The notes under the pieces were generated by a model that saw only the letters and a program-made list of their open reading frames with translations, made no database searches and was not told the origin of the DNA. A stretch of 64,000 bases of DNA from a virus, in the IMG/VR virus record IMGVR_UViG_3300022752_000018, positions 1 through 64,000 of that record. The stretch is one strand, 5' to 3'. Positions 1-64,000 of the stretch are shown here, one piece after another; position 1 is the stretch's first letter; every line of letters starts with the position of its first letter. A program made the translations under genes and the position numbers.

Positions 1-2
1 AA

Positions 3-995
3 AATGTAGAGTTTGTAGTTGCTCACGAAATTCTCCATAATGTATTTGATCATATGGGTCGTAATGAAGGACGTAATCGTAAGGTCTTTAATATTGCCGC
101 AGACTATTGCGTAAATGGTCAGTTGATACGTGACCGTATTGGCGAACAACCTCCTAAGATTCCTATTTTCCACGATGCTGGTCATTATGGTAAAAGCGCC
201 GAGCAGATCTATGATGAACTAATGGAAAAATATGATGAGGAGGAACTGGAAGCATTAGGTAAACTACTCGACGAACACATTGATTGGAATAAGGATAGTG
301 ATGGTAAAGGTAGTAGTCGTCCTAAGTATTCTAAGGAAGAATTGAAACAAATCCGTGACGAGGTGCGTGAAGCTGCTATTCAGGCGGCAAATGCGGCGGG
401 TGCGGGTAATACTCCGGCTAGCGTGGCTCGTTTAATCAAAGACTTAACTGAGCCCAAGATCAACTGGCGTCAAATGCTACGTCAGCAGATCCAAAGTTTG
501 ATTAAGAATGACTACAGTTTTCAGCGTCCTAATCGTAAGGGTTGGCATATGGGTGCTGTACTTCCTGGTCTTAAGAACGATGAGACTATTGATGTTGCCA
601 TCTGTATTGACACTAGCGGTAGTATTACTGACAGTATGGTCAAGGACTTCCTCAGCGAGGTCAAGGGTATTATGGAAGAATACAAAGACTTCAAGATCAA
701 AGTATGGAGTTTTGATACCCAAGTATACAATGAGCAGGACTATGACGGATACAATGACGACATTATGAGTTATGAACCCAAAGGTGGCGGTGGTACTGAC
801 TTTGAAGCCAACTGGAGTTATATGAAAGAGAACGATATTAATCCTAAGAAATTGATCATGTTCACTGACGGATATCCTTTTGGTAGTTGGGGTGACGAGT
901 TATACTGTGACACCTTGTTTATTATACACGGTAGTACCAGTATTGTTCCTCCGTTTGGTAGTCATGCTTACTATGAGGAAGAGGCTGCATCATAA
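3..995 (+). CDS. DUF2201-type putative metallopeptidase with C-terminal vWA-like domain (5'-truncated)
   Basis: The frame is open from the window start and reads NVEFVVAHEILHNVFDHM (HExxH zinc motif). It later carries the MIDAS-like ICIDTSGS, GGGTDF and MFTDG motifs of vWA domains. Confidence 0.8.
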   Translation, partial: NVEFVVAHEILHNVFDHMGRNEGRNRKVFNIAADYCVNGQLIRDRIGEQPPKIPIFHDAGHYGKSAEQIYDELMEKYDEEELEALGKLLDEHIDWNKDSDGKGSSRPKYSKEELKQIRDEVREAAIQAANAAGAGNTPASVARLIKDLTEPKINWRQMLRQQIQSLIKNDYSFQRPNRKGWHMGAVLPGLKNDETIDVAICIDTSGSITDSMVKDFLSEVKGIMEEYKDFKIKVWSFDTQVYNEQDYDGYNDDIMSYEPKGGGGTDFEANWSYMKENDINPKKLIMFTDGYPFGSWGDELYCDTLFIIHGSTSIVPPFGSHAYYEEEAAS

Positions 996-1273
996 TGGCT
1001 CTAAAGCATGGTAAGCCGAACGCATTAAATTTGTTGGATCTTAGGCGGGTGCGATTTTCGGCCCGCCACTTTCATTATACCATATTAACACGTTTCAATC
1101 CTAATAAAAATATCAGCGTTGATTATTGGATTTACCATAATTTAAATGGCAGGTATTATATCGGCCAAAGTATTATATTAGATAATACAAACACACTGTC
1201 TTATGTTACCAAAATTGGTTTTGAAGAGGAAAAAGAATTAAGTTTTTTCTTACTTGCGTGTCCAGAATTGTAG
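995..1273 (+). CDS. hypothetical protein (92 aa)
   Basis: ORF abutting the upstream stop and co-oriented; no motif recognised. Confidence 0.6.
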   Translation: MALKHGKPNALNLLDLRRVRFSARHFHYTILTRFNPNKNISVDYWIYHNLNGRYYIGQSIILDNTNTLSYVTKIGFEEEKELSFFLLACPEL

Positions 1274-1324
1274 TAATTTATCTAAATGAAAGATATATAT
1301 GTATGTTAAGTTTAAGGAGAAATT

Positions 1325-1558
1325 ATGATTCAAACTAAATCAATTCCAGAAAAAAATCCTACACCTGTTCAACAAGAACAAACTTCCCAAGAAGATTTAA
1401 ATATTAATGATCTTAATGCTCTACGTCAAATTATAGAAATAACCAATAGTAGAGGTTCCTTCAAAGCAATGGAAATGGAGGCAGTAGGTCGTGTATATAA
1501 TAAATTGGCTAAATTTCTAGACCAAGCATCATCAAATAAGGGTCAAGAAAATGACTGA
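1325..1558 (+). CDS. hypothetical protein (77 aa)
   Basis: AAGGAG RBS just upstream; overlaps the start of the next gene. Confidence 0.6.
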   Translation: MIQTKSIPEKNPTPVQQEQTSQEDLNINDLNALRQIIEITNSRGSFKAMEMEAVGRVYNKLAKFLDQASSNKGQEND

Positions 1559-2150
1559 TCTTAAACATGTAGGAAGATTCGTAGCTAATGGACGTAAATG
1601 TCTCGTAGCATATAGAACTCTTCCAGGAGACTCAAGCCATTGCTTAGTTATTCCAACCGAAGTATTAGAAGATAGTTACCATGATGCTTTAATCAATCTA
1701 GTAGAATCCAATGCTGCTCAAAATTCAAACGAATTCGCAGAAATATTAGCTAGGAGCAGTTTCCCAGATGGTAGTATTATGTTAGCAAGTTTACATACTC
1801 AAGGAAAACTAAGGAAAGTTCCAACCGATGAAATTGAAATGATTCCAAATTTTCAAACTAGAATCAAATTAGACGAACTAAATTATATGATAGCACAGCA
1901 ATTAGGTGTCTCAGTAAATGATTTGGCACTGACTGATCCTAAAAAAATTCGTAGTGAGCAAGAAATCAATGATATCAGAGAAATTGCTACAGTAAATGAA
2001 GTTCCACCTACTAAAGCAGAATTTGATGACAATCTTCCAAAAGAAGAAAGGGCAACTAAATTAAGAGGTCAAGCAGATAAACTTAGTAAAGAGGCAGCAA
2101 GATTACGTAGACTAGCAGAAGAGCTTGTTCCAATTAAAAAAAGTAAATGA
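1551..2150 (+). CDS. hypothetical protein (199 aa, coiled-coil C-terminus)
   Basis: Long ORF in a translationally coupled operon. Confidence 0.7.
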   Translation: MTDLKHVGRFVANGRKCLVAYRTLPGDSSHCLVIPTEVLEDSYHDALINLVESNAAQNSNEFAEILARSSFPDGSIMLASLHTQGKLRKVPTDEIEMIPNFQTRIKLDELNYMIAQQLGVSVNDLALTDPKKIRSEQEINDIREIATVNEVPPTKAEFDDNLPKEERATKLRGQADKLSKEAARLRRLAEELVPIKKSK

Positions 2151-2464
2151 CTCTAAAAAAAAAATTAAACAAATCGGCCATTGATAGTTGGCCAGAAGTT
2201 TTTAAAGAAGTTGAATTGAATGTTGTACCTATCCAATATCTTTCTAATGTAAATGTTCTATTTAAAGACAATAAAATTTGGAATATAAAAATAGGTAATC
2301 AATTAAAAGATGAAAATTGGCAAACTATAGAAAAAAATATAAATGAATTAATTTCAAATTATGAATCCTCTATAAAAAGCATAGATTTTCAACTTGATAC
2401 TGATAAAATAAAAATTGATGTAATTAAACATACGAATAACTTTTTAAAAAGAAAGCTCAAATGA
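2147..2464 (+). CDS. hypothetical protein (105 aa)
   Basis: ATGA overlaps with both neighbouring genes. Confidence 0.6.
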   Translation: MTLKKKLNKSAIDSWPEVFKEVELNVVPIQYLSNVNVLFKDNKIWNIKIGNQLKDENWQTIEKNINELISNYESSIKSIDFQLDTDKIKIDVIKHTNNFLKRKLK

Positions 2465-3141
2465 ATGTTAGACTTGTATCCTACAGCCAACCCACTGAGG
2501 AATTTAGACACAGCGGTATCGAGGATGCGCAGGACCTCATTGCTTTCTGCGCCCGCGTCAGCAATCCCAGCAATCAGTTCAATACAGAAACAAGCGAAAA
2601 ACTTATACGATACTTGGTACGAAACAAACACTGGAGTCCCCTCGAAATGGTCAGTGCCTGTCTCGAAATCACAACCACAAGAGACATTGCCAGACAAATC
2701 CTCAGACACAGAAGTTTTAGTTTCCAAGAGTTCTCCCAGCGATACGCTGACCCTACTAAGGATCTCTCGTTCGTACTTAGAGAGGCCCGCTTGCAAGACA
2801 CCACTAACAGACAAAACAGCATTGAACTTGGAGAAAGTATTGAGGACTCAGTGCTTAGAGAAGAGTGGATTCGACAACAGGAAGAAGTCTTACAAGCAGC
2901 AAGAAGAGCCTACACTTGGGCTATCAATAAGGGCATAGCAAAAGAACAGGCCCGTGCTGTATTACCAGAAGGTTTGATGGAAAGTCGTTTATATATGAAC
3001 GGTTCTTTAAGATCATGGATACACTATTGTGAATTAAGATCTGCACACGGAACACAAAAAGAACACATAGAAATAGCCAAAGCAATTGCTAAAGTTATCT
3101 CAGTGGGTTTCCCAATGATGAATGAGTTTTGTAATGATTAG
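2461..3141 (+). CDS. thyX: FAD-dependent thymidylate synthase
   Basis: ThyX signature RHRSFSFQEFSQRY, plus HWSPLE, AKEQARAVLP and NGSLRSWIHY. Confidence 0.95.
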   Translation: MNVRLVSYSQPTEEFRHSGIEDAQDLIAFCARVSNPSNQFNTETSEKLIRYLVRNKHWSPLEMVSACLEITTTRDIARQILRHRSFSFQEFSQRYADPTKDLSFVLREARLQDTTNRQNSIELGESIEDSVLREEWIRQQEEVLQAARRAYTWAINKGIAKEQARAVLPEGLMESRLYMNGSLRSWIHYCELRSAHGTQKEHIEIAKAIAKVISVGFPMMNEFCND

Positions 3142-3282
3142 ATATATTATTAATGGCAACCTCATTATGGCAGATTACACAACAGCATTTTAAATAAATT
3201 CGATTTTGTGATTTTAATCTAATTTTTTCTTTAGTTTAGCAGGTGCCAAAGTTATAACCAATATATCCTTTGGCTAACACGA

Positions 3283-4056
3283 TTACTCAATGACTTTACG
3301 TTCGATATCATCTTCAATACAGTTTCTACCGTATTGAATTTCTACTAATTTAATTGGTAAATCGCTATTGTTTACTAATTGATGCCATTCTTCGTAGTCT
3401 ATAAAAGCATGATCCCCTTTAGAGTAATTACCCTTAATAACTAAATTATTATCTTTATCTAGAGTATTGATATACCCTTCACCTTCCATAAAATACCAAA
3501 ACTCTTTTCTATGAAAATGACGTTGTAAACTTAGTTTACTATGTGGATTACATACTAATTCTTTTACTTTGGTTTCAGATCCATTTTCATAAACAACCTT
3601 ATAGTGTCCCCAAGTCTTATCTGTTTTTGGGGCAGCCCAATTATCTAAAATCCAACTACTAGAATTTCTTTTATTTTCTCCTCCTACCCCAAAAACAAAT
3701 GATAAATCTGGATAATTCAAACGCATTTCAGGTATATTTTCTTTAGTCCTGTCTCCGCCATTAGCAAATACTATTTCATATCCTGGCAACATTTGTCTTA
3801 CCTGAGTTATGGCATCACAACTACTGTTATCATCATCATTATATTCGACAACATAGTATACATCTTTAATATTACGAACAATTTCAGCTCTTTCACTATA
3901 GGGCATAAAAGGTCTGCCCTTTTTACGTATCAACCAAGCATCGCTATTAACTCCCACTACAAGCCTATCACCTAACTTTGCTGCTTCTTTAAAATAAGCA
4001 ATATGACCTGAATGTAGTGGATCAAACCCACCTGTTATTAATACTATTTTATTCAT
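3283..4056 (-). CDS. cytidylyltransferase (HIGH-type, RfaE/TagD-like) fused to a cupin (mannose-6-phosphate isomerase C-terminal-like) domain
   Basis: N-terminal ITGGFDPLHSGH and VVGVNSDAWL..KKGRP. C-terminal WGHYKV..., LSLQRHFHRKEFW and EIQYG..CIEDDIER. Confidence 0.8.
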   Translation of the reverse strand: MNKIVLITGGFDPLHSGHIAYFKEAAKLGDRLVVGVNSDAWLIRKKGRPFMPYSERAEIVRNIKDVYYVVEYNDDDNSSCDAITQVRQMLPGYEIVFANGGDRTKENIPEMRLNYPDLSFVFGVGGENKRNSSSWILDNWAAPKTDKTWGHYKVVYENGSETKVKELVCNPHSKLSLQRHFHRKEFWYFMEGEGYINTLDKDNNLVIKGNYSKGDHAFIDYEEWHQLVNNSDLPIKLVEIQYGRNCIEDDIERKVIE

Positions 4057-4505
4057 AATGAAGCATCCTCCATGCCTGCTATTCTAAGTTTGATTATATT
4101 GGTTATTTGCCATTGTTTAATATCTAAAGCTTTTACAATACCTAACCATTTATTACGTAATAATGCGAATTCATTTATTAAATTTTCTAATTCTACAACA
4201 TCTGTTTCACCCTCAACATATCTTTCACAATCTCTACTACTAAGAGCACGTTGATAGTTTTCTAAATATTTCTTAAAATAAAAACTTTTTGTTCTTCTCA
4301 ACTCGATATGTAAGTGCTCTAATATAGCTTCTATTTCTTGAAGCTGATTAAATCTATGCTCGACTATTCCAGGCATATTGGCACTAGCTTTTTCAATATT
4401 GCCAGCAATTTTTGTATCTTGTTTTGCTAGATTTAACTCATTAGTATAGTAATCTATAGCATCAGGTAATAATGTTATGTCTTTAGATAATTTCGAATAC
4501 CACAT
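4053..4505 (-). CDS. uvsY: recombination mediator protein, T4 UvsY-like
   Basis: 150-aa helical protein ending LDIKQWQITNIIKLRIAGMEDASL, typical of T4-like UvsY, located downstream of uvsX/recA. Confidence 0.72.
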   Translation of the reverse strand: MWYSKLSKDITLLPDAIDYYTNELNLAKQDTKIAGNIEKASANMPGIVEHRFNQLQEIEAILEHLHIELRRTKSFYFKKYLENYQRALSSRDCERYVEGETDVVELENLINEFALLRNKWLGIVKALDIKQWQITNIIKLRIAGMEDASL

Positions 4506-4507
4506 GA

Positions 4508-4747
4508 TTAATATTCATCGTCTTCATAATCACCCTCATCATATTCTTCTTCTACATCGTTTTCTAAATAGTATTCAATAGCAGTATCCAAATCTGGATC
4601 TACTCCTAAAGCACCTTGTAGTACTTTGTCCTTAATTCCAAAATCAGCTAACAGGTCAACAAACTGTTCTGCTGCTGTGGAAATATCTTCTTTACTCAAA
4701 AAATCTTTAAATAAGGTCCAAACTTCGCTTATTTGTGTGTCATTCAT
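4508..4747 (-). CDS. small acidic hypothetical protein (79 aa)
   Basis: ORF with a very acidic tail (EEEYDEGDYEDDEY). Its ATG overlaps the stop of the recA remnant. Confidence 0.6.
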   Translation of the reverse strand: MNDTQISEVWTLFKDFLSKEDISTAAEQFVDLLADFGIKDKVLQGALGVDPDLDTAIEYYLENDVEEEYDEGDYEDDEY

Positions 4748-4976
4748 TTTCTACAGTTTCCTCTAAAATGGTTTCCTCTTTAGGTTTGATATTTGGAAAA
4801 TCTTCGATTATCATATCTAATTTATCATTTTTCCATTCTTCCATTCTTTTCTGTAAAATAAGTGTTCTTTACCCTGACTGTCAACAAATTTAAGTCTATT
4901 ACCCTGTTGTGTTAACAATCCTTTGCCCTCAAACAAATCCACTAATCTACTATAAGGATCCATGCCTGTTTCATAA
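4740..4976 (-). pseudogene. displaced former 3' end of recA/uvsX, frameshifted by an 8-bp tandem duplication
   Basis: Encodes YETGMDPYSRLVDLFEGKGLLTQQGNRLKFVDSQGKEHLFYRKEW. Removing one AAGAATGG copy (4833-4848) continues the frame as KNDKLDMIIEDFPNIKPKEETILEETVENE*, ending on the next gene's ATG. Confidence 0.85.
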
Positions 4977-5032
4977 TAAGCAATAAAGGCCGAAATATTT
5001 CCTAGATCTTGTACAACTTGATTGTACCGCAT
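4817..5032 (-). other. chimeric ORF: UvsY-like N-terminal fragment fused to the recA 3' remnant
   Basis: MRYNQVVQDLGNISAFIAYYE aligns with the start of the intact UvsY (MWYSKLSKDITLLPDAIDYYT). It then joins the recA sequence at TTATGAA. Confidence 0.6.
4895..4976. repeat. 82-bp direct repeat, copy 1 (copy 2 at 5954-6035)
   Basis: 81/82 identical by eye (mismatch at 4948 vs 6007); offset 1,059 bp. Confidence 0.92.
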
Positions 5033-5047
5033 TATTTAGCATAAGTT

Positions 5048-5659
5048 TTAAGTTCTAATATAAAGTGCATCACCCCAGATGCCTCCCGGCCAAACAGTTT
5101 CAACTCTTTTCATATTATATTCGGTTAGAAAATTATCTAAATCTTCTACAAAAGCGTTACCTTCGTAGACTTCAGCACGATTGACTTCTGCATAAACATA
5201 GTCAACATACTCTAAAGTTTTTCTAGCTCCTTTAAGGACTTCTAGTTCATACCCTTGGACATCCATAGCTAGAAAATTATACCCGGTATAATTAAAATTG
5301 TCAAGTAGGTCAACCTTGACTTCCTCTAATCCCAAGAATTGAACATCAGAATGACAAACTAAATGATCTTTAGGTTTTAACAATGAACTACTTTGTTTTT
5401 GATTACTGCTAACATACATATTAGCGATATTTTCTGCTGAACCTAGTGCTAGTTGATGCGTAATAATATTAGCGTTAATATGTTCAACATTACGACAAAG
5501 AATTTCATATGACTCGCGCAATGGCTCAAATAACACTAACTCTATTATCCCATGGCTAACATATTCGTTAACTTCTTGTCCGTAATGAGCACCTACATGA
5601 ATAATTCCTGTAATATTCATTGTGTACTTTTCTAGCATTTCTTTAAAACTAATTAACAT
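5048..5659 (-). CDS. FkbM-family SAM-dependent methyltransferase
   Basis: IIHVGAHYGQE, LFEP, MDVQGYELEVLKGA and VYAEVN motifs. Confidence 0.85.
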   Translation of the reverse strand: MLISFKEMLEKYTMNITGIIHVGAHYGQEVNEYVSHGIIELVLFEPLRESYEILCRNVEHINANIITHQLALGSAENIANMYVSSNQKQSSSLLKPKDHLVCHSDVQFLGLEEVKVDLLDNFNYTGYNFLAMDVQGYELEVLKGARKTLEYVDYVYAEVNRAEVYEGNAFVEDLDNFLTEYNMKRVETVWPGGIWGDALYIRT

Positions 5660-5670
5660 TTAAATACCCC

Positions 5671-5808
5671 TTATTCGTTATAGTCTTCGTCGTACTTATC
5701 TTCGGCATCGCCGGCATGGCTTATTATTTTATGTTGGCCTATATAGTACCTACCATCAGGTAGTATAGTTTTATATATAAAACCATATGGTCGAGCGATA
5801 TTAGACAT
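5671..5808 (-). pseudogene. truncated GIY-YIG homing endonuclease (45-aa remnant; not in the ORF track)
   Basis: GAGGAG RBS, then MSNIARPYGFIYKTILPDGRYYIGQHKIISHAGDAEDKYDEDYNE*. The GFIY-x9-YIG motif is present but the catalytic Arg/Glu region is absent. Confidence 0.65.
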
Positions 5809-6865
5809 CGGACTCCTCAATGATTGGTTCTTCAACAACTGGAACTTTTTTATGAAACTCAGACATTACTAAATCCATTATCCCATTGATATTTTTGTTC
5901 CATTCTTTTCGAAAATATTTATGTGTGTTATTACTCAAATCAACATAAACATATCTATTACCCTGTTGTGTTAACAATCCTTTGCCCTCAAACAAATCCA
6001 CTAATCCACTATAAGGATCCATGCCTGTTTCATAAGGAATCTTGATTTGAATATTTTCAAAGGGCTTAGCATACCTAGTCTTCATAATCTTACAGGCACT
6101 ACGAATACCCTTGACTTCACTTACCTTATTGCCATCTTCATCTTCTTTGAGTTTAAGTTTCTTCATAGCAACTACAATACTTGACGCATAGATAAAACCT
6201 TGACCACCACTGATCTTGTCATCTGGATCAAACATATCCTGACTGGCATAGGTATGATTAGTAGCAACTAATCCTACGTTATGACTACCAAACATATTAA
6301 CACAGTTACGAACCAAACTGGTCAATGCCTTGGGTTTACGACCCATATCACCCTTCATATTACCTGCTTCAAACTGATCTACATCAGTGGGAGTAAGTAA
6401 CATACCCAAACTATCAATAACAAATAATACTTTAGGCTTATTATCTTCTGGCATAGCCTTATATTCTTTCATAAACTCACTGATAGTTTTAGCAACATCA
6501 TCAATCATTGCCATATTCAGTTTGAGTAATTTACTTTCGTCTGTGTCTACACCTAATGCTTCAAGCCATGCTTTATCTAGAGCATTTTCACTGTCAACTA
6601 GTACAACAAAAATACCTTGCTCTTGAGCATTCTTAATCAAGTTACCACTACAAATATAACTTTTACCAGCACCACTTTCACCAGCAAATACAGTAACTTT
6701 GCCTAATGGTACGCCTTTCTTAAAATCACTGCTAATCAAATAGTTTAGAGCATAGTTACCAGTGCTGATCCAATCTGTAGGATCATTAAACCCTACTCCA
6801 AGACCATCAATACTTTTTGTCAAAGTTTTTCGAAACTTACTTAAATCAAATGCCTTTGTAGCCAT
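5801..6865 (-). CDS. recA: RecA/UvsX recombinase
   Basis: Walker A FAGESGAGKS, VLVDSENA, FVIDSLG, GDMGRKPKAL, NHTY and ISGGQG motifs. Confidence 0.97.
   Translation of the reverse strand: MATKAFDLSKFRKTLTKSIDGLGVGFNDPTDWISTGNYALNYLISSDFKKGVPLGKVTVFAGESGAGKSYICSGNLIKNAQEQGIFVVLVDSENALDKAWLEALGVDTDESKLLKLNMAMIDDVAKTISEFMKEYKAMPEDNKPKVLFVIDSLGMLLTPTDVDQFEAGNMKGDMGRKPKALTSLVRNCVNMFGSHNVGLVATNHTYASQDMFDPDDKISGGQGFIYASSIVVAMKKLKLKEDEDGNKVSEVKGIRSACKIMKTRYAKPFENIQIKIPYETGMDPYSGLVDLFEGKGLLTQQGNRYVYVDLSNNTHKYFRKEWNKNINGIMDLVMSEFHKKVPVVEEPIIEESDV
5954..6035. repeat. 82-bp direct repeat, copy 2 (inside the intact recA)
   Basis: Matches 4895-4976 with one mismatch. Confidence 0.92.
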
Positions 6866-6882
6866 ATTATTATCCTATAATG

Positions 6883-6922
6883 AAAAGAGCACGAACTAAG
6901 AACTTTGTTCTCAGTTCGAGCC
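6883..6922 (-). terminator. terminator-like hairpin after the SSB gene
   Basis: Minus strand reads GGCTCGAACTGAGAAC-AAA-GTTCTTAGTTCGTGCTC, followed by TTTT. Confidence 0.5.
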
Positions 6923-6935
6923 ATATTATTAATTA

Positions 6936-7913
6936 TTATTGTTTATTGCGACTACGAATCATAGCTAAGATATCACTAGCTCTGCTGTCAGTACTTTTTG
7001 AATCATCTGTAGCTTTTGGTGTAGACTTAGGACTAGCCTTAGGAGTTGATTTAACTTCAACTTCCATGTCTGGATCCTCTATAGGTAGATCGCTAGCAGG
7101 ATTATTTGCTACTGGATCACCAGTTTTAGAACTAGCACCACTTGGCTTATAGTATTGCCCCCAACGACCCATATCAAATGCTTCACCATCTATACTGGCT
7201 TCGAACATTTCTTTAATAACTTTCAATTCAACCTCAGTAGGTTTCTTTGGAAGGAAATCTTTAAGATTAAACAATCCATGTTCTTTCAAAGCATCCTGTT
7301 CTTTTTCGCTAAGTGGACGACTACGACGACTCCATTTACTAGTCCCATAATCAGCATAACCACCTTTGCTTGATTTGATCAGTTTAAAATCTACTCCATT
7401 AACTACGTCAGTGGGTAGATCATCCATTTCTGGGTCCATCAAAGCCCCTTTGATAAGGGTAAAGATTTGAGGACCAATAATAAACCTACGAATAGGATTT
7501 TCTGGTATTTGATCTTCTTTAAGACCATCTTCTACTACAAAGCCTTGAAAAAGATAACTACGCTTTTTCCAATACTTACGACCCATTGCTTCAAGGTTAG
7601 GATCCTTAAACCAAGGACGCACTTCATTAAGGATTGGACAAGATTCACCGTACATTTCCATACAAGGAACCTGTACTGCTACTTTTTTATTGTCAGTTTC
7701 ACCTTTAATACCAGCGAACTCAAGTTTAATAACACTGCGCTCTACCCAAAAGAAGGTATTGCTTTCGTCGCCGTCTGGAAGGAATCTTACTGTGCTTTCG
7801 CCGCCTTCTTTTAAATTCCAGAAGGGGTAAATGGTGAGGTCTCCGCCTCCTGTTGAACCACCTTTAAGTTCTTGCTCTTTAAGTTTTGCCCTAATTTCTG
7901 CCAAAGTTGCCAT
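6936..7913 (-). CDS. single-stranded DNA-binding protein, T4 gp32-like
   Basis: VRFLPD, VPCMEMYGESCPI, YWKKRSY, IRRFIIGPQIF, DFKLIK..GGYADYGTSKW motifs and a low-complexity tail; next to uvsX. Confidence 0.85.
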   Translation of the reverse strand: MATLAEIRAKLKEQELKGGSTGGGDLTIYPFWNLKEGGESTVRFLPDGDESNTFFWVERSVIKLEFAGIKGETDNKKVAVQVPCMEMYGESCPILNEVRPWFKDPNLEAMGRKYWKKRSYLFQGFVVEDGLKEDQIPENPIRRFIIGPQIFTLIKGALMDPEMDDLPTDVVNGVDFKLIKSSKGGYADYGTSKWSRRSRPLSEKEQDALKEHGLFNLKDFLPKKPTEVELKVIKEMFEASIDGEAFDMGRWGQYYKPSGASSKTGDPVANNPASDLPIEDPDMEVEVKSTPKASPKSTPKATDDSKSTDSRASDILAMIRSRNKQ

Positions 7914-7977
7914 AGTTTTTCTCCTGTATTTGCCTATGTTTAAAATATTTGCCTATATGTCTGACACCTGTCAAACA

Positions 7978-8005
7978 AAACGCATACATGTTATTGTATG
8001 CGTTT
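7978..8005 (-). promoter_or_regulatory. 11-bp perfect stem-loop in the SSB leader
   Basis: AAACGCATACA-n6-TGTATGCGTTT. Confidence 0.6.
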
Positions 8006-8006
8006 G

Positions 8007-8014
8007 TATTTATA
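8007..8014 (-). promoter_or_regulatory. T4-type late promoter (TATAAATA)
   Basis: Exact T4 late consensus on the minus strand, upstream of the SSB gene. Confidence 0.55.
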
Positions 8015-8040
8015 AAATCAAGTAAAAAGGTTAATTAAAT

Positions 8041-10284
8041 CTATCGTAATCCTGCTATTTTTAAAATAGCACCCAATTCACCACTTTCTCTAGTGACTGG
8101 CTTGCCTTTTGGTGGGGGCGCTGTGGCACCATCTGGAGGACTTGGTATATTATTGATTACTCCTTTGTAATTAGGATTGGTTGGCTTTGGTGCTGCTGCT
8201 GATGGTTTATTATAAGCCTGTGATCCTCCACCTGCTCGTGCGTTTCCATAGTTTGGACTCATTTGTCCACTTACAATGCCTTCTTCTGCACCTTGATCAA
8301 AACTTGGTGATTTAATACCTGATAGTTCCAACATACGAGCCTGTTCATAACGTGCGTGATGACGCTCTTTAAGTTTTTCCATTATTCGACCACAGGCACC
8401 TTCTACCATACGATCAAACATTTCTGCTTTAGGATGTTTTGGATCAATACGATATTTTTCCTTTAACTCCTTACACATCTTTGTGACAAAGCCTTCTTCA
8501 CCAATAGTAAATGTACCATTGTTCTCATTGAAGAACCCACTAACACGACTAAAGATTTCATCTACTATACGGTGCATCATCTTTCCTTCCATCATAGGAG
8601 CGGCAGGGTTTGGTACCATTGGTCCTGGTGCTGCTCCACCGGCTGCTGCCATAGGATCCATTGGTGGTGCTGCTGGTGCTGCCATATCAGGAGCAGGCGG
8701 GGCTACAGCTTCGGGAGGTGGGGCTACAGCTTCGGGAGGTGGGGCTACAGCTTCGGGAGGCGGGGCTGCTGGTGCGGCCGCTGGTGGTGGGACAGTTGGG
8801 ACTGGGTCTGCTCCATCAAATCCTAAACGATCACTCAAGTCTGTTCCATTCTCTGCATCATAACTTCTTAAAAACTCATTTATGATTGGTCTAGCATCCA
8901 TTTCATCTAAACCAAGATCAGCTAATAGTTCAAAAGCTTTAGTTAACTTTCTTTCATCTATAATGCCACTAATACTATCCGCAGCATTTGCCCCATTTGT
9001 ACCTAATGGAAGTTCATTATTAAACAATTGCTTAAGCTGTTCTAATGCTTGATTTTGTACTTCTTCGTCACTATTAAACAAATCATCATTTTCACTAACA
9101 ATTTGATTTAAGTATTTTTCAAACATGCTAAATTCTTTAACATTTTTCAGACCTTGTTGAGCAAGATGTTTGGCACGACTATGTCCACCGTGTTTAGCTT
9201 TGTCTCCAGCTTCCTTACCCTTTTTAGGAGGATCTGGTTCAAATGGTGGATGATTGGGATTCTTAGGATCCCAAGGTTCTTTATCACCTTCTAGAATATC
9301 ATCTGCTGATAACTCTTTAATAGGTATTTGTGTTTCATCCACTAATCTATAAATATAAGGAAAGGCATCCTTAAGTTCTTCGTTAAAACTACGTACAGTT
9401 AACCTATCAATCCAATCATTTAATATATCTTCCGGAACATCGTTTTGAGTTCCAACACTAAAATTCTCTTTAAACTGAACATAATGTTTTTGTATTTGTA
9501 GAGCATGTATCTCTTCTTTGATATTTGTAATACGATCAATAACTTTATTTTGTATATTGCCCATATTCTCGCTAACCACAGGGCTGCGATCTACGTAAGT
9601 TTTAAATATTCTTAATTTACCTAATTCTTCACTAAGTCCAATAATATAATTACCAATATCATCAAAAAAACTTCCGCCTTCTGCGATATGACGAGCCATT
9701 GCTCTAGCACCATTTAAGTGTTTTATTGGATAACGAAATCTCTCACCAATTTGATTTTCTACATAGATATTTTCAATATGTTGAGTACGTCCGTTTGGAG
9801 CATTAAAATTAATAGGCTGAGTATGCCTTACTATAATCTTTGCTTCACCCATTTCTTGATAGCTAGTCTTGCTAGTACCAAATAATTTTGATTCATTCAT
9901 ATTATGTTCCTCAAGAGGATCTCTTTTAACTAAATTACTTTGGCTAGGATTTTGAGCATTAAAATTAAGTCCGTGTGTTTGAGCAAACTTGGGCAATATG
10001 GTTCTAATAAATTTGTCCCATGAACTGTTATTAATCTTATCAGTCCATTGAACATCTAAACCAGCACCTCCGTCATCGTCTTCTTGATTCAAACTTATTG
10101 TAACATTAACTAATTTCCTACCATTTTCATCAATAAAATTAAAATTAAATTTACGTGCATCTTTATCTTTCAAATTTACACCGTCAATTGGTTTATCATC
10201 CGCCGTACTTCTACGTAATGATGGAAATCTAGTTTGTAGCTGACGACCCAAATCTATAGCGATACGTTCAAAATTAGCACTCAT
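8041..10284 (-). CDS. hypothetical 747-aa protein with Pro/Ala-rich linkers, possibly an internal head protein
   Basis: Long ORF immediately downstream of terL, preceded by ATAAATA, with two C-terminal L-x-L/I-S/A-G-I/L motifs. Confidence 0.7.
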   Translation of the reverse strand: MSANFERIAIDLGRQLQTRFPSLRRSTADDKPIDGVNLKDKDARKFNFNFIDENGRKLVNVTISLNQEDDDGGAGLDVQWTDKINNSSWDKFIRTILPKFAQTHGLNFNAQNPSQSNLVKRDPLEEHNMNESKLFGTSKTSYQEMGEAKIIVRHTQPINFNAPNGRTQHIENIYVENQIGERFRYPIKHLNGARAMARHIAEGGSFFDDIGNYIIGLSEELGKLRIFKTYVDRSPVVSENMGNIQNKVIDRITNIKEEIHALQIQKHYVQFKENFSVGTQNDVPEDILNDWIDRLTVRSFNEELKDAFPYIYRLVDETQIPIKELSADDILEGDKEPWDPKNPNHPPFEPDPPKKGKEAGDKAKHGGHSRAKHLAQQGLKNVKEFSMFEKYLNQIVSENDDLFNSDEEVQNQALEQLKQLFNNELPLGTNGANAADSISGIIDERKLTKAFELLADLGLDEMDARPIINEFLRSYDAENGTDLSDRLGFDGADPVPTVPPPAAAPAAPPPEAVAPPPEAVAPPPEAVAPPAPDMAAPAAPPMDPMAAAGGAAPGPMVPNPAAPMMEGKMMHRIVDEIFSRVSGFFNENNGTFTIGEEGFVTKMCKELKEKYRIDPKHPKAEMFDRMVEGACGRIMEKLKERHHARYEQARMLELSGIKSPSFDQGAEEGIVSGQMSPNYGNARAGGGSQAYNKPSAAAPKPTNPNYKGVINNIPSPPDGATAPPPKGKPVTRESGELGAILKIAGLR
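8699..8761. repeat. 3 x 21-bp tandem repeat encoding PPPEAVA
   Basis: GGGGCTACAGCTTCGGGAGGT occurs three times in tandem (last base differs in the third copy). Confidence 0.9.
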
Positions 10285-10289
10285 AGTGT

Positions 10290-10296
10290 TATTTAT
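10290..10296 (-). promoter_or_regulatory. late-promoter motif ATAAATA, 5 nt before ATG
   Basis: Minus strand ATAAATA-ACACT-ATG. Confidence 0.55.
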
Positions 10297-11879
10297 TAGA
10301 AACCTTGTGAAACGAATATTGGTAGTGGAGGTGAGAAATCCTCCGCAGTATGTAGACCACTTAGACTTTCAAACACTCTCGGATCCCAATCTGCTACTAG
10401 ATTACTCATTCTACACAGTAATAGCAAAGCACTAACAAGGTCATCATGATCTCCTTCTTTAGCCTTAAAAGTAAATCCATGAGCTATAAATGCTTTAAGT
10501 TCACTGATCATAGGACGACTATATATTTCCATTTGTCCTGTTTCTATTAGTGCTTTTAACCTAGCACAAGCAGCGATTTTAGCACTATGTGTAGTGTTAA
10601 ATCCTTTGCGGAATTTACGTACATGCCCTTTGCGTATAGGTTCACTAACCATAAGTCCAGGAAATTTCTCTTCCCCTTGATCACGTATCACTACTAGACC
10701 TGCTTCCCCTACAGTATTATTTTCTATACTCCAATAAATGTTATTAATATTTCCTTCCATTTGACTAGAAATATAATCTAGTATATCTTTCAATACCTTA
10801 ATTTGTCCTTGAATAGGTGTTATATTATGATACCATTCTGCTACTTGCTTAAAACTAGGCAATTCAAATACTACAATAGCACTGTAATTTCCGCCTGTAC
10901 CTAAACTAGGGTCCAAAGCAACAAGATATAACATTTCTGGATCAATCTTTCTATACCAACGTGTTTGCCCCATTCTAAAAATAGGATCCCGTCCAACTAA
11001 TTCACTTAATCTAATACTGTTGATAAGTGTTTCATCATAGATCAAAAACTCACAGCCGTATTCACGACGAAAACGTTCTTCACCAATACGACCTTGTTCT
11101 TCCCTTGCCCACTGCTCATCACGATCTGGGTGCTCATTCCAACTACAGGTAAATGGAAAGAATCCATTCAATCCTAGTTCTGCCTCATTGCCAAACTCAT
11201 CAAACTTGTTATTAGCTTCTTTCCATATGTTAGCAAAAGTATCCTCATCACTATTTGGTGTGCTAGTAATAATAGCACGACCACCAGTTGCCAATGTTGG
11301 GCTTATTGAAGTCCAAAACTCGTCAGCAATGTTAGGTGGAACAAAAGCGAACTCATCACAATATAGTAGGGATATGGACATACCACGACCAGTATTACCA
11401 GTAGTTGTAGCACTGACAATACGACTACCGTTGTCAAATTCTATACTACCTTTGTTATAGTTAATAACACCACATCGAATAAAATCAGGACACAATTCAT
11501 AAGCATAACGTAGACGCTGCATAATTTCATAAGCACCAGTGTATTTGTGAGCTGCTATAAGAATTGTTTGATCTGGGTTAAACATAGCATACCATAACAA
11601 ATAACACACAGCACAGGTAGTTTTACCCATCTGACGTGGTAGCATATTTACTGTAAATCTATGATTATGATAGGCATACATAAGCCTTTCTTGAAAATCA
11701 AAAGGTTCAAATAACAACTTTCCCCTTACAGGATGTTGAATATAGTAGAAGTTTTTGCTGAAGTGTAGATATCCAGTATCAGGATCGCTACATAGTAGCA
11801 AATCCTGTATCTGTTGTTCTGTAAATTTTTCTTTCTTGTGTGCTTTTTTAGTTAGTACACCATCTAACGACTTAGCCAT
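10296..11879 (-). CDS. terL: terminase large subunit, T4 gp17-like
   Basis: Adenine-binding LFEPFDFQ, Walker A PRQMGKTT, Walker B LLYCDEFAF, coupling motif TSTPN, and nuclease ALDPSLG...HDDLV. Confidence 0.96.
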   Translation of the reverse strand: MAKSLDGVLTKKAHKKEKFTEQQIQDLLLCSDPDTGYLHFSKNFYYIQHPVRGKLLFEPFDFQERLMYAYHNHRFTVNMLPRQMGKTTCAVCYLLWYAMFNPDQTILIAAHKYTGAYEIMQRLRYAYELCPDFIRCGVINYNKGSIEFDNGSRIVSATTTGNTGRGMSISLLYCDEFAFVPPNIADEFWTSISPTLATGGRAIITSTPNSDEDTFANIWKEANNKFDEFGNEAELGLNGFFPFTCSWNEHPDRDEQWAREEQGRIGEERFRREYGCEFLIYDETLINSIRLSELVGRDPIFRMGQTRWYRKIDPEMLYLVALDPSLGTGGNYSAIVVFELPSFKQVAEWYHNITPIQGQIKVLKDILDYISSQMEGNINNIYWSIENNTVGEAGLVVIRDQGEEKFPGLMVSEPIRKGHVRKFRKGFNTTHSAKIAACARLKALIETGQMEIYSRPMISELKAFIAHGFTFKAKEGDHDDLVSALLLLCRMSNLVADWDPRVFESLSGLHTAEDFSPPLPIFVSQGF

Positions 11880-12433
11880 TATCTAGTTTTTACTTCTTTA
11901 TACAAATTAACTAACTTGCCCTTAAGAGTTTCTGCTAAAGGATTACCGCCACCATTTACTTTAGGTGCTTCACGGCCTTTACTGTTCATATCATCACCTG
12001 TAGATAATACAGCATCCATGCCACTCATTTCTGGTTGAGGCGTATTGGCATATTCTTCATCCATATCTGGCTCTTTTCCAAACATTGGTTTTTTATCGGG
12101 CATTCCGTGATCCATATCGCTATCTGGACCCATATCATCACCATGTTCTTGTCCATCTACGCCCACTAATACACCTGCTAGGCTTGCATCTGGACTATTA
12201 TCGCCGCCTGGCATATCATCTCCCCTACCTTGAAGTATATTAAGTAATTCACGAATGCCTTCAGCGCCACTAGCGTTCATATTAACACTCATGGTAGTTG
12301 GGCGTTCATCCATACCTCCTAATGGGCTCATACCCATCATACCACATTCTTCAACAGGCTGTTCACTTTCATTAAGTACTTGACGACCTTGATCCAGTGC
12401 TGCTATTTTTTTATAAAGTTTATTAAAATCCAT
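11879..12433 (-). CDS. hypothetical acidic, low-complexity protein (184 aa)
   Basis: ORF coupled to the terL start; rich in M, D, G and P. Confidence 0.65.
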   Translation of the reverse strand: MDFNKLYKKIAALDQGRQVLNESEQPVEECGMMGMSPLGGMDERPTTMSVNMNASGAEGIRELLNILQGRGDDMPGGDNSPDASLAGVLVGVDGQEHGDDMGPDSDMDHGMPDKKPMFGKEPDMDEEYANTPQPEMSGMDAVLSTGDDMNSKGREAPKVNGGGNPLAETLKGKLVNLYKEVKTR

Positions 12434-12444
12434 ATTAGCGTCCT

Positions 12445-13002
12445 TTACTTTGACTTAGGTGCTGATGCAGTAGGAGCGCTTTTGGCTAATAATTGATCAT
12501 TTACACCTTTATATTCTGTTCCATTATGATTACTTTTACTCAATTCTTTTAAAAAGCTCATCATTTTTTTCTCACCTACTAAATCTTGACCATTAACATC
12601 TTCTAAATTTGCGTTATTTAAAAGTGCAGGAGCTTTAGTACCTATTCTATTTTTTCCTGCTATTGAATAATCTTGATCTAATTGTTCAAGCTCTGTTCTT
12701 ACTATGATATTACCACTACTCATTCTTAGTGTTTCTGCTAGTCTAGCTGCAATTTCTTGTGTAGTACTAGGATAATTACAGGTAATATCAAATATGTTCA
12801 CATGAGTAAACTTAAGATTTGGAAAATCTAACGGACTTTCAGTGATTGGGGTTCTTTTTGGTGCGCTTACATTTACACAATCAAATTTACTCAATGAAAT
12901 TTTGATAGCTTCCCTAATTTTTTTGTCTACATCTCCGGCAATTTTCACCTTAAATGTATAGACTTTTTTACTTTCTATAAGATATTGTTTAAAAGTACTC
13001 AT
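12445..13002 (-). CDS. hypothetical protein (185 aa)
   Basis: ORF in the late gene cluster, with a TAAATA motif upstream (13021-13027). Confidence 0.65.
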   Translation of the reverse strand: MSTFKQYLIESKKVYTFKVKIAGDVDKKIREAIKISLSKFDCVNVSAPKRTPITESPLDFPNLKFTHVNIFDITCNYPSTTQEIAARLAETLRMSSGNIIVRTELEQLDQDYSIAGKNRIGTKAPALLNNANLEDVNGQDLVGEKKMMSFLKELSKSNHNGTEYKGVNDQLLAKSAPTASAPKSK

Positions 13003-13023
13003 GTTTATTCCATTATACTATAT

Positions 13024-13500
13024 TTATTTAATATTCTTTAATTTTTCAAGTAGGCTATTGCGATCAGTAACTATATATCCATCCCCTGGAATATTAACAC
13101 CTTTAATAGCCTCTGCTTCTGCATCTTGATCTAGTTTAGCTTTCTTAATCTGTAGTTCAATCATCTTGAGTTTTTTGTCCATCTTTGCTGCTTTAGCTTC
13201 AATAGCATTCTTAAGCATGGTTCCTGCTACTTCAAAAATACGACCACTATATCTAGCCTCTACATTCATACCTAAGTCCATTAGATCATCATAAGCATTA
13301 GTGGCACGTTGGGCTAAATCATCAAATTCTGTATCACTTAGATCACCTAAACCCTTAACCTGTGGTAGAGCGGCACTGATTTTATCAAATTCGGCTATGT
13401 CACGCATAAAAGATTCAGGCTTTTCATGCTGTTTCCTTTCTTCTTTTATGATTTTCTTGTTCTCTGGCAGATTTAAAATTTCTTCGAGTTTTTTAGTCAT
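13024..13500 (-). CDS. probable terminase small subunit, T4 gp16-like
   Basis: Helical core RIFEVAGTMLKNAIEAK resembles the gp16-family R-x-Y/F-EVAG-x-L-I/L-K segment. It has a coiled coil and a short C-terminal strand, and lies near terL. Confidence 0.6.
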   Translation of the reverse strand: MTKKLEEILNLPENKKIIKEERKQHEKPESFMRDIAEFDKISAALPQVKGLGDLSDTEFDDLAQRATNAYDDLMDLGMNVEARYSGRIFEVAGTMLKNAIEAKAAKMDKKLKMIELQIKKAKLDQDAEAEAIKGVNIPGDGYIVTDRNSLLEKLKNIK

Positions 13501-13504
13501 AAAC

Positions 13505-13511
13505 TATTTAT
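13505..13511 (-). promoter_or_regulatory. late-promoter motif ATAAATA, 4 nt before ATG
   Basis: Minus strand ATAAATA-GTTT-ATG. Confidence 0.5.
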
Positions 13512-13945
13512 CTTGATTTGCCCTGATGAAAAATATCTGTTTCATTTAGGACTCTAAACCGTATACCATTGTTTCTACACCACTGTGTGGCAGCTGCCCA
13601 TTTAGCTTGATTAACTATATATGCTGTGGCTCTGGCTGCATTTTTACCTACTTTTTCCATTATTTGTTGATTTTGAGGTTTAATTTCAATAAGCTCACTA
13701 ATCATTTTGCCAGATTTGTCTGTATATTGTATAAAAAAATCTGGCACATATACTGTTTGTCTATTTGTAACAGGGTTCCTATATGGTATTTTAATAGCTT
13801 CACTGGCCCATCTTTGTATGTTATTATTATTATCGCAAAAATTCATAAATGCCCATTCCCAACTACTTCTATACAAGGGAGAGGAATTACCTACATATTT
13901 TTGAGGATTCTTAGGAGTGAATTTGCCTTTAGCAAATTTACTCAT
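13508..13945 (-). CDS. head completion nuclease, T4 gp4-like (TnsA-N/PD-(D/E)xK fold)
   Basis: YRSSWE, WASE...IPY, YVPDF and LIEIKP motifs. Confidence 0.85.
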   Translation of the reverse strand: MSKFAKGKFTPKNPQKYVGNSSPLYRSSWEWAFMNFCDNNNNIQRWASEAIKIPYRNPVTNRQTVYVPDFFIQYTDKSGKMISELIEIKPQNQQIMEKVGKNAARATAYIVNQAKWAAATQWCRNNGIRFRVLNETDIFHQGKSR

Positions 13946-14307
13946 ACAAGTATATTTCTACTTTCAAAAGTTTCATCTGTCCTCACTACTTTAAATCCTA
14001 GGACACTTGTTTGTGTTCTATTAGCATTTAAAATTTGTGTTATAATTACACCTAATTGAGCATCTGAAAGATTATTAAGTTTTTCTAATAATTCAAACAC
14101 ATTTACATTATCTATTCTAGATTGATTTAGTAAAACTATACTAGTACTTCTAGCAGCGAGATCATCAAATCCTCTTTTAACAAAAAAAGAATAGACTGCA
14201 TCTATTAAATTACTTGGAAAACTGATTTCTTTATCGAAATAGTTATTAAAAAACTGCCTAATTTCCTGTTTACCTTCATCCTTTTCAGTTGGTAAATTAG
14301 AGTTCAT
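13942..14307 (-). CDS. hypothetical protein (121 aa)
   Basis: ORF coupled to its neighbours by ATGA overlaps. Confidence 0.65.
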   Translation of the reverse strand: MNSNLPTEKDEGKQEIRQFFNNYFDKEISFPSNLIDAVYSFFVKRGFDDLAARSTSIVLLNQSRIDNVNVFELLEKLNNLSDAQLGVIITQILNANRTQTSVLGFKVVRTDETFESRNILV

Positions 14308-15380
14308 ACTCCCCCTCCTGCAGGTTGATTTAAATTAACATTACTTAGGGTTGCATCTGTTTTAGTTTCTTTATTTGGAAGAGGAACTTTAATGCTTCCA
14401 AGCCCACCACTTAAAATAGCACCAGCACCACCAATAGCAGCAGCAACAGCAATCCCAGTTAATTCCTGTTTAGCGCCTTGTTTATTAATATTCTTAGCAT
14501 TTTGATATGTATTAATTGCGCCAATAGCTGCGCCTAAATAATCACCTTTAGCAGCTTGATCCAATACAGTACCTACCCCATCAAAAACACCTCCAACACC
14601 AAAAATATTTCTTGAACCACCGCCTAACGGACTTAATGGACTTGGTGATCTATCATAGTGGTCTTGTCCAAATCCTTTAACTTGTCCACTTTCTACTGTA
14701 CCTGTATTGTACTTCACTGCTTCAAAATTAATTGTCATTTGACATTCTGCTGGTACACCGCCCTGATCGCTACTTGATACTTGATCATGAGTAAAACTTT
14801 GAATAAGAGGATTTATTAAGGTGTAACTTACAAACTCACGCTTATTAATTTGATATAAGGTTATCTCATTAAAAAAAGGTATAGTACTATTGTTATCAAA
14901 ACCATGAGGACCACGAATATAATTGTATCCTTTATATGCTGATCTCTCATAGGCACCAGTTACTTCTGCTGTAACTGAATCTGCGTAATAATACTTGTAG
15001 TATGATTGCCACATCATATTAACAATATGTGCTCTATCATCTATAAATCTAAAAGTCATAGGACCAAAATCATGAGTTAATTGTACAACTTTTTTCCTAT
15101 TATATTGATTTACAGTTTGAGTCCTTACATTAAACCTAGGAAGATCTACACTCTTAACTAATAAACCCAATTCTACTCTATGACGTTGTGTTAACTGAGG
15201 CATTAACACTGCGCTACTGTTTATGTCAAAATAAACATGATAAAGAAATTTAGCCTTAGGTGCTAACCTAAAATAATCATCTACAAATGTACGAGCAGCA
15301 TGTTGCCAATCACCCATTTGGCCTTTAGGACGTAAAAATGCGTGTCCTATTTGATTTAAATATGCATTCAACTTTGGCAT
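14304..15380 (-). CDS. tube-fold baseplate protein (gp54/gp48-like tail tube initiator or cap)
   Basis: VKSVDLPRFNV...NQYNRKKVVQ....FGPMTFRFIDD resembles gp19/gp54 tube folds; lies directly downstream of the tail tube gene. Confidence 0.6.
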   Translation of the reverse strand: MPKLNAYLNQIGHAFLRPKGQMGDWQHAARTFVDDYFRLAPKAKFLYHVYFDINSSAVLMPQLTQRHRVELGLLVKSVDLPRFNVRTQTVNQYNRKKVVQLTHDFGPMTFRFIDDRAHIVNMMWQSYYKYYYADSVTAEVTGAYERSAYKGYNYIRGPHGFDNNSTIPFFNEITLYQINKREFVSYTLINPLIQSFTHDQVSSSDQGGVPAECQMTINFEAVKYNTGTVESGQVKGFGQDHYDRSPSPLSPLGGGSRNIFGVGGVFDGVGTVLDQAAKGDYLGAAIGAINTYQNAKNINKQGAKQELTGIAVAAAIGGAGAILSGGLGSIKVPLPNKETKTDATLSNVNLNQPAGGGV

Positions 15381-15385
15381 ACTAA

Positions 15386-15392
15386 TATTTAG
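15386..15392 (-). promoter_or_regulatory. late-promoter motif CTAAATA, 5 nt before ATG
   Basis: Minus strand CTAAATA-TTAGT-ATG. Confidence 0.55.
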
Positions 15393-15431
15393 TAATAGTA
15401 ATTAAAGTACACTATAATCAAAATAGTCAAT

Positions 15432-15454
15432 AAAAAAGGGCTCGAAAGCCCTTT
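15432..15454 (-). terminator. rho-independent terminator with UUCG loop
   Basis: Minus strand GGGCT-TTCG-AGCCC-TTTTTT after the tail tube gene. Confidence 0.85.
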
Positions 15455-15471
15455 GTTTATTTGTATAAAAA

Positions 15472-16122
15472 TTATACACCAGTACCAGTAGCAATACCAC
15501 CGTTTCCTGGTAGTCTTGATCTGATTTCCTGAGTTGGGACAACAATACCAACACCAGTTCCTTTTGGAATCTGTATACAGTTATCTGGTTGTATTGTTAA
15601 ATCAATAGTTTGTGGAGCAGCCTCAGCATAGCTCAAACTCTGCCAATTACATTGTGTTACATAGCATCCATAGCACTCCCAAGTTTCTAAAACATTAGGA
15701 TTAAACGCACCGTTACCACCTTCTGTTATTTCAATTCTCATTAGGAATTTATAATCAGCAGCGGCAGCAGCACTAGCTTGCTCGAAGAAATCAAACTGTT
15801 TCTGCATTTGTTCACCGACCAGTCTGCTAACATTACCACTTTGATCGTCTCTAAGTACAACTTGGATAGTCTGCCATGTAACTTTACCCGCATAATTAAT
15901 CTTACTATTGTAAGTTTCAATTACTTGATTTTGAAACTGGGCATTTGGTTTGGCCGCAGTTTGTACTTGCTTGGTAAGTTCTGTAGTTGGTGTACTAGTT
16001 CCAAAGTTCTCAAACATAATTCTAAAACGATATTTGAGTTTAGGCATTAACATGCCTTGTGTTGTTGCGCTAGAATCACTAGCTAGTGGTACTGTAAATT
16101 TGTTTAATGTTGCGATTGCCAT
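15472..16122 (-). CDS. tail tube protein, T4 gp19-like
   Basis: Lies immediately downstream of the sheath gene. Contains KYRFRI, YAGKVTWQTIQVVLRDD, ETWECYGCY and LSYA motifs. Confidence 0.82.
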   Translation of the reverse strand: MAIATLNKFTVPLASDSSATTQGMLMPKLKYRFRIMFENFGTSTPTTELTKQVQTAAKPNAQFQNQVIETYNSKINYAGKVTWQTIQVVLRDDQSGNVSRLVGEQMQKQFDFFEQASAAAAADYKFLMRIEITEGGNGAFNPNVLETWECYGCYVTQCNWQSLSYAEAAPQTIDLTIQPDNCIQIPKGTGVGIVVPTQEIRSRLPGNGGIATGTGV

Positions 16123-16153
16123 AGTTTCAAGCTCCGTTATTATTATTTATGTC

Positions 16154-19100
16154 TTATAGACCAGCAATTTCACCAGTATTCTTCAATCTCAGAGGAATAT
16201 ATATAAATTCCACTGCTTTAACTGGTTCAATGGCAACATCTACCCAAAGTTCACCCTTATCAATTCTACTTGGCGTATTATTTGAATCATCACAGACCAC
16301 GATATAATCATATAATGCTCTTTGACCGACTAATTCAAGCATGAGACTTTCAATAGCACCTCTTATTTCGTCTCTTGTGATTTTATCATTAGGTTCAAAA
16401 ATGTAAGGTTTAGCTAAAATATCAAGTTGTCTACGTAGGTATAATACAAGTCTTGACACATTAATTCTATCCATAGCACTTGAGATCTTAGCTCTTGTCT
16501 TTTGACCGAAATTAACTAATCCTGCACCTGTAAAGAATGTTATAGGATTAATTTTAACTTCATATAATGTATCACGTTGTCCTGTATTTAGGGCAACTGT
16601 TACAAATTCACCTTCTTTACCTACATATCCTACACTTGTAGCATTTGTAATTCCACCCCTACGTGTACCTGCTGGGGCGAACCAAGGAAAACTTACAGCA
16701 TCACTTACGGCTATAGTTCTTAAAATCATATGACTTGGTGGAACAACAATATTACGACCAAAATTATCACTAGTGAATCCCCATGGATAGAACATACCTA
16801 AATATTCATCATAGCTAGCACCACCTAAATCATTATCTTCTACTGATAACTTAAGATTGTCGCCCCAAGCTTTCAAACTTGTAGCATCTGGAGTTAATCT
16901 TGATGGAGTATCACCTACTATAAATGCTGTTAATCCTCTGTCAAAATTCAAGCTAATTAATTCACCAATTAGTTCTGGATATCCTGGACAAGCACTTAAA
17001 TTGAATATTCTAGCCTCTTCCCTGATATCTTTTGATGTGTTTACTACTTTTTGTAATGAATCAATTACTACTCTACGCTGAGCTAATCTACCGAAATTAC
17101 CAGAACCATCTTGTTTATTTCCACTTATAGTTACCCAACGATGTGGATAATAGTTGCTCATAATTGGATTATAGGCATCCCCGTTACCGTCAATTAACTT
17201 AATTCTTACATTTCTTGTATTTGTATCAATATAGTTGTGTACGAACTTTTTAACATTAAAACCACTACGTCTCATATTCCAAAGTAACATACCTTTTGGA
17301 TACAGTGCAGGATCTGGACAATCTGGATCTACATGATCTGATAATAATAAATCTGCTATTCTACCAGCTTCCTTGCCTTGACCTGTAGTATTCCATCTTG
17401 CATCAAAAAAGATTATACCCTCTTCACTTGTTTGATCTGATGTATTAACTAATACCCATCTAGTTACAATTGGTCCTGGTTTACTATTATCAAATCTAAA
17501 TAATCTAGGATATGCGTCAATGTCACTAATATCAACCCATAAATCATAGTCAACGAGTGGGCTTACTCCATCACTTTGTTTAGAAGGTGCGCCTGAACTT
17601 ACAATTGGGCCAGCAGCATTGGTGTTAGGATATAATTCTCTATACCCTACCCATTTTTGTCCATTGTGAACCATAATATCTACATCTTCTGTAATACTAT
17701 TATACCATAAAGTCTGATCAACTGTTAAGCTTGTTACAGGTTCAAAAGATGCTGTATACTTTAATGGCTCCCATAATGATGCTGTAAATCTATAATCACC
17801 ACCATAAGCGTCAAAATCATAAAGATTAGGATTTGTTTCTCCGGCAAACATGACTTCGATCATATCAGTACCAGATACTCCTGTTTCATCTTGAATTCTA
17901 AAATCGTTGCCCAATCTATGACGAATAACAACTTTGTTTTCTGAATTGACTTCAGCAATTAAATTATCAAAACCAATATTATTAATCGCACCAGCAATGC
18001 CATCTGCATCATCTGCTGTATTTGTTAACATATAAGATACTAACTTAGAAGTTGATAACTGATCTGTGCCAGCTAATCCTTCTGCCATTCTAAATTCAAT
18101 ATAATCACCTGCACTTAATCCAGGAAAAATATTTTCTTCAATTCTTATGCTAGTTACAATTGTAGCACCAGATGCTCTTTTTCTAAAAATTCTATAGTCT
18201 GCTATAGCCTTCTTATCTGGGAAAGGTATTTGAATCCATTGACTACTTGGTGGTTCATTGGTTCCTAAACTACTTGTGTGACTAGTAACACATCTATAGG
18301 ATAAACCAGCATAAAATACTTTATCACCTACGTCGTAATTTTCATTATCAGCCCAATTATCGATATTACCAGAATGTAAACTTGTTTCACCTTCTTCTAC
18401 ATTATATTTTGCGTATAAAGAACCTACACTTAATCTAGAGCCACCTGATTTGTCTAATTCATAAATGGCGCTATGGCCGTTAGCAGCAAATACTACAGGC
18501 ATTCTTACCCATGTTTTACTTTCTGTACTGTATCTTTTAACATTTAAACTTATACCATTACTTGGTTCTGTGCTTTTTATCCAAACACTACCACTAGGTC
18601 TTGGAGTTGAATCTGTTAGTTTAAATTGAGGAACTTGTGTGTGTTTACTAGTCACAAGGACTGGAGAATTCAATGTGCCTACCGTCAATCCTAGATCAGG
18701 AATAGCATTACCGGATATACTAGCATTTTGAACAAATCTACTTAAGTATAAAGCCAATCTTCCATTCTTTGTTACACCAGCTTTTAAATAGTCACTGAAG
18801 GAATTAATTTCATTGGCTATATCTTCAGCGGTACCTTTTGTGATGGATAAATTTTCTAAGGCTGATGATCCATAGGCATTAAATGTAAGTATTCTTGGAT
18901 TACCATTCGTAAAGGCAGTCAACAGAGGAGATAAATCAGCTTTTGAAGATACAGCTACTGGCCAACTTTCTGCCCAATCTTCACTACCAACCTTTACCCA
19001 TGTTCCGGACTGTAGTCCAAACATATTACCTGGACTCTTAAACCATAATACATCTTGATCAGCATACTCAGTGTCCAAATTATGTAAACTAACAACTGCG

Positions 19101-19690
19101 TAATCACCAATTGATCCTACACTAGCCTTAGGTGTATAATCTTGACCATTATAGTCAACTACTTTTTTGGTATCATTTATGATTAAAGGAGTTCTTTTAA
19201 TAAAAGTTTGACCTAACCCTGTTCCTTTAGGATCACCATTCCACTCAAATACGCCCCAATTACTAACCCTCAAATCTAACCAGTGCGTTCCATTGTTGGC
19301 TTCTGATTCTGGTGTTACTGCTCTAGCATTAATGGCAGCTAAATCAATATCAGCTCTTACAACATAGACCCTATTGCTTACACCTAAATAACTATATGCT
19401 GCCGCTAACCCATATTCATTTTGCTCACCAGCATGAATTGGATTGTTGTTTATATCTGTTTTGAATTGGGCTATACCAAACGTCTCTGATAGATCTCTCT
19501 GGCTAGTGATCAGATAGACCAAGCCCGCATTGGCTTTTAATGTGCCAGGAGCAGTGCCTGTATTAGCTCCATTTGGTTTATTTTCTGCTGTTGCTATAAC
19601 AATTAAAGGTACAGTGCTAGGGGCTGCTGGAGTATAAAAACTCTCGTCTGTTACAGTTACTATAGCACCAGGTGATATAAGTTTTGCCAT
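16154..19690 (-). CDS. contractile tail sheath protein, gp18-like, with large internal insertions (1,178 aa)
   Basis: N-terminal LISPGAIVTVTDESFY. C-terminal PWFAPAGTRRG, LYEVKINPI, DRINVSRL, FEPND and KAVEFIYI. Confidence 0.93.
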   Translation of the reverse strand: MAKLISPGAIVTVTDESFYTPAAPSTVPLIVIATAENKPNGANTGTAPGTLKANAGLVYLITSQRDLSETFGIAQFKTDINNNPIHAGEQNEYGLAAAYSYLGVSNRVYVVRADIDLAAINARAVTPESEANNGTHWLDLRVSNWGVFEWNGDPKGTGLGQTFIKRTPLIINDTKKVVDYNGQDYTPKASVGSIGDYAVVSLHNLDTEYADQDVLWFKSPGNMFGLQSGTWVKVGSEDWAESWPVAVSSKADLSPLLTAFTNGNPRILTFNAYGSSALENLSITKGTAEDIANEINSFSDYLKAGVTKNGRLALYLSRFVQNASISGNAIPDLGLTVGTLNSPVLVTSKHTQVPQFKLTDSTPRPSGSVWIKSTEPSNGISLNVKRYSTESKTWVRMPVVFAANGHSAIYELDKSGGSRLSVGSLYAKYNVEEGETSLHSGNIDNWADNENYDVGDKVFYAGLSYRCVTSHTSSLGTNEPPSSQWIQIPFPDKKAIADYRIFRKRASGATIVTSIRIEENIFPGLSAGDYIEFRMAEGLAGTDQLSTSKLVSYMLTNTADDADGIAGAINNIGFDNLIAEVNSENKVVIRHRLGNDFRIQDETGVSGTDMIEVMFAGETNPNLYDFDAYGGDYRFTASLWEPLKYTASFEPVTSLTVDQTLWYNSITEDVDIMVHNGQKWVGYRELYPNTNAAGPIVSSGAPSKQSDGVSPLVDYDLWVDISDIDAYPRLFRFDNSKPGPIVTRWVLVNTSDQTSEEGIIFFDARWNTTGQGKEAGRIADLLLSDHVDPDCPDPALYPKGMLLWNMRRSGFNVKKFVHNYIDTNTRNVRIKLIDGNGDAYNPIMSNYYPHRWVTISGNKQDGSGNFGRLAQRRVVIDSLQKVVNTSKDIREEARIFNLSACPGYPELIGELISLNFDRGLTAFIVGDTPSRLTPDATSLKAWGDNLKLSVEDNDLGGASYDEYLGMFYPWGFTSDNFGRNIVVPPSHMILRTIAVSDAVSFPWFAPAGTRRGGITNATSVGYVGKEGEFVTVALNTGQRDTLYEVKINPITFFTGAGLVNFGQKTRAKISSAMDRINVSRLVLYLRRQLDILAKPYIFEPNDKITRDEIRGAIESLMLELVGQRALYDYIVVCDDSNNTPSRIDKGELWVDVAIEPVKAVEFIYIPLRLKNTGEIAGL

Positions 19691-19719
19691 TGCTAGATTT
19701 CTCCTAAATCTTACTCAAG

Positions 19720-19726
19720 TATTTAG
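19720..19726 (-). promoter_or_regulatory. late-promoter motif CTAAATA upstream of the sheath gene
   Basis: Minus strand GCTAAATA, followed by an AGGAGA RBS and ATG. Confidence 0.55.
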
Positions 19727-19770
19727 CACAATTGAGTAAAAATGCTTGATTGATTAAGGAGAACTAGTAC

Positions 19771-20439
19771 TTATGCCGTAGTTGAATATAAAAAAGTGAC
19801 TGTGTTATCAGTTTTAAAACTAAGTTTATTTAATATAATACTTTCAATTTGATCATATAGGTTGTTTAAACTGCTATTATTATCAATGACAATGTCAAAT
19901 TCTGTACCTATCCATTTCCATTCACTAGGGTGTACACCTAGATCTTCCATATATTTTATAGATTTTTTATTACCATTATTTGCTTCTAAAGCAACATCGT
20001 ACCAAGAAGGTATATCACCTCTTTGAACACAAATAATTAATCCTTCGTTATTCTTTATTGCTTTTATCTCGTTAGGAAATCTACAATCACTTATGACCAC
20101 ATTATCTTTGCTAGTGCGTAATTTATTTTCTAAACTGGCTATCCATATATCGTCATGAAATCCTTGGCGGCAAACTTCTGTACCCCAATTCTGTAATACC
20201 CACCTTGGTGTGATTTTCATACCTAGACGATTACTCCACCAAAAATCTACTTGCTCACGCCATTCTCTACTCTGCTTGGTACGCCCTTCCAACATATCTC
20301 TATCCCATCCAAACACAGCAGCTACAGCATCTTTCAAACTACGAGCAAAGCTCTCTCTTCTAAATTCATGAAAATTCACCAAGTAATCAGCTACAGTATC
20401 TTTACCACTTCCAATAAGACCGCATATCCCAATGATCAT
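19771..20439 (-). CDS. deoxynucleoside monophosphate kinase, T4 gp1-like
   Basis: IIGICGLIGSGKDTVA P-loop, SFARSLKDAV, TPRWVLQNWGTEVCR and VISDCRFPNE. Confidence 0.9.
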   Translation of the reverse strand: MIIGICGLIGSGKDTVADYLVNFHEFRRESFARSLKDAVAAVFGWDRDMLEGRTKQSREWREQVDFWWSNRLGMKITPRWVLQNWGTEVCRQGFHDDIWIASLENKLRTSKDNVVISDCRFPNEIKAIKNNEGLIICVQRGDIPSWYDVALEANNGNKKSIKYMEDLGVHPSEWKWIGTEFDIVIDNNSSLNNLYDQIESIILNKLSFKTDNTVTFLYSTTA

Positions 20440-20440
20440 A

Positions 20441-20644
20441 TTAATCCTTTATCAAATAAAAATCTTTTACTGTAGGATCTTCAGCTGATATAGTCCATTT
20501 TTCTAATGGACACTCACTTGTGCTCCAAACAACCTTAGCTGGCACAAAACATAAGCACTCATTACAAAATTTAAAAGAATTAAATCTATCACAAGTCTTA
20601 CAAATACTGTATCTTTCTTCAGCAATTTTTTTATTAACAAGCAC
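20441..20644 (-). CDS. small Cys-rich protein (CxxC...CxxCxC...C)
   Basis: ERYSICKTC...CNECLCFVPAK...SECPLEKW, with a GAGG RBS upstream. Confidence 0.7.
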   Translation of the reverse strand: MLVNKKIAEERYSICKTCDRFNSFKFCNECLCFVPAKVVWSTSECPLEKWTISAEDPTVKDFYLIKD

Positions 20645-20660
20645 CTCAGATCCTTATTAT

Positions 20661-20689
20661 ATTATGTATTTTTAAAGACTATTTGTCAA
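20661..20689 (-). promoter_or_regulatory. sigma70-like promoter (TTGACA-17-CATAAT)
   Basis: Near-consensus -35/-10 pair upstream of the Cys-rich and dNMP kinase genes. Confidence 0.6.
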
Positions 20690-20697
20690 GATTAGTT

Positions 20698-21483
20698 TTA
20701 ACCGATAATAAATGTATAACCTGTGCCACCAGCAACATATGTATCTATTTCTTTTTCCAATTTTTCAATTTCCTCTTTGGCTGCTGATTTTAAATCTGAT
20801 CCATTTAGTCCGCCTGCCCCCCCAGGACCCGCGATTTGACTAAATTTACTTCTAGCTTCGCCCAACATCATCTTACAGTTGGCCAATGTATAATCCTTAA
20901 ACCAAGGACTGGCATAAGGATCTTGTAATAAAATATAATCTGGTCTATGATTATATCCTCTAATTAATACCTGCTCGCCCTCAGCATAAGGTCTTTGAAG
21001 TATTCTTAAAGTATGTGTTGTTGGTATCCACTGGAATTCAATAAAAGCACCAAACATACGCCCTACTAATTCCTGATATTGAGCAAACATATCATAAGTA
21101 GCAATACCTCCTAACATAGTACTATTCAACAAATATGTATTTGTATAAGCTAGGTTAAAAGGTTCAAATTGAGTACCGCCACTGCCGCCTGCTGTGCGAC
21201 TACCTATAGTACGACGGAATATGCTACGTACTTCTATAATTTCTTTAGGCAATCTATAATCATTAGTGTCTTCTTTTAGCTCTAAAAAATAGTATGCTTC
21301 TTCTACAGCATTCGGACTTTTTTGACGATACTTAGCTAGAGCACGATCTAAAGCAATTTCATAATGTTCAGGATCCAATTCTACATCAACCATACCATCG
21401 CCTAGCATGGTCCTTACATACTTGTAAACATTTTCACGTTCTTCTATAACAGGGTTCTTAGACATATTTCGATCTCCTAACAT
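20698..21483 (-). CDS. neck protein, T4 gp13-like (likely start MSKNP at ~21465)
   Basis: MLG.GMVDVEL..EH, and YTLANCKMMLGEARSKF....GPGG...LNG..LK..A.EEIEKL motifs typical of gp13. Confidence 0.82.
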   Translation of the reverse strand: MLGDRNMSKNPVIEERENVYKYVRTMLGDGMVDVELDPEHYEIALDRALAKYRQKSPNAVEEAYYFLELKEDTNDYRLPKEIIEVRSIFRRTIGSRTAGGSGGTQFEPFNLAYTNTYLLNSTMLGGIATYDMFAQYQELVGRMFGAFIEFQWIPTTHTLRILQRPYAEGEQVLIRGYNHRPDYILLQDPYASPWFKDYTLANCKMMLGEARSKFSQIAGPGGAGGLNGSDLKSAAKEEIEKLEKEIDTYVAGGTGYTFIIG

Positions 21484-21501
21484 ATTTAGCTATGATAAAT
21501 A
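21483..21501. promoter_or_regulatory. back-to-back divergent late-promoter motifs (CTAAATA on minus, ATAAATA on plus)
   Basis: Both motifs lie in the 22-bp gap between the divergent gp13- and gp14-like genes. Confidence 0.55.
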
Positions 21502-21505
21502 CCAT

Positions 21506-22660
21506 ATGCCTCGCTTGAGCCTATATCGTCCAGAACGTGGAAACGACTTTAAATTCATTGATCGCCAGATCAGTGAAATGTTCAGCATTGGCGGCACAGA
21601 TTTTTATCTACATAAATATCTTGGTTCTAACACGAGTCCAGAAAATGCCACAGCAGATCAACCTCATTATGCTGAACTAAAAGAAACTAATATACAAGAT
21701 TTATTACTACTGGAAAACCGTGACCGTAAATATGACCCTAGCATTTATAAAATAAGGGGTCATTACCAAGTTCAAAATTTAGATTTTAATCTAAGCCAAT
21801 TTGGGCTTTTTATAGACAATGATACTATATTTGCCACTGTTCATATAAATGATTGGATACGTACTGTAGGGCGTAAACCTCTTAGCGGTGATGTATTTGA
21901 ATTACCTCATCTTGTAGATGAATTTGCTTTAAATGATTATAACATTGCCCTACCTAGATATTTTGTTATTGAAGATGTTAGTCGTGCTAGTGAAGGGTTC
22001 AGTCAAACTTGGTGGCCTCATTTATATAGATTAAAACTAAAGAAAATAACAGATAGTCAAGCATTCGCTGATATACTAGATAAGCCTGCCGGTGAAAATA
22101 CTGATCAAACTCTACGTGAAATTTTAAGTACTAAATTACAAGAACTTGAAATAAACGAAGCTATTCTTACACAAGCAGAAGCAGATGCTCCACAAAGTGG
22201 GTATGAGACACGACACTTGTTTACCTTAGGGGTAGATGAGCAAGGTAATCCAGTTTTAGAAACTGTTGATCAAAGTGATATAGACGCAAGTGATAGTCAA
22301 TATGATGCTAGTAGAATATTTGGTAGGGCTCAGAGACCAGGATACGTAGGGCATTTAGTAGGCGATGGGTTTCCTCCTAATGGATATGAATTTGGTCATG
22401 GTATAAACTTTCCTACTGGTGCTGCTAAAGATGACTATTTTTTAAGAACAGATTTTTTACCTAATAGATTATTTAGATATGATGGAAAAAGATGGATCAA
22501 AACTGAGGATGCTGTAAGACATACATTGACAAATAATAATAACAGAAAAACTCATAGATTAGGATTCATCAATAACGATAAAGTAAGCACCATTAATGGT
22601 GAACAAGTAGTAGAAAGACAAGCTCTAAGTAAAGTTTTGAAACCAAAGGCTGATCTATAA
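21506..22660 (+). CDS. neck/head-closure protein, T4 gp14-like, with C-terminal extension
   Basis: LSQFGLFIDND.IF.TVHIND, GDVFELPHL and WWPHLYRL motifs; adjacent to the gp13- and gp15-like genes. Confidence 0.7.
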   Translation: MPRLSLYRPERGNDFKFIDRQISEMFSIGGTDFYLHKYLGSNTSPENATADQPHYAELKETNIQDLLLLENRDRKYDPSIYKIRGHYQVQNLDFNLSQFGLFIDNDTIFATVHINDWIRTVGRKPLSGDVFELPHLVDEFALNDYNIALPRYFVIEDVSRASEGFSQTWWPHLYRLKLKKITDSQAFADILDKPAGENTDQTLREILSTKLQELEINEAILTQAEADAPQSGYETRHLFTLGVDEQGNPVLETVDQSDIDASDSQYDASRIFGRAQRPGYVGHLVGDGFPPNGYEFGHGINFPTGAAKDDYFLRTDFLPNRLFRYDGKRWIKTEDAVRHTLTNNNNRKTHRLGFINNDKVSTINGEQVVERQALSKVLKPKADL

Positions 22661-22707
22661 TGTATATCTATTTTAATAAATTGGAGGCTTCGGTTTGACG
22701 CCGTTGA

Positions 22708-24345
22708 ATTATTATTCAGTTTTTCTATGACGGTCAAATAAGAAGATATCTAGTACAAACCATAAGACTACTCAGCAACTTTGTGGTAAAATATGGAGAT
22801 GGGCGTTTGGCACCTGTACCTGTAATGTACGGCGACATAGATAGGCAGGTAGCAAATATACTAAAAGACAATAGCGAAAATAAAGTAAACGGACCTCCTA
22901 GAATCGCAATTTATGTATCTGATTTAGAAATGGAAAAAGATAGACTGGCAGACCCTACATTTGTTGGTAAAATTCATCTACGTGAAAGATCTATAGAAAA
23001 TGGTGAGTATACTAGTAGTCAAGGTGGTAATTTTACTGTAGAAAGACTAATGCCTACACCATATAAATTAGGAGTAAAGGCGGATATCTGGGCAGGTTCA
23101 ACAGAACAAAAATTACAAATTTTAGAACAAATATTAATGTTATTCAATCCTAGTTTAGACATTCAAACTACAGATAATTATATTGACTGGACTAGTTTAA
23201 GCGTAGTTTATTTGGACGATGTACAATTTAGTAGTAAAACTATTCCAATAGGACAAGATTCGCCTATAGATATTGCTACACTTACATTCAGCATGCCTAT
23301 TTGGATTAGTCCGCCTAGTAAAGTTAAGAAACTTGGTGTTGTAAACAAAATTGTTATGAGTATGTTTACAAATATAGGAACACCGGCACCTGGCTATATT
23401 GACGGACTTGGGTTAGATCCAGGTCAGGGCAGCGTTGATTTATATGATGAAATACCATCACCAATACGAATTGAGCTTATCGATTATAATATAATTGTAT
23501 ACGGTGGTAAAGCCAAGGTGTTTTCACCTACAGAAGCAGGTCATTCAAATGATGATATTACTAAAACTGAAGTAGTCAGTTTATTTCCTGTTGATTGGTT
23601 TAAAATATTCAGCAAGCTTCCAAATACTTATAGCCCTGGTGAAAGCAAAATTTTCTTAAAACAACCTAGTGGCTTAGAAGTTGTAGGGACCATAGTTATA
23701 GATCCAATTGATAGTACTTTACTTAATATAAATTGGGATCAAGATACTTATCCTAGTAATACTAATATAGATTCACCAAATAGATCAAATAGTCCTGGTA
23801 CCTTTGATGCGATCATAGATCCACAGACTAAAGGACCAAATTCAGGACTACCTACTCCAAATATTGGTACAAGGTATCTGATTATTAATAATATTGGAGG
23901 TGGCATAAGAGAAACTCTTATAGCAGATAATACCAGTAATAGAATAGATACCAATATAGACTTTGTTCAAGTTAGAGATGTTGAAGTTTATGTAAATGAT
24001 GTACCTGTTAGCTTTATCACTCATAATCTCGATGACAAATTTGTTATACAACTAACAAACGATGCTGTTGTAGATGACATAATTACCTACATACTTTATA
24101 CGGACGAAGACGGCCCAGATGCTTGGAAAAATACCGTTGGGGGGGACTTTTTAGCCAACGCTAATGATATTATAGAATGGGACGGATCTAGTTGGAATGT
24201 TATTTTTGATAGTATGAAAGAAAAAGATTCTATATTTTACCTAACTGACATACATAATGGTGTACAGTTTAAGTGGGACGGCATAAGTTGGAGTAAAAGT
24301 TTTGAAGGTGAATATCGTAAAGGATCATGGAGATTAATACTGTAA
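22708..24345 (+). CDS. tail terminator / sheath stabiliser, T4 gp15-like, with C-terminal extension; start probably ATT at 22708-22714
   Basis: The in-frame segment QFFYDGQIRRYLVQTIRLLSNF lies upstream of the annotated GTG (22783) and resembles the gp15 N-terminus. It is followed by VPVMYGD, PRIAIY, MPTPY.L, QILEQILMLFNP and DIATLTFSMPIWISPP. Confidence 0.75.
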   Translation: MIIQFFYDGQIRRYLVQTIRLLSNFVVKYGDGRLAPVPVMYGDIDRQVANILKDNSENKVNGPPRIAIYVSDLEMEKDRLADPTFVGKIHLRERSIENGEYTSSQGGNFTVERLMPTPYKLGVKADIWAGSTEQKLQILEQILMLFNPSLDIQTTDNYIDWTSLSVVYLDDVQFSSKTIPIGQDSPIDIATLTFSMPIWISPPSKVKKLGVVNKIVMSMFTNIGTPAPGYIDGLGLDPGQGSVDLYDEIPSPIRIELIDYNIIVYGGKAKVFSPTEAGHSNDDITKTEVVSLFPVDWFKIFSKLPNTYSPGESKIFLKQPSGLEVVGTIVIDPIDSTLLNINWDQDTYPSNTNIDSPNRSNSPGTFDAIIDPQTKGPNSGLPTPNIGTRYLIINNIGGGIRETLIADNTSNRIDTNIDFVQVRDVEVYVNDVPVSFITHNLDDKFVIQLTNDAVVDDIITYILYTDEDGPDAWKNTVGGDFLANANDIIEWDGSSWNVIFDSMKEKDSIFYLTDIHNGVQFKWDGISWSKSFEGEYRKGSWRLIL

Positions 24346-24776
24346 AAGATAAGATTGTATGTAGTGGTGCTCTATTTTATTCTAAAAATACAAAACGAGT
24401 TTTCCTACTTCAAAAAGCAAATGGTAAGCATCGTGGAACTTGGAGTTTGGTGGGCGGTACTGTTGAATCTAACGAAAATGCCTGGCAAAGTCTAACTAGA
24501 GAAATTAATGAAGAAATAGGTACGATGCCAGATATAATTAAATCAATACCTCTTGAAACATTTGTAAGTAATGATACCATATTTAATTTCCATACTTATT
24601 TGTGCGTAGTTCATAATGAATTCACTCCCATTTTGAGTAATGAACATTCAGGATATAGTTGGACAAATATTGATCAATGTCCAAAACCTTTACATCAAGG
24701 TCTACGTAGTAGTCTAAGTAATAAAAATATCCGAGGTAAGATTCAAGTCATTATGAATTTAATGGATATGATTTAG
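24327..24776 (+). CDS. NUDIX hydrolase
   Basis: Nudix box GGTVESNENAWQSLTREINEEIG. Confidence 0.88.
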   Translation: MEINTVKDKIVCSGALFYSKNTKRVFLLQKANGKHRGTWSLVGGTVESNENAWQSLTREINEEIGTMPDIIKSIPLETFVSNDTIFNFHTYLCVVHNEFTPILSNEHSGYSWTNIDQCPKPLHQGLRSSLSNKNIRGKIQVIMNLMDMI

Positions 24777-25552
24777 AAACCAACATATTTCTTCCTTAAA
24801 AATTCTAAATCAAATCTTTGTTCATTAAGCACATGAGGTTGACCTATCCAAGGTTCAGTAGTTGGCCAACATGTTCTCCAATGTTTATCCCATTTAGTGG
24901 TAAGATATTCGATATTCATATCTCTTGCTTCATCTAATTTTTTCATTACTTCTGGGTCATGTCTACGAGTATTCCCACCATAAAAATGATACTCAGTCTT
25001 ATCACCTGCTCCATGATAATACATACTGTTTAACCCTAAAACTTTTTTAACACCAGCATGCATCATACGCATGATATAGTCATCATCTTCACAATAAGCA
25101 GGATACATATTCTCATCAAATAATCCAAACTTAGCTACAAGATGATCTCTTAAAACAAAAAGATCCCAACTACCCACATTGAAATCACCTTGATTAGCAT
25201 GTATGATTCCTACTTCTGGATCTTCTTGAATTTTATCATATATTTCCTTTAAAATACCTGGTCCAAAAGAAACATCATCATTAACTATAAGCCAATATGG
25301 AGACATCAAATAACTTTTAATAATTAAATTCCAACTAGCGGGAACGCCTAAATTACAGGGCATGTGAACTACATGTACTTTATTAATAAATCTACGTTTA
25401 ATTTTGGCTAAAGCATCTAAGTTTTCTGTAATCTCCCCTTTACCATTATTATTAATAATTAAGAAATTATCAACTGGAAAATCAACACTGGCTAATAATC
25501 TTTCAACCCAATATGTTGTAAAAACTACACAAGTACCTATCACTGGAATCAT
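24773..25552 (-). CDS. glycosyltransferase, GT-A fold (family 2-like)
   Basis: NLGVPASWN, WLIVNDDV (DxD-like), GLFDENMYPAYCEDDDY and HGAG motifs. Confidence 0.82.
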   Translation of the reverse strand: MIPVIGTCVVFTTYWVERLLASVDFPVDNFLIINNNGKGEITENLDALAKIKRRFINKVHVVHMPCNLGVPASWNLIIKSYLMSPYWLIVNDDVSFGPGILKEIYDKIQEDPEVGIIHANQGDFNVGSWDLFVLRDHLVAKFGLFDENMYPAYCEDDDYIMRMMHAGVKKVLGLNSMYYHGAGDKTEYHFYGGNTRRHDPEVMKKLDEARDMNIEYLTTKWDKHWRTCWPTTEPWIGQPHVLNEQRFDLEFLRKKYVGF

Positions 25553-25558
25553 AATTTT

Positions 25559-26812
25559 TTATCCTACTAGAATATAATGTTGACCTTTTTTGGTCTTACT
25601 GTCTAAATTTGTCATCATGTTTAATATATTTTTATCTACGTAATCTGCGTGGACATACCAATCCTCATAATTCCGCCATTCATCTGGAGCTATATCATTT
25701 ACAACTAATGTATACCCTTTTGATTTTAGATAATTTCTAGATTCTTCTCTTAATTCTTTTTTATCGGTATTATAATAATCATGTTCATATGTAATAACTC
25801 TAAACTTAAATTCATCAAAAGGGATCTTCTTTAAAATTTCAAAAGTCACCTCAGGTGGATCACAATCTAATTGTAAATAATCAACTACAGGACCTAAATT
25901 CAACTCTTTAATTAACTTTACATAATTAATTTCCAGAGCATTTTTAATTAAGAAAGGCGTAGATCTCTTGTTAGAAACCTGCCTCTCATCTAAATCAATA
26001 CTTATACCTCGCCAATTAAACCCTTTCTCCAATAGAGCTGTATTATTTCCATAAAATGGTCTACCTGCACCTACTTCTATAAATGTGCCATTCTTCTTAC
26101 CATTGAGCATAGTAAGCACAAACATATCTTGATAAGCTTCGCTATAATTAGTTTCAATAGTTTCTGATCCTGGAAACTTGATCTTCAATTTATCATACAT
26201 CGTATGATCATAACTATCAAATGGTATTTCAATATAATTGCTCATAAACTTTAAATTATTATAAACAATTCTTTTATACTGTTCAGGTAGTTGATTACTC
26301 CTCATAAGATTTTTAAAAATTGTTCTACTTTCATCACATAAGCCACAATGCCAACCACTAAGAGCTTTTTGAAATAATAAATTATCTAAACCTAAATATC
26401 CTACATCTGTACGTAATCCTGTACTAATAGTCCCTGCAACTTTTTCACCTATAGTAGAAATCATATAAGTGTCATTCCAATGTCCATCATCTTGTTTATG
26501 TTCATAAAATCTACTTAAATGAAAATATGCTTCTGGACGATTTGGTAAAATTGAAATAGCATGTTGTAATAGTCCTTTTACTGTAAAATTTCTGCTACCT
26601 TGCTTTTCAAAACACATACTTGCCCTAATGAGGCATTCGTATTTAAATATGTCATCATTAGTTCTCTCGGCAGTTCTTAGATAATAACTTACAGCACTGG
26701 CTAATTGACCCATATTATCATATTCCAAAGCCATTTGAAAATTTGACTCTGGATTTGATGGGTCATTTATATAATTCAATAAATGTGGTTGTATTTTAAT
26801 GGCTTCAAGCAT
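25559..26812 (-). CDS. TPR-repeat protein fused to an FkbM-like methyltransferase domain
   Basis: N-terminal helical TPR-like units (PEAYFHLSRFYE). C-terminal GTFIEVGAG...NNTALLE..WRGISID, DYLQLDCDP and VITYEHD. Confidence 0.75.
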   Translation of the reverse strand: MLEAIKIQPHLLNYINDPSNPESNFQMALEYDNMGQLASAVSYYLRTAERTNDDIFKYECLIRASMCFEKQGSRNFTVKGLLQHAISILPNRPEAYFHLSRFYEHKQDDGHWNDTYMISTIGEKVAGTISTGLRTDVGYLGLDNLLFQKALSGWHCGLCDESRTIFKNLMRSNQLPEQYKRIVYNNLKFMSNYIEIPFDSYDHTMYDKLKIKFPGSETIETNYSEAYQDMFVLTMLNGKKNGTFIEVGAGRPFYGNNTALLEKGFNWRGISIDLDERQVSNKRSTPFLIKNALEINYVKLIKELNLGPVVDYLQLDCDPPEVTFEILKKIPFDEFKFRVITYEHDYYNTDKKELREESRNYLKSKGYTLVVNDIAPDEWRNYEDWYVHADYVDKNILNMMTNLDSKTKKGQHYILVG

Positions 26813-27551
26813 AGTGGTCTATATCCAAAATATTTTTATGTACAATATCAACATTACCTAAAAAATAGTAATTGTTTGATAAAATTAAATGTAAAATTCT
26901 TTCTCCAAAAAAATCATAAAATCTAACCTGTTGGTTTCTTTTATAAATTTCTGGAATTATTGAAGAATAATTACTATGAAATTCAAATAAAACTTGAAAT
27001 AATATTTCACAAATTCTATTAAAAAGTGTTTGTTCTGCTGTGAACATATGAAACGGAATCAAATACTTATACGTTCTAAGTTGATCTATCATATTTACAG
27101 TGATAGGTATACGGCGATCCCCTGCCAATCCATAAAGTAATTGCCAACCTAATTGATTATGACAATGAGTAAAATGGTCATAAACATTATCAACATGAGG
27201 AGCGAACCCTTTTATAGCAGTTACAATATCTTTGGCTTCAGGCACATATACCCTATTAGGTTTAAGATCAAATTTTTCTTCATCCCAAAATATACGGTAT
27301 GTGTTAGTACCTTTGTATTCATGATCTGTGTTTTTCCAAACCCAATATAAACCTGTTAAACTACCAAAATCATTATTCATATGACTTATATGATCTTTGG
27401 TATGATCTATTAAAAATCCACGTTCTTGCATGGCAACTACATCCATATGATTATAATTAATAGATCCACACATCAAATTGATTTGATCAAATTGACGTCT
27501 TTTTGGTTCGCGGCCTACATAACATAGGCAATACATAGCTAGTTGCTGCAT
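26805..27551 (-). CDS. DUF4422-like putative glycosyltransferase
   Basis: DHISHMN..FGSLTGLYWVWKN......YR and ERILH motifs resemble DUF4422 (ELTxxYWxWKN...YRR, ERL). Confidence 0.65.
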   Translation of the reverse strand: MQQLAMYCLCYVGREPKRRQFDQINLMCGSINYNHMDVVAMQERGFLIDHTKDHISHMNNDFGSLTGLYWVWKNTDHEYKGTNTYRIFWDEEKFDLKPNRVYVPEAKDIVTAIKGFAPHVDNVYDHFTHCHNQLGWQLLYGLAGDRRIPITVNMIDQLRTYKYLIPFHMFTAEQTLFNRICEILFQVLFEFHSNYSSIIPEIYKRNQQVRFYDFFGERILHLILSNNYYFLGNVDIVHKNILDIDHYA

Positions 27552-27573
27552 AAATATAATTATCTATACAGTT

Positions 27574-27601
27574 ATTATATAGGATTTTTTTTATTTGTCA
27601 A
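27574..27601 (-). promoter_or_regulatory. perfect sigma70 consensus promoter (TTGACA-16-TATAAT)
   Basis: Read on the minus strand directly upstream of the DUF4422, TPR-FkbM and GT2 genes. Confidence 0.7.
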
Positions 27602-27603
27602 TA

Positions 27604-30126
27604 CTAAGCTAGTCGAACTATTGACAATCTTGAAGCTGTTGTAGTTCCGTTGAATACCAAACCTTGGTTTACAAATAATATTAAAGTATCATTTGTATTA
27701 AAACTTATAACTTCTGACACACTACCTCTTCTCAAAGCATTGGTCAATACTTGACAATATTTCGTTGTATTTTGGTTATTTTTCTTAACCCAAAAATCTA
27801 CAATTGGGTAAGTTTGCCCTGCTGGGACATTTGGTAGTACGCTTACACTGAAATTAATAATTATCTGATAAGTCCCTGTAGTACCAAATGTAAAAATTCC
27901 CCCTGAACTCATAGTGCCAAATCCGTTAACACTTCCAACAATTAAACTAGGAGTTTCTGACCAACTTATATCACCAGATGGATTGACGGTTTGATCACTG
28001 GCTTTAATATATGTCATTATTTCACTATTAGAAGGATTAGTCCAAGCAACTCCAGAGCCAGTGCTGCTCAATAATTGACCTTGTATACCAGTTGATCCAT
28101 TTGCTGTGACTGATCCAGTTAATATTGAACTATTCAATACAGGAGCGTTCAATGTTTTATTTAATAATGTTTGTGTAGCCTTAAGACTTACAACTTGGCT
28201 AGATGCTGTTAATCCAGTTTGTCCATAAACAAAAATATCATTAGCATGTATATCAAGTTCTACTCCCATGCCACCCGCAACTTGTAAAGCTCCTGTGGTT
28301 AAACTGGTTGACAATGTAGTGGCTGGAATTTTAACTGAACCTGATGTAGCAATTAAAGTTATTGAAGATGCTTCTTTGACGTTTTCAATAGTAAAATTAT
28401 CACTGGTTGTAGTGATTATGGGATTATCTTGCTGGGTGATAATATCAATATAATCTTTATCACCTGCTGTATAATTAGGACCTACTCTTAATTTTGCCTG
28501 ATTATTTTGAAGAACTAGACTGTAACCTGTTAGTTTAGTTTCCGTTGGATTACCACCGACAAGTGTAGTATCCAAGGTATTTAACCACATTGGCCCAGTG
28601 GCATTTATAGCCTTACCTATACCTAGTCCGCCACTTACTACTAAAGCTCCCGTAGTTATACTATTGCTTTCAGTAGTATCAACTACTTCAGATAATTGAG
28701 TAGCACTTAAAGTAGTAAACTTTCCAGATGATCTAAATGTGTTACCAATTGGGCTACTCTCAATAAAACCAGCAGTCAAAGTTCCTACGATATCAACATC
28801 GCCCCCAATATTGGTATTTTCACTTATACCTACTCCACCGGTAATAACCAATGTTCCAGTGGCTGTAGTAGTACTAGAAATATTAGCTGGCATTGATACT
28901 TTTCCATCACCACTAATCACTAGATAATTAGATACTACATTTGTGCCAATAGAAGCATATGCTAGTACAACTTTATTATCAACATCTATTAAAGATTCAG
29001 AAATTTTATTTAATTGCCATGCCCCACGATTATTATCATCTTTTAACCAACTAGTTCCATCATAGTATAAGTTAGTAGTCCAACTATATTGGTTAGACAA
29101 ACTTGTATTAATTCTACTTTTGAAAGCCGAAGATACACCGCTTGAAATTTCTATGTTGGCATTATTTGCTGTTAAATTTATATTAGGATCGCTAATATTA
29201 GGAGCTGTTAAAGTTTTATTGGTTAAGGTTTGAGTTGTATCATTACCTACTAGTGTAGTAGATGCGTCTGGCAGATAAATGGTTCTATCATTCGTAGGAT
29301 CAATAGCCACGAGAGTAGTTTCAAAATTATCATTTGAAGAGCCTTCAAAGACAATACTAGAATCACTAAGATACAATCCGCTGATAATAGGATTAACTAT
29401 AGTCTTATTTGTTACTGTTTGAGTTCCAGTTAATAGTACATATGGAGATAAATCCTGTGTCAAAGCTTCAGGACCAGCAGGTGTAAATGTAATGCTTACA
29501 GGATCATTATTACCAAAATTCTCTTCACTTACATTAAATCTAACATTAGTTATATCAATTTTGAAATAACCTACAGGATAAAAAGTTACCGTGCTAAAAG
29601 AAAATATTTGAAAGAAATTAGGATTATTTTCTTTTTCTACTTTAATGTACCCTCTTCTTGTACTATTGCCATAGGTAGTAAGACTATCAATAAATCCTGA
29701 TATATTATTTCCTGCTTTATCAGAACCACTTATTAAAATATATGGAGATTGATTCATACCATTTCCATAATCTCTTACAAAAAGAATTTTACCTATACCA
29801 GGATTTCCATTATCTACATTATTACTATCTATCACATAATGAAACTTAGTAGCATCTATGCTACTAGGTGGAATCCAACTTATTGTGCCATTTCCATCTG
29901 TACGTAATATGTAATTTGCTGCTCCACCTAAGGGAAATACACTTATGCCTGCAGAACCTGTATCTAACCAAAGTAATTTCTGATTGACATTACCGAAAAA
30001 ATCTGTAGGGAATTTATTACTTATATGGATACTCTTTGAGATAACTGGACTGCCATTAAGGATAAGACCATCCTCATCGGTGCTTAATAAATGCGCTGGG
30101 CCCGTCTGATCTAAATTAATTGGCAT
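27604..30126 (-). CDS. tail fibre / appendage protein with a C-terminal beta-sandwich (C1q/BclA-like) head (840 aa)
   Basis: Thr/Ser/Gly-rich fibre repeats (GALVVSGGLGI, QTLTNKTL, IVFEG...DNFETTL..IDPT.DRTI.LPDA) and a terminal GIFTF.TTGTYQI...DTLILFV segment. Confidence 0.7.
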   Translation of the reverse strand: MPINLDQTGPAHLLSTDEDGLILNGSPVISKSIHISNKFPTDFFGNVNQKLLWLDTGSAGISVFPLGGAANYILRTDGNGTISWIPPSSIDATKFHYVIDSNNVDNGNPGIGKILFVRDYGNGMNQSPYILISGSDKAGNNISGFIDSLTTYGNSTRRGYIKVEKENNPNFFQIFSFSTVTFYPVGYFKIDITNVRFNVSEENFGNNDPVSITFTPAGPEALTQDLSPYVLLTGTQTVTNKTIVNPIISGLYLSDSSIVFEGSSNDNFETTLVAIDPTNDRTIYLPDASTTLVGNDTTQTLTNKTLTAPNISDPNINLTANNANIEISSGVSSAFKSRINTSLSNQYSWTTNLYYDGTSWLKDDNNRGAWQLNKISESLIDVDNKVVLAYASIGTNVVSNYLVISGDGKVSMPANISSTTTATGTLVITGGVGISENTNIGGDVDIVGTLTAGFIESSPIGNTFRSSGKFTTLSATQLSEVVDTTESNSITTGALVVSGGLGIGKAINATGPMWLNTLDTTLVGGNPTETKLTGYSLVLQNNQAKLRVGPNYTAGDKDYIDIITQQDNPIITTTSDNFTIENVKEASSITLIATSGSVKIPATTLSTSLTTGALQVAGGMGVELDIHANDIFVYGQTGLTASSQVVSLKATQTLLNKTLNAPVLNSSILTGSVTANGSTGIQGQLLSSTGSGVAWTNPSNSEIMTYIKASDQTVNPSGDISWSETPSLIVGSVNGFGTMSSGGIFTFGTTGTYQIIINFSVSVLPNVPAGQTYPIVDFWVKKNNQNTTKYCQVLTNALRRGSVSEVISFNTNDTLILFVNQGLVFNGTTTASRLSIVRLA

Positions 30127-30140
30127 TGCTAGTCATCTCC

Positions 30141-33100
30141 TTATGATAATGCTGCTACTCTAACTTGGAAGTCTGCGAAATCTGCGCTGGCTGCTACCAC
30201 GCTCTTAAATGTGGCCAGTGACAGTGTTCCAATAGTTCCGTCTGTACCTTGTGCTCCAGTTGAACCTTGTGCTCCAGTTGAACCTTGAGTACCATCTGTA
30301 CCTTGTGTACCATCTGTTCCTTTTGTACCTGTAGCACCTTGTGGTCCTGGTAATCCCTGTAAACCTGTATTACCCGTAGTACCTGTTGAACCTTGTGTAC
30401 CAGTATCACCTTGTAAACCTTTTTCCCCTTGTAAGCCTTGACGACCCTGTATTCCCTGTGCTCCAGTAAATCCTTGGAATCCTTGTATTCCCTGTGCTCC
30501 AGTAAATCCTTGGAATCCTTGGAATCCTTGGAATCCTTGGAATCCTTGGACGCCTTGGATACCCTGTGCTCCAGTAAATCCTTGGAATCCTTGTATTCCC
30601 TGTGCTCCAGTAAATCCTTGGAATCCTTGGAATCCTTGTAATCCTTGGATACCCTGTACACCCTGACCACCTTGAACACCCTGTACACCTTGTACGCCCT
30701 GTATACCCTGTACACCTTGTACACCTTGACCACCTTGTACACCCTGTACACCTTGTACACCCTGTCTGCCTTGTACACCTTGTACACCTTGTACACCTTG
30801 ACCACCTTGTACACCTTGTACACCCTGTCCGCCTTGTACACCTTGTACACCTTGTACACCCTGTCCGCCTTGGACACCTTGTACACCCTGTCCGCCTTGT
30901 ACACCTTGTACACCTTGTACACCCTGTCCGCCTTGGACACCCTGTACACCCTGTACACCTTGACCACCCTGTACACCCTGTACGCCTTGTACACCCTGTA
31001 CACCCTGTACACCTTGTACACCTTGTACACCTTGTACACCTTGAATACCTTGAATACCCTGACTACTAATTTGATTCCAATTAGCATTTGGTGGGGGAGT
31101 TGCTACATTACTTGTATGAGCTGTTATACAAATATAACTTGTTCCTTGATAGAACACCATATCATTTACAGCATAAGGTGTACTACCAGTCCATACACCT
31201 TTCCAAACTACACCAAGTCCTTGTACACCTTGTACACCTTGTACACCTTGTACACCTTGTACACCTTGGCCACCTTGTACACCTTGTACTCCCTGTACAC
31301 CCTGACCACCTTGTACACCTTGTACACCTTGTACACCTTGTACACCTTGGCCACCTTGTACACCTTGTACTCCCTGTACACCTTGGCCACCTTGTACACC
31401 TTGTACACCTTGAACTCCTTGACCACCTTGTACACCTTGTACACCTTGTACACCCTGACCACCTTGTACACCTTGTACACCTTGTACACCCTGACCACCT
31501 TGTACACCTTGTACACCTTGTACACCTTGTCTACCCTGTACACCCTGTACACCCTGTACACCCTGACCACCTTGTACACCTTGTACGCCCTGTATACCCT
31601 GACTGGTTAATTGATCCCAATATGTTGAATTAACTATTGGTGGCTGACCAGTAGCTGGTGTTTGCCCGGCAACTGGCGTACCATTTTTATAGATGTAACT
31701 GTTACCATCATAAAATACTAAATCGTTTTGATAGTAAGTTGTACCAGCAGCATAGATACCTTTCCATACTAAACTAAAGCCCTGTACACCTTGTACACCT
31801 TGTACACCTTGTACACCTTGGCCACCTTGTACACCTTGAACGCCTTGTACACCCTGACCACCTTGTACACCTTGTACACCTTGTACACCCTGACCACCTT
31901 GTACACCTTGTACACCTTGTACACCTTGTCTACCCTGTACACCCTGTACACCTTGTACACCTTGACCGCCCTGTACACCTTGAACACCTTGAACACCTTG
32001 TACACCCTGACCACCTTGTACACCTTGTACACCTTGTACACCCTGACCACCTTGTACACCTTGTACGCCCTGTATACCTTGACTGGTCATCTGGTTCCAA
32101 TATGTTGAATTAACTATTGGTGGCTGACCAGTAGCTGGTGTTTGCCCAGCAACTGGCGTACCATTTTTATAAATGTAACTGTTACCATCATAAAATACTA
32201 AATCGTTTTGATAGTAGGTTGTGCTAGCAGAATATGTGCCTTTCCATACCAAACTAAATCCTTGTACACCCTGTACGCCCTGTACACCCTGTACACCTTG
32301 GCCACCTTGTACACCTTGTACACCTTGAACTCCTTGACCACCTTGTACACCTTGTACACCTTGTACACCCTGACCACCTTGTACACCTTGTACACCTTGT
32401 ACACCCTGACCACCTTGTACACCTTGTACACCTTGTACACCCTGACCACCTTGTACACCTTGTACACCTTGTACACCTTGTCTACCCTGTACACCCTGTA
32501 CACCCTGTACACCCTGACCACCTTGTACACCTTGTACGCCCTGTATACCTTGGCTGGTCATTTGCTCCCAATATGTTGAATTAACTATTGGTGGCTGACC
32601 AGTAGCTGGTGTTTGCCCAGCAACTGGCGTACCATTTTTATAGATGTAACTATTACCATCATAAAATACTAAATCGTTTTGACTATAAGTTGTACTGGCA
32701 GAATATATACCTTTCCATACTAAACTAAAGCCCTGTACACCTTGTACACCTTGTACACCTTGTACACCTTGTACACCTTGTACACCTTGAACACCTTGAC
32801 CACCTTGTACACCCTGTACACCTTGTACGCCTTGTCTACCCTGTACACCCTGTACACCTTGTACACCTTGACCGCCCTGTACACCTTGTACACCTTGTAC
32901 ACCCTGACCGCCCTGTACACCCTGTACACCCTGTACACCCTGTATACCTTGAACACTCAATAGGTTCCAATTGGCATTTAAAGGTGGACTTCCTATGGAA
33001 CTAGTATGTGTTACTATACAAATATAGCTTGATCCTTGATAATATACCATATCATTTAATTGATATGGTGTTCCACCAGCCCAAGTTCCTTTCCAAACTA

Positions 33101-36100
33101 CTCCAAGACCTTGTACACCTTGTACACCTTGTACACCCTGTACTCCCTGTACACCTTGAACACCCTGTACACCTTGCCTACCTTGTATACCTTGCCAACC
33201 TTGAACTCCTTGAATACCTTGAATACCCTGGGCACCTGTCAATTCCCATCTTTGGAGTGTCGCATCAAGATTAGAACTAGTATGGAATTGTGGTGTATAG
33301 CTACCAACAGAGAAAGTTAACCCAGTTGGAGTACCAGTAGAGTTGGAAATTGATCCACCACCCTTGGTCAAACTCAATGTAGCCGTTGTTGATGTACTAG
33401 CAGTTACATAATACACTGTACCAAGAGTAGCATTTAGAGTACTGTAATTTTGTAAAGACCCTCCTCCTGTATTAGTTCCCTGAACAATTACTGGTAATCC
33501 AACTGATGGAGCAGTAGTTGAATTAAAACTAATACCATTCGAGGTAATTTGAACACCTGTTAAATTATTTGGAATATATTCTGATAAACTTACATATGTG
33601 CTACCAGAGAATATGATCATATCACTAACAGCATAGTTATTAAGTGGTGACCATTCACCTCTCCACTTAAATCCTGATCCTTGTATACCCTGCTGACCTT
33701 GTACGCCCTGTACTCCCTGTACACCCTGTACACCCTGACCACCTTGTACGCCCTGTACACCCTGTATACCTTGGCTGGTCATTTGCTCCCAGTAGGTGGT
33801 ATTAACTATTAAACTTGCACCTACACCAGTTGATGGAGCTTGTCCTGCTGTCGGTGTAACATTTTTAAAGACATAACTATTACCGTTGTAGAATACAATG
33901 TCATTTGTATAATAAGTTGTACCCGCTAACCAAGTACCTTTCCATACCAAACTGAATCCTTGTACACCTTGTACACCCTGTACACCTTGAACGCCTTGAC
34001 CACCCTGTACACCTTGGACACCTTGAACTCCTTGACCACCTTGTACACCTTGTACACCTTGTACGCCCTGTATACCTTGTACGCCCTGTACACCTTGTCT
34101 ACCTTGTACACCTTGTACACCTTGTACACCTTGACCACCTTGTACACCTTGTACACCTTGTACACCCTGTCCGCCTTGTACACCCTGTACTCCCTGTACA
34201 CCCTGTACTCCCTGTACACCTTGAACACCCTGTATACCTTGACTGGTCATTTGATTCCAGTACGCAGTATTAACGACTAAACTTTGACCTATACCAGTTG
34301 ATGGTGCGTTACCAGCACTTGGTATAGCATTATTATAGATGTAACTATTACCATTATAGAATACAATATCATTTTGAGTATAAGTTGTACCTGCTAACCA
34401 AGTACCTTTCCATACCAAACTGAATCCCTGTACACCTTGTACACCTTGTACACCCTGTACACCTTGACCACCTTGTACACCTTGTACACCTTGTACACCT
34501 TGTCCACCTTGTACACCTTGTACACCTTGTACACCTTGTCCACCTTGTACACCCTGTACACCTTGTACACCCTGACCGCCCTGTACACCCTGTACTCCCT
34601 GTACACCCTGTACTCCCTGTACACCTTGAACACCCTGTATACCTTGACTGGTCATTTGATTCCAGTACGTAGTATTAACGACTAAACTTTGACCTATACC
34701 AGTTGATGGTACGTTACCGGCACTTGGTGTAGCATTAGTATAGATGTAACTATTACCATTATAGAATACAATATCATTTTGAGTATAAGTTGTACCTGCT
34801 AACCAAGTACCTTTCCATACCAAACTGAATCCCTGTACACCTTGTACACCTTGTACACCTTGAACGCCTTGACCACCCTGTACACCTTGTACACCTTGAA
34901 CTCCTTGACCACCTTGTACACCTTGTACACCTTGGACGCCTTGTACACCTTGTACACCTTGAACACCCTGTACACCTTGTACACCCTGACCACCTTGTAC
35001 ACCCTGTACACCTTGAACACCCTGTACACCTTGTACACCTTGAACGCCCTGTATACCTTGACTGGTCATCTGGTTCCAGTACGTAGTATTAACGACTAAA
35101 CTTTGACCTATACCAGTTGATGGTGCGTTACCAGCACTTGGTGTAGCATTAGTATAGATGTAACTATTACCATTATAGAATACAATATCATTTTGAAAAT
35201 AAGTTGTACCTACTAACCAAGTACCTTTCCATACCAAACTGAATCCCTGTACACCTTGTACACCTTGTACACCTTGAACGCCTTGACCACCCTGTACACC
35301 TTGTACACCTTGTACACCTTGACCACCTTGTACACCTTGTACACCTTGTACGCCCTGTATACCTTGTACGCCCTGTACACCTTGTCTACCTTGTACACCT
35401 TGTATACCTTGTACACCTTGACCACCTTGTACACCTTGTACACCTTGTACACCCTGTCCGCCTTGTACACCTTGTACACCTTGTACACCCTGTCCGCCTT
35501 GTACACCTTGTACACCTTGTACACCCTGTCCGCCTTGTACACCTTGTACACCTTGTACACCCTGTCCGCCTTGTACACCTTGTACGCCCTGTACACCTTG
35601 TCTACCCTGAATACCTTGTACGCCTTGTACGCCTTGACCACCTTGTATGCCTTGTATACCTTGTTGTCCAGCTGGCTGAAAGGCTACATTTAATACTGAA
35701 CCATCAGCAGGAGCAGTTCCTTGTGTGTCAATAAATGTACAATTTAGGGTAAAGAATGAATTAGGACTATTATAAGTTATACTATTAATAGTAGCAGCAT
35801 ATCTAGTTACAGATCCATCTGGTTGTAATGTTAGAACACCATGATATGATCCAGCAGTTCCAAATGCTGTCATAGCATTAAAGAATGAATATCTGTCTTG
35901 TCCTAAAATATCATATCTATCTACATATACAACTATTCCACCAGCAGTAGTACTAGTCCAATCTCGATTAATTCGTATAGTACCATTTGCAGGATTGCTT
36001 GTAGTAGTATTATCCCAAGCATAAGTGGCAGTGTATCCACCAGGAGTACCTACAATTCCTTGGACACCTTGAATACCTTGGACACCTTGTCCACCCTGTA

Positions 36101-39100
36101 CACCTTGAACTCCTTGGACACCTTGTACACCTTGTATACCCTGTACACCTTGTACACCCTGTCCGCCTTGTACACCTTGTACGCCTTGTACACCTTGACC
36201 ACCTTGTATGCCTTGTACGCCCTGTACACCTTGACCACCTTGTATGCCTTGTACGCCCTGTACACCTTGACCACCTTGTATTCCCTGTATTCCCTGTATA
36301 CCTTGTACACCTTGTACACCTTGTAAGCCTTGGCTAGCAATTAATGACCATGGATTAGTTTTAAATATTAAACCAGTTAATGATCCAGTCCCTATTCCAC
36401 CAATACCTGTTACACTAAACTGTGTTCTTCCTAAAATAAATGAGGTTGTAGGCCCATTATCAGCACTGATAATGTAATATACTACATTAGGTACCGTTTG
36501 GCCTGCTGTAAAATATGTCGGACTTGACTCAGGACTACCAGGATTTTCTAAACTAATACCAGCTGGCACTGTTCCTGATACAATAACTGCCTCGCCTATG
36601 TATAAATTAGTACTTGTACATCCAAATACTCCTGAAGTATTGGTCTTGGTTACATCAGGAATAGTAATAGTTGTACCTGGAGGATTGTTTATATTAAAGT
36701 AAGCCCCTGATCCGTATGTTGAATCACCAAATGTACTTGTGTAGCTTGATCCTTGATAGAATATAGTTTCATTTCTTAAGTAACTTGCTCCAGGTTGCCA
36801 ATCTCCTAAGAATGTAAATCCTTCACCCTTAGTACCCTGGAAGCCTTGTACACCTTGTTGACCTTGAACACCTTGAACACCTTGTACACCTTGACCACCT
36901 TGTACACCCTGTATGCCCTGTATACCCTGTACACCCTGTTGACCTTGTACACCCTGTACACCTTGTACACCTTGTACACCTTGTCCACCTTGTACACCCT
37001 GTACACCCTGTACACCTTGTCCACCTTGAACACCTTGAACACCTTGTACACCTTGTCCACCCTGTATGCCCTGTATACCCTGTACACCCTGTTGACCTTG
37101 TACACCCTGTACACCCTGTACACCCTGTCCACCTTGGACACCCTGTACACCCTGTACACCCTGACCACCCTGTACACCCTGTACACCCTGTAGACCCTGT
37201 ACACCCTGTACACCCTGTACACCCTGTAGACCCTGTAGACCCTGAATACCCTGAATACCCTGACCACCTTGTACGCCCTGTACGCCTTGTATACCTTGGC
37301 TTACTAAAAGATTCCAACTTGCGCCTACTACAGGAACAACTCCTGTGCTATTAGCTATTGCTATCCAAGAACTGCCATTATAAAATACTATATCATTAGT
37401 GCTATATGGTGTGGTACTATTCCAAGTTCCTTTCCAAACTAAGCTAAAACCCTGTACACCTTGAATACCCTGTACACCCTGTACACCTTGTCCACCCTGT
37501 ACTCCCTGTACTCCCTGTACACCTTGGCCACCTTGTACACCTTGAACGCCTTGAACGCCTTGAACGCCTTGAACGCCCTGTACACCTTGTACACCTTGGC
37601 CACCTTGTACACCTTGTACACCCTGTACACCTTGAACGCCCTGTAAACCTTGTACACCCTGTAAACCTTGGCTTACAATCATATTCCAATCTGCGGTTGT
37701 CCCGGGAACAATTCCAGTATGTACAGTAGTTGATATCCAAGAACTACCGTTATAAAATACTACATCATTAACAATGTAAGGCGTTGATAAATTATATGTA
37801 CCTCTCCAAATTAATCCAACACCTTGTATACCTTGACCACCTTGTACACCTTGTACACCTTGTACACCTTGACCACCTTGTACACCTTGTACACCTTGTA
37901 CACCTTGACCACCCTGTATACCCTGTATACCCTGTAGACCCTGACCACCTTGTACACCCTGTACTCCCTGTACACCCTGACCACCTTGGACGCCTTGTAC
38001 ACCTTGTAGACCTTGTACACCTTGTACACCTTGTCCGCCTTGTACACCTTGTACACCTTGTACACCTTGTCCACCTTGTACACCTTGTACACCTTGTACA
38101 CCCTGTCCGCCTTGAATACCTTGAACGCCTTGTATACCCTGACCGCCTTGGATACCTTGAACGCCTTGGACACCCTGTACACCTTGTACACCCTGTACAC
38201 CCTGTACACCTTGAACACCTTGAACGCCCTGTACACCTTGGACACCCTGTACACCTTGTACACCTTGTACACCTTGTACACCTTGAACGCCTTGGACACC
38301 CTGTACACCTTGTACACCTTGTACACCTTGTACACCTTGAATACCTTGGGATGCAAGCACATCCCAACTAGATGGATTTGTATCAGGCTGATTATTATAA
38401 TTGCCATTAACTTTACTAATATATGATGAACCTAGATAAGCTACAGAATCATTATTATTATAAATTACGCTAGGATCCCATATTCCTTTCCAAGTTACAC
38501 CACCACCTTGAATACCCTGTTGGCCTTGTACGCCTTGTACACCTTGAACGCCCTGTACACCTTGTACACCCTGTACACCCTGTACACCCTGTACGCCTTG
38601 TACACCTTGTACGCCCTGTACACCTTGTACACCCTGTACGCCCTGTACACCCTGTACACCCTGTACACCTTGTACTCCTTGTACGCCCTGTACACCCTGT
38701 ACGCCCTGTACACCCTGTACACCCTGTACACCTTGGACGCCTTGGACTCCTTGTACACCTTGGACACCCTGTACACCTTGAACACCCTGTACACCTTGTA
38801 AACCTTGGCTTGCTATTCTTTCCCAGAAAGTATCATTATTTTCAGGTCCAGGAACTGCTGTAGAATTAGAATTACCAGTTGGAACTCCTCCTCCTGTATA
38901 TCTTACTATCCACGCACTACCATTATAAAATACAACTTCATTTTGATAATAAGTTGTATTAAAATCGTACATTCCACGCCAGATTATACCAAAACCTTGT
39001 ATACCCTGTACACCTTGTACGCCCTGTACGCCTTGTACGCCTTGTACACCTTGTACGCCTTGTACACCTTGTACACCTTGAACGCCTTGAACGCCTTGTA

Positions 39101-42100
39101 CACCTTGTACACCTTGAACGCCTTGAACGCCTTGTACACCCTGTACGCCCTGTACACCCTGTACACCTTGTACACCTTGGACTCCTTGGACGCCTTGTAC
39201 ACCTTGTACCCCTTGTACACCTTGGACACCTTGGGCTCCTTGTAGACCTTGAACGCCTTGTAAACCTTGGACTCCTTGTAGACCTTGAACGCCTTGTAAA
39301 CCTTGGACTCCTTGTACACCTTGTACACCCTGTACGCCTTGTACACCCTGTACGCCTTGTACACCTTGTACGCCCTGTACACCCTGTACACCCTGTACAC
39401 CTTGTACACCCTGTACGCCTTGTACACCCTGTACGCCTTGTACGCCCTGTACACCCTGTACACCCTGTACACCCTGTACACCCTGTACACCCTGTACACC
39501 TTGAACACCTTGAACACCCTGTACACCCTGTACGCCTTGTACGCCTTGTACACCCTGTACGCCTTGTACACCCTGTACGCCCTGTACGCCTTGTACACCT
39601 TGGGCTCCTTGTACACCTTGTACACCTTGAACACCCTGTACACCCTGTACACCTTGAACGCCTTGAACGCCTTGAGCTGCTAAAATTTGCCAATAAGTCG
39701 AATTAATTACAGGTGGATTACCATAACTTGGTTCTTCATCACTAAATTGACCATATGGTGGATCAGTAGTAATAGGATATATTACAATATAGCTATTTCC
39801 ATTGTAATATACTACATCATTTTGTTGATAAGTTGCTGATGAACTGTATGTTCCTCTCCATCTTATACCAAATCCTTGAATACCTTGAACACCTTGAACA
39901 CCTTGGACTCCTTGAACGCCTTGTACACCTTGGACTCCTTGTACACCTTGGACTCCTTGTACACCTTGGACACCCTGTACACCCTGTACACCTTGGACTC
40001 CCTGTACACCTTGGACTCCTTGGACTCCTTGTACACCCTGTACACCTTGTACACCTTGTACACCTTGAACGCCTTGTAGGCCCTGTACACCTTGAACGCC
40101 TTGTAGGCCTTGATAGCCTTGGACACCTTGACTTGACAACATGTCCCAATAGGCTGATCCTTCATATGGTTCATTATTAGTATTACTGCCTGCTAATGAA
40201 GCCCAAGAAGATCCATTCCATTTAACCGCATCATTTTGATTATAGGTTACATTTGACTGCCATTCTCCTCGCCAAACAAATCCCAATCCTTGGATACCTT
40301 GTTGACCTTGAACTCCCTGTACACCCTGTACACCCTGTACACCCTGTACACCCTGTACACCCTGGACGCCCTGTACACCCTGGACGCCCTGTACACCTTG
40401 GACACCTTGTACACCTTGTACGCCTTGTACACCTTGTACACCCTGAAGACCTTGAACACCTTGTACACCTTGAACGCCTTGTACACCTTGTACACCTTGT
40501 ACACCTTGTACACCTTGTACACCTTGTACACCTTGTATACCTTGCCAACCTTGGACACCCTGTACACCCTGTACACCCTGTACACCCTGTACACCTTGAA
40601 CGCCTTGGACACCTTGGACACCCTGTACACCCTGTACACCTTGGACTCCCTGTACACCTTGGACACCTTGGACACCTTGGACACCTTGGACACCCTGTAC
40701 ACCCTGTACACCTTGGACTCCTTGGACTCCTTGGACACCTTGGACACCCTGTACACCCTGTACACCTTGGACTCCTTGGACTCCTTGGACTCCTTGTACA
40801 CCCTGTACACCCTGTACACCCTGTACACCCTGTACACCCTGTACACCCTGTACACCCTGTACACCCTGTACACCCTGTACACCCTGTACACCCTGTACAC
40901 CTTGTACGCCTTGTACACCTTGGACACCCTGTACACCTTGTACACCCTGTACACCTTGGACTCCCTGTACGCCTTGTACACCCTGTACGCCTTGTACACC
41001 TTGAACGCCTTGTACACCTTGAACGCCTTGTACACCTTGAACGCCTTGTACACCCTGACTAGCTAATAATTCCCAATATGTGTCATTATACTCTGGTCCT
41101 GGAACTGTCAATGGATTCTGTGCACCTGGAGTAACACCTTCAACACCAGTGTATTTTACTATCCAACTTGATCCACTGTAGAAAACAACTTCATTTTGAT
41201 AATATCTGGTATTGAAATCATACATTCCACGCCAAATAAGACCGAATCCCTGAATACCCTGTACACCCTGTACACCCTGTACACCCTGTACACCTTGTAC
41301 GCCTTGGACACCCTGTACACCCTGTACACCCTGTACACCTTGGACACCTTGGACTCCTTGGACTCCTTGGACTCCTTGTACACCCTGTACACCCTGTACA
41401 CCCTGTACACCCTGTACACCCTGTACACCCTGTACACCCTGTACACCTTGTACGCCTTGTACACCTTGGACACCCTGTACACCTTGAACGCCTTGGACAC
41501 CTTGAACGCCTTGAACACCCTGTACACCTTGTACACCTTGTACACCTTGTATACCTTGCCAACCTTGGACACCCTGTACACCCTGTACACCTTGTACACC
41601 CTGTACACCCTGTACACCCTGTACACCCTGTACACCCTGTACACCTTGTACACCTTGTACACCTTGGACTCCTTGGACTCCTTGTACTCCTTGTACACCT
41701 TGTATACCTTGCCAACCTTGTACACCCTGTACACCTTGTAGGCCTTGTACACCTTGTACACCTTGTACACCTTGTACACCCTGTACACCTTGTACACCCT
41801 GTACACCTTGTACACCCTGTACACCTTGTACACCCTGTACACCTTGTACACCCTGTACACCTTGTACACCTTGTACACCTTGTACACCTTGTACTCCTTG
41901 TAGTCCCTGTACACCTTGTACTCCCTGTACACCCTGTACACCTTGTACACCTTGTACACCTTGTACACCTTGTACCCCTTGTACACCTTGAATACCTTGT
42001 GCAGCTATTAGATTCCAATATGATTCATTGACAACTATTGGATAACCAGCTTCTGCTTTGCTTAAAACTGGTATTGTTTGTAAGCCACCAAACTTATTAT

Positions 42101-45100
42101 TGGTATCACCTGTAATAGCAATAAACGAACTACCATCAAAATGAACTATATCATCAGTAGCGTAAAGTTCACTAGAGCTCCAATCACCTCTCCATACTGG
42201 ACCACGACCTTGAATACCTTGTACACCCTGTACGCCTTGGACACCTTGAACGCCTTGAACGCCTTGGACACCCTGTACTCCTTGTACACCTTGGACTCCT
42301 TGGATTCCTTGGACTCCTTGTAGACCTTGAACGCCTTGGACGCCCTGTACACCTTGAACACCCTGTACACCCTGTACACCTTGAACACCCTGTACACCCT
42401 GTACACCTTGTACACCCTGTACACCCTGTACACCCTGTACACCTTGTACACCCTGTACACCTTGTACGCCCTGTACACCCTGTACACCTTGAACGCCCTG
42501 TACGCCCTGTACACCTTGTACACCTTGTACACCTTGGACGCCCTGTACACCCTGTACACCTTGAACGCCTTGGACGCCCTGTACACCTTGAACACCTTGA
42601 ACACCTTGAACACCTTGAACGCCCTGTACACCCTGTACACCTTGAACGCCTTGAACGCCTTGAACGCCTTGTACTCCTTGGACTCCTTGGACCCCTTGTA
42701 CACCCTGTACACCTTGGACTCCTTGTACACCTTGGACTCCTTGTACTCCTTGTACACCTTGTACACCTTGTACACCTTGTACACCTTGTACACCTTGTAC
42801 ACCTTGTACACCTTGGACACCTTGTACACCCTGTACGCCCTGTACGCCCTGTACGCCCTGTACGCCCTGTACACCTTGTACGCCCTGTACGCCCTGTACA
42901 CCTTGTACGCCCTGTACACCTTGGACTCCTTGGACTCCTTGTACACCCTGTACACCTTGTACACCCTGTACACCCTGTACACCCTGTACACCCTGTACAC
43001 CCTGTACACCCTGTACACCCTGTACACCTTGAACGCCTTGTACACCTTGAACGCCTTGTACACCTTGAACGCCTTGTACACCTTGTACACCCTGTACACC
43101 CTGGACGCCCTGTACACCTTGTACGCCTTGTACACCTTGTACACCCTGTACACCCTGTACACCTTGAGTACCTTGACTGGCTAATCTTTCCCAAAATGTA
43201 TCATTATCTTGTGGACCTGGAATAGTTAATGGATTTTCGGCACCTGGAGTGACACCTTCTACTCCTTTATATTTTACTATCCAACTTGATCCATTGTAGA
43301 AAACAACTTGATTCTGATAATATCTAGTATTGAAATCATACATTCCCATCCAGATAATACCAAATCCCTGTATACCTTGTACACCTTGTACACCTTGTAC
43401 ACCTTGAACACCTTGTACGCCTTGTACACCTTGTACACCTTGTAGGCCTTGTACACCTTGTACACCTTGTACGCCTTGTACGCCTTGTACACCTTGTACA
43501 CCTTGGACACCTTGTACACCTTGTAGGCCTTGTACACCTTGTACGCCTTGTACGCCTTGTACGCCTTGTACGCCTTGTACACCTTGTACACCTTGTACAC
43601 CTTGTACACCTTGTACGCCTTGTACACCTTGAACGCCTTGTACACCTTGTACACCTTGGACGCCTTGAACACCTTGTATACCTTGCCAACCTTGTACACC
43701 TTGAACGCCTTGTACACCTTGTACACCCTGTACACCCTGTACACCTTGAACACCTTGAACGCCTTGTACACCTTGTACACCCTGTACACCTTGGACTCCT
43801 TGTAGACCTTGAACGCCTTGTAAGCCCTGTACACCTTGTACGCCTTGTAGGCCTTGTACACCTTGTACGCCTTGTACACCTTGTAGGCCTTGTAGGCCTT
43901 GTACACCTTGGACACCTTGGACACCTTGGACGCCTTGTACACCTTGAACGCCTTGTACACCTTGAACGCCTTGTACACCTTGTACACCCTGTACTCCTTG
44001 AACGCCTTGTACACCTTGGACACCTTGGACACCTTGTACACCCTGTACACCTTGTACACCCTGTACACCTTGTACACCTTGTACACCTTGTACACCTTGT
44101 ACACCTTGTACACCCTGTACACCCTGTACGCCTTGTACACCTTGTACACCTTGTACACCCTGTACACCTTGAACGCCTTGTACACCTTGAACACCCTGTA
44201 CACCTTGTACGCCTTGTACACCCTGTACACCCTGTACACCCTGTACACCTTGTACACCTTGTACACCTTGTACACCTTGTACGCCTTGGACACCCTGTAC
44301 ACCTTGTACGCCCTGTACACCTTGGACTCCTTGTACACCTTGGACTCCTTGGACTCCTTGGACTCCTTGTACACCTTGTACACCCTGTACACCCTGTACA
44401 CCCTGTACACCCTGTACTCCTTGAACACCCTGTACGCCCTGTACACCTTGTACGCCTTGTACACCCTGAAGACCTTGAATACCTTGAGCAGTCATTCTAT
44501 TCCAGTAAGTATCATTTACTTGACCTGGAGTGAATTCTGGAACTTGGTTTACAAATTGAGTGCCTTGAACATTATACATGTCAAGAGGATAAACTGCTAT
44601 AAAACTATCACCATCATAATAAACTACATCATTTTGTTGATATATAGTTCCTGGAGAATACTCGCCTCTCCAATTAATACTAAAACCTTGTATACCCTGT
44701 ACACCCTGTACACCCTGTACACCTTGTACACCTTGTACACCTTGTACACCTTGTACGCCCTGTACACCCTGTACACCTTGTACTCCTTGTACTCCTTGTA
44801 CTCCTTGTACGCCCTGTACACCCTGTACGCCCTGTACGCCCTGTACACCTTGGACTCCTTGTAGGCCTTGTACACCTTGGACACCCTGTACGCCTTGGAC
44901 GCCTTGGACACCCTGTACGCCTTGTAAGCCCTGTACACCCTGTACACCTTGTACACCCTGTACACCTTGTACACCCTGTACACCTTGAACGCCTTGGACA
45001 CCTTGGACACCTTGTACACCTTGTACGCCTTGAACACCCTGGACGCCCTGTACACCCTGGACGCCCTGTACACCTTGGACACCTTGTACACCTTGTACGC

Positions 45101-48100
45101 CTTGTACACCTTGTACACCCTGAAGACCTTGAACACCTTGTACACCTTGAACGCCTTGTACACCTTGTACACCTTGTACACCTTGTACACCTTGTACACC
45201 TTGTACACCTTGTATACCTTGCCAACCTTGGACACCCTGTACGCCTTGTACACCTTGGACTCCTTGTACGCCCTGTACACCTTGGACTCCTTGTACGCCC
45301 TGTACTCCTTGTACGCCCTGTACACCTTGGACTCCTTGGACTCCTTGTACTCCTTGGACTCCTTGGATACCTTGCCAACCTTGTACACCTTGTACACCTT
45401 GTACACCTTGTACACCTTGTACACCCTGAGCTCCTTGTACACCCTGTACACCTTGTACACCCTGTACACCTTGTACACCTTGTACACCTTGAACGCCTTG
45501 AACACCTTGGACGCCCTGTACACCTTGGACGCCCTGTACACCTTGAACGCCTTGGACACCTTGGACGCCTTGGACACCTTGAACGCCTTGGACACCTTGT
45601 ACGCCTTGTACGCCTTGTACACCTTGGACGCCCTGTACACCCTGTACACCTTGAACGCCTTGTACACCTTGTACACCTTGTACGCCTTGGACACCCTGTA
45701 CACCTTGTACACCCTGTACACCCTGTACACCTTGTACACCTTGTACACCTTGGACACCCTGTACGCCTTGGACACCCTGTACGCCTTGGACACCTTGGAC
45801 ACCTTGGACACCTTGGACACCTTGTACACCTTGTAAACCTTGGATACCTTGACTAGCAATCATAGACCAAACATTTAAATTCAAATCTGGTCTGATACCT
45901 TTATTATTTTCTATAGCAGTATAGGCACTGCCATTATAAAATACAGCATTATTAATAATATAATCAGTTTCTGGATTCCATAACCCTCTCCAAATAAATC
46001 CAACACCCTGAATACCTTGAATACCTTGTACACCCTGTACACCCTGTACACCCTGTACACCCTGTACACCCTGTACACCTTGAACGCCCTGTACACCTTG
46101 GACTCCCTGTACACCTTGTACGCCCTGTACACCCTGTACACCCTGTACACCCTGTACACCCTGTACACCCTGTACACCTTGTACACCTTGTACACCTTGT
46201 ACGCCCTGTACACCTTGTACACCCTGTACACCCTGTACACCCTGTACACCTTGTACACCTTGTACACCTTGTACACCTTGTACGCCCTGTACGCCCTGTA
46301 CACCTTGTACACCTTGTACACCTTGTACACCTTGTACGCCTTGTACACCTTGTACGCCCTGTACACCCTGTACACCCTGTACGCCCTGTACACCCTGTAC
46401 ACCCTGTACGCCCTGTACACCCTGTACACCTTGTACACCCTGTACACCCTGTACACCTTGGACACCTTGTACGCCCTGTACACCTTGGACACCTTGTACG
46501 CCCTGTACACCTTGTACACCCTGTACACCTTGTACTCCTTGTACACCTTGTACACCTTGTAAGCCCTGTACACCCTGTACACCCTGTACACCCTGTACAC
46601 CCTGTACTCCTTGGATACCTTGCCAACCTTGTACACCTTGTACACCTTGTACACCCTGTACACCTTGTACACCTTGTACACCTTGTACACCCTGTACACC
46701 CTGTACACCCTGTACACCCTGTACACCTTGAACGCCTTGAACACCCTGTACACCCTGTACACCCTGAGTACCTTGACTGGCTAATCTCTCCCAAAATGTA
46801 TCATTATCTTGAGGTCCAGGAACTGTCAATGGATTTTCAGCACCAGGAGTAACTCCCTCTACTCCTTTATATTTTACTATCCAACTTGATCCATTATAAA
46901 AAACAACTTCATTTTGATAATATCTAGTATTAAAATCATACATTCCCATCCAGATAATACCAAATCCCTGTATACCCTGAACTCCCTGTACACCTTGGAC
47001 ACCTTGAACGCCTTGAACGCCTTGAACGCCTTGTACACCCTGTACACCCTGTACACCCTGTACACCTTGTACACCCTGTACACCTTGTACGCCCTGTACG
47101 CCCTGTACACCTTGTACACCTTGAACGCCCTGTACACCTTGGACGCCTTGTACACCTTGTACACCCTGTACACCTTGTACCCCTTGTACACCCTGTACGC
47201 CCTGTACGCCCTGTACACCCTGTACACCTTGTACCCCTTGTACACCTTGTACACCTTGTACACCTTGTACGCCCTGTACACCCTGTACACCCTGTACACC
47301 CTGTACTCCTTGTACACCCTGTACACCCTGTACGCCCTGTACACCCTGTACTCCTTGAACACCCTGTACGCCCTGTACACCTTGTACGCCCTGTACGCCT
47401 TGTACGCCTTGTACGCCTTGTACACCTTGTACACCTTGTACACCCTGTACGCCCTGTACGCCCTGTACACCCTGTACACCCTGTACACCTTGTACACCTT
47501 GTACACCTTGTACACCTTGTACACCTTGTACACCTTGTACACCCTGTAAACCTTGAATACCTTGAGTAGCAACTACATCCCAATATACTCTGTAACCAAT
47601 TCTTGGAACTGTATTAGGATCTATTATACCTGGAGTTATACCTGCTGGATCTTTATATACTGCAATATAACTAGAACCATTATAAAAAATTGCTTCATTT
47701 TGATAATATCTTGTGGTAAAACTATAACTCTCTTTCCAAATAATACCAAAACCCTGAATACCCTGTACGCCTTGTACGCCCTGTACACCCTGTACACCTT
47801 GTACACCCTGTACACCTTGAACACCTTGAACGCCCTGTACACCTTGGACCCCTTGTACACCTTGTACACCTTGGACTCCCTGTACGCCTTGGACTCCCTG
47901 TACTCCTTGGACACCTTGTACGCCTTGTACGCCTTGTACACCCTGTACACCCTGTACACCTTGAACGCCTTGTGCTGTACTTTGTTCCCAATAAGCACTT
48001 CCAAAATACGGACGATTACCACGGTTTATTGGAACTGGACCAACGATACTTACCCAACTTGATCCATTATAGTAGACCATGTCGCCTTTGGAATATTCAT

Positions 48101-48884
48101 CAAATTCGTTCCAATATCCTTTCCAAATAATACCACGACCTTGGATACCTTGAGCACCCTGTACACCTTGAAATCCTAAATCACCTTGGATACCTTGACG
48201 ACCCTGTACACCTTGAGGTCCTACTGGTCCAAATCTACCTTGAAAACCTTGAATACCTTGTGGACCTTGAGTGGCCATCAAGTCCCAGTATAAACTTCCA
48301 TCTGCGGGGGGTGGACCACCTTGATTTGGTTTTATAGCGACCCAAATAGATCCATTATAGTAGACTACGTCATTTTCACCATAAGGTTCTGTAAGGCTAT
48401 AGTCACCTTTCCAAATGAAACCTATACCTTGTATACCTTGATTACCTTGGGGTCCTTGACGACCTTGTACACCCTGAGGTCCTATTGGACCTATTGGGCC
48501 AAATGTACCCTGTATACCCTGTGGCCCTTGTAGACCACCGCCACTGATTACACTTATTCTACCAGTTCTAGGGTTACCGTCACCCCAATAAACATTTAAA
48601 TTCCCAGGATCAATAACCTTAATATATGGGCTTCCTGGTTTACCTAAGTCTACACTTTCATTATTATCATCATAAATCTGTACGGTTACATATTGTACAT
48701 TAAGATTATGTTGTACTGACCAAACTTCAGCTGCTACAGTTTGGTGATATACAAAATTTCCACCTACAAAACTAGCTCCTTGAGCACCCTGCACACCTTG
48801 GCTTCCAGGAGCGCCAATCATTATGGCACGCCAGCCATCTTGGACTCCTTGTACACCTTGGAAATATCGTTTTAAGACGCTCAT
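30141..48884 (-). CDS. giant collagen-like fibre protein (6,247 aa): (Gly-Val-Gln)n tracts interrupted by about 26 CBM5/12-like modules
   Basis: One uninterrupted 18.7-kb frame in Gly-X-Y register. Modules follow W(K/R)GxW/Y...Y..ND.V.Y.GSS(Y/W)...P....W. It has an N-terminal W-x-V-x-HNL domain and a short C-terminal helix ([21 protein letters not shown]). Confidence 0.9.
30400..48000. repeat. 9-bp tandem repeat arrays (CARGGTGTA and variants)
   Basis: Long runs of ACACCTTGT and ACACCCTGT on the plus strand, between the non-repetitive modules. Confidence 0.95.
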
Positions 48885-49145
48885 TGACTTCTATAATACT
48901 CAGCTAAAAAATATTTTTGAATATAACTTTTTGGCCAATGTAATATAGAAGAACTTAGTTTTAAGATTTGTTTGTATGTTTTATTACAAATGCTATAAAC
49001 AACATAAATTACTGGCTGACAGTAAATAATATTCAGAAAAAGTGTTTTTATTAATTTTACATTCAGGTTCAAAGGCGCTTTTTCATAGTCAAAAACTATG
49101 TTTTTTGCCAATTTAACAAATATTTTAATCAAAATCATTGCGTCT

Positions 49146-50570
49146 CTAAGCCTGGAAGATATCCACTATATTTATCGCAGCGAACCATTTAATGATTTTA
49201 TCGGAGTCACCTATATTAATTTTGTCTGGGCCTTTAACTAATATCCTAATTACTCCATTAGGTGTGCCAGTAGGTGTACCATCAGTAGTACCAACTTCTG
49301 CTTTTACAGACCAACTATAATTTAAAATAGTAGCTGCGTCTAAATATTGTTCTGCTATACCAGTACCACTGCCTGGTCCTGTGGCGGTAAACACAGTGCC
49401 CACCTCAAAATCCATATTTGGATTAGATGCTATAGATTCCCAAACTGTGTCACCTTTTTGTTTGATTCTATATATCCCCCCAACAGTAAATGATCCTGCA
49501 TTGGTTGTTAAAATAGTAATAGATGTGGTTGATGAACCTGAAACTTTTTCAGTTAATGTATTTCCAATTATTGATGTAGTCGATGCATTTGCTCCTCTGG
49601 TTGCTAAAAATTCTAGATTCCAACTTGCGCTTTCATTTCCGCCTATTAATTTTGAATTTATTTCTACCTTTACTTTATAAGAATGATTATTTTCTAATTC
49701 AAACCGATTAGTATCTATTAAGGTATCTGAACCGTCTAAAGTCAGTTCCTTCCAAGTTCCGTTGGTAGTAGTTGCGCTGACTAATAATGTAGTTTTACCA
49801 AATCCAGTATTAAATTCTGATAATCCATCATCACTTAAATGTTGTGTAAACCTACTACTTTGTACTCGTGCGTAACCATCTAATTGTGGTTTTAAGATTA
49901 CATCACCGGTTATAGGATCGCCTTCCTGGTCTTTATTAATAGCTCTTATGGTGTTATTAAGAAGTTGTAAATTACCAAACTTACCATCAGCTTGATCACT
50001 AAGACCAACAAACCCTATATATCTATAACCTCTAACATATATTTTATCACCTGCACTTAGATCATCAGGTATAACATTTGAGTTATCGCCATTGTCTAAA
50101 TAATTGGTAAAATTAAGTACCCCTGACATATAGTCAAAATAGTAAGCACCTTTGTCATTAATACCAGCATCAAATATCTTTTTTGTACCCGCGCTGGCAG
50201 GATTACCTATAAAAACTTCAATTAAATATCCAGGTCCAAATTCAGGACTAATCCAATTTTCGTACTTTACTTCACTCCCTGATATTGTTGCTTTAGCTAC
50301 GTAAGTAGGATATATATTATTTATAGGAGTAGTTGTGGTATCGGGCACTAATTCCATCGTTCTATATTCAACTACACTCTGTACTATATTTGGTGAAGCC
50401 GGGGCCTTTATAATACTATTTGCTTGAGTCCAAATTTTGTCGCCGCGCAATAGGCTAGGACTAGGAATAGTTTCGTTACTAGCACCTTTTAAAGTATTGA
50501 AATCAGTTTTAGATAGACCAAATAATTTCTTGTACAGTAAATCTACTTTTTGTTTATCAACTACGGCCAT
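49146..50570 (-). CDS. virion structural / appendage-associated protein (474 aa)
   Basis: Sits in the fibre operon; beta-rich, and carries an AGSFTVGGIY...GTVFTATG.G.GTG module shared with the 54-64 kb giant protein. Confidence 0.7.
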   Translation of the reverse strand: MAVVDKQKVDLLYKKLFGLSKTDFNTLKGASNETIPSPSLLRGDKIWTQANSIIKAPASPNIVQSVVEYRTMELVPDTTTTPINNIYPTYVAKATISGSEVKYENWISPEFGPGYLIEVFIGNPASAGTKKIFDAGINDKGAYYFDYMSGVLNFTNYLDNGDNSNVIPDDLSAGDKIYVRGYRYIGFVGLSDQADGKFGNLQLLNNTIRAINKDQEGDPITGDVILKPQLDGYARVQSSRFTQHLSDDGLSEFNTGFGKTTLLVSATTTNGTWKELTLDGSDTLIDTNRFELENNHSYKVKVEINSKLIGGNESASWNLEFLATRGANASTTSIIGNTLTEKVSGSSTTSITILTTNAGSFTVGGIYRIKQKGDTVWESIASNPNMDFEVGTVFTATGPGSGTGIAEQYLDAATILNYSWSVKAEVGTTDGTPTGTPNGVIRILVKGPDKINIGDSDKIIKWFAAINIVDIFQA

Positions 50571-52711
50571 TAGTTAGTTGCTCCTGATAAACTTAATGCT
50601 CTAACAATATCACTTGTTGTTAATTTTATTCTTATATACACTTCACTAGTGGCAGTATTACTAGTACTCACTGTTCCAAACGTACATATTCTACTTTGAT
50701 CTACATCTTGACCTAATGTAATTATACCACCTTCACTACATCCATTAGATCTATTTCCGCCTGTTCCTGTACCTGGAACACCGCTACCTCCATACGGTAT
50801 GCTCATGTCTAACCATCCATTGAGACCATTATCGGTAGCTATACCATTTCCTGGAACTGCTACCCAAAGACCATGAATAATTCCGTCAATATTAATTTTG
50901 AACTTACTCACAGAACCTCTAATAAATTTAAAGGTAAAATATTGAGGACCACTCCTTCCGCCAGTATTTAGATTTGGTCCAGGTGGTAAAAAATTTGTAT
51001 AATCTGTAATATCATGCTTTAAAACTGCTTGATTACCTTGTCCTACAACCACAGCATCATAATCTTGTAGCGGACTTGTTTGTGAATTAAAAGCCACTGC
51101 GTTGGCTGAAAAACTTGGGTTATCTCCGCTGCCTGGATTTACTATACGATATCCGTTGGCACTGCCACTACCAAATCCGGCAGCAACTTCTAAATTAGTT
51201 TCATCTATAGTATTTGTATTACTTGTTCCAGTTTTGAATAATACACCGCCACTAGGAGTAAAATTCTGTGTGGTTGTACCATAACTATTATCGGCTGTTA
51301 ATGTGACAGGAGCAGTGCTTCTACCAACACCATTTTTTACAGTAACAGTAGTTGATAAAGATAAACTTGAATTATTTAAATAATTCCTTGGTAACGGTAA
51401 ATCACTAAATGCAGGATTATTAGCTTTAGCTGACGCATAGGTCAATGTCACTGGTGTATTAAAAGCCCCACCACCTGTACCAGTTATAAACTCATTGTAT
51501 GTTGGGTACATATTTTTACTTAATTTTGAAATCTTGAAACTTAGTACAAAAGTAGTAGCACTAGAATAATGTGCGATACCACTACTATAACTTAGTGTAG
51601 GTGTTGATTCTGGTTCAAACAATACATCAGAAAATACAGGAGGTTCAGAAGTACTATTATCATAATACCAATAGGCTACACTTGTTTCACCTACAGTAGC
51701 AGGAACAGTTTCTGGAAAAAGATTATTATGCTTTATTTGAACCTTGTTCCAACCTTCCTGTACATTTCCCTGTCCTCTTGAGTCAAATACTTGCCAAAAC
51801 AGAGGACTGATAGATGGAACTGCTACCAAAGCATAATCTTTATCATCTGTTATAACTAAGTCTCCAACAGTTTCATTGTCCTTACCTAGTAGGTATACTG
51901 GACTTAGGTCGTTTTCACTTTCTTTTAATTCAGGTGTCAATGCTTTACTACCAGCAGCAACACCGTTTTTATAAATTGTAACAGTACCTCTATCTCCTGG
52001 GCCACAATCATTTATAGTACTTGTTTGATAGGATGATGTTCTTAACACTTGATTCACTACTGTACCACCAGCAACACTGTTAGTAATAGCATCACCAGTT
52101 CTATCACTTTGTATAAAGTTACACATTCTATAACTAGAAACACCTAAAATTGTAAAAGGCTGAACATTACCATTTTTTAGTTTAGGAAAATTTGGTGGTG
52201 GTTTTGGTACTAACTTTCCTAAAATAACATTCATTTGTGCTATTCCTCTACTTATTGGTGTGGCAGTAGTCATTGCCACTGCTCTAGTAGCTAATTCACC
52301 CTCATCTGGCTGGCCTATTTTCACACCCATGGCAGAATTAAATTTAACCAATCCTGTGGTTGTTAGGTCTCCCACAGTGGTTAGATTAATATCCTCATTT
52401 GCAAATCTTGCGTTTAACCCGCTGTCTGTTACTTCTAAACGATCTGTATGAAAGGCATCTGCCTGCATTTGTCCTGTAGTCTGAAAATCTCCATTTTGAT
52501 CAATCTGTACAGTGTCACTCCAATAGCGTTTGCCATTCTTATCTGTTAATAATATGCGTTTAACATCAGCACTATCCGTAGTTTCAGGAACGCCTAAATC
52601 TGGTTCGGCTTCACTCAGTTTTAGAAAATCATACCTTTGCTCGCTGACATTTGCGGGCTTGACCTTTTTAACACGGCCGCTAAAAAGTTCAACTCTTTGT
52701 TGTGCTGCCAT
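50570..52711 (-). CDS. virion structural protein (713 aa) with an ELFSGRVKKV...LKLSEAEP N-terminal module
   Basis: Long S/T/G-rich ORF, coupled to the next gene. Confidence 0.72.
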   Translation of the reverse strand: MAAQQRVELFSGRVKKVKPANVSEQRYDFLKLSEAEPDLGVPETTDSADVKRILLTDKNGKRYWSDTVQIDQNGDFQTTGQMQADAFHTDRLEVTDSGLNARFANEDINLTTVGDLTTTGLVKFNSAMGVKIGQPDEGELATRAVAMTTATPISRGIAQMNVILGKLVPKPPPNFPKLKNGNVQPFTILGVSSYRMCNFIQSDRTGDAITNSVAGGTVVNQVLRTSSYQTSTINDCGPGDRGTVTIYKNGVAAGSKALTPELKESENDLSPVYLLGKDNETVGDLVITDDKDYALVAVPSISPLFWQVFDSRGQGNVQEGWNKVQIKHNNLFPETVPATVGETSVAYWYYDNSTSEPPVFSDVLFEPESTPTLSYSSGIAHYSSATTFVLSFKISKLSKNMYPTYNEFITGTGGGAFNTPVTLTYASAKANNPAFSDLPLPRNYLNNSSLSLSTTVTVKNGVGRSTAPVTLTADNSYGTTTQNFTPSGGVLFKTGTSNTNTIDETNLEVAAGFGSGSANGYRIVNPGSGDNPSFSANAVAFNSQTSPLQDYDAVVVGQGNQAVLKHDITDYTNFLPPGPNLNTGGRSGPQYFTFKFIRGSVSKFKINIDGIIHGLWVAVPGNGIATDNGLNGWLDMSIPYGGSGVPGTGTGGNRSNGCSEGGIITLGQDVDQSRICTFGTVSTSNTATSEVYIRIKLTTSDIVRALSLSGATN

Positions 52712-52745
52712 TTAAGATCTAGCCCCCTTTCCTGTCGCTACATAT

Positions 52746-52774
52746 AAAAACGGGCCTTGTACAGACCCGTTTTT
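52746..52774 (-). terminator. rho-independent terminator (possibly bidirectional)
   Basis: Minus strand ACGGGTCT-GTACA-AGGCCCGT followed by TTTT, with an A-run on the other side. Confidence 0.7.
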
Positions 52775-52857
52775 GCTCAAGATAATAGATAATAATTCAT
52801 TGCGGATCATTCTAACTCTTTGTTCAAAAAGTCTTTACAGACTATTTATAATTTTGG

Positions 52858-53868
52858 TTAAAACCTACCGCAATCTATTATATTACTAAAATAAGGTCTA
52901 CCCCCTAAATCGCTCTGTAATAAACTACCATTAGCCAATGCTGGATTGGTTACGCCTACTGGGTCGTCACCGTTACCAAATAATATACCACCTTCTTGTA
53001 GTTCTACTCGGCCAGTTCCACCATACCCAACATCAATAACATCAGCACGCCATGTACCTTGTGTAATAGCACTTTCAATAATCACTGTACCACTACCACC
53101 TGGAGCTATACGTAAATTAACATCTGTTGGTGTAAAAATATTCTGTGTGCTCAAGTTTGGAACTTCAAAAGCACCCTCACTTGTACCACTATCACCAATG
53201 AAGATTTCATTTTCGTTACGACCACTTGGGATAAATGTAAAAGTACGTGTGCTAGCCTTGAATCCAAAGAAACCTAATTTAGCTGCACCTCGTCCTTCAT
53301 CAGCCAATGGATCCCACCAACGGAATTCAATACCACGATCTGTTTGGCCATTCAGTTCACTAACAAGATCTTCATTATCACCACCAATAGTAATAATTGG
53401 ATCATCAATTGTGGTTTGTACTGTATTAACTTCTACAGTTGTACCATTGACAAACAAGTTACTATTAATAATCATGTTATCATTAGCGTCAAGAGCAATC
53501 TTATTACTCCATGTTCTATTACCCCATTTGTCAGATACTAGCATAGCTCTTAAAGTACTGTCAGCTGGTGCTTGACTAACATCAACACCGTTTACTTTAA
53601 TAGTTGGATAAAGTACATTTTCGATGCCGACTTGTATAGCTGGGTCTGCATCAGTAGCTATATTTGTTTCAGGGTTGACACTACGCCATGGTACAAATAA
53701 GTTTGGTTCTGCTTCACTTAATTTTAAGTAACCATTTTCCTGTTTCTGTCCTGGTGTTCGTACCTCATACCTACTCTTACCAGTACCATAACCTTTGGTC
53801 ATGATATCGCGAGCTGCGACTTTCTTTACACGACCACTAAATAATTCAACTTTTGGTTGAGCTGCCAT
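52858..53868 (-). CDS. virion structural / fibre-like protein (336 aa) with the same N-terminal module
   Basis: MAAQPKVELFSGRVKKV...LKLSEAEP, followed by TIDDPIITIGG...DRGIEF.W and IDVGYGGTG fibre motifs. Confidence 0.72.
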   Translation of the reverse strand: MAAQPKVELFSGRVKKVAARDIMTKGYGTGKSRYEVRTPGQKQENGYLKLSEAEPNLFVPWRSVNPETNIATDADPAIQVGIENVLYPTIKVNGVDVSQAPADSTLRAMLVSDKWGNRTWSNKIALDANDNMIINSNLFVNGTTVEVNTVQTTIDDPIITIGGDNEDLVSELNGQTDRGIEFRWWDPLADEGRGAAKLGFFGFKASTRTFTFIPSGRNENEIFIGDSGTSEGAFEVPNLSTQNIFTPTDVNLRIAPGGSGTVIIESAITQGTWRADVIDVGYGGTGRVELQEGGILFGNGDDPVGVTNPALANGSLLQSDLGGRPYFSNIIDCGRF

Positions 53869-53906
53869 TTTTATCTATCCTTATCTTGATATTACTAATA
53901 CTAATA

Positions 53907-54245
53907 TTAATCGTTAGCTGATTCTAGAATACTTAGTGTAACTTTTAATTGTCCATTTTGACTAGCTTGAACACGTAGACTATCACCAGATTCTAAAACT
54001 AACTTTCCTGCAACGAAACTAATAGCATCGCTGTTAGGAATTTCAAAATCATTAACTAATTCACTTGATACAACACCGCGTACATGCCATGCTGTGAAAG
54101 CTGCACTGGTTGAATCAGTAATATTTGTGACCTGCGTACCAAGAATAATACCTGTTACACCTGCTGGTGTTGTGTAGATATTTGTTGGGCTTGCTGTTAC
54201 GCTTGCTGTCACTGTTTTAAACGCATTTAAGGGTACTGTTGCCAT
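53907..54245 (-). CDS. small beta-rich virion protein (112 aa)
   Basis: AAGGA RBS; IYTTPAG...ILGTQVTN...LVLESGDSLRV...LSILE pattern. Confidence 0.7.
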   Translation of the reverse strand: MATVPLNAFKTVTASVTASPTNIYTTPAGVTGIILGTQVTNITDSTSAAFTAWHVRGVVSSELVNDFEIPNSDAISFVAGKLVLESGDSLRVQASQNGQLKVTLSILESAND

Positions 54246-54268
54246 GTTTTAATCCTTTTTATTAATAT

Positions 54269-54300
54269 GTTACTTACCTGCCTCCTGACAAGTAAGTAAC
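54269..54300. other. intergenic stem-loop
   Basis: GTTACTTAC...GTAAGTAAC, a perfect 9-bp inverted repeat that extends further with wobble pairs. Confidence 0.6.
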
Positions 54301-54311
54301 CCTTCTTACCA

Positions 54312-57300
54312 TTAACTCTGTAACGCTAGAATGTATGGTGTTACAACACCTAACAAGCTCTTGTTAAATGCTCTACCTATAATACTACCTGAGTCACGCT
54401 TGATTGTTAAGTCTGGACCAATTCTAAAGTCACCCTTTTCATCTGTACTGGTGAAGTTAATAAATCCGCCCTTGTCACTAACCAATTGATTCTCTGGTTT
54501 TGGTACACCGCCATTGTATGGTAGCGCACTATCTACGTCAATACCAGTTCCAACCCACTCTAGAGTGTGGCCAGTTGTAGTAATTGTACTAACTTGGTGG
54601 AATGTAGCATATGTGTTATCATCGACACTACCATTAAATGTAGCATCAAGTTGTAGTACACTAATATATCCATTAGTCAAGATATCAGTAAATGCATCCA
54701 TTAATGTAGTAATATTAGTTACTTCACCATCTGTTGCTTTTGGATTACTCTTATCCTGATCCACATAGTTTTGAGCAGTAACAATTGCATCATTTAATAC
54801 TACCTTTCTTGCTAGAGCATCTAGGTACACGAAACATGCTACTGTAGCACTCTTACTATCTGCTGGTATCTGGAAACGACCACCACTGTAATACTGTTCA
54901 GCAGCAAACTTAGTTCTACTATTACCACCATAGATCAAGTCGTATGCTAGGGCATCAATAGTTAATCCTACATCACGCTTACATGTGTCTTGTAAGTAAC
55001 CAAATCCAGCGTAAGTTTCGTTGATAAATGTGATTGTATTTTCGGCGATAGTTGGAATACTATCACGTACAATCGCACGTACAATTAAATTGTCTGGCTT
55101 GAAGTTATCAACATCAGCGAACACTGGGTCAACTAGTGCTGGAGCTGCTGTTGCACCGCCTCTGATAACATCGAGCGTAATTTGTACTAGATCACTTACA
55201 CCAGTCAATGAGCTTGGATCTGTTCTTGTCTGTAGTGTACTATTACCTGTAGTTGCTGTTAGTGATGTACCATCTACAATATCATCAATGATATTCTTAA
55301 GATGAGTAAATCCACCAACTGTTGGTCCTTTTGTAGCTAGAGGTATCATTAATCCACCTTTGTAAGCATACTCAAGAGCTGCTGTTCTAGACTCTTTGTT
55401 ACCACCATACAGTGCATCAAATGCTAGAGCCTCAACAATAAACTCAACATCTCTTCCACACTTGGCTTCATTGTACACGAAGAACTGTACTGAACTACCA
55501 GTAGCCTGTGTAGCATCACCTAATGTGTTCACGAATGCTCGTTTAATATCAAAACTTACATTAGCCTTCATACTACTTGCACTAGCAGTTACTCCGTTGG
55601 CTTGCGATACTGAAGTCTTCAATCCATTAATTGTAGCATTCACCGTTACATTTGAAGCTGTTCTTTGAACATTTGCTACTGTATTAGCACTAGCCAAAGT
55701 ACTATCTGGGTTGTTAACTACTAATACTAGGCTGTCGACAGCAGCTTCTGCGGCTGAGGCCTTACTAGCAGCACCAGTTGTATGTGTTCCTTTAGAAACA
55801 ACATCCTGTAATGGTGTGTAAGCACTATTGTTTAGTATGATTCCCACTAGGTCTGCTAGGAATTGATAAGCAGCAATAGTTGCAACTTTCTCATCCTCAC
55901 CACCAGTGATATCAATATCATCAATATTGTTTGGATGTGAACCAAGTGTTAATTGATTACCTTCCCAATATGATAATGCGGCTTCAATAGTTTCAGCGTT
56001 TACACCATAGGCCATATCATAACGCAGTGCGTCAATGATGTACTGAACATCTCTTTCACACTTGATCTTGTTATAATCTAGTTCTGGATAGTTTCTATCT
56101 AGATATGCACGTACTTCAGCCTTAATAAAGTTACTATAACTTACTAGTGTATTATCTACAGCTCTTGGATTAGTTGCAGCAGTTGTTGTTATAACAAGTG
56201 CTGGTGTTGCTATTACTCCACGATCAACAATATCAATAATTGTATCCATCAACGCACGAGCATCTGTCTTTACTGATCCAGTTGTTGACTGACTTACAAG
56301 TCTCTTGATCAAGTACAATGAACCAATTGTTGCTTGCTTTTGCTCAGATGTAACAACCTTACTATAACTTCTTAAGTATGCTTGTGCTGCTTTAATACTC
56401 TTATAGTTACTTGCTGCTGGAATATCTGCTGCTAGGGCATCAAGAATTAGATCAACATCACGCTCACACTTGGTTACTGTTGTACCAGTATAATCTAGAT
56501 ATTCTCTACTATTGATATACTCAAAAATCTTAAATTGAGTAGCCTCTTTACTAGCAACTAATGTTGTAAATGCACTAACTAAATTAGTAGCACCACCTGC
56601 TGTACTTGGGGCTCCTATTACTAAAGCTTTTGCCTGTGCTGCATTTGTTGCATCAGTATCAGTATCTAGTACACCGGTAATAATAGCAATTAATGTATCA
56701 ACATAACCATCAGCTGTAGCATCAACATTAACTAGAGCCTTAATATTAGTAGCTAGAGATTCAAAAGCAGCCTTTGTGGGAGCTTTTTCACCACTACCTA
56801 AATTAACAGTGGCAGTTCCTTCATAGTATGACTTAGCTGCCACTGTTACGCCCCAGTTACCACCATATAATACATCGTGAGCCAATGCGTCAACTACATA
56901 GTTCAAGTCTCTTGTACATTTATTTGTCTGAGCACCTGCTGTTAAGCTTAGTCCGCTTATTACACCAGATACTAGAGTAGACTTGTTAGTTACAATAGCT
57001 GCACTAGCATTCTTACGTGATGCAGCACCTGAAGCTGTTGTAGTATCAGTTGGGTATAACAATGTTACATTAGCATCAGTTTCGTCATTGATAATATCAA
57101 TGACTACGCTTAACTTAGCACGTACGGCACTTATTGCATCGGAATTAGTACTTACTACAGAACTTACAATGCTCTTAGCTTGAGTTAAACCAGCAAGTAT
57201 AGCCCATTTCTGTGCTGATGCTAGTGCTCCGCTTGCTGAAGCACGTAGATATGAACGACCTGCTTGTACACTTAGGAAGTTACTGCCTGTTACCATATCA

Positions 57301-60300
57301 GTAAACACCGCATCTAAAATCAATCCAATGTCACGTTCGCACTTTTGTACTTCATAAACAAAGTATGAACGATTGTTTACCCAACGAATTGTCTTGGCCT
57401 TAGCATTAGCAACATTGCTAATTAGAATGTTTCTAGCTGCTTCTAATGCATTTCTACTGCCTAATAATTCTGGATACTCTACTGCTGGTACTGTGTATGT
57501 AGCACTAAAAACAACTCCAGTTATAATTGCAATTAGAGCAGTTACTCTTGCGTCTAAATCTGCAGGAGCACTACTATTATTAATAATGTAATCTCTTACG
57601 CCATTAAATGCTGCAATAGTAGCAGCTTCTTCACCAGCATTGGTTAACTGAATAGTTCCAGTACCATTTCTGTAAGCCTTAGCAGCAATAATACTAGCCC
57701 AATTTCCACCGTATGTGATGTCATGAGTTAATGCTTCTAATACATATCCAATATCTCTATTACATTTTGCTGCGTTTCCACCACCACTATTATTACTGGC
57801 TGTAATACCAGCTGCTTTAGCATTAGCAATATTGTTAGCATTGAGTAACCATCCATTTAGAGCTACTTGATCTGCTGTTGTAGTTACATTAGCAGTTGGA
57901 ACAACTACCGCTGGTAAGCCTGTGACGCTTTCTGCATTTATTGTATCAATGATAATATTCATACTGGCCTTAATACTAGCTACAGCATCAGCATTACCTC
58001 CTACATAATTAATTAACAAGTTCTTTAAGTACTTGAACGCTAATAAAGTAATATGCTTTTGTTGATCAGTTAATACATTACTTGCATATTGACGTAGATA
58101 TGAACGAGCAGCAGTTACAGTATGGTAGTTACTACCTGTTACCATATCGTAGGCTACAGCATATGTTAAGAACTCTACATCACGAGCACACAATGCCTCA
58201 TCATAATTAATCTTAGTATATGTCTTATTAATATAAGCAATAACTTCGTTCTTAATGAAAGTCTTGTTGGCTAGTAAGATTGCGTTTGCTTTCTCACGCT
58301 CAGCATTACTTACACCACTATAAGTAATTGTTGGAGTAGCTTGATTTCCAAGACCAGTTTCAATAATTTGAAGTATAATATCCATATTATCGGTAATACG
58401 CTCTTTACTAATAGCATTTGACGCTGCAATACCCATCAATACTTGTTTTAAGTATGTAAATGCTGCTATAGTAGCCTGCTTCTGATTTAGACTTGCTAGG
58501 GCATCTGCTGCTAGATTTAGATCTACACCTTGAGTAACTGATCTATAATAGCTACGTCCTGCTGTAATACTACGGAAATTGCTGTTGAACAACATATCCC
58601 AACGTACTGCATCAATCAATAGTCCAACATCACGAGCACATTTTGTCTTATTATAGACTAGTGCTGGGAAATTAGTATCTACATAATTAGTTACCTGTGT
58701 CTTGATTGCATCTGTTTGACTTCTAATTGCTACTGAGACTTCCTGAATAGCTACTTCAGACCAACTTGCATCTGCGTATACCTCTGTATCTAATGAATCA
58801 TCGTCAATTAGAGCATTAACATTATTAATCAATGCATCAATCATTGGGTCAACCATATACTGATCTACATCACTATAAGTTTTGATTCTAGTACCTAATG
58901 CTGTAAATGCTGCTTGAGTCTTATCAACGTGGTCTGCACTTGTACTTCCTGAACCTGCAACTCCCTCAAGTACAACACCATCATAATAACTACGACCTGC
59001 AACACATGTTTCCATGTTTCCGCCATAGGTTAAATCATATTTGATAGCATCAATTAAATAACCTAGGTCACGTAAACATGTAGTCTTACTATAATTATTA
59101 CCAAAGGTATTTGTTACATTAGTATCTAACCAACTACCCATGTATGTTAGTAAATTGGCTCTATTTGCTTCAATGGCATCAACTGCTTTTCTAATTACTG
59201 TATTATTGGCATTACGAGTTGTCTCACCAAATTCTAATACATCAATTACAACATTCATTGCACCTTTGACTCTTAGGGCAGCAGTGACATTATTGCCTGT
59301 AATTTCAACTAATAGACCTTTTAAGAATCTAAATGCTGCTAGTGTGGCTGCTTTCTGAGTAGTTGTAACTACACCAGCACTGGTCATATTTCTATAATAT
59401 GCCTTACCAGCTGTCCAACTACGGAAGTTTGTGCCAAACATCATATCATAACGTACTGCTTCTGTAACTAACTTCACATCACGTTGACATGTCTCTGCTG
59501 TATATGAGAAACCTGGGAACTGTGCGTTCACATAGTCAGTAACTTGTAGGGCTAAACTATTCTTACGATCAAGCATTGTACTTGCAATTAGTGCTAGATT
59601 ATTATCCACCCAACTTGTACTTGGACGTACTTCATCTATTTCTGTTAGATAATCTGGCAATGCTGTTCCTCCGCTTGTACCTGAATAAGGAGTTGAATTT
59701 TTAACAAATGTTTGACCAACTGCTGGAGAAGCACTTGCGCCCATATCAGTCCAATTTACACTTGTACCTAATTCAATAATTACATATTTTTGACCTGGAA
59801 CTAAAGCGCTAGCATTCACTAAGGTTAGAGCAGAAACAATTGTTTTGACTAGATCACTTGCTTTTTTAGCTGCATCTGTGCTTCCTGGAGCATTTGCTCT
59901 AATTTGTGATGGGCCTGCAAAAGCAGCAGTGCCTGCACTAATAGTAGTATGTGCTGTATTTTTCGCTACATTCTCGACAACTGTTGCTAAACGTGCAAAA
60001 GCATTTTTAGTAGCAGTAATATGGGCTGCATTTGGAGGTGAAGCACCTAAAACTGTACCTGAGTAATAAGCCTTAGCAGCTAATACAGTTTCCAAATTAC
60101 CACCATAAGTTAAGTCATAACGTACTGCGTCTAAAATTAATCCTACATCACGTAAGCACTCATCTGTAGTAAAGCCACCGCCGAAACTTGTAAGATTTAC
60201 TAATCCTGCACCACCATTCCCACCTGCGCCACCTGTGCTTAGTAGATATGATCTCATATCTTCTAGAATAAAGTGTCTATTCTCCTCGATACGATCACGA

Positions 60301-63300
60301 GCGTTTAGGAAACCAATATCACTAGCGTTTGGAGTTCCACCATATGGTGTGCTCACGGCTGGTAATGTTGCTAGGGCTGCTGTTTCATTTGCTGCTGATA
60401 GTAAATTAATTACAATATCCATCAATGCTGCTACACGATCCTGCGCCACTTTATCAGTTTTAACTAAGTCATCAAGAGCGACCTTAACAACTTCAAATGC
60501 TTTCTGTGTAGCTAACTTCTGATTGCCAACTACTGTACTTGCTTGAGCACGATAATAACTGCGAGCAGCCACGATTGTGCGGAAGTTGCTGTTAAACATC
60601 ATATCCCAGCGAACTGCATCAATAATCAACTTAACATCACGCTGACATTTATCAACATCATATACTAAGCCCGCAAAGTTAGCATTAACATAATCAGTTG
60701 TGGCCTTGGCTACTGTGTTAGCAGCAGCCTTGAGCTTGTCACTGAATACATATAACTCACTATCTACCCAACTTGTATCAGCCTCAATGGCCGCTGGCTC
60801 TTCAATACGCTGATCAATGAAACTAATAATATCATCTACTAGTTTTAATGCTGCTGTTTCGCCAGCTCCTGCTGCTGTCTGTGCTGCAATCAATGTTTTT
60901 AATTGTTTGTAAGCATCAATTGTTGCTAATCTATCATCACCTGGGAGGGCTGTACCATCATAATAAGCCTTACCTGCAACAATAGTTTCTTGATTACCAC
61001 CAAAAGTTAGATCATATGTTATAGCATCTAATATTAGTTTAATATCCTTACGACATGTTGATTCAGTATAAACTAAACCATTAAAATTACCATTTTGATT
61101 AGTACGTTCTGTATTAATAAAAGTAATTAAGTTATCTTCAATAGTTTGTCTATTAGTATTAATATCATTACGAGCAGCGATTCTACTGTTTTGATCAGCC
61201 GCAGCAGCATCATATTCTGCTTGTGTATCAAAATCATTAACAGTTATTGAAGGTGGAGTAATTAGATAGTACTTACCTGATCCACCTGGTTTATCTGGGG
61301 TCGAATCAGCAGCAGCATTAAATCCTAAATTATTCAACGCTGTGTTATCGCTGGCCAGAATAGCTAAGAATATATCAAATAATCTTTCAGCACGTTGACG
61401 GAAACTAATAGTTTGTACACTACCACTACCACCTGTTGCTGTATTTGGTGTACCTGTTGCTACAAAAACTGTTCCTACTGTGTTATTTCTAGCCCCGAAA
61501 GTACGATAGTCTGTATAATAGTAAGCTGTACCTGTACCAGTACCTGAACCAGTTGCTGTAAATATAGTACCTGAATTATTGTCTGCTGCACCAAGTTGTG
61601 TAAAGTCAGTGGTACTACCAGTACCATAAACGATTTGATATTTGCCACCTACAATAAAGCCGCCTGCTTGGACTAGAGTTTTCCCAGTACTAGTAATCTT
61701 ATATTCACGACCAACTACTAGTGCTTCGGCTGTTGTTTCAGCATCTAATGTTTCAATATCTGATAGACCTTGTGTGATAACTTCATCTAAAGATTCTAAA
61801 CTTGGTCTAATCTCAAATGTTAATCCTGCTGTAGAACCTGCTGTACCTAATGTAGTATCAATTGGTGCACCATCAACTTCTTCACTCAATTGGAACGAAG
61901 TTGTTGTTGGGTTACCGATAACATAATATGTCTTAGGTTGGGTACCAATATTTGTATAATTTTCTAAAGTACCTGCACCTGTTCCATATACTCCACTTAC
62001 ACGTATTGGCTGATTTTTCTTAATTGGTTGTAAGAGATCAGTTACTGGTGCTGTACAACTAAACTGACCACTAGTACTTGTAATAGTAACTCCTACTAAT
62101 TTCTTACCTAATACACGTTCCTTTAGTTCTTTGAACGCACTGATATTAGCAGCCGCTTGTGTACCAGTTATAACACTAGCAAATGATCTACGATAACTAC
62201 GACCTGCAGATATAGTTCTGAAACTTGTATTAAACATTAGATCATAACGAATAGCATCCAATACTAGACCAACGTCTCTACGACACTTGGCTTGATCATA
62301 ATCAACTACAGGAGAAATACTTGTAAATGTGTTAATGTTATTCACATAATCAATGATTACATCTTGAAGTCTTGGCTTTTCTTGTACAATTGTGGTACTA
62401 ATTTCTTGAAGTAATGGATTGACCCATACTTGATTTGGTAACACTGTTGTTGCAACAGCGCCAGCGCCAGCTTCTATTAGGTTTCTAACCTGTAGAACAA
62501 GATCACGTGCCTCTGTAGCAGCCAATGTATTAGTTGAAGCACCTAGAGCAGTGTTAACCGTAGCAAGAACTTGCTCTGACAAGTATGTATATGCTGCTAC
62601 AGTAGCAGGAATCTCACCTGCATTTGTAAACACTGTACCGTCATAGTAGGCCTTACCAGCAACCATAGTTTCCATATTGCCGCCATAAATGAGGTCATAT
62701 GCCACTGCATCTAATAAGAAACCAATGTCCTCTTCACACTTGTCATCATCATAAGTAAATGAACTCCAAATACTACCTACAGCCGCACTACTTACTTGTG
62801 TACTAATCCAAGTTGTCACTGCTGTCTGCAATGTACCCTTAGCAGTCAATATAGCATCAGCGGCTACTTTGAATGATGAGTCACGATTAACAATACCTGC
62901 TGGTCTTGCCAGTGCGTATACACTACCGCCTGGTAATGGTACACGAGCAGTTGGTACACTGCCACCGCCAATAATACTTGAAATCAATTCAAAACTACGT
63001 GTGATACTAGCAATTGCATCTGCATCATCTAATAGTTCAACTACTTTCTGCTTGGCAAAATCAATACCGCCTAGTGTTTCTTGTAATTGATCTGTTATAA
63101 CCAAACTACTTGTAGCACGACGATATGCTAGACCTGCTTTTACACTGTTATAATTTGTGCCTAATAATAGATCATATAAGGCTGCATCAATAATTAGTCC
63201 AACATCACGACTGCAACGACTTTGATCATAAGTCTTGTAGTTAGCAGTAATATAAGCTACCACTTCTTCCTTCAAGAATTCCTTATTAGCAATCAAACTA

Positions 63301-64000
63301 TTAGCAGCATTGACAGCATTAGGATTAAAAGCAGCACCAATTGGCGGAACATTAACCACTGGTGGGGCTACTTCAACACCTTTGTCAATAATATCAAACA
63401 TTACATCAAATAAGTTTGTAATACGACCAATAGCAGCCTCATTCTTAACTAGTGGAGGCTTCTGACTGATTTCAATTACACGATCACGGATAAACTTAAT
63501 AGCCTGTAGTTGTGGACCAATCTGTGTGCTGGTTACAACATTAGCAGCCTTCTGTAAGTATACACTACCTGCTGTGATACTTTGGAAGTTACTGTTTAAT
63601 ACCATGTCATACATAGCAGCGTCTAAGATCAAGCCTACATCACGAGCACATTTTTCTGTGTTGTATTGTAGGATAAAGCTATCAATATAATCTGCGATAC
63701 GAGCTTGTAATTCAGCTTTTTGTTCTTGTACAGCAATACGAACATAGGCCAATGTTTCATCACCTGCTAAAAAGTCTGGATTAACTCTTAGTGGTACTTG
63801 TTTTACACCACCTTTAACAACATTGATAACAATATCAACCAATTCACCTAGTCTTTGACTTGTTTCAATGCTACCTGCTGTACCTTTAATCTGTTCTAGA
63901 GACTTTTGATAACTCTTTGCTAGCGAACTTCTTGCTACATCAAATATCAAGTTGCCTAGATAGTTATAAGCACGTATTGTAGCTTCAATTTCATCATCTG
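54312..64000 (-). CDS. giant virion protein (>3,200 aa, 5'-truncated) with at least 18 helical C-x-R-D repeats
   Basis: The frame stays open to the window edge (DDEIEATIRAYNYLGNL...). It carries repeated Y...KC.RDVGL..DA..YD...(GGN/NSN) units and ends GHTLEWVGTG...FTSTDEKGDFRIG...PYILAL. Confidence 0.88.
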   Translation of the reverse strand, partial: DDEIEATIRAYNYLGNLIFDVARSSLAKSYQKSLEQIKGTAGSIETSQRLGELVDIVINVVKGGVKQVPLRVNPDFLAGDETLAYVRIAVQEQKAELQARIADYIDSFILQYNTEKCARDVGLILDAAMYDMVLNSNFQSITAGSVYLQKAANVVTSTQIGPQLQAIKFIRDRVIEISQKPPLVKNEAAIGRITNLFDVMFDIIDKGVEVAPPVVNVPPIGAAFNPNAVNAANSLIANKEFLKEEVVAYITANYKTYDQSRCSRDVGLIIDAALYDLLLGTNYNSVKAGLAYRRATSSLVITDQLQETLGGIDFAKQKVVELLDDADAIASITRSFELISSIIGGGSVPTARVPLPGGSVYALARPAGIVNRDSSFKVAADAILTAKGTLQTAVTTWISTQVSSAAVGSIWSSFTYDDDKCEEDIGFLLDAVAYDLIYGGNMETMVAGKAYYDGTVFTNAGEIPATVAAYTYLSEQVLATVNTALGASTNTLAATEARDLVLQVRNLIEAGAGAVATTVLPNQVWVNPLLQEISTTIVQEKPRLQDVIIDYVNNINTFTSISPVVDYDQAKCRRDVGLVLDAIRYDLMFNTSFRTISAGRSYRRSFASVITGTQAAANISAFKELKERVLGKKLVGVTITSTSGQFSCTAPVTDLLQPIKKNQPIRVSGVYGTGAGTLENYTNIGTQPKTYYVIGNPTTTSFQLSEEVDGAPIDTTLGTAGSTAGLTFEIRPSLESLDEVITQGLSDIETLDAETTAEALVVGREYKITSTGKTLVQAGGFIVGGKYQIVYGTGSTTDFTQLGAADNNSGTIFTATGSGTGTGTAYYYTDYRTFGARNNTVGTVFVATGTPNTATGGSGSVQTISFRQRAERLFDIFLAILASDNTALNNLGFNAAADSTPDKPGGSGKYYLITPPSITVNDFDTQAEYDAAAADQNSRIAARNDINTNRQTIEDNLITFINTERTNQNGNFNGLVYTESTCRKDIKLILDAITYDLTFGGNQETIVAGKAYYDGTALPGDDRLATIDAYKQLKTLIAAQTAAGAGETAALKLVDDIISFIDQRIEEPAAIEADTSWVDSELYVFSDKLKAAANTVAKATTDYVNANFAGLVYDVDKCQRDVKLIIDAVRWDMMFNSNFRTIVAARSYYRAQASTVVGNQKLATQKAFEVVKVALDDLVKTDKVAQDRVAALMDIVINLLSAANETAALATLPAVSTPYGGTPNASDIGFLNARDRIEENRHFILEDMRSYLLSTGGAGGNGGAGLVNLTSFGGGFTTDECLRDVGLILDAVRYDLTYGGNLETVLAAKAYYSGTVLGASPPNAAHITATKNAFARLATVVENVAKNTAHTTISAGTAAFAGPSQIRANAPGSTDAAKKASDLVKTIVSALTLVNASALVPGQKYVIIELGTSVNWTDMGASASPAVGQTFVKNSTPYSGTSGGTALPDYLTEIDEVRPSTSWVDNNLALIASTMLDRKNSLALQVTDYVNAQFPGFSYTAETCQRDVKLVTEAVRYDMMFGTNFRSWTAGKAYYRNMTSAGVVTTTQKAATLAAFRFLKGLLVEITGNNVTAALRVKGAMNVVIDVLEFGETTRNANNTVIRKAVDAIEANRANLLTYMGSWLDTNVTNTFGNNYSKTTCLRDLGYLIDAIKYDLTYGGNMETCVAGRSYYDGVVLEGVAGSGSTSADHVDKTQAAFTALGTRIKTYSDVDQYMVDPMIDALINNVNALIDDDSLDTEVYADASWSEVAIQEVSVAIRSQTDAIKTQVTNYVDTNFPALVYNKTKCARDVGLLIDAVRWDMLFNSNFRSITAGRSYYRSVTQGVDLNLAADALASLNQKQATIAAFTYLKQVLMGIAASNAISKERITDNMDIILQIIETGLGNQATPTITYSGVSNAEREKANAILLANKTFIKNEVIAYINKTYTKINYDEALCARDVEFLTYAVAYDMVTGSNYHTVTAARSYLRQYASNVLTDQQKHITLLAFKYLKNLLINYVGGNADAVASIKASMNIIIDTINAESVTGLPAVVVPTANVTTTADQVALNGWLLNANNIANAKAAGITASNNSGGGNAAKCNRDIGYVLEALTHDITYGGNWASIIAAKAYRNGTGTIQLTNAGEEAATIAAFNGVRDYIINNSSAPADLDARVTALIAIITGVVFSATYTVPAVEYPELLGSRNALEAARNILISNVANAKAKTIRWVNNRSYFVYEVQKCERDIGLILDAVFTDMVTGSNFLSVQAGRSYLRASASGALASAQKWAILAGLTQAKSIVSSVVSTNSDAISAVRAKLSVVIDIINDETDANVTLLYPTDTTTASGAASRKNASAAIVTNKSTLVSGVISGLSLTAGAQTNKCTRDLNYVVDALAHDVLYGGNWGVTVAAKSYYEGTATVNLGSGEKAPTKAAFESLATNIKALVNVDATADGYVDTLIAIITGVLDTDTDATNAAQAKALVIGAPSTAGGATNLVSAFTTLVASKEATQFKIFEYINSREYLDYTGTTVTKCERDVDLILDALAADIPAASNYKSIKAAQAYLRSYSKVVTSEQKQATIGSLYLIKRLVSQSTTGSVKTDARALMDTIIDIVDRGVIATPALVITTTAATNPRAVDNTLVSYSNFIKAEVRAYLDRNYPELDYNKIKCERDVQYIIDALRYDMAYGVNAETIEAALSYWEGNQLTLGSHPNNIDDIDITGGEDEKVATIAAYQFLADLVGIILNNSAYTPLQDVVSKGTHTTGAASKASAAEAAVDSLVLVVNNPDSTLASANTVANVQRTASNVTVNATINGLKTSVSQANGVTASASSMKANVSFDIKRAFVNTLGDATQATGSSVQFFVYNEAKCGRDVEFIVEALAFDALYGGNKESRTAALEYAYKGGLMIPLATKGPTVGGFTHLKNIIDDIVDGTSLTATTGNSTLQTRTDPSSLTGVSDLVQITLDVIRGGATAAPALVDPVFADVDNFKPDNLIVRAIVRDSIPTIAENTITFINETYAGFGYLQDTCKRDVGLTIDALAYDLIYGGNSRTKFAAEQYYSGGRFQIPADSKSATVACFVYLDALARKVVLNDAIVTAQNYVDQDKSNPKATDGEVTNITTLMDAFTDILTNGYISVLQLDATFNGSVDDNTYATFHQVSTITTTGHTLEWVGTGIDVDSALPYNGGVPKPENQLVSDKGGFINFTSTDEKGDFRIGPDLTIKRDSGSIIGRAFNKSLLGVVTPYILALQS

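Follow-up and report, generated by a model that had tools for sequence, protein, structure and literature searches.

The 64,000-nucleotide stretch analysed here (the window; positions 1 to 64,000 of IMG/VR record IMGVR_UViG_3300022752_000018) contains a complete gene coding for a 6,247-residue protein, in which collagen-type rods built mostly of Gly-Val-Gln triplets alternate with 26 CBM5/12-like beads. Judged from its sequence, the window is a fragment of the genome of an uncultured jumbo myophage. Collagen-like tail fibres form a widespread family among phages, and this protein is an extreme member of it. We interpret the gene, with moderate confidence, as a late structural gene of this phage, whose product probably assembles as a homotrimer into a beaded, collagen-like fibre of the virion, with the tail or baseplate as its most likely site of attachment. 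The features are listed in Table 1.

Table 1. Features of the fibre gene and its neighbours in the window; residue numbers refer to the 6,247-aa product.
Feature	Residues	Coordinates	Strand	Support or remarks
CDS of collagen-like beaded fibre protein, complete	1-6247	30141..48884	(-)	6,247 aa, about 622 kDa, pI 4.8
N-terminal cap: 23-aa conserved leader, 5-triplet tract, 78-aa globular domain	1-116	48537..48884	(-)	Conserved in orthologues
Two short mixed-triplet collagen tracts (GPQ/GIQ/GPI/GFQ) and beads 1-2	117-305	47970..48536	(-)	Pfam Collagen E 2.5e-10, bead HMM
Eleven long near-pure (GVQ)n rods with beads 3-12 between them	306-3462	38499..47969	(-)	Triplet count, bead HMM, PF01391
Example bead, CBM5/12-like	963-1012	45849..45998	(-)	Consensus G-F-G-x-x-W-K-G-x-W...Y-x-x-N-D-x-V-F-Y-N-G-S-S-Y...P...W...SQG
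Shorter rods (11-59 triplets) and beads 13-26	3463-5942	31059..38498	(-)	Triplet count, bead HMM
Bead with ~100-aa insert	4023-4185	36330..36818	(-)	160-aa unit at same position in L083 and L085
Beta-barrel-plus-helix domain, 121 aa	4285-4405	35670..36032	(-)	AF2 pLDDT 88; unrelated to beads
Second bead with ~100-aa insert	5072-5216	33237..33671	(-)	Orthologue units of 146-153 aa at this position
C-terminal mixed-triplet collagen tract	5943-6221	30222..31058	(-)	PF01391 E 2.9e-21; includes conserved 10-residue stretch
Conserved 26-aa C-terminal tail, SLA-FK--VA-S--FADF---VAAL	6222-6247	30144..30221	(-)	Kept in L083, L084, L085, L086
Downstream 840-aa protein, tail-fibre and baseplate-wedge-initiator matches		27604..30126	(-)	Syntenic in 4/4 3'-side orthologous loci
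DUF4422 glycosyltransferase, TPR protein and GT2 glycosyltransferase: conserved block after fibre module		24773..27551	(-)	79-94% identity across orthologous loci
Three upstream genes (474, 713 and 336 aa)		49146..53868	(-)	Syntenic with L004

An 18.7-kb gene with strict Gly-X-Gln periodicity

The ORF starts at the first possible ATG and its frame stays open for 18.7 kb, with the start supported by the orthologue on contig L004, which has the identical opening MSVLKRY. Gly-X-Y tracts of at least five triplets, 29 in number, account for 4,314 residues (1,438 triplets), and in all of them Gly recurs uninterrupted at every third residue, as in collagens; the longest unbroken tract has 130 triplets (390 aa). 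GVQ makes up 1,130 of the triplets, with Val at the X position in 1,129 (79%) and Gln at the Y position in 1,381 (96%). Four tracts score 225.1, 150.6, 66.1 and 137.4 bits with the Pfam Collagen family PF01391, whose cut-off is 27.2, and the 225-bit match is to the pure GVQ tract of 390 aa. If extended, the protein as assembled would have a contour length of 1,234 nm (0.286 nm per residue). The original prediction of a single 18.7-kb gene that keeps the Gly-X-Y register over roughly 4,000 residues, mostly GVQ, and whose triple helix would be in the order of 1 micrometre long, is borne out in these respects. Its description as proline-free fits the repeat tracts, where 4,314 residues include 12 Pro and the terminal tracts account for 11 of these, but not the protein as a whole, whose Pro content is 1.8% and largely confined to the beads. 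With 25 charged residues as well, the tracts lack the content of imino acids or charge pairs typical of characterised bacterial collagens, a content that the known examples share but that does not formally define PF01391.

The Gly periodicity is far beyond chance, as positions 1 and 2 of the Gly codon have no changes over 1,312 repeat units and third codon positions vary by 27-36%. Over the same units the CA of the Gln codon varies by 2%, and GVQ is encoded by 17 synonymous 9-mers. The ratio dN/dS among orthologues is 0.20-0.31, and we conclude that the ORF is a genuine gene under selection, not repeat debris. A non-coding 9-bp satellite is ruled out because the variable sites track codon positions. 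We also discarded a tape-measure role, as the sheath and tube genes occupy other parts of the window and the protein is non-helical.

The rods are not uniform along the protein. The eleven between residues 306 and 3462 have 25-130 triplets and would each span 21-112 nm, and from residue 3592 onward every fourth triplet is GGQ. The repeat pattern indicates that the segment of residues 3463-5942 was expanded by tandem duplication of bead-plus-rod units, with periods of 405-471 bp.

Beads, inserted domains and terminal caps

A bead HMM finds 26 beads, 24 of them regular (49-68 aa) and two with inserts. PF02839 (CBM_5_12) matches 16 of the 24 regular beads at E <= 0.01 (best E 1.4e-9), with several single beads scoring under the family cut-off of 26.2 bits. 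Compared with solved structures, the bead profile matches CBM12 and chitin-binding domains at E 3e-5 to 5e-4, including 4nz1 (E 3e-5) and 1ed7, and it also matches the phage short tail fibre 8ke9. By these profile matches the beads are CBM5/12-like domains, and they may bind glycans. The tail sheath of the same phage carries a module of this type, a CBM_5_12 insert that passes the Pfam cut-off and scores 91.6% against the beads in hhalign.

The inserts of the two atypical beads occur at positions where orthologues have units of similar size; the single-sequence AF2 model of residues 4020-4188 is poor (pLDDT 34). An additional module, missing from the original prediction, is the 121-aa domain at residues 4285-4405, which is kept in L083-L085 with 64-76% identity. 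It has 51 sequence relatives, many within giant repeat proteins, and its model superimposes at TM 0.73-0.84 on more than 40 predicted viral collagen proteins; on the strength of these models, the domain recurs among viral collagen-repeat proteins. Foldseek returned no PDB match at E <= 0.001, the best Z in VIA-align against the PDB was 6.5, within the noise range, and an Atlas feature search gave unnamed viral clusters only.

The N-terminal cap is probably the end that attaches to the virion. The first 305 residues of the protein are 66% identical to L004, and the N-terminal domain is common to many fibre genes in IMG/VR. Residues 43-82 match phrog_21918, residues 31-77 match phrog_16122 (virion structural protein), and residues 9-155 match the tail-fibre family phrog_6320, a match to whose score the collagen triplets may contribute. 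A sequence search of the PDB gave no match to the N-terminal domain, and no solved or annotated attachment homologue was found in the PDB or PHROG searches. At the other end, the mixed-triplet tract is a candidate nucleation zone for a triple helix, and the 26-aa tail a candidate trimerisation or docking helix.

Relatives, gene neighbourhood and the putative fibre

Syntenic orthologues are present on five contigs from five metagenomes (L004, L083, L084, L085 and L086), which share neighbours and module order and differ in tract lengths and bead numbers. All five contigs end inside the fibre gene, and the gene in the window is the only complete copy found: in a search for complete orthologues of at least 3,435 aa, the sole matches were collagen proteins unrelated to it and a 4,341-aa protein with beads only. 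In the cultured-phage collection, neither megablast with the structural region nor tblastn with residues 1-310 gave a match.

Small fibre proteins of uncultured phages (L006-L013; 754-807 aa, three beads) share the bead HMM, the alternation of tracts and beads, and N-terminal homology with the window protein, but they have ordinary GPQ/GAT/GPA triplets in tracts of at most 31 triplets, whereas the window gene is about eight times longer with homogenised GVQ rods. Homologues of these small proteins in cultured phages carry the annotation tail fibre or minor tail protein. IMG/VR also has other giant collagen-like proteins of phages, namely L020 (4,034 aa; GNQ/GFQ/GPQ), L025 (2,602 aa) and L064 (2,575 aa, with a collagen tract of 1,563 residues); like the window protein they are G-X-Q-rich or Pro-poor and have the N-terminal region in common, but they have no beads by HMM and other triplet compositions. 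The predicted architecture of about 26 CBM5/12-like beads breaking the collagen tracts, with distinct N- and C-terminal caps, thus stands as described, but given these small collagen-bead-collagen relatives and the other collagens of 2,500-4,000 aa it is less singular than had been implied.

The window includes terminase, tube, sheath, adaptor and baseplate/tail-fibre genes on the same strand as the fibre gene, and a sheath stabiliser gene. Among the three upstream genes, the 336-aa product matches structural-protein and tail-fibre PHROGs, and the 474- and 713-aa products match only PHROGs of unknown function. A gene for a TibC/Aah-type glycosyltransferase (TIGR04414) is absent from the 183-kb record. 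The tail-fibre family phrog_5073 matches both the N-terminal part (E 1.4e-31) and the C-terminal part (E 1.8e-31) of the protein, and single beads down to 4e-13. Because of these tail-fibre PHROG matches and the baseplate/tail-fibre gene neighbourhood, a virion fibre is the best reading of the protein.

In the assembly scheme that we propose, three identical chains would join at their C-terminal ends, the end that bears the conserved 26-aa candidate helix and the only Pro- and charge-containing triplets, and the triple helix would zip from there toward the N-terminus. The 26 beads and the 121-aa barrel domain would fold as globular nodes, bringing the degenerate (GVQ)n rods back into register and serving as hinges. 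The product would be a freely jointed chain, ~1.2 micrometres in contour and ~0.28 micrometres in r.m.s. reach. Docked onto the particle through its N-terminal domain, such a fibre would present aromatic beads, 26 on each of three chains, for weak multivalent binding to host surface polysaccharide, and so enlarge the capture radius. The tether in dilute water of the original prediction is, like glycan binding by the beads, a putative role. More tentatively, and with real doubt, we suggest that (GVQ)n may represent a new collagen sequence class, a triple helix free of imino acids and charges and stabilised by ladders of Gln side chains and hydration together with a Val ridge, and that the 26-node, ~1.2-micrometre fibre, which would exceed both the particle and type I collagen several-fold in length, may act as a multivalent 'fishing line' for that polysaccharide.

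Several other explanations bear on the length and the fold of the rods. It is very unlikely that assembly errors account for part of the length or module order, through mis-joined or over-extended repeats or through a chimera of strain variants. Such an artefact would be in keeping with the 330 of 18,618 127-mers and the 186 151-mers that are non-unique in the gene, and with the break of every orthologous contig within it; against it, the longest exact repeat is 209 bp, no 251-mer recurs, and identical 9-mers follow one another for at most 11 units (99 bp), so that reads of at least 150 bp can span every ambiguity. The open frame also argues for a correct assembly, as does the module order, which is repeated for the C-terminal 55% and the N-terminal 950 aa in independent assemblies whose partial ORFs include 3,538 aa or more. 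A different fold for the (GVQ)n rods is rather unlikely, whether a disordered or elastomeric spacer, a bundle of polyglycine-II (PGII) or PPII type, or Gln/Val beta structure, with the CBM-like beads as the sole folded parts. The documented stabilisers in bacterial collagens are imino acids and charge pairs, GVQ has neither and the tracts nearly lack both, and Val and Gln also favour beta structure. Yet Gly is unsubstituted across the repeat units and no indel breaks the register within tracts of up to 130 triplets, a constraint on Gly and register that is the hallmark of a triple helix and that a disordered spacer would not need. Relatives have canonical GPQ/GPT collagen at homologous positions, and the PF01391 cut-off is passed strongly. 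A complex prediction for three copies of a rod-bead-rod segment scored 0.31 against a mark of 0.42 and counts for neither side. We rejected an intramolecular PGII bundle, as the uninterrupted tracts, up to 390 residues long, are without the turn motifs of an antiparallel bundle.

A triple-helical fibre on the tail or baseplate has to be weighed against other locations and other roles for the beads. A real fibre that sits instead on the capsid (as a 'hair') or on the neck, wrapping around the head or extending from it, is an alternative that we consider improbable. The N-terminal domain has no recognisable homology to baseplate adaptors, the head and packaging genes lie in the same large late cluster, and the jumbo Tenacibaculum phages PTm1 and PTm2 reportedly bear hair-like appendages on their heads (cited in PMC10013915); the adjoining genes, however, match tail-fibre and baseplate-wedge PHROGs, and the family members known from cultured phages carry tail-fibre annotations. 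There is a lesser but appreciable chance that the beads are purely structural and ligand-free, acting as register clamps, hinges or trimer nodes, with host recognition left to other parts such as the 840-aa neighbour or the insert domains. The residues invariant among beads (W6, Y16, G26, P40 and W47, with Y24 nearly so) are those that a fold core would conserve, the bead edges (GIQG-F-G... and ...SQG) are better conserved than the loops, and a trimer of degenerate (GVQ)n would require registration points. The fold family is carbohydrate-binding, however, the same module is found on the tail sheath, and the loops differ in length and sequence among subfamilies, as is typical of binding surfaces.

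The stability of collagens is usually explained through imino acids, hydroxylation or charge pairs. If the rods do fold as a triple helix, this Gly-Val-Gln helix of 4,300 residues would be a natural test of stabilisation by Gln and hydration, collagen materials would gain in (GVQ)n a simple building block that can be made recombinantly, and a reach of 0.3-1.2 micrometres from a particle of a few hundred nm would change estimates of the adsorption cross-section of large aquatic phages. The small globular nodes that regularly interrupt the degenerate rods suggest a general way to hold a long homopolymeric trimer in register. Should the protein be merely an ordinary tail fibre grown very long, it would still define a useful marker family. 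Short-read assemblies systematically lose such genes, with all five relatives truncated.

Comparison with characterised systems

A 'bacteriophage collagen' was described by Smith et al. 1998 (as cited in PMC1079782), and a literature search for giant, GVQ or proline-free phage collagens returned general phage-collagen papers only. The closest parallels are EPclA and EPclB of E. coli O157 prophages (PMC3368898) and the families PHROG 5073, 6320 and 1806, which also have Gly-X-Y tracts between globular phage-fibre domains and are encoded in tail modules. When produced recombinantly, collagen-like side-tail proteins of prophages assemble into trimers that have a collagen triple helix and a C-terminal domain for trimerisation (PMC3368898); for EPclA both the trimer and a C-terminal trimerisation element are established. 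The known phage collagen-like fibres range from a few hundred aa to ~1,000 aa and have Pro-containing or charged triplets, in contrast to the length, the Val- and Gln-dominated triplets and the 26 internal beads of the window protein.

The beads resemble, by profile match, the CBM5/12 chitin-binding domains (PF02839) of Bacillus ChiA1 (ChBD, 1ed7) and of the Vibrio chitin oligosaccharide deacetylase (CBM12, 4nz1), but differ from them in being embedded between collagen rods of a putative virion protein. Bacillus BclA, Streptococcus Scl1/2 and the Pasteuria fibres (PMC8968730) are likewise prokaryotic, hydroxyproline-free, collagen-like proteins of particle surfaces, and the stability of collagens of the BclA/Scl type has been credited in part to Thr/Gln hydration networks (PMC8968730). 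These are cellular proteins with ~100 triplets, with Pro, Thr or charged residues and with one terminal globular domain, whereas the window protein is viral and has 26 such domains placed internally.

Organization of the fibre gene and its product

The fibre gene is a single ORF of 6,247 codons that starts at the first available ATG. In its product, as assembled, 4,314 residues (1,438 triplets) lie in 29 Gly-X-Y tracts, each five or more triplets long, and the longest unbroken tract is 130 triplets. Val occupies X in 1,129 triplets and Gln occupies Y in 1,381, with exact GVQ in 1,130, bearing out the original prediction of a giant Gly-X-Y ORF composed almost entirely of GVQ. The further description as proline-free fits these rods, in which 25 residues are charged and only 12 are Pro (11 of these in terminal tracts), but not the whole protein (1.8% Pro). 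A pure GVQ rod scores 225 bits against Pfam Collagen (cut-off 27). Long pure rods are found in the N-terminal 55%. The C-terminal 40% follows a second design: its rods are shorter, GGQ recurs at every fourth triplet (41 of 61 spacings), and it has expanded through tandem duplication of bead-plus-rod units with periods of 405–471 bp.

Coordinates of features in the fibre gene and elsewhere in the genome
Feature	Position	Strand	Remarks
Fibre gene	30141-48884	-	
Insert-beads (residues 4023-4185, 5072-5216)	36330-36818, 33237-33671	-	Inserts rich in Gly, Thr, Ser
121-aa domain (residues 4285-4405)	35670-36032	-	Recurrent in viral collagen-repeat proteins
Tail sheath, 1,178 aa	16154-19690	-	Pfam-passing CBM_5_12 at residues 445-479
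DUF4422 glycosyltransferase, TPR protein, GT2 glycosyltransferase	24773-27551	-	Behind fibre and 840-aa genes
6,653-aa ORF	54312-64000, on to 74273 in genome	-	Helical repeats with recurring C-x-R-D motif; upstream of fibre
Second, much smaller collagen-like gene	G000:C1 about 126546-128009	+	GVQ/GIQ tracts; after 4,423-aa ORF

The rods are interrupted by modules, or beads, of which 24 regular examples (49–68 aa) fit one consensus, G-F-G-x-x-W-K-G-x-W ... Y-x-x-N-D-x-V-F-Y-N-G-S-S-Y ... P ... W ... S-Q-G, and two larger ones, of 163 and 145 aa, are this module expanded by an insert of ~100 aa. Searching with an HMM of the regular beads gives 26 copies, in agreement with the number predicted, and 16 of the 24 match PF02839 (best E 1.4e-9); by sequence, the beads are CBM5/12-like, as proposed. 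Their profile also matches CBM12 domains of a Vibrio chitin oligosaccharide deacetylase (4nz1, E 3e-5), the ChiA1 chitin-binding domain (1ed7), All3316 of the Anabaena injection system (7b5h), and a phage short tail fibre (8ke9), and the beads align to the CBM_5_12 insert in the phage's own, unusually large, tail sheath. Since the sheath insert is the same type of module, the phage tail may itself have an adhesive surface. The insert segments of the two larger beads look, by eye, like part of P0002, encoded by a neighbouring giant ORF; BLAST gave no support for this likeness, and single-sequence structure prediction of residues 4020–4188, spanning the first insert-bead, gave no usable fold.

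The predicted caps are present as a distinct N-terminal region (residues 1–116) and a 26-residue C-terminal tail, and matches to tail-fibre PHROGs (phrog_5073, E about 1e-31) occur at both ends of the protein and in the beads. Conserved Pro/charged triplets are confined to the C-terminal tract, and the tail that follows it is found in all orthologues reaching the 3' end (L083–L086). Unlike the beads, the 121-aa domain is a separate domain, predicted to form a beta-barrel with a helix (pLDDT 88, model from ten sequences). No solved counterpart rises above noise; the model has a TM of 0.73–0.84 to a domain of more than 40 predicted viral 'collagen triple helix repeat' proteins, including those of Synechococcus phages S-H34 and S-CAM7 and giant eukaryotic viruses (Klosneuvirus, Indivirus, and Marseillevirus LCMAC), at TM about 0.8 in phages and giant viruses alike. 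From these predicted structures it seems to be a regular partner of collagen rods in viruses, and may represent a collagen-associated domain of viruses not described before.

Orthologous loci and integrity of the repeat

Fibre orthologues with the same neighbours are present on five contigs, each from a different other metagenome, showing that the family is real. L004 has the upstream 336-, 713-, and 474-aa genes at 67–74% identity and the first 949 residues of the fibre; its first three tracts equal those of the window in length (5, 13, and 15 triplets), and the following ones have 52, 47, and at least 77 GVQ triplets, compared with 25, 67, and 86. The 3' part is held by L083, L084, and L085 (at least 2,967, 1,959, and 3,538 residues), which share the order 121-aa domain, 60-aa beads, a 146–153-aa unit, beads, a long last tract, and a 25-aa tail, followed by the 840-aa, DUF4422, and TPR genes, and by GT2 where the sequence extends that far. 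L083 and L085 also cover the 160-aa insert-bead ahead of the 121-aa domain, and the variant L086, with GTQ/GQQ triplets, shares their tail. A search for a second complete copy among proteins of at least 3,435 aa found none, leaving that of the window as the only full-length sequence found. All five contigs break off inside the collagen gene; genes of this class thus seem to be systematically cut short in short-read metagenome assemblies, and estimates of their frequency and size range are probably too low.

At the DNA level the 9-bp repeat is heterogeneous: GVQ is encoded by 17 synonymous 9-mers, neighbouring units are identical in only 26%, and the longest identical run is 11 units. Exact repeats within the gene reach at most 209 bp, and every 251-mer across it is unique. 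Among 1,312 units, the GG of the Gly codon has no changes and the CA of the Gln codon is changed in 2%, with third codon positions changed in 27%, 27%, and 36%, a pattern reflecting selection on the Gly-x-Gln protein. Satellite DNA or an assembler loop is ruled out, as the variable sites track codon positions. Non-repeat parts have dN/dS of 0.20–0.31 relative to the orthologues. That part of the gene's length is an assembly error is unlikely, given the complexity of the repeat and the independent partial orthologues.

Genome context and proposed fibre structure

The IMG/VR record containing the window has a length of 183 kb and a completeness rating of 52%; the window covers its first 64 kb and carries terminase, tube, sheath, sheath stabilizer, and head-tail adaptor genes. 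Its sheath is 35–47% identical to those of Sinorhizobium phage Phosso, Agrobacterium phage Atu_ph07, and Pseudomonas phage PA5oct, which identifies the source, as judged from sequence, as a jumbo myophage distantly related to them. The fibre gene is flanked on the same strand by genes coding for a 336-aa structural or tail-fibre-like protein and an 840-aa protein matching tail-fibre and baseplate-wedge-initiator profiles. Other giant ORFs in the record are 6,653, 4,423, 3,739, 2,202, and 1,565 aa. The DUF4422/TPR/GT2 block, present in every orthologous locus reaching that far (L083–L086), is 79–94% identical between loci, compared with 54–76% for the far less conserved fibre parts. These are possible virion-glycosylation genes; a TibC-type enzyme is absent from the 183-kb record.

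The original interpretation is well grounded in its fibre role and architecture, and plausible in its triple helix, micrometre reach, and glycan capture. The fibre may sit on the head or neck instead of the tail, its attachment domain being uninformative. The rods may be disordered, PGII-type, or beta rather than triple-helical, but the Gly periodicity is absolute and turn motifs are absent. With canonical collagen triplets at homologous positions in relatives and Gly never substituted, a parallel homotrimeric triple helix would be the most economical reading of the rods. In such a trimer the C-terminal tract and 26-aa tail, as the sole conserved Pro/charged tract with a conserved tail, would be the nucleation/trimerization end. 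Degenerate GVQ rods could mispair, and globular nodes every 11–130 triplets would clamp the register and also serve as hinges. At 0.286 nm per residue and with tract lengths as assembled, the rods total 1,234 nm, with a calculated r.m.s. end-to-end distance of ~280 nm if every node is a free hinge. The 78 CBM-like beads that a trimer would carry, together with the same module on the sheath, suggest multivalent, low-affinity binding to a host surface polysaccharide; alternatively, the beads may be purely structural.

Relationship to other phage collagen-like fibres

The N-terminal region is common to many IMG/VR relatives (210 confirmed stretches). Small relatives of 754–807 aa share the collagen-bead-collagen plan, but have three beads and ordinary GPQ/GAT/GPA triplets rather than 26 beads and GVQ; homologues of these in cultured phages carry the annotations tail fibre, minor tail, or collagen repeat protein. 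Giant relatives differ in being beadless (4,034 aa with GNQ/GFQ/GPQ; 2,575 aa with a 1,563-residue tract), and a 4,341-aa protein consists almost solely of such beads. Phage collagen-like tail proteins have been on record since 1998 (PMC1079782), and examples from E. coli prophages, produced as recombinant proteins, assemble into trimers that have a true collagen domain and, at the C-terminus, a trimerization module (PMC3368898). The phage collagen-like tail fibre is therefore a known kind, of which this fibre is an extreme beaded (GVQ)n member; its size, near-homopolymeric GVQ composition, and 26 internal beads are new.
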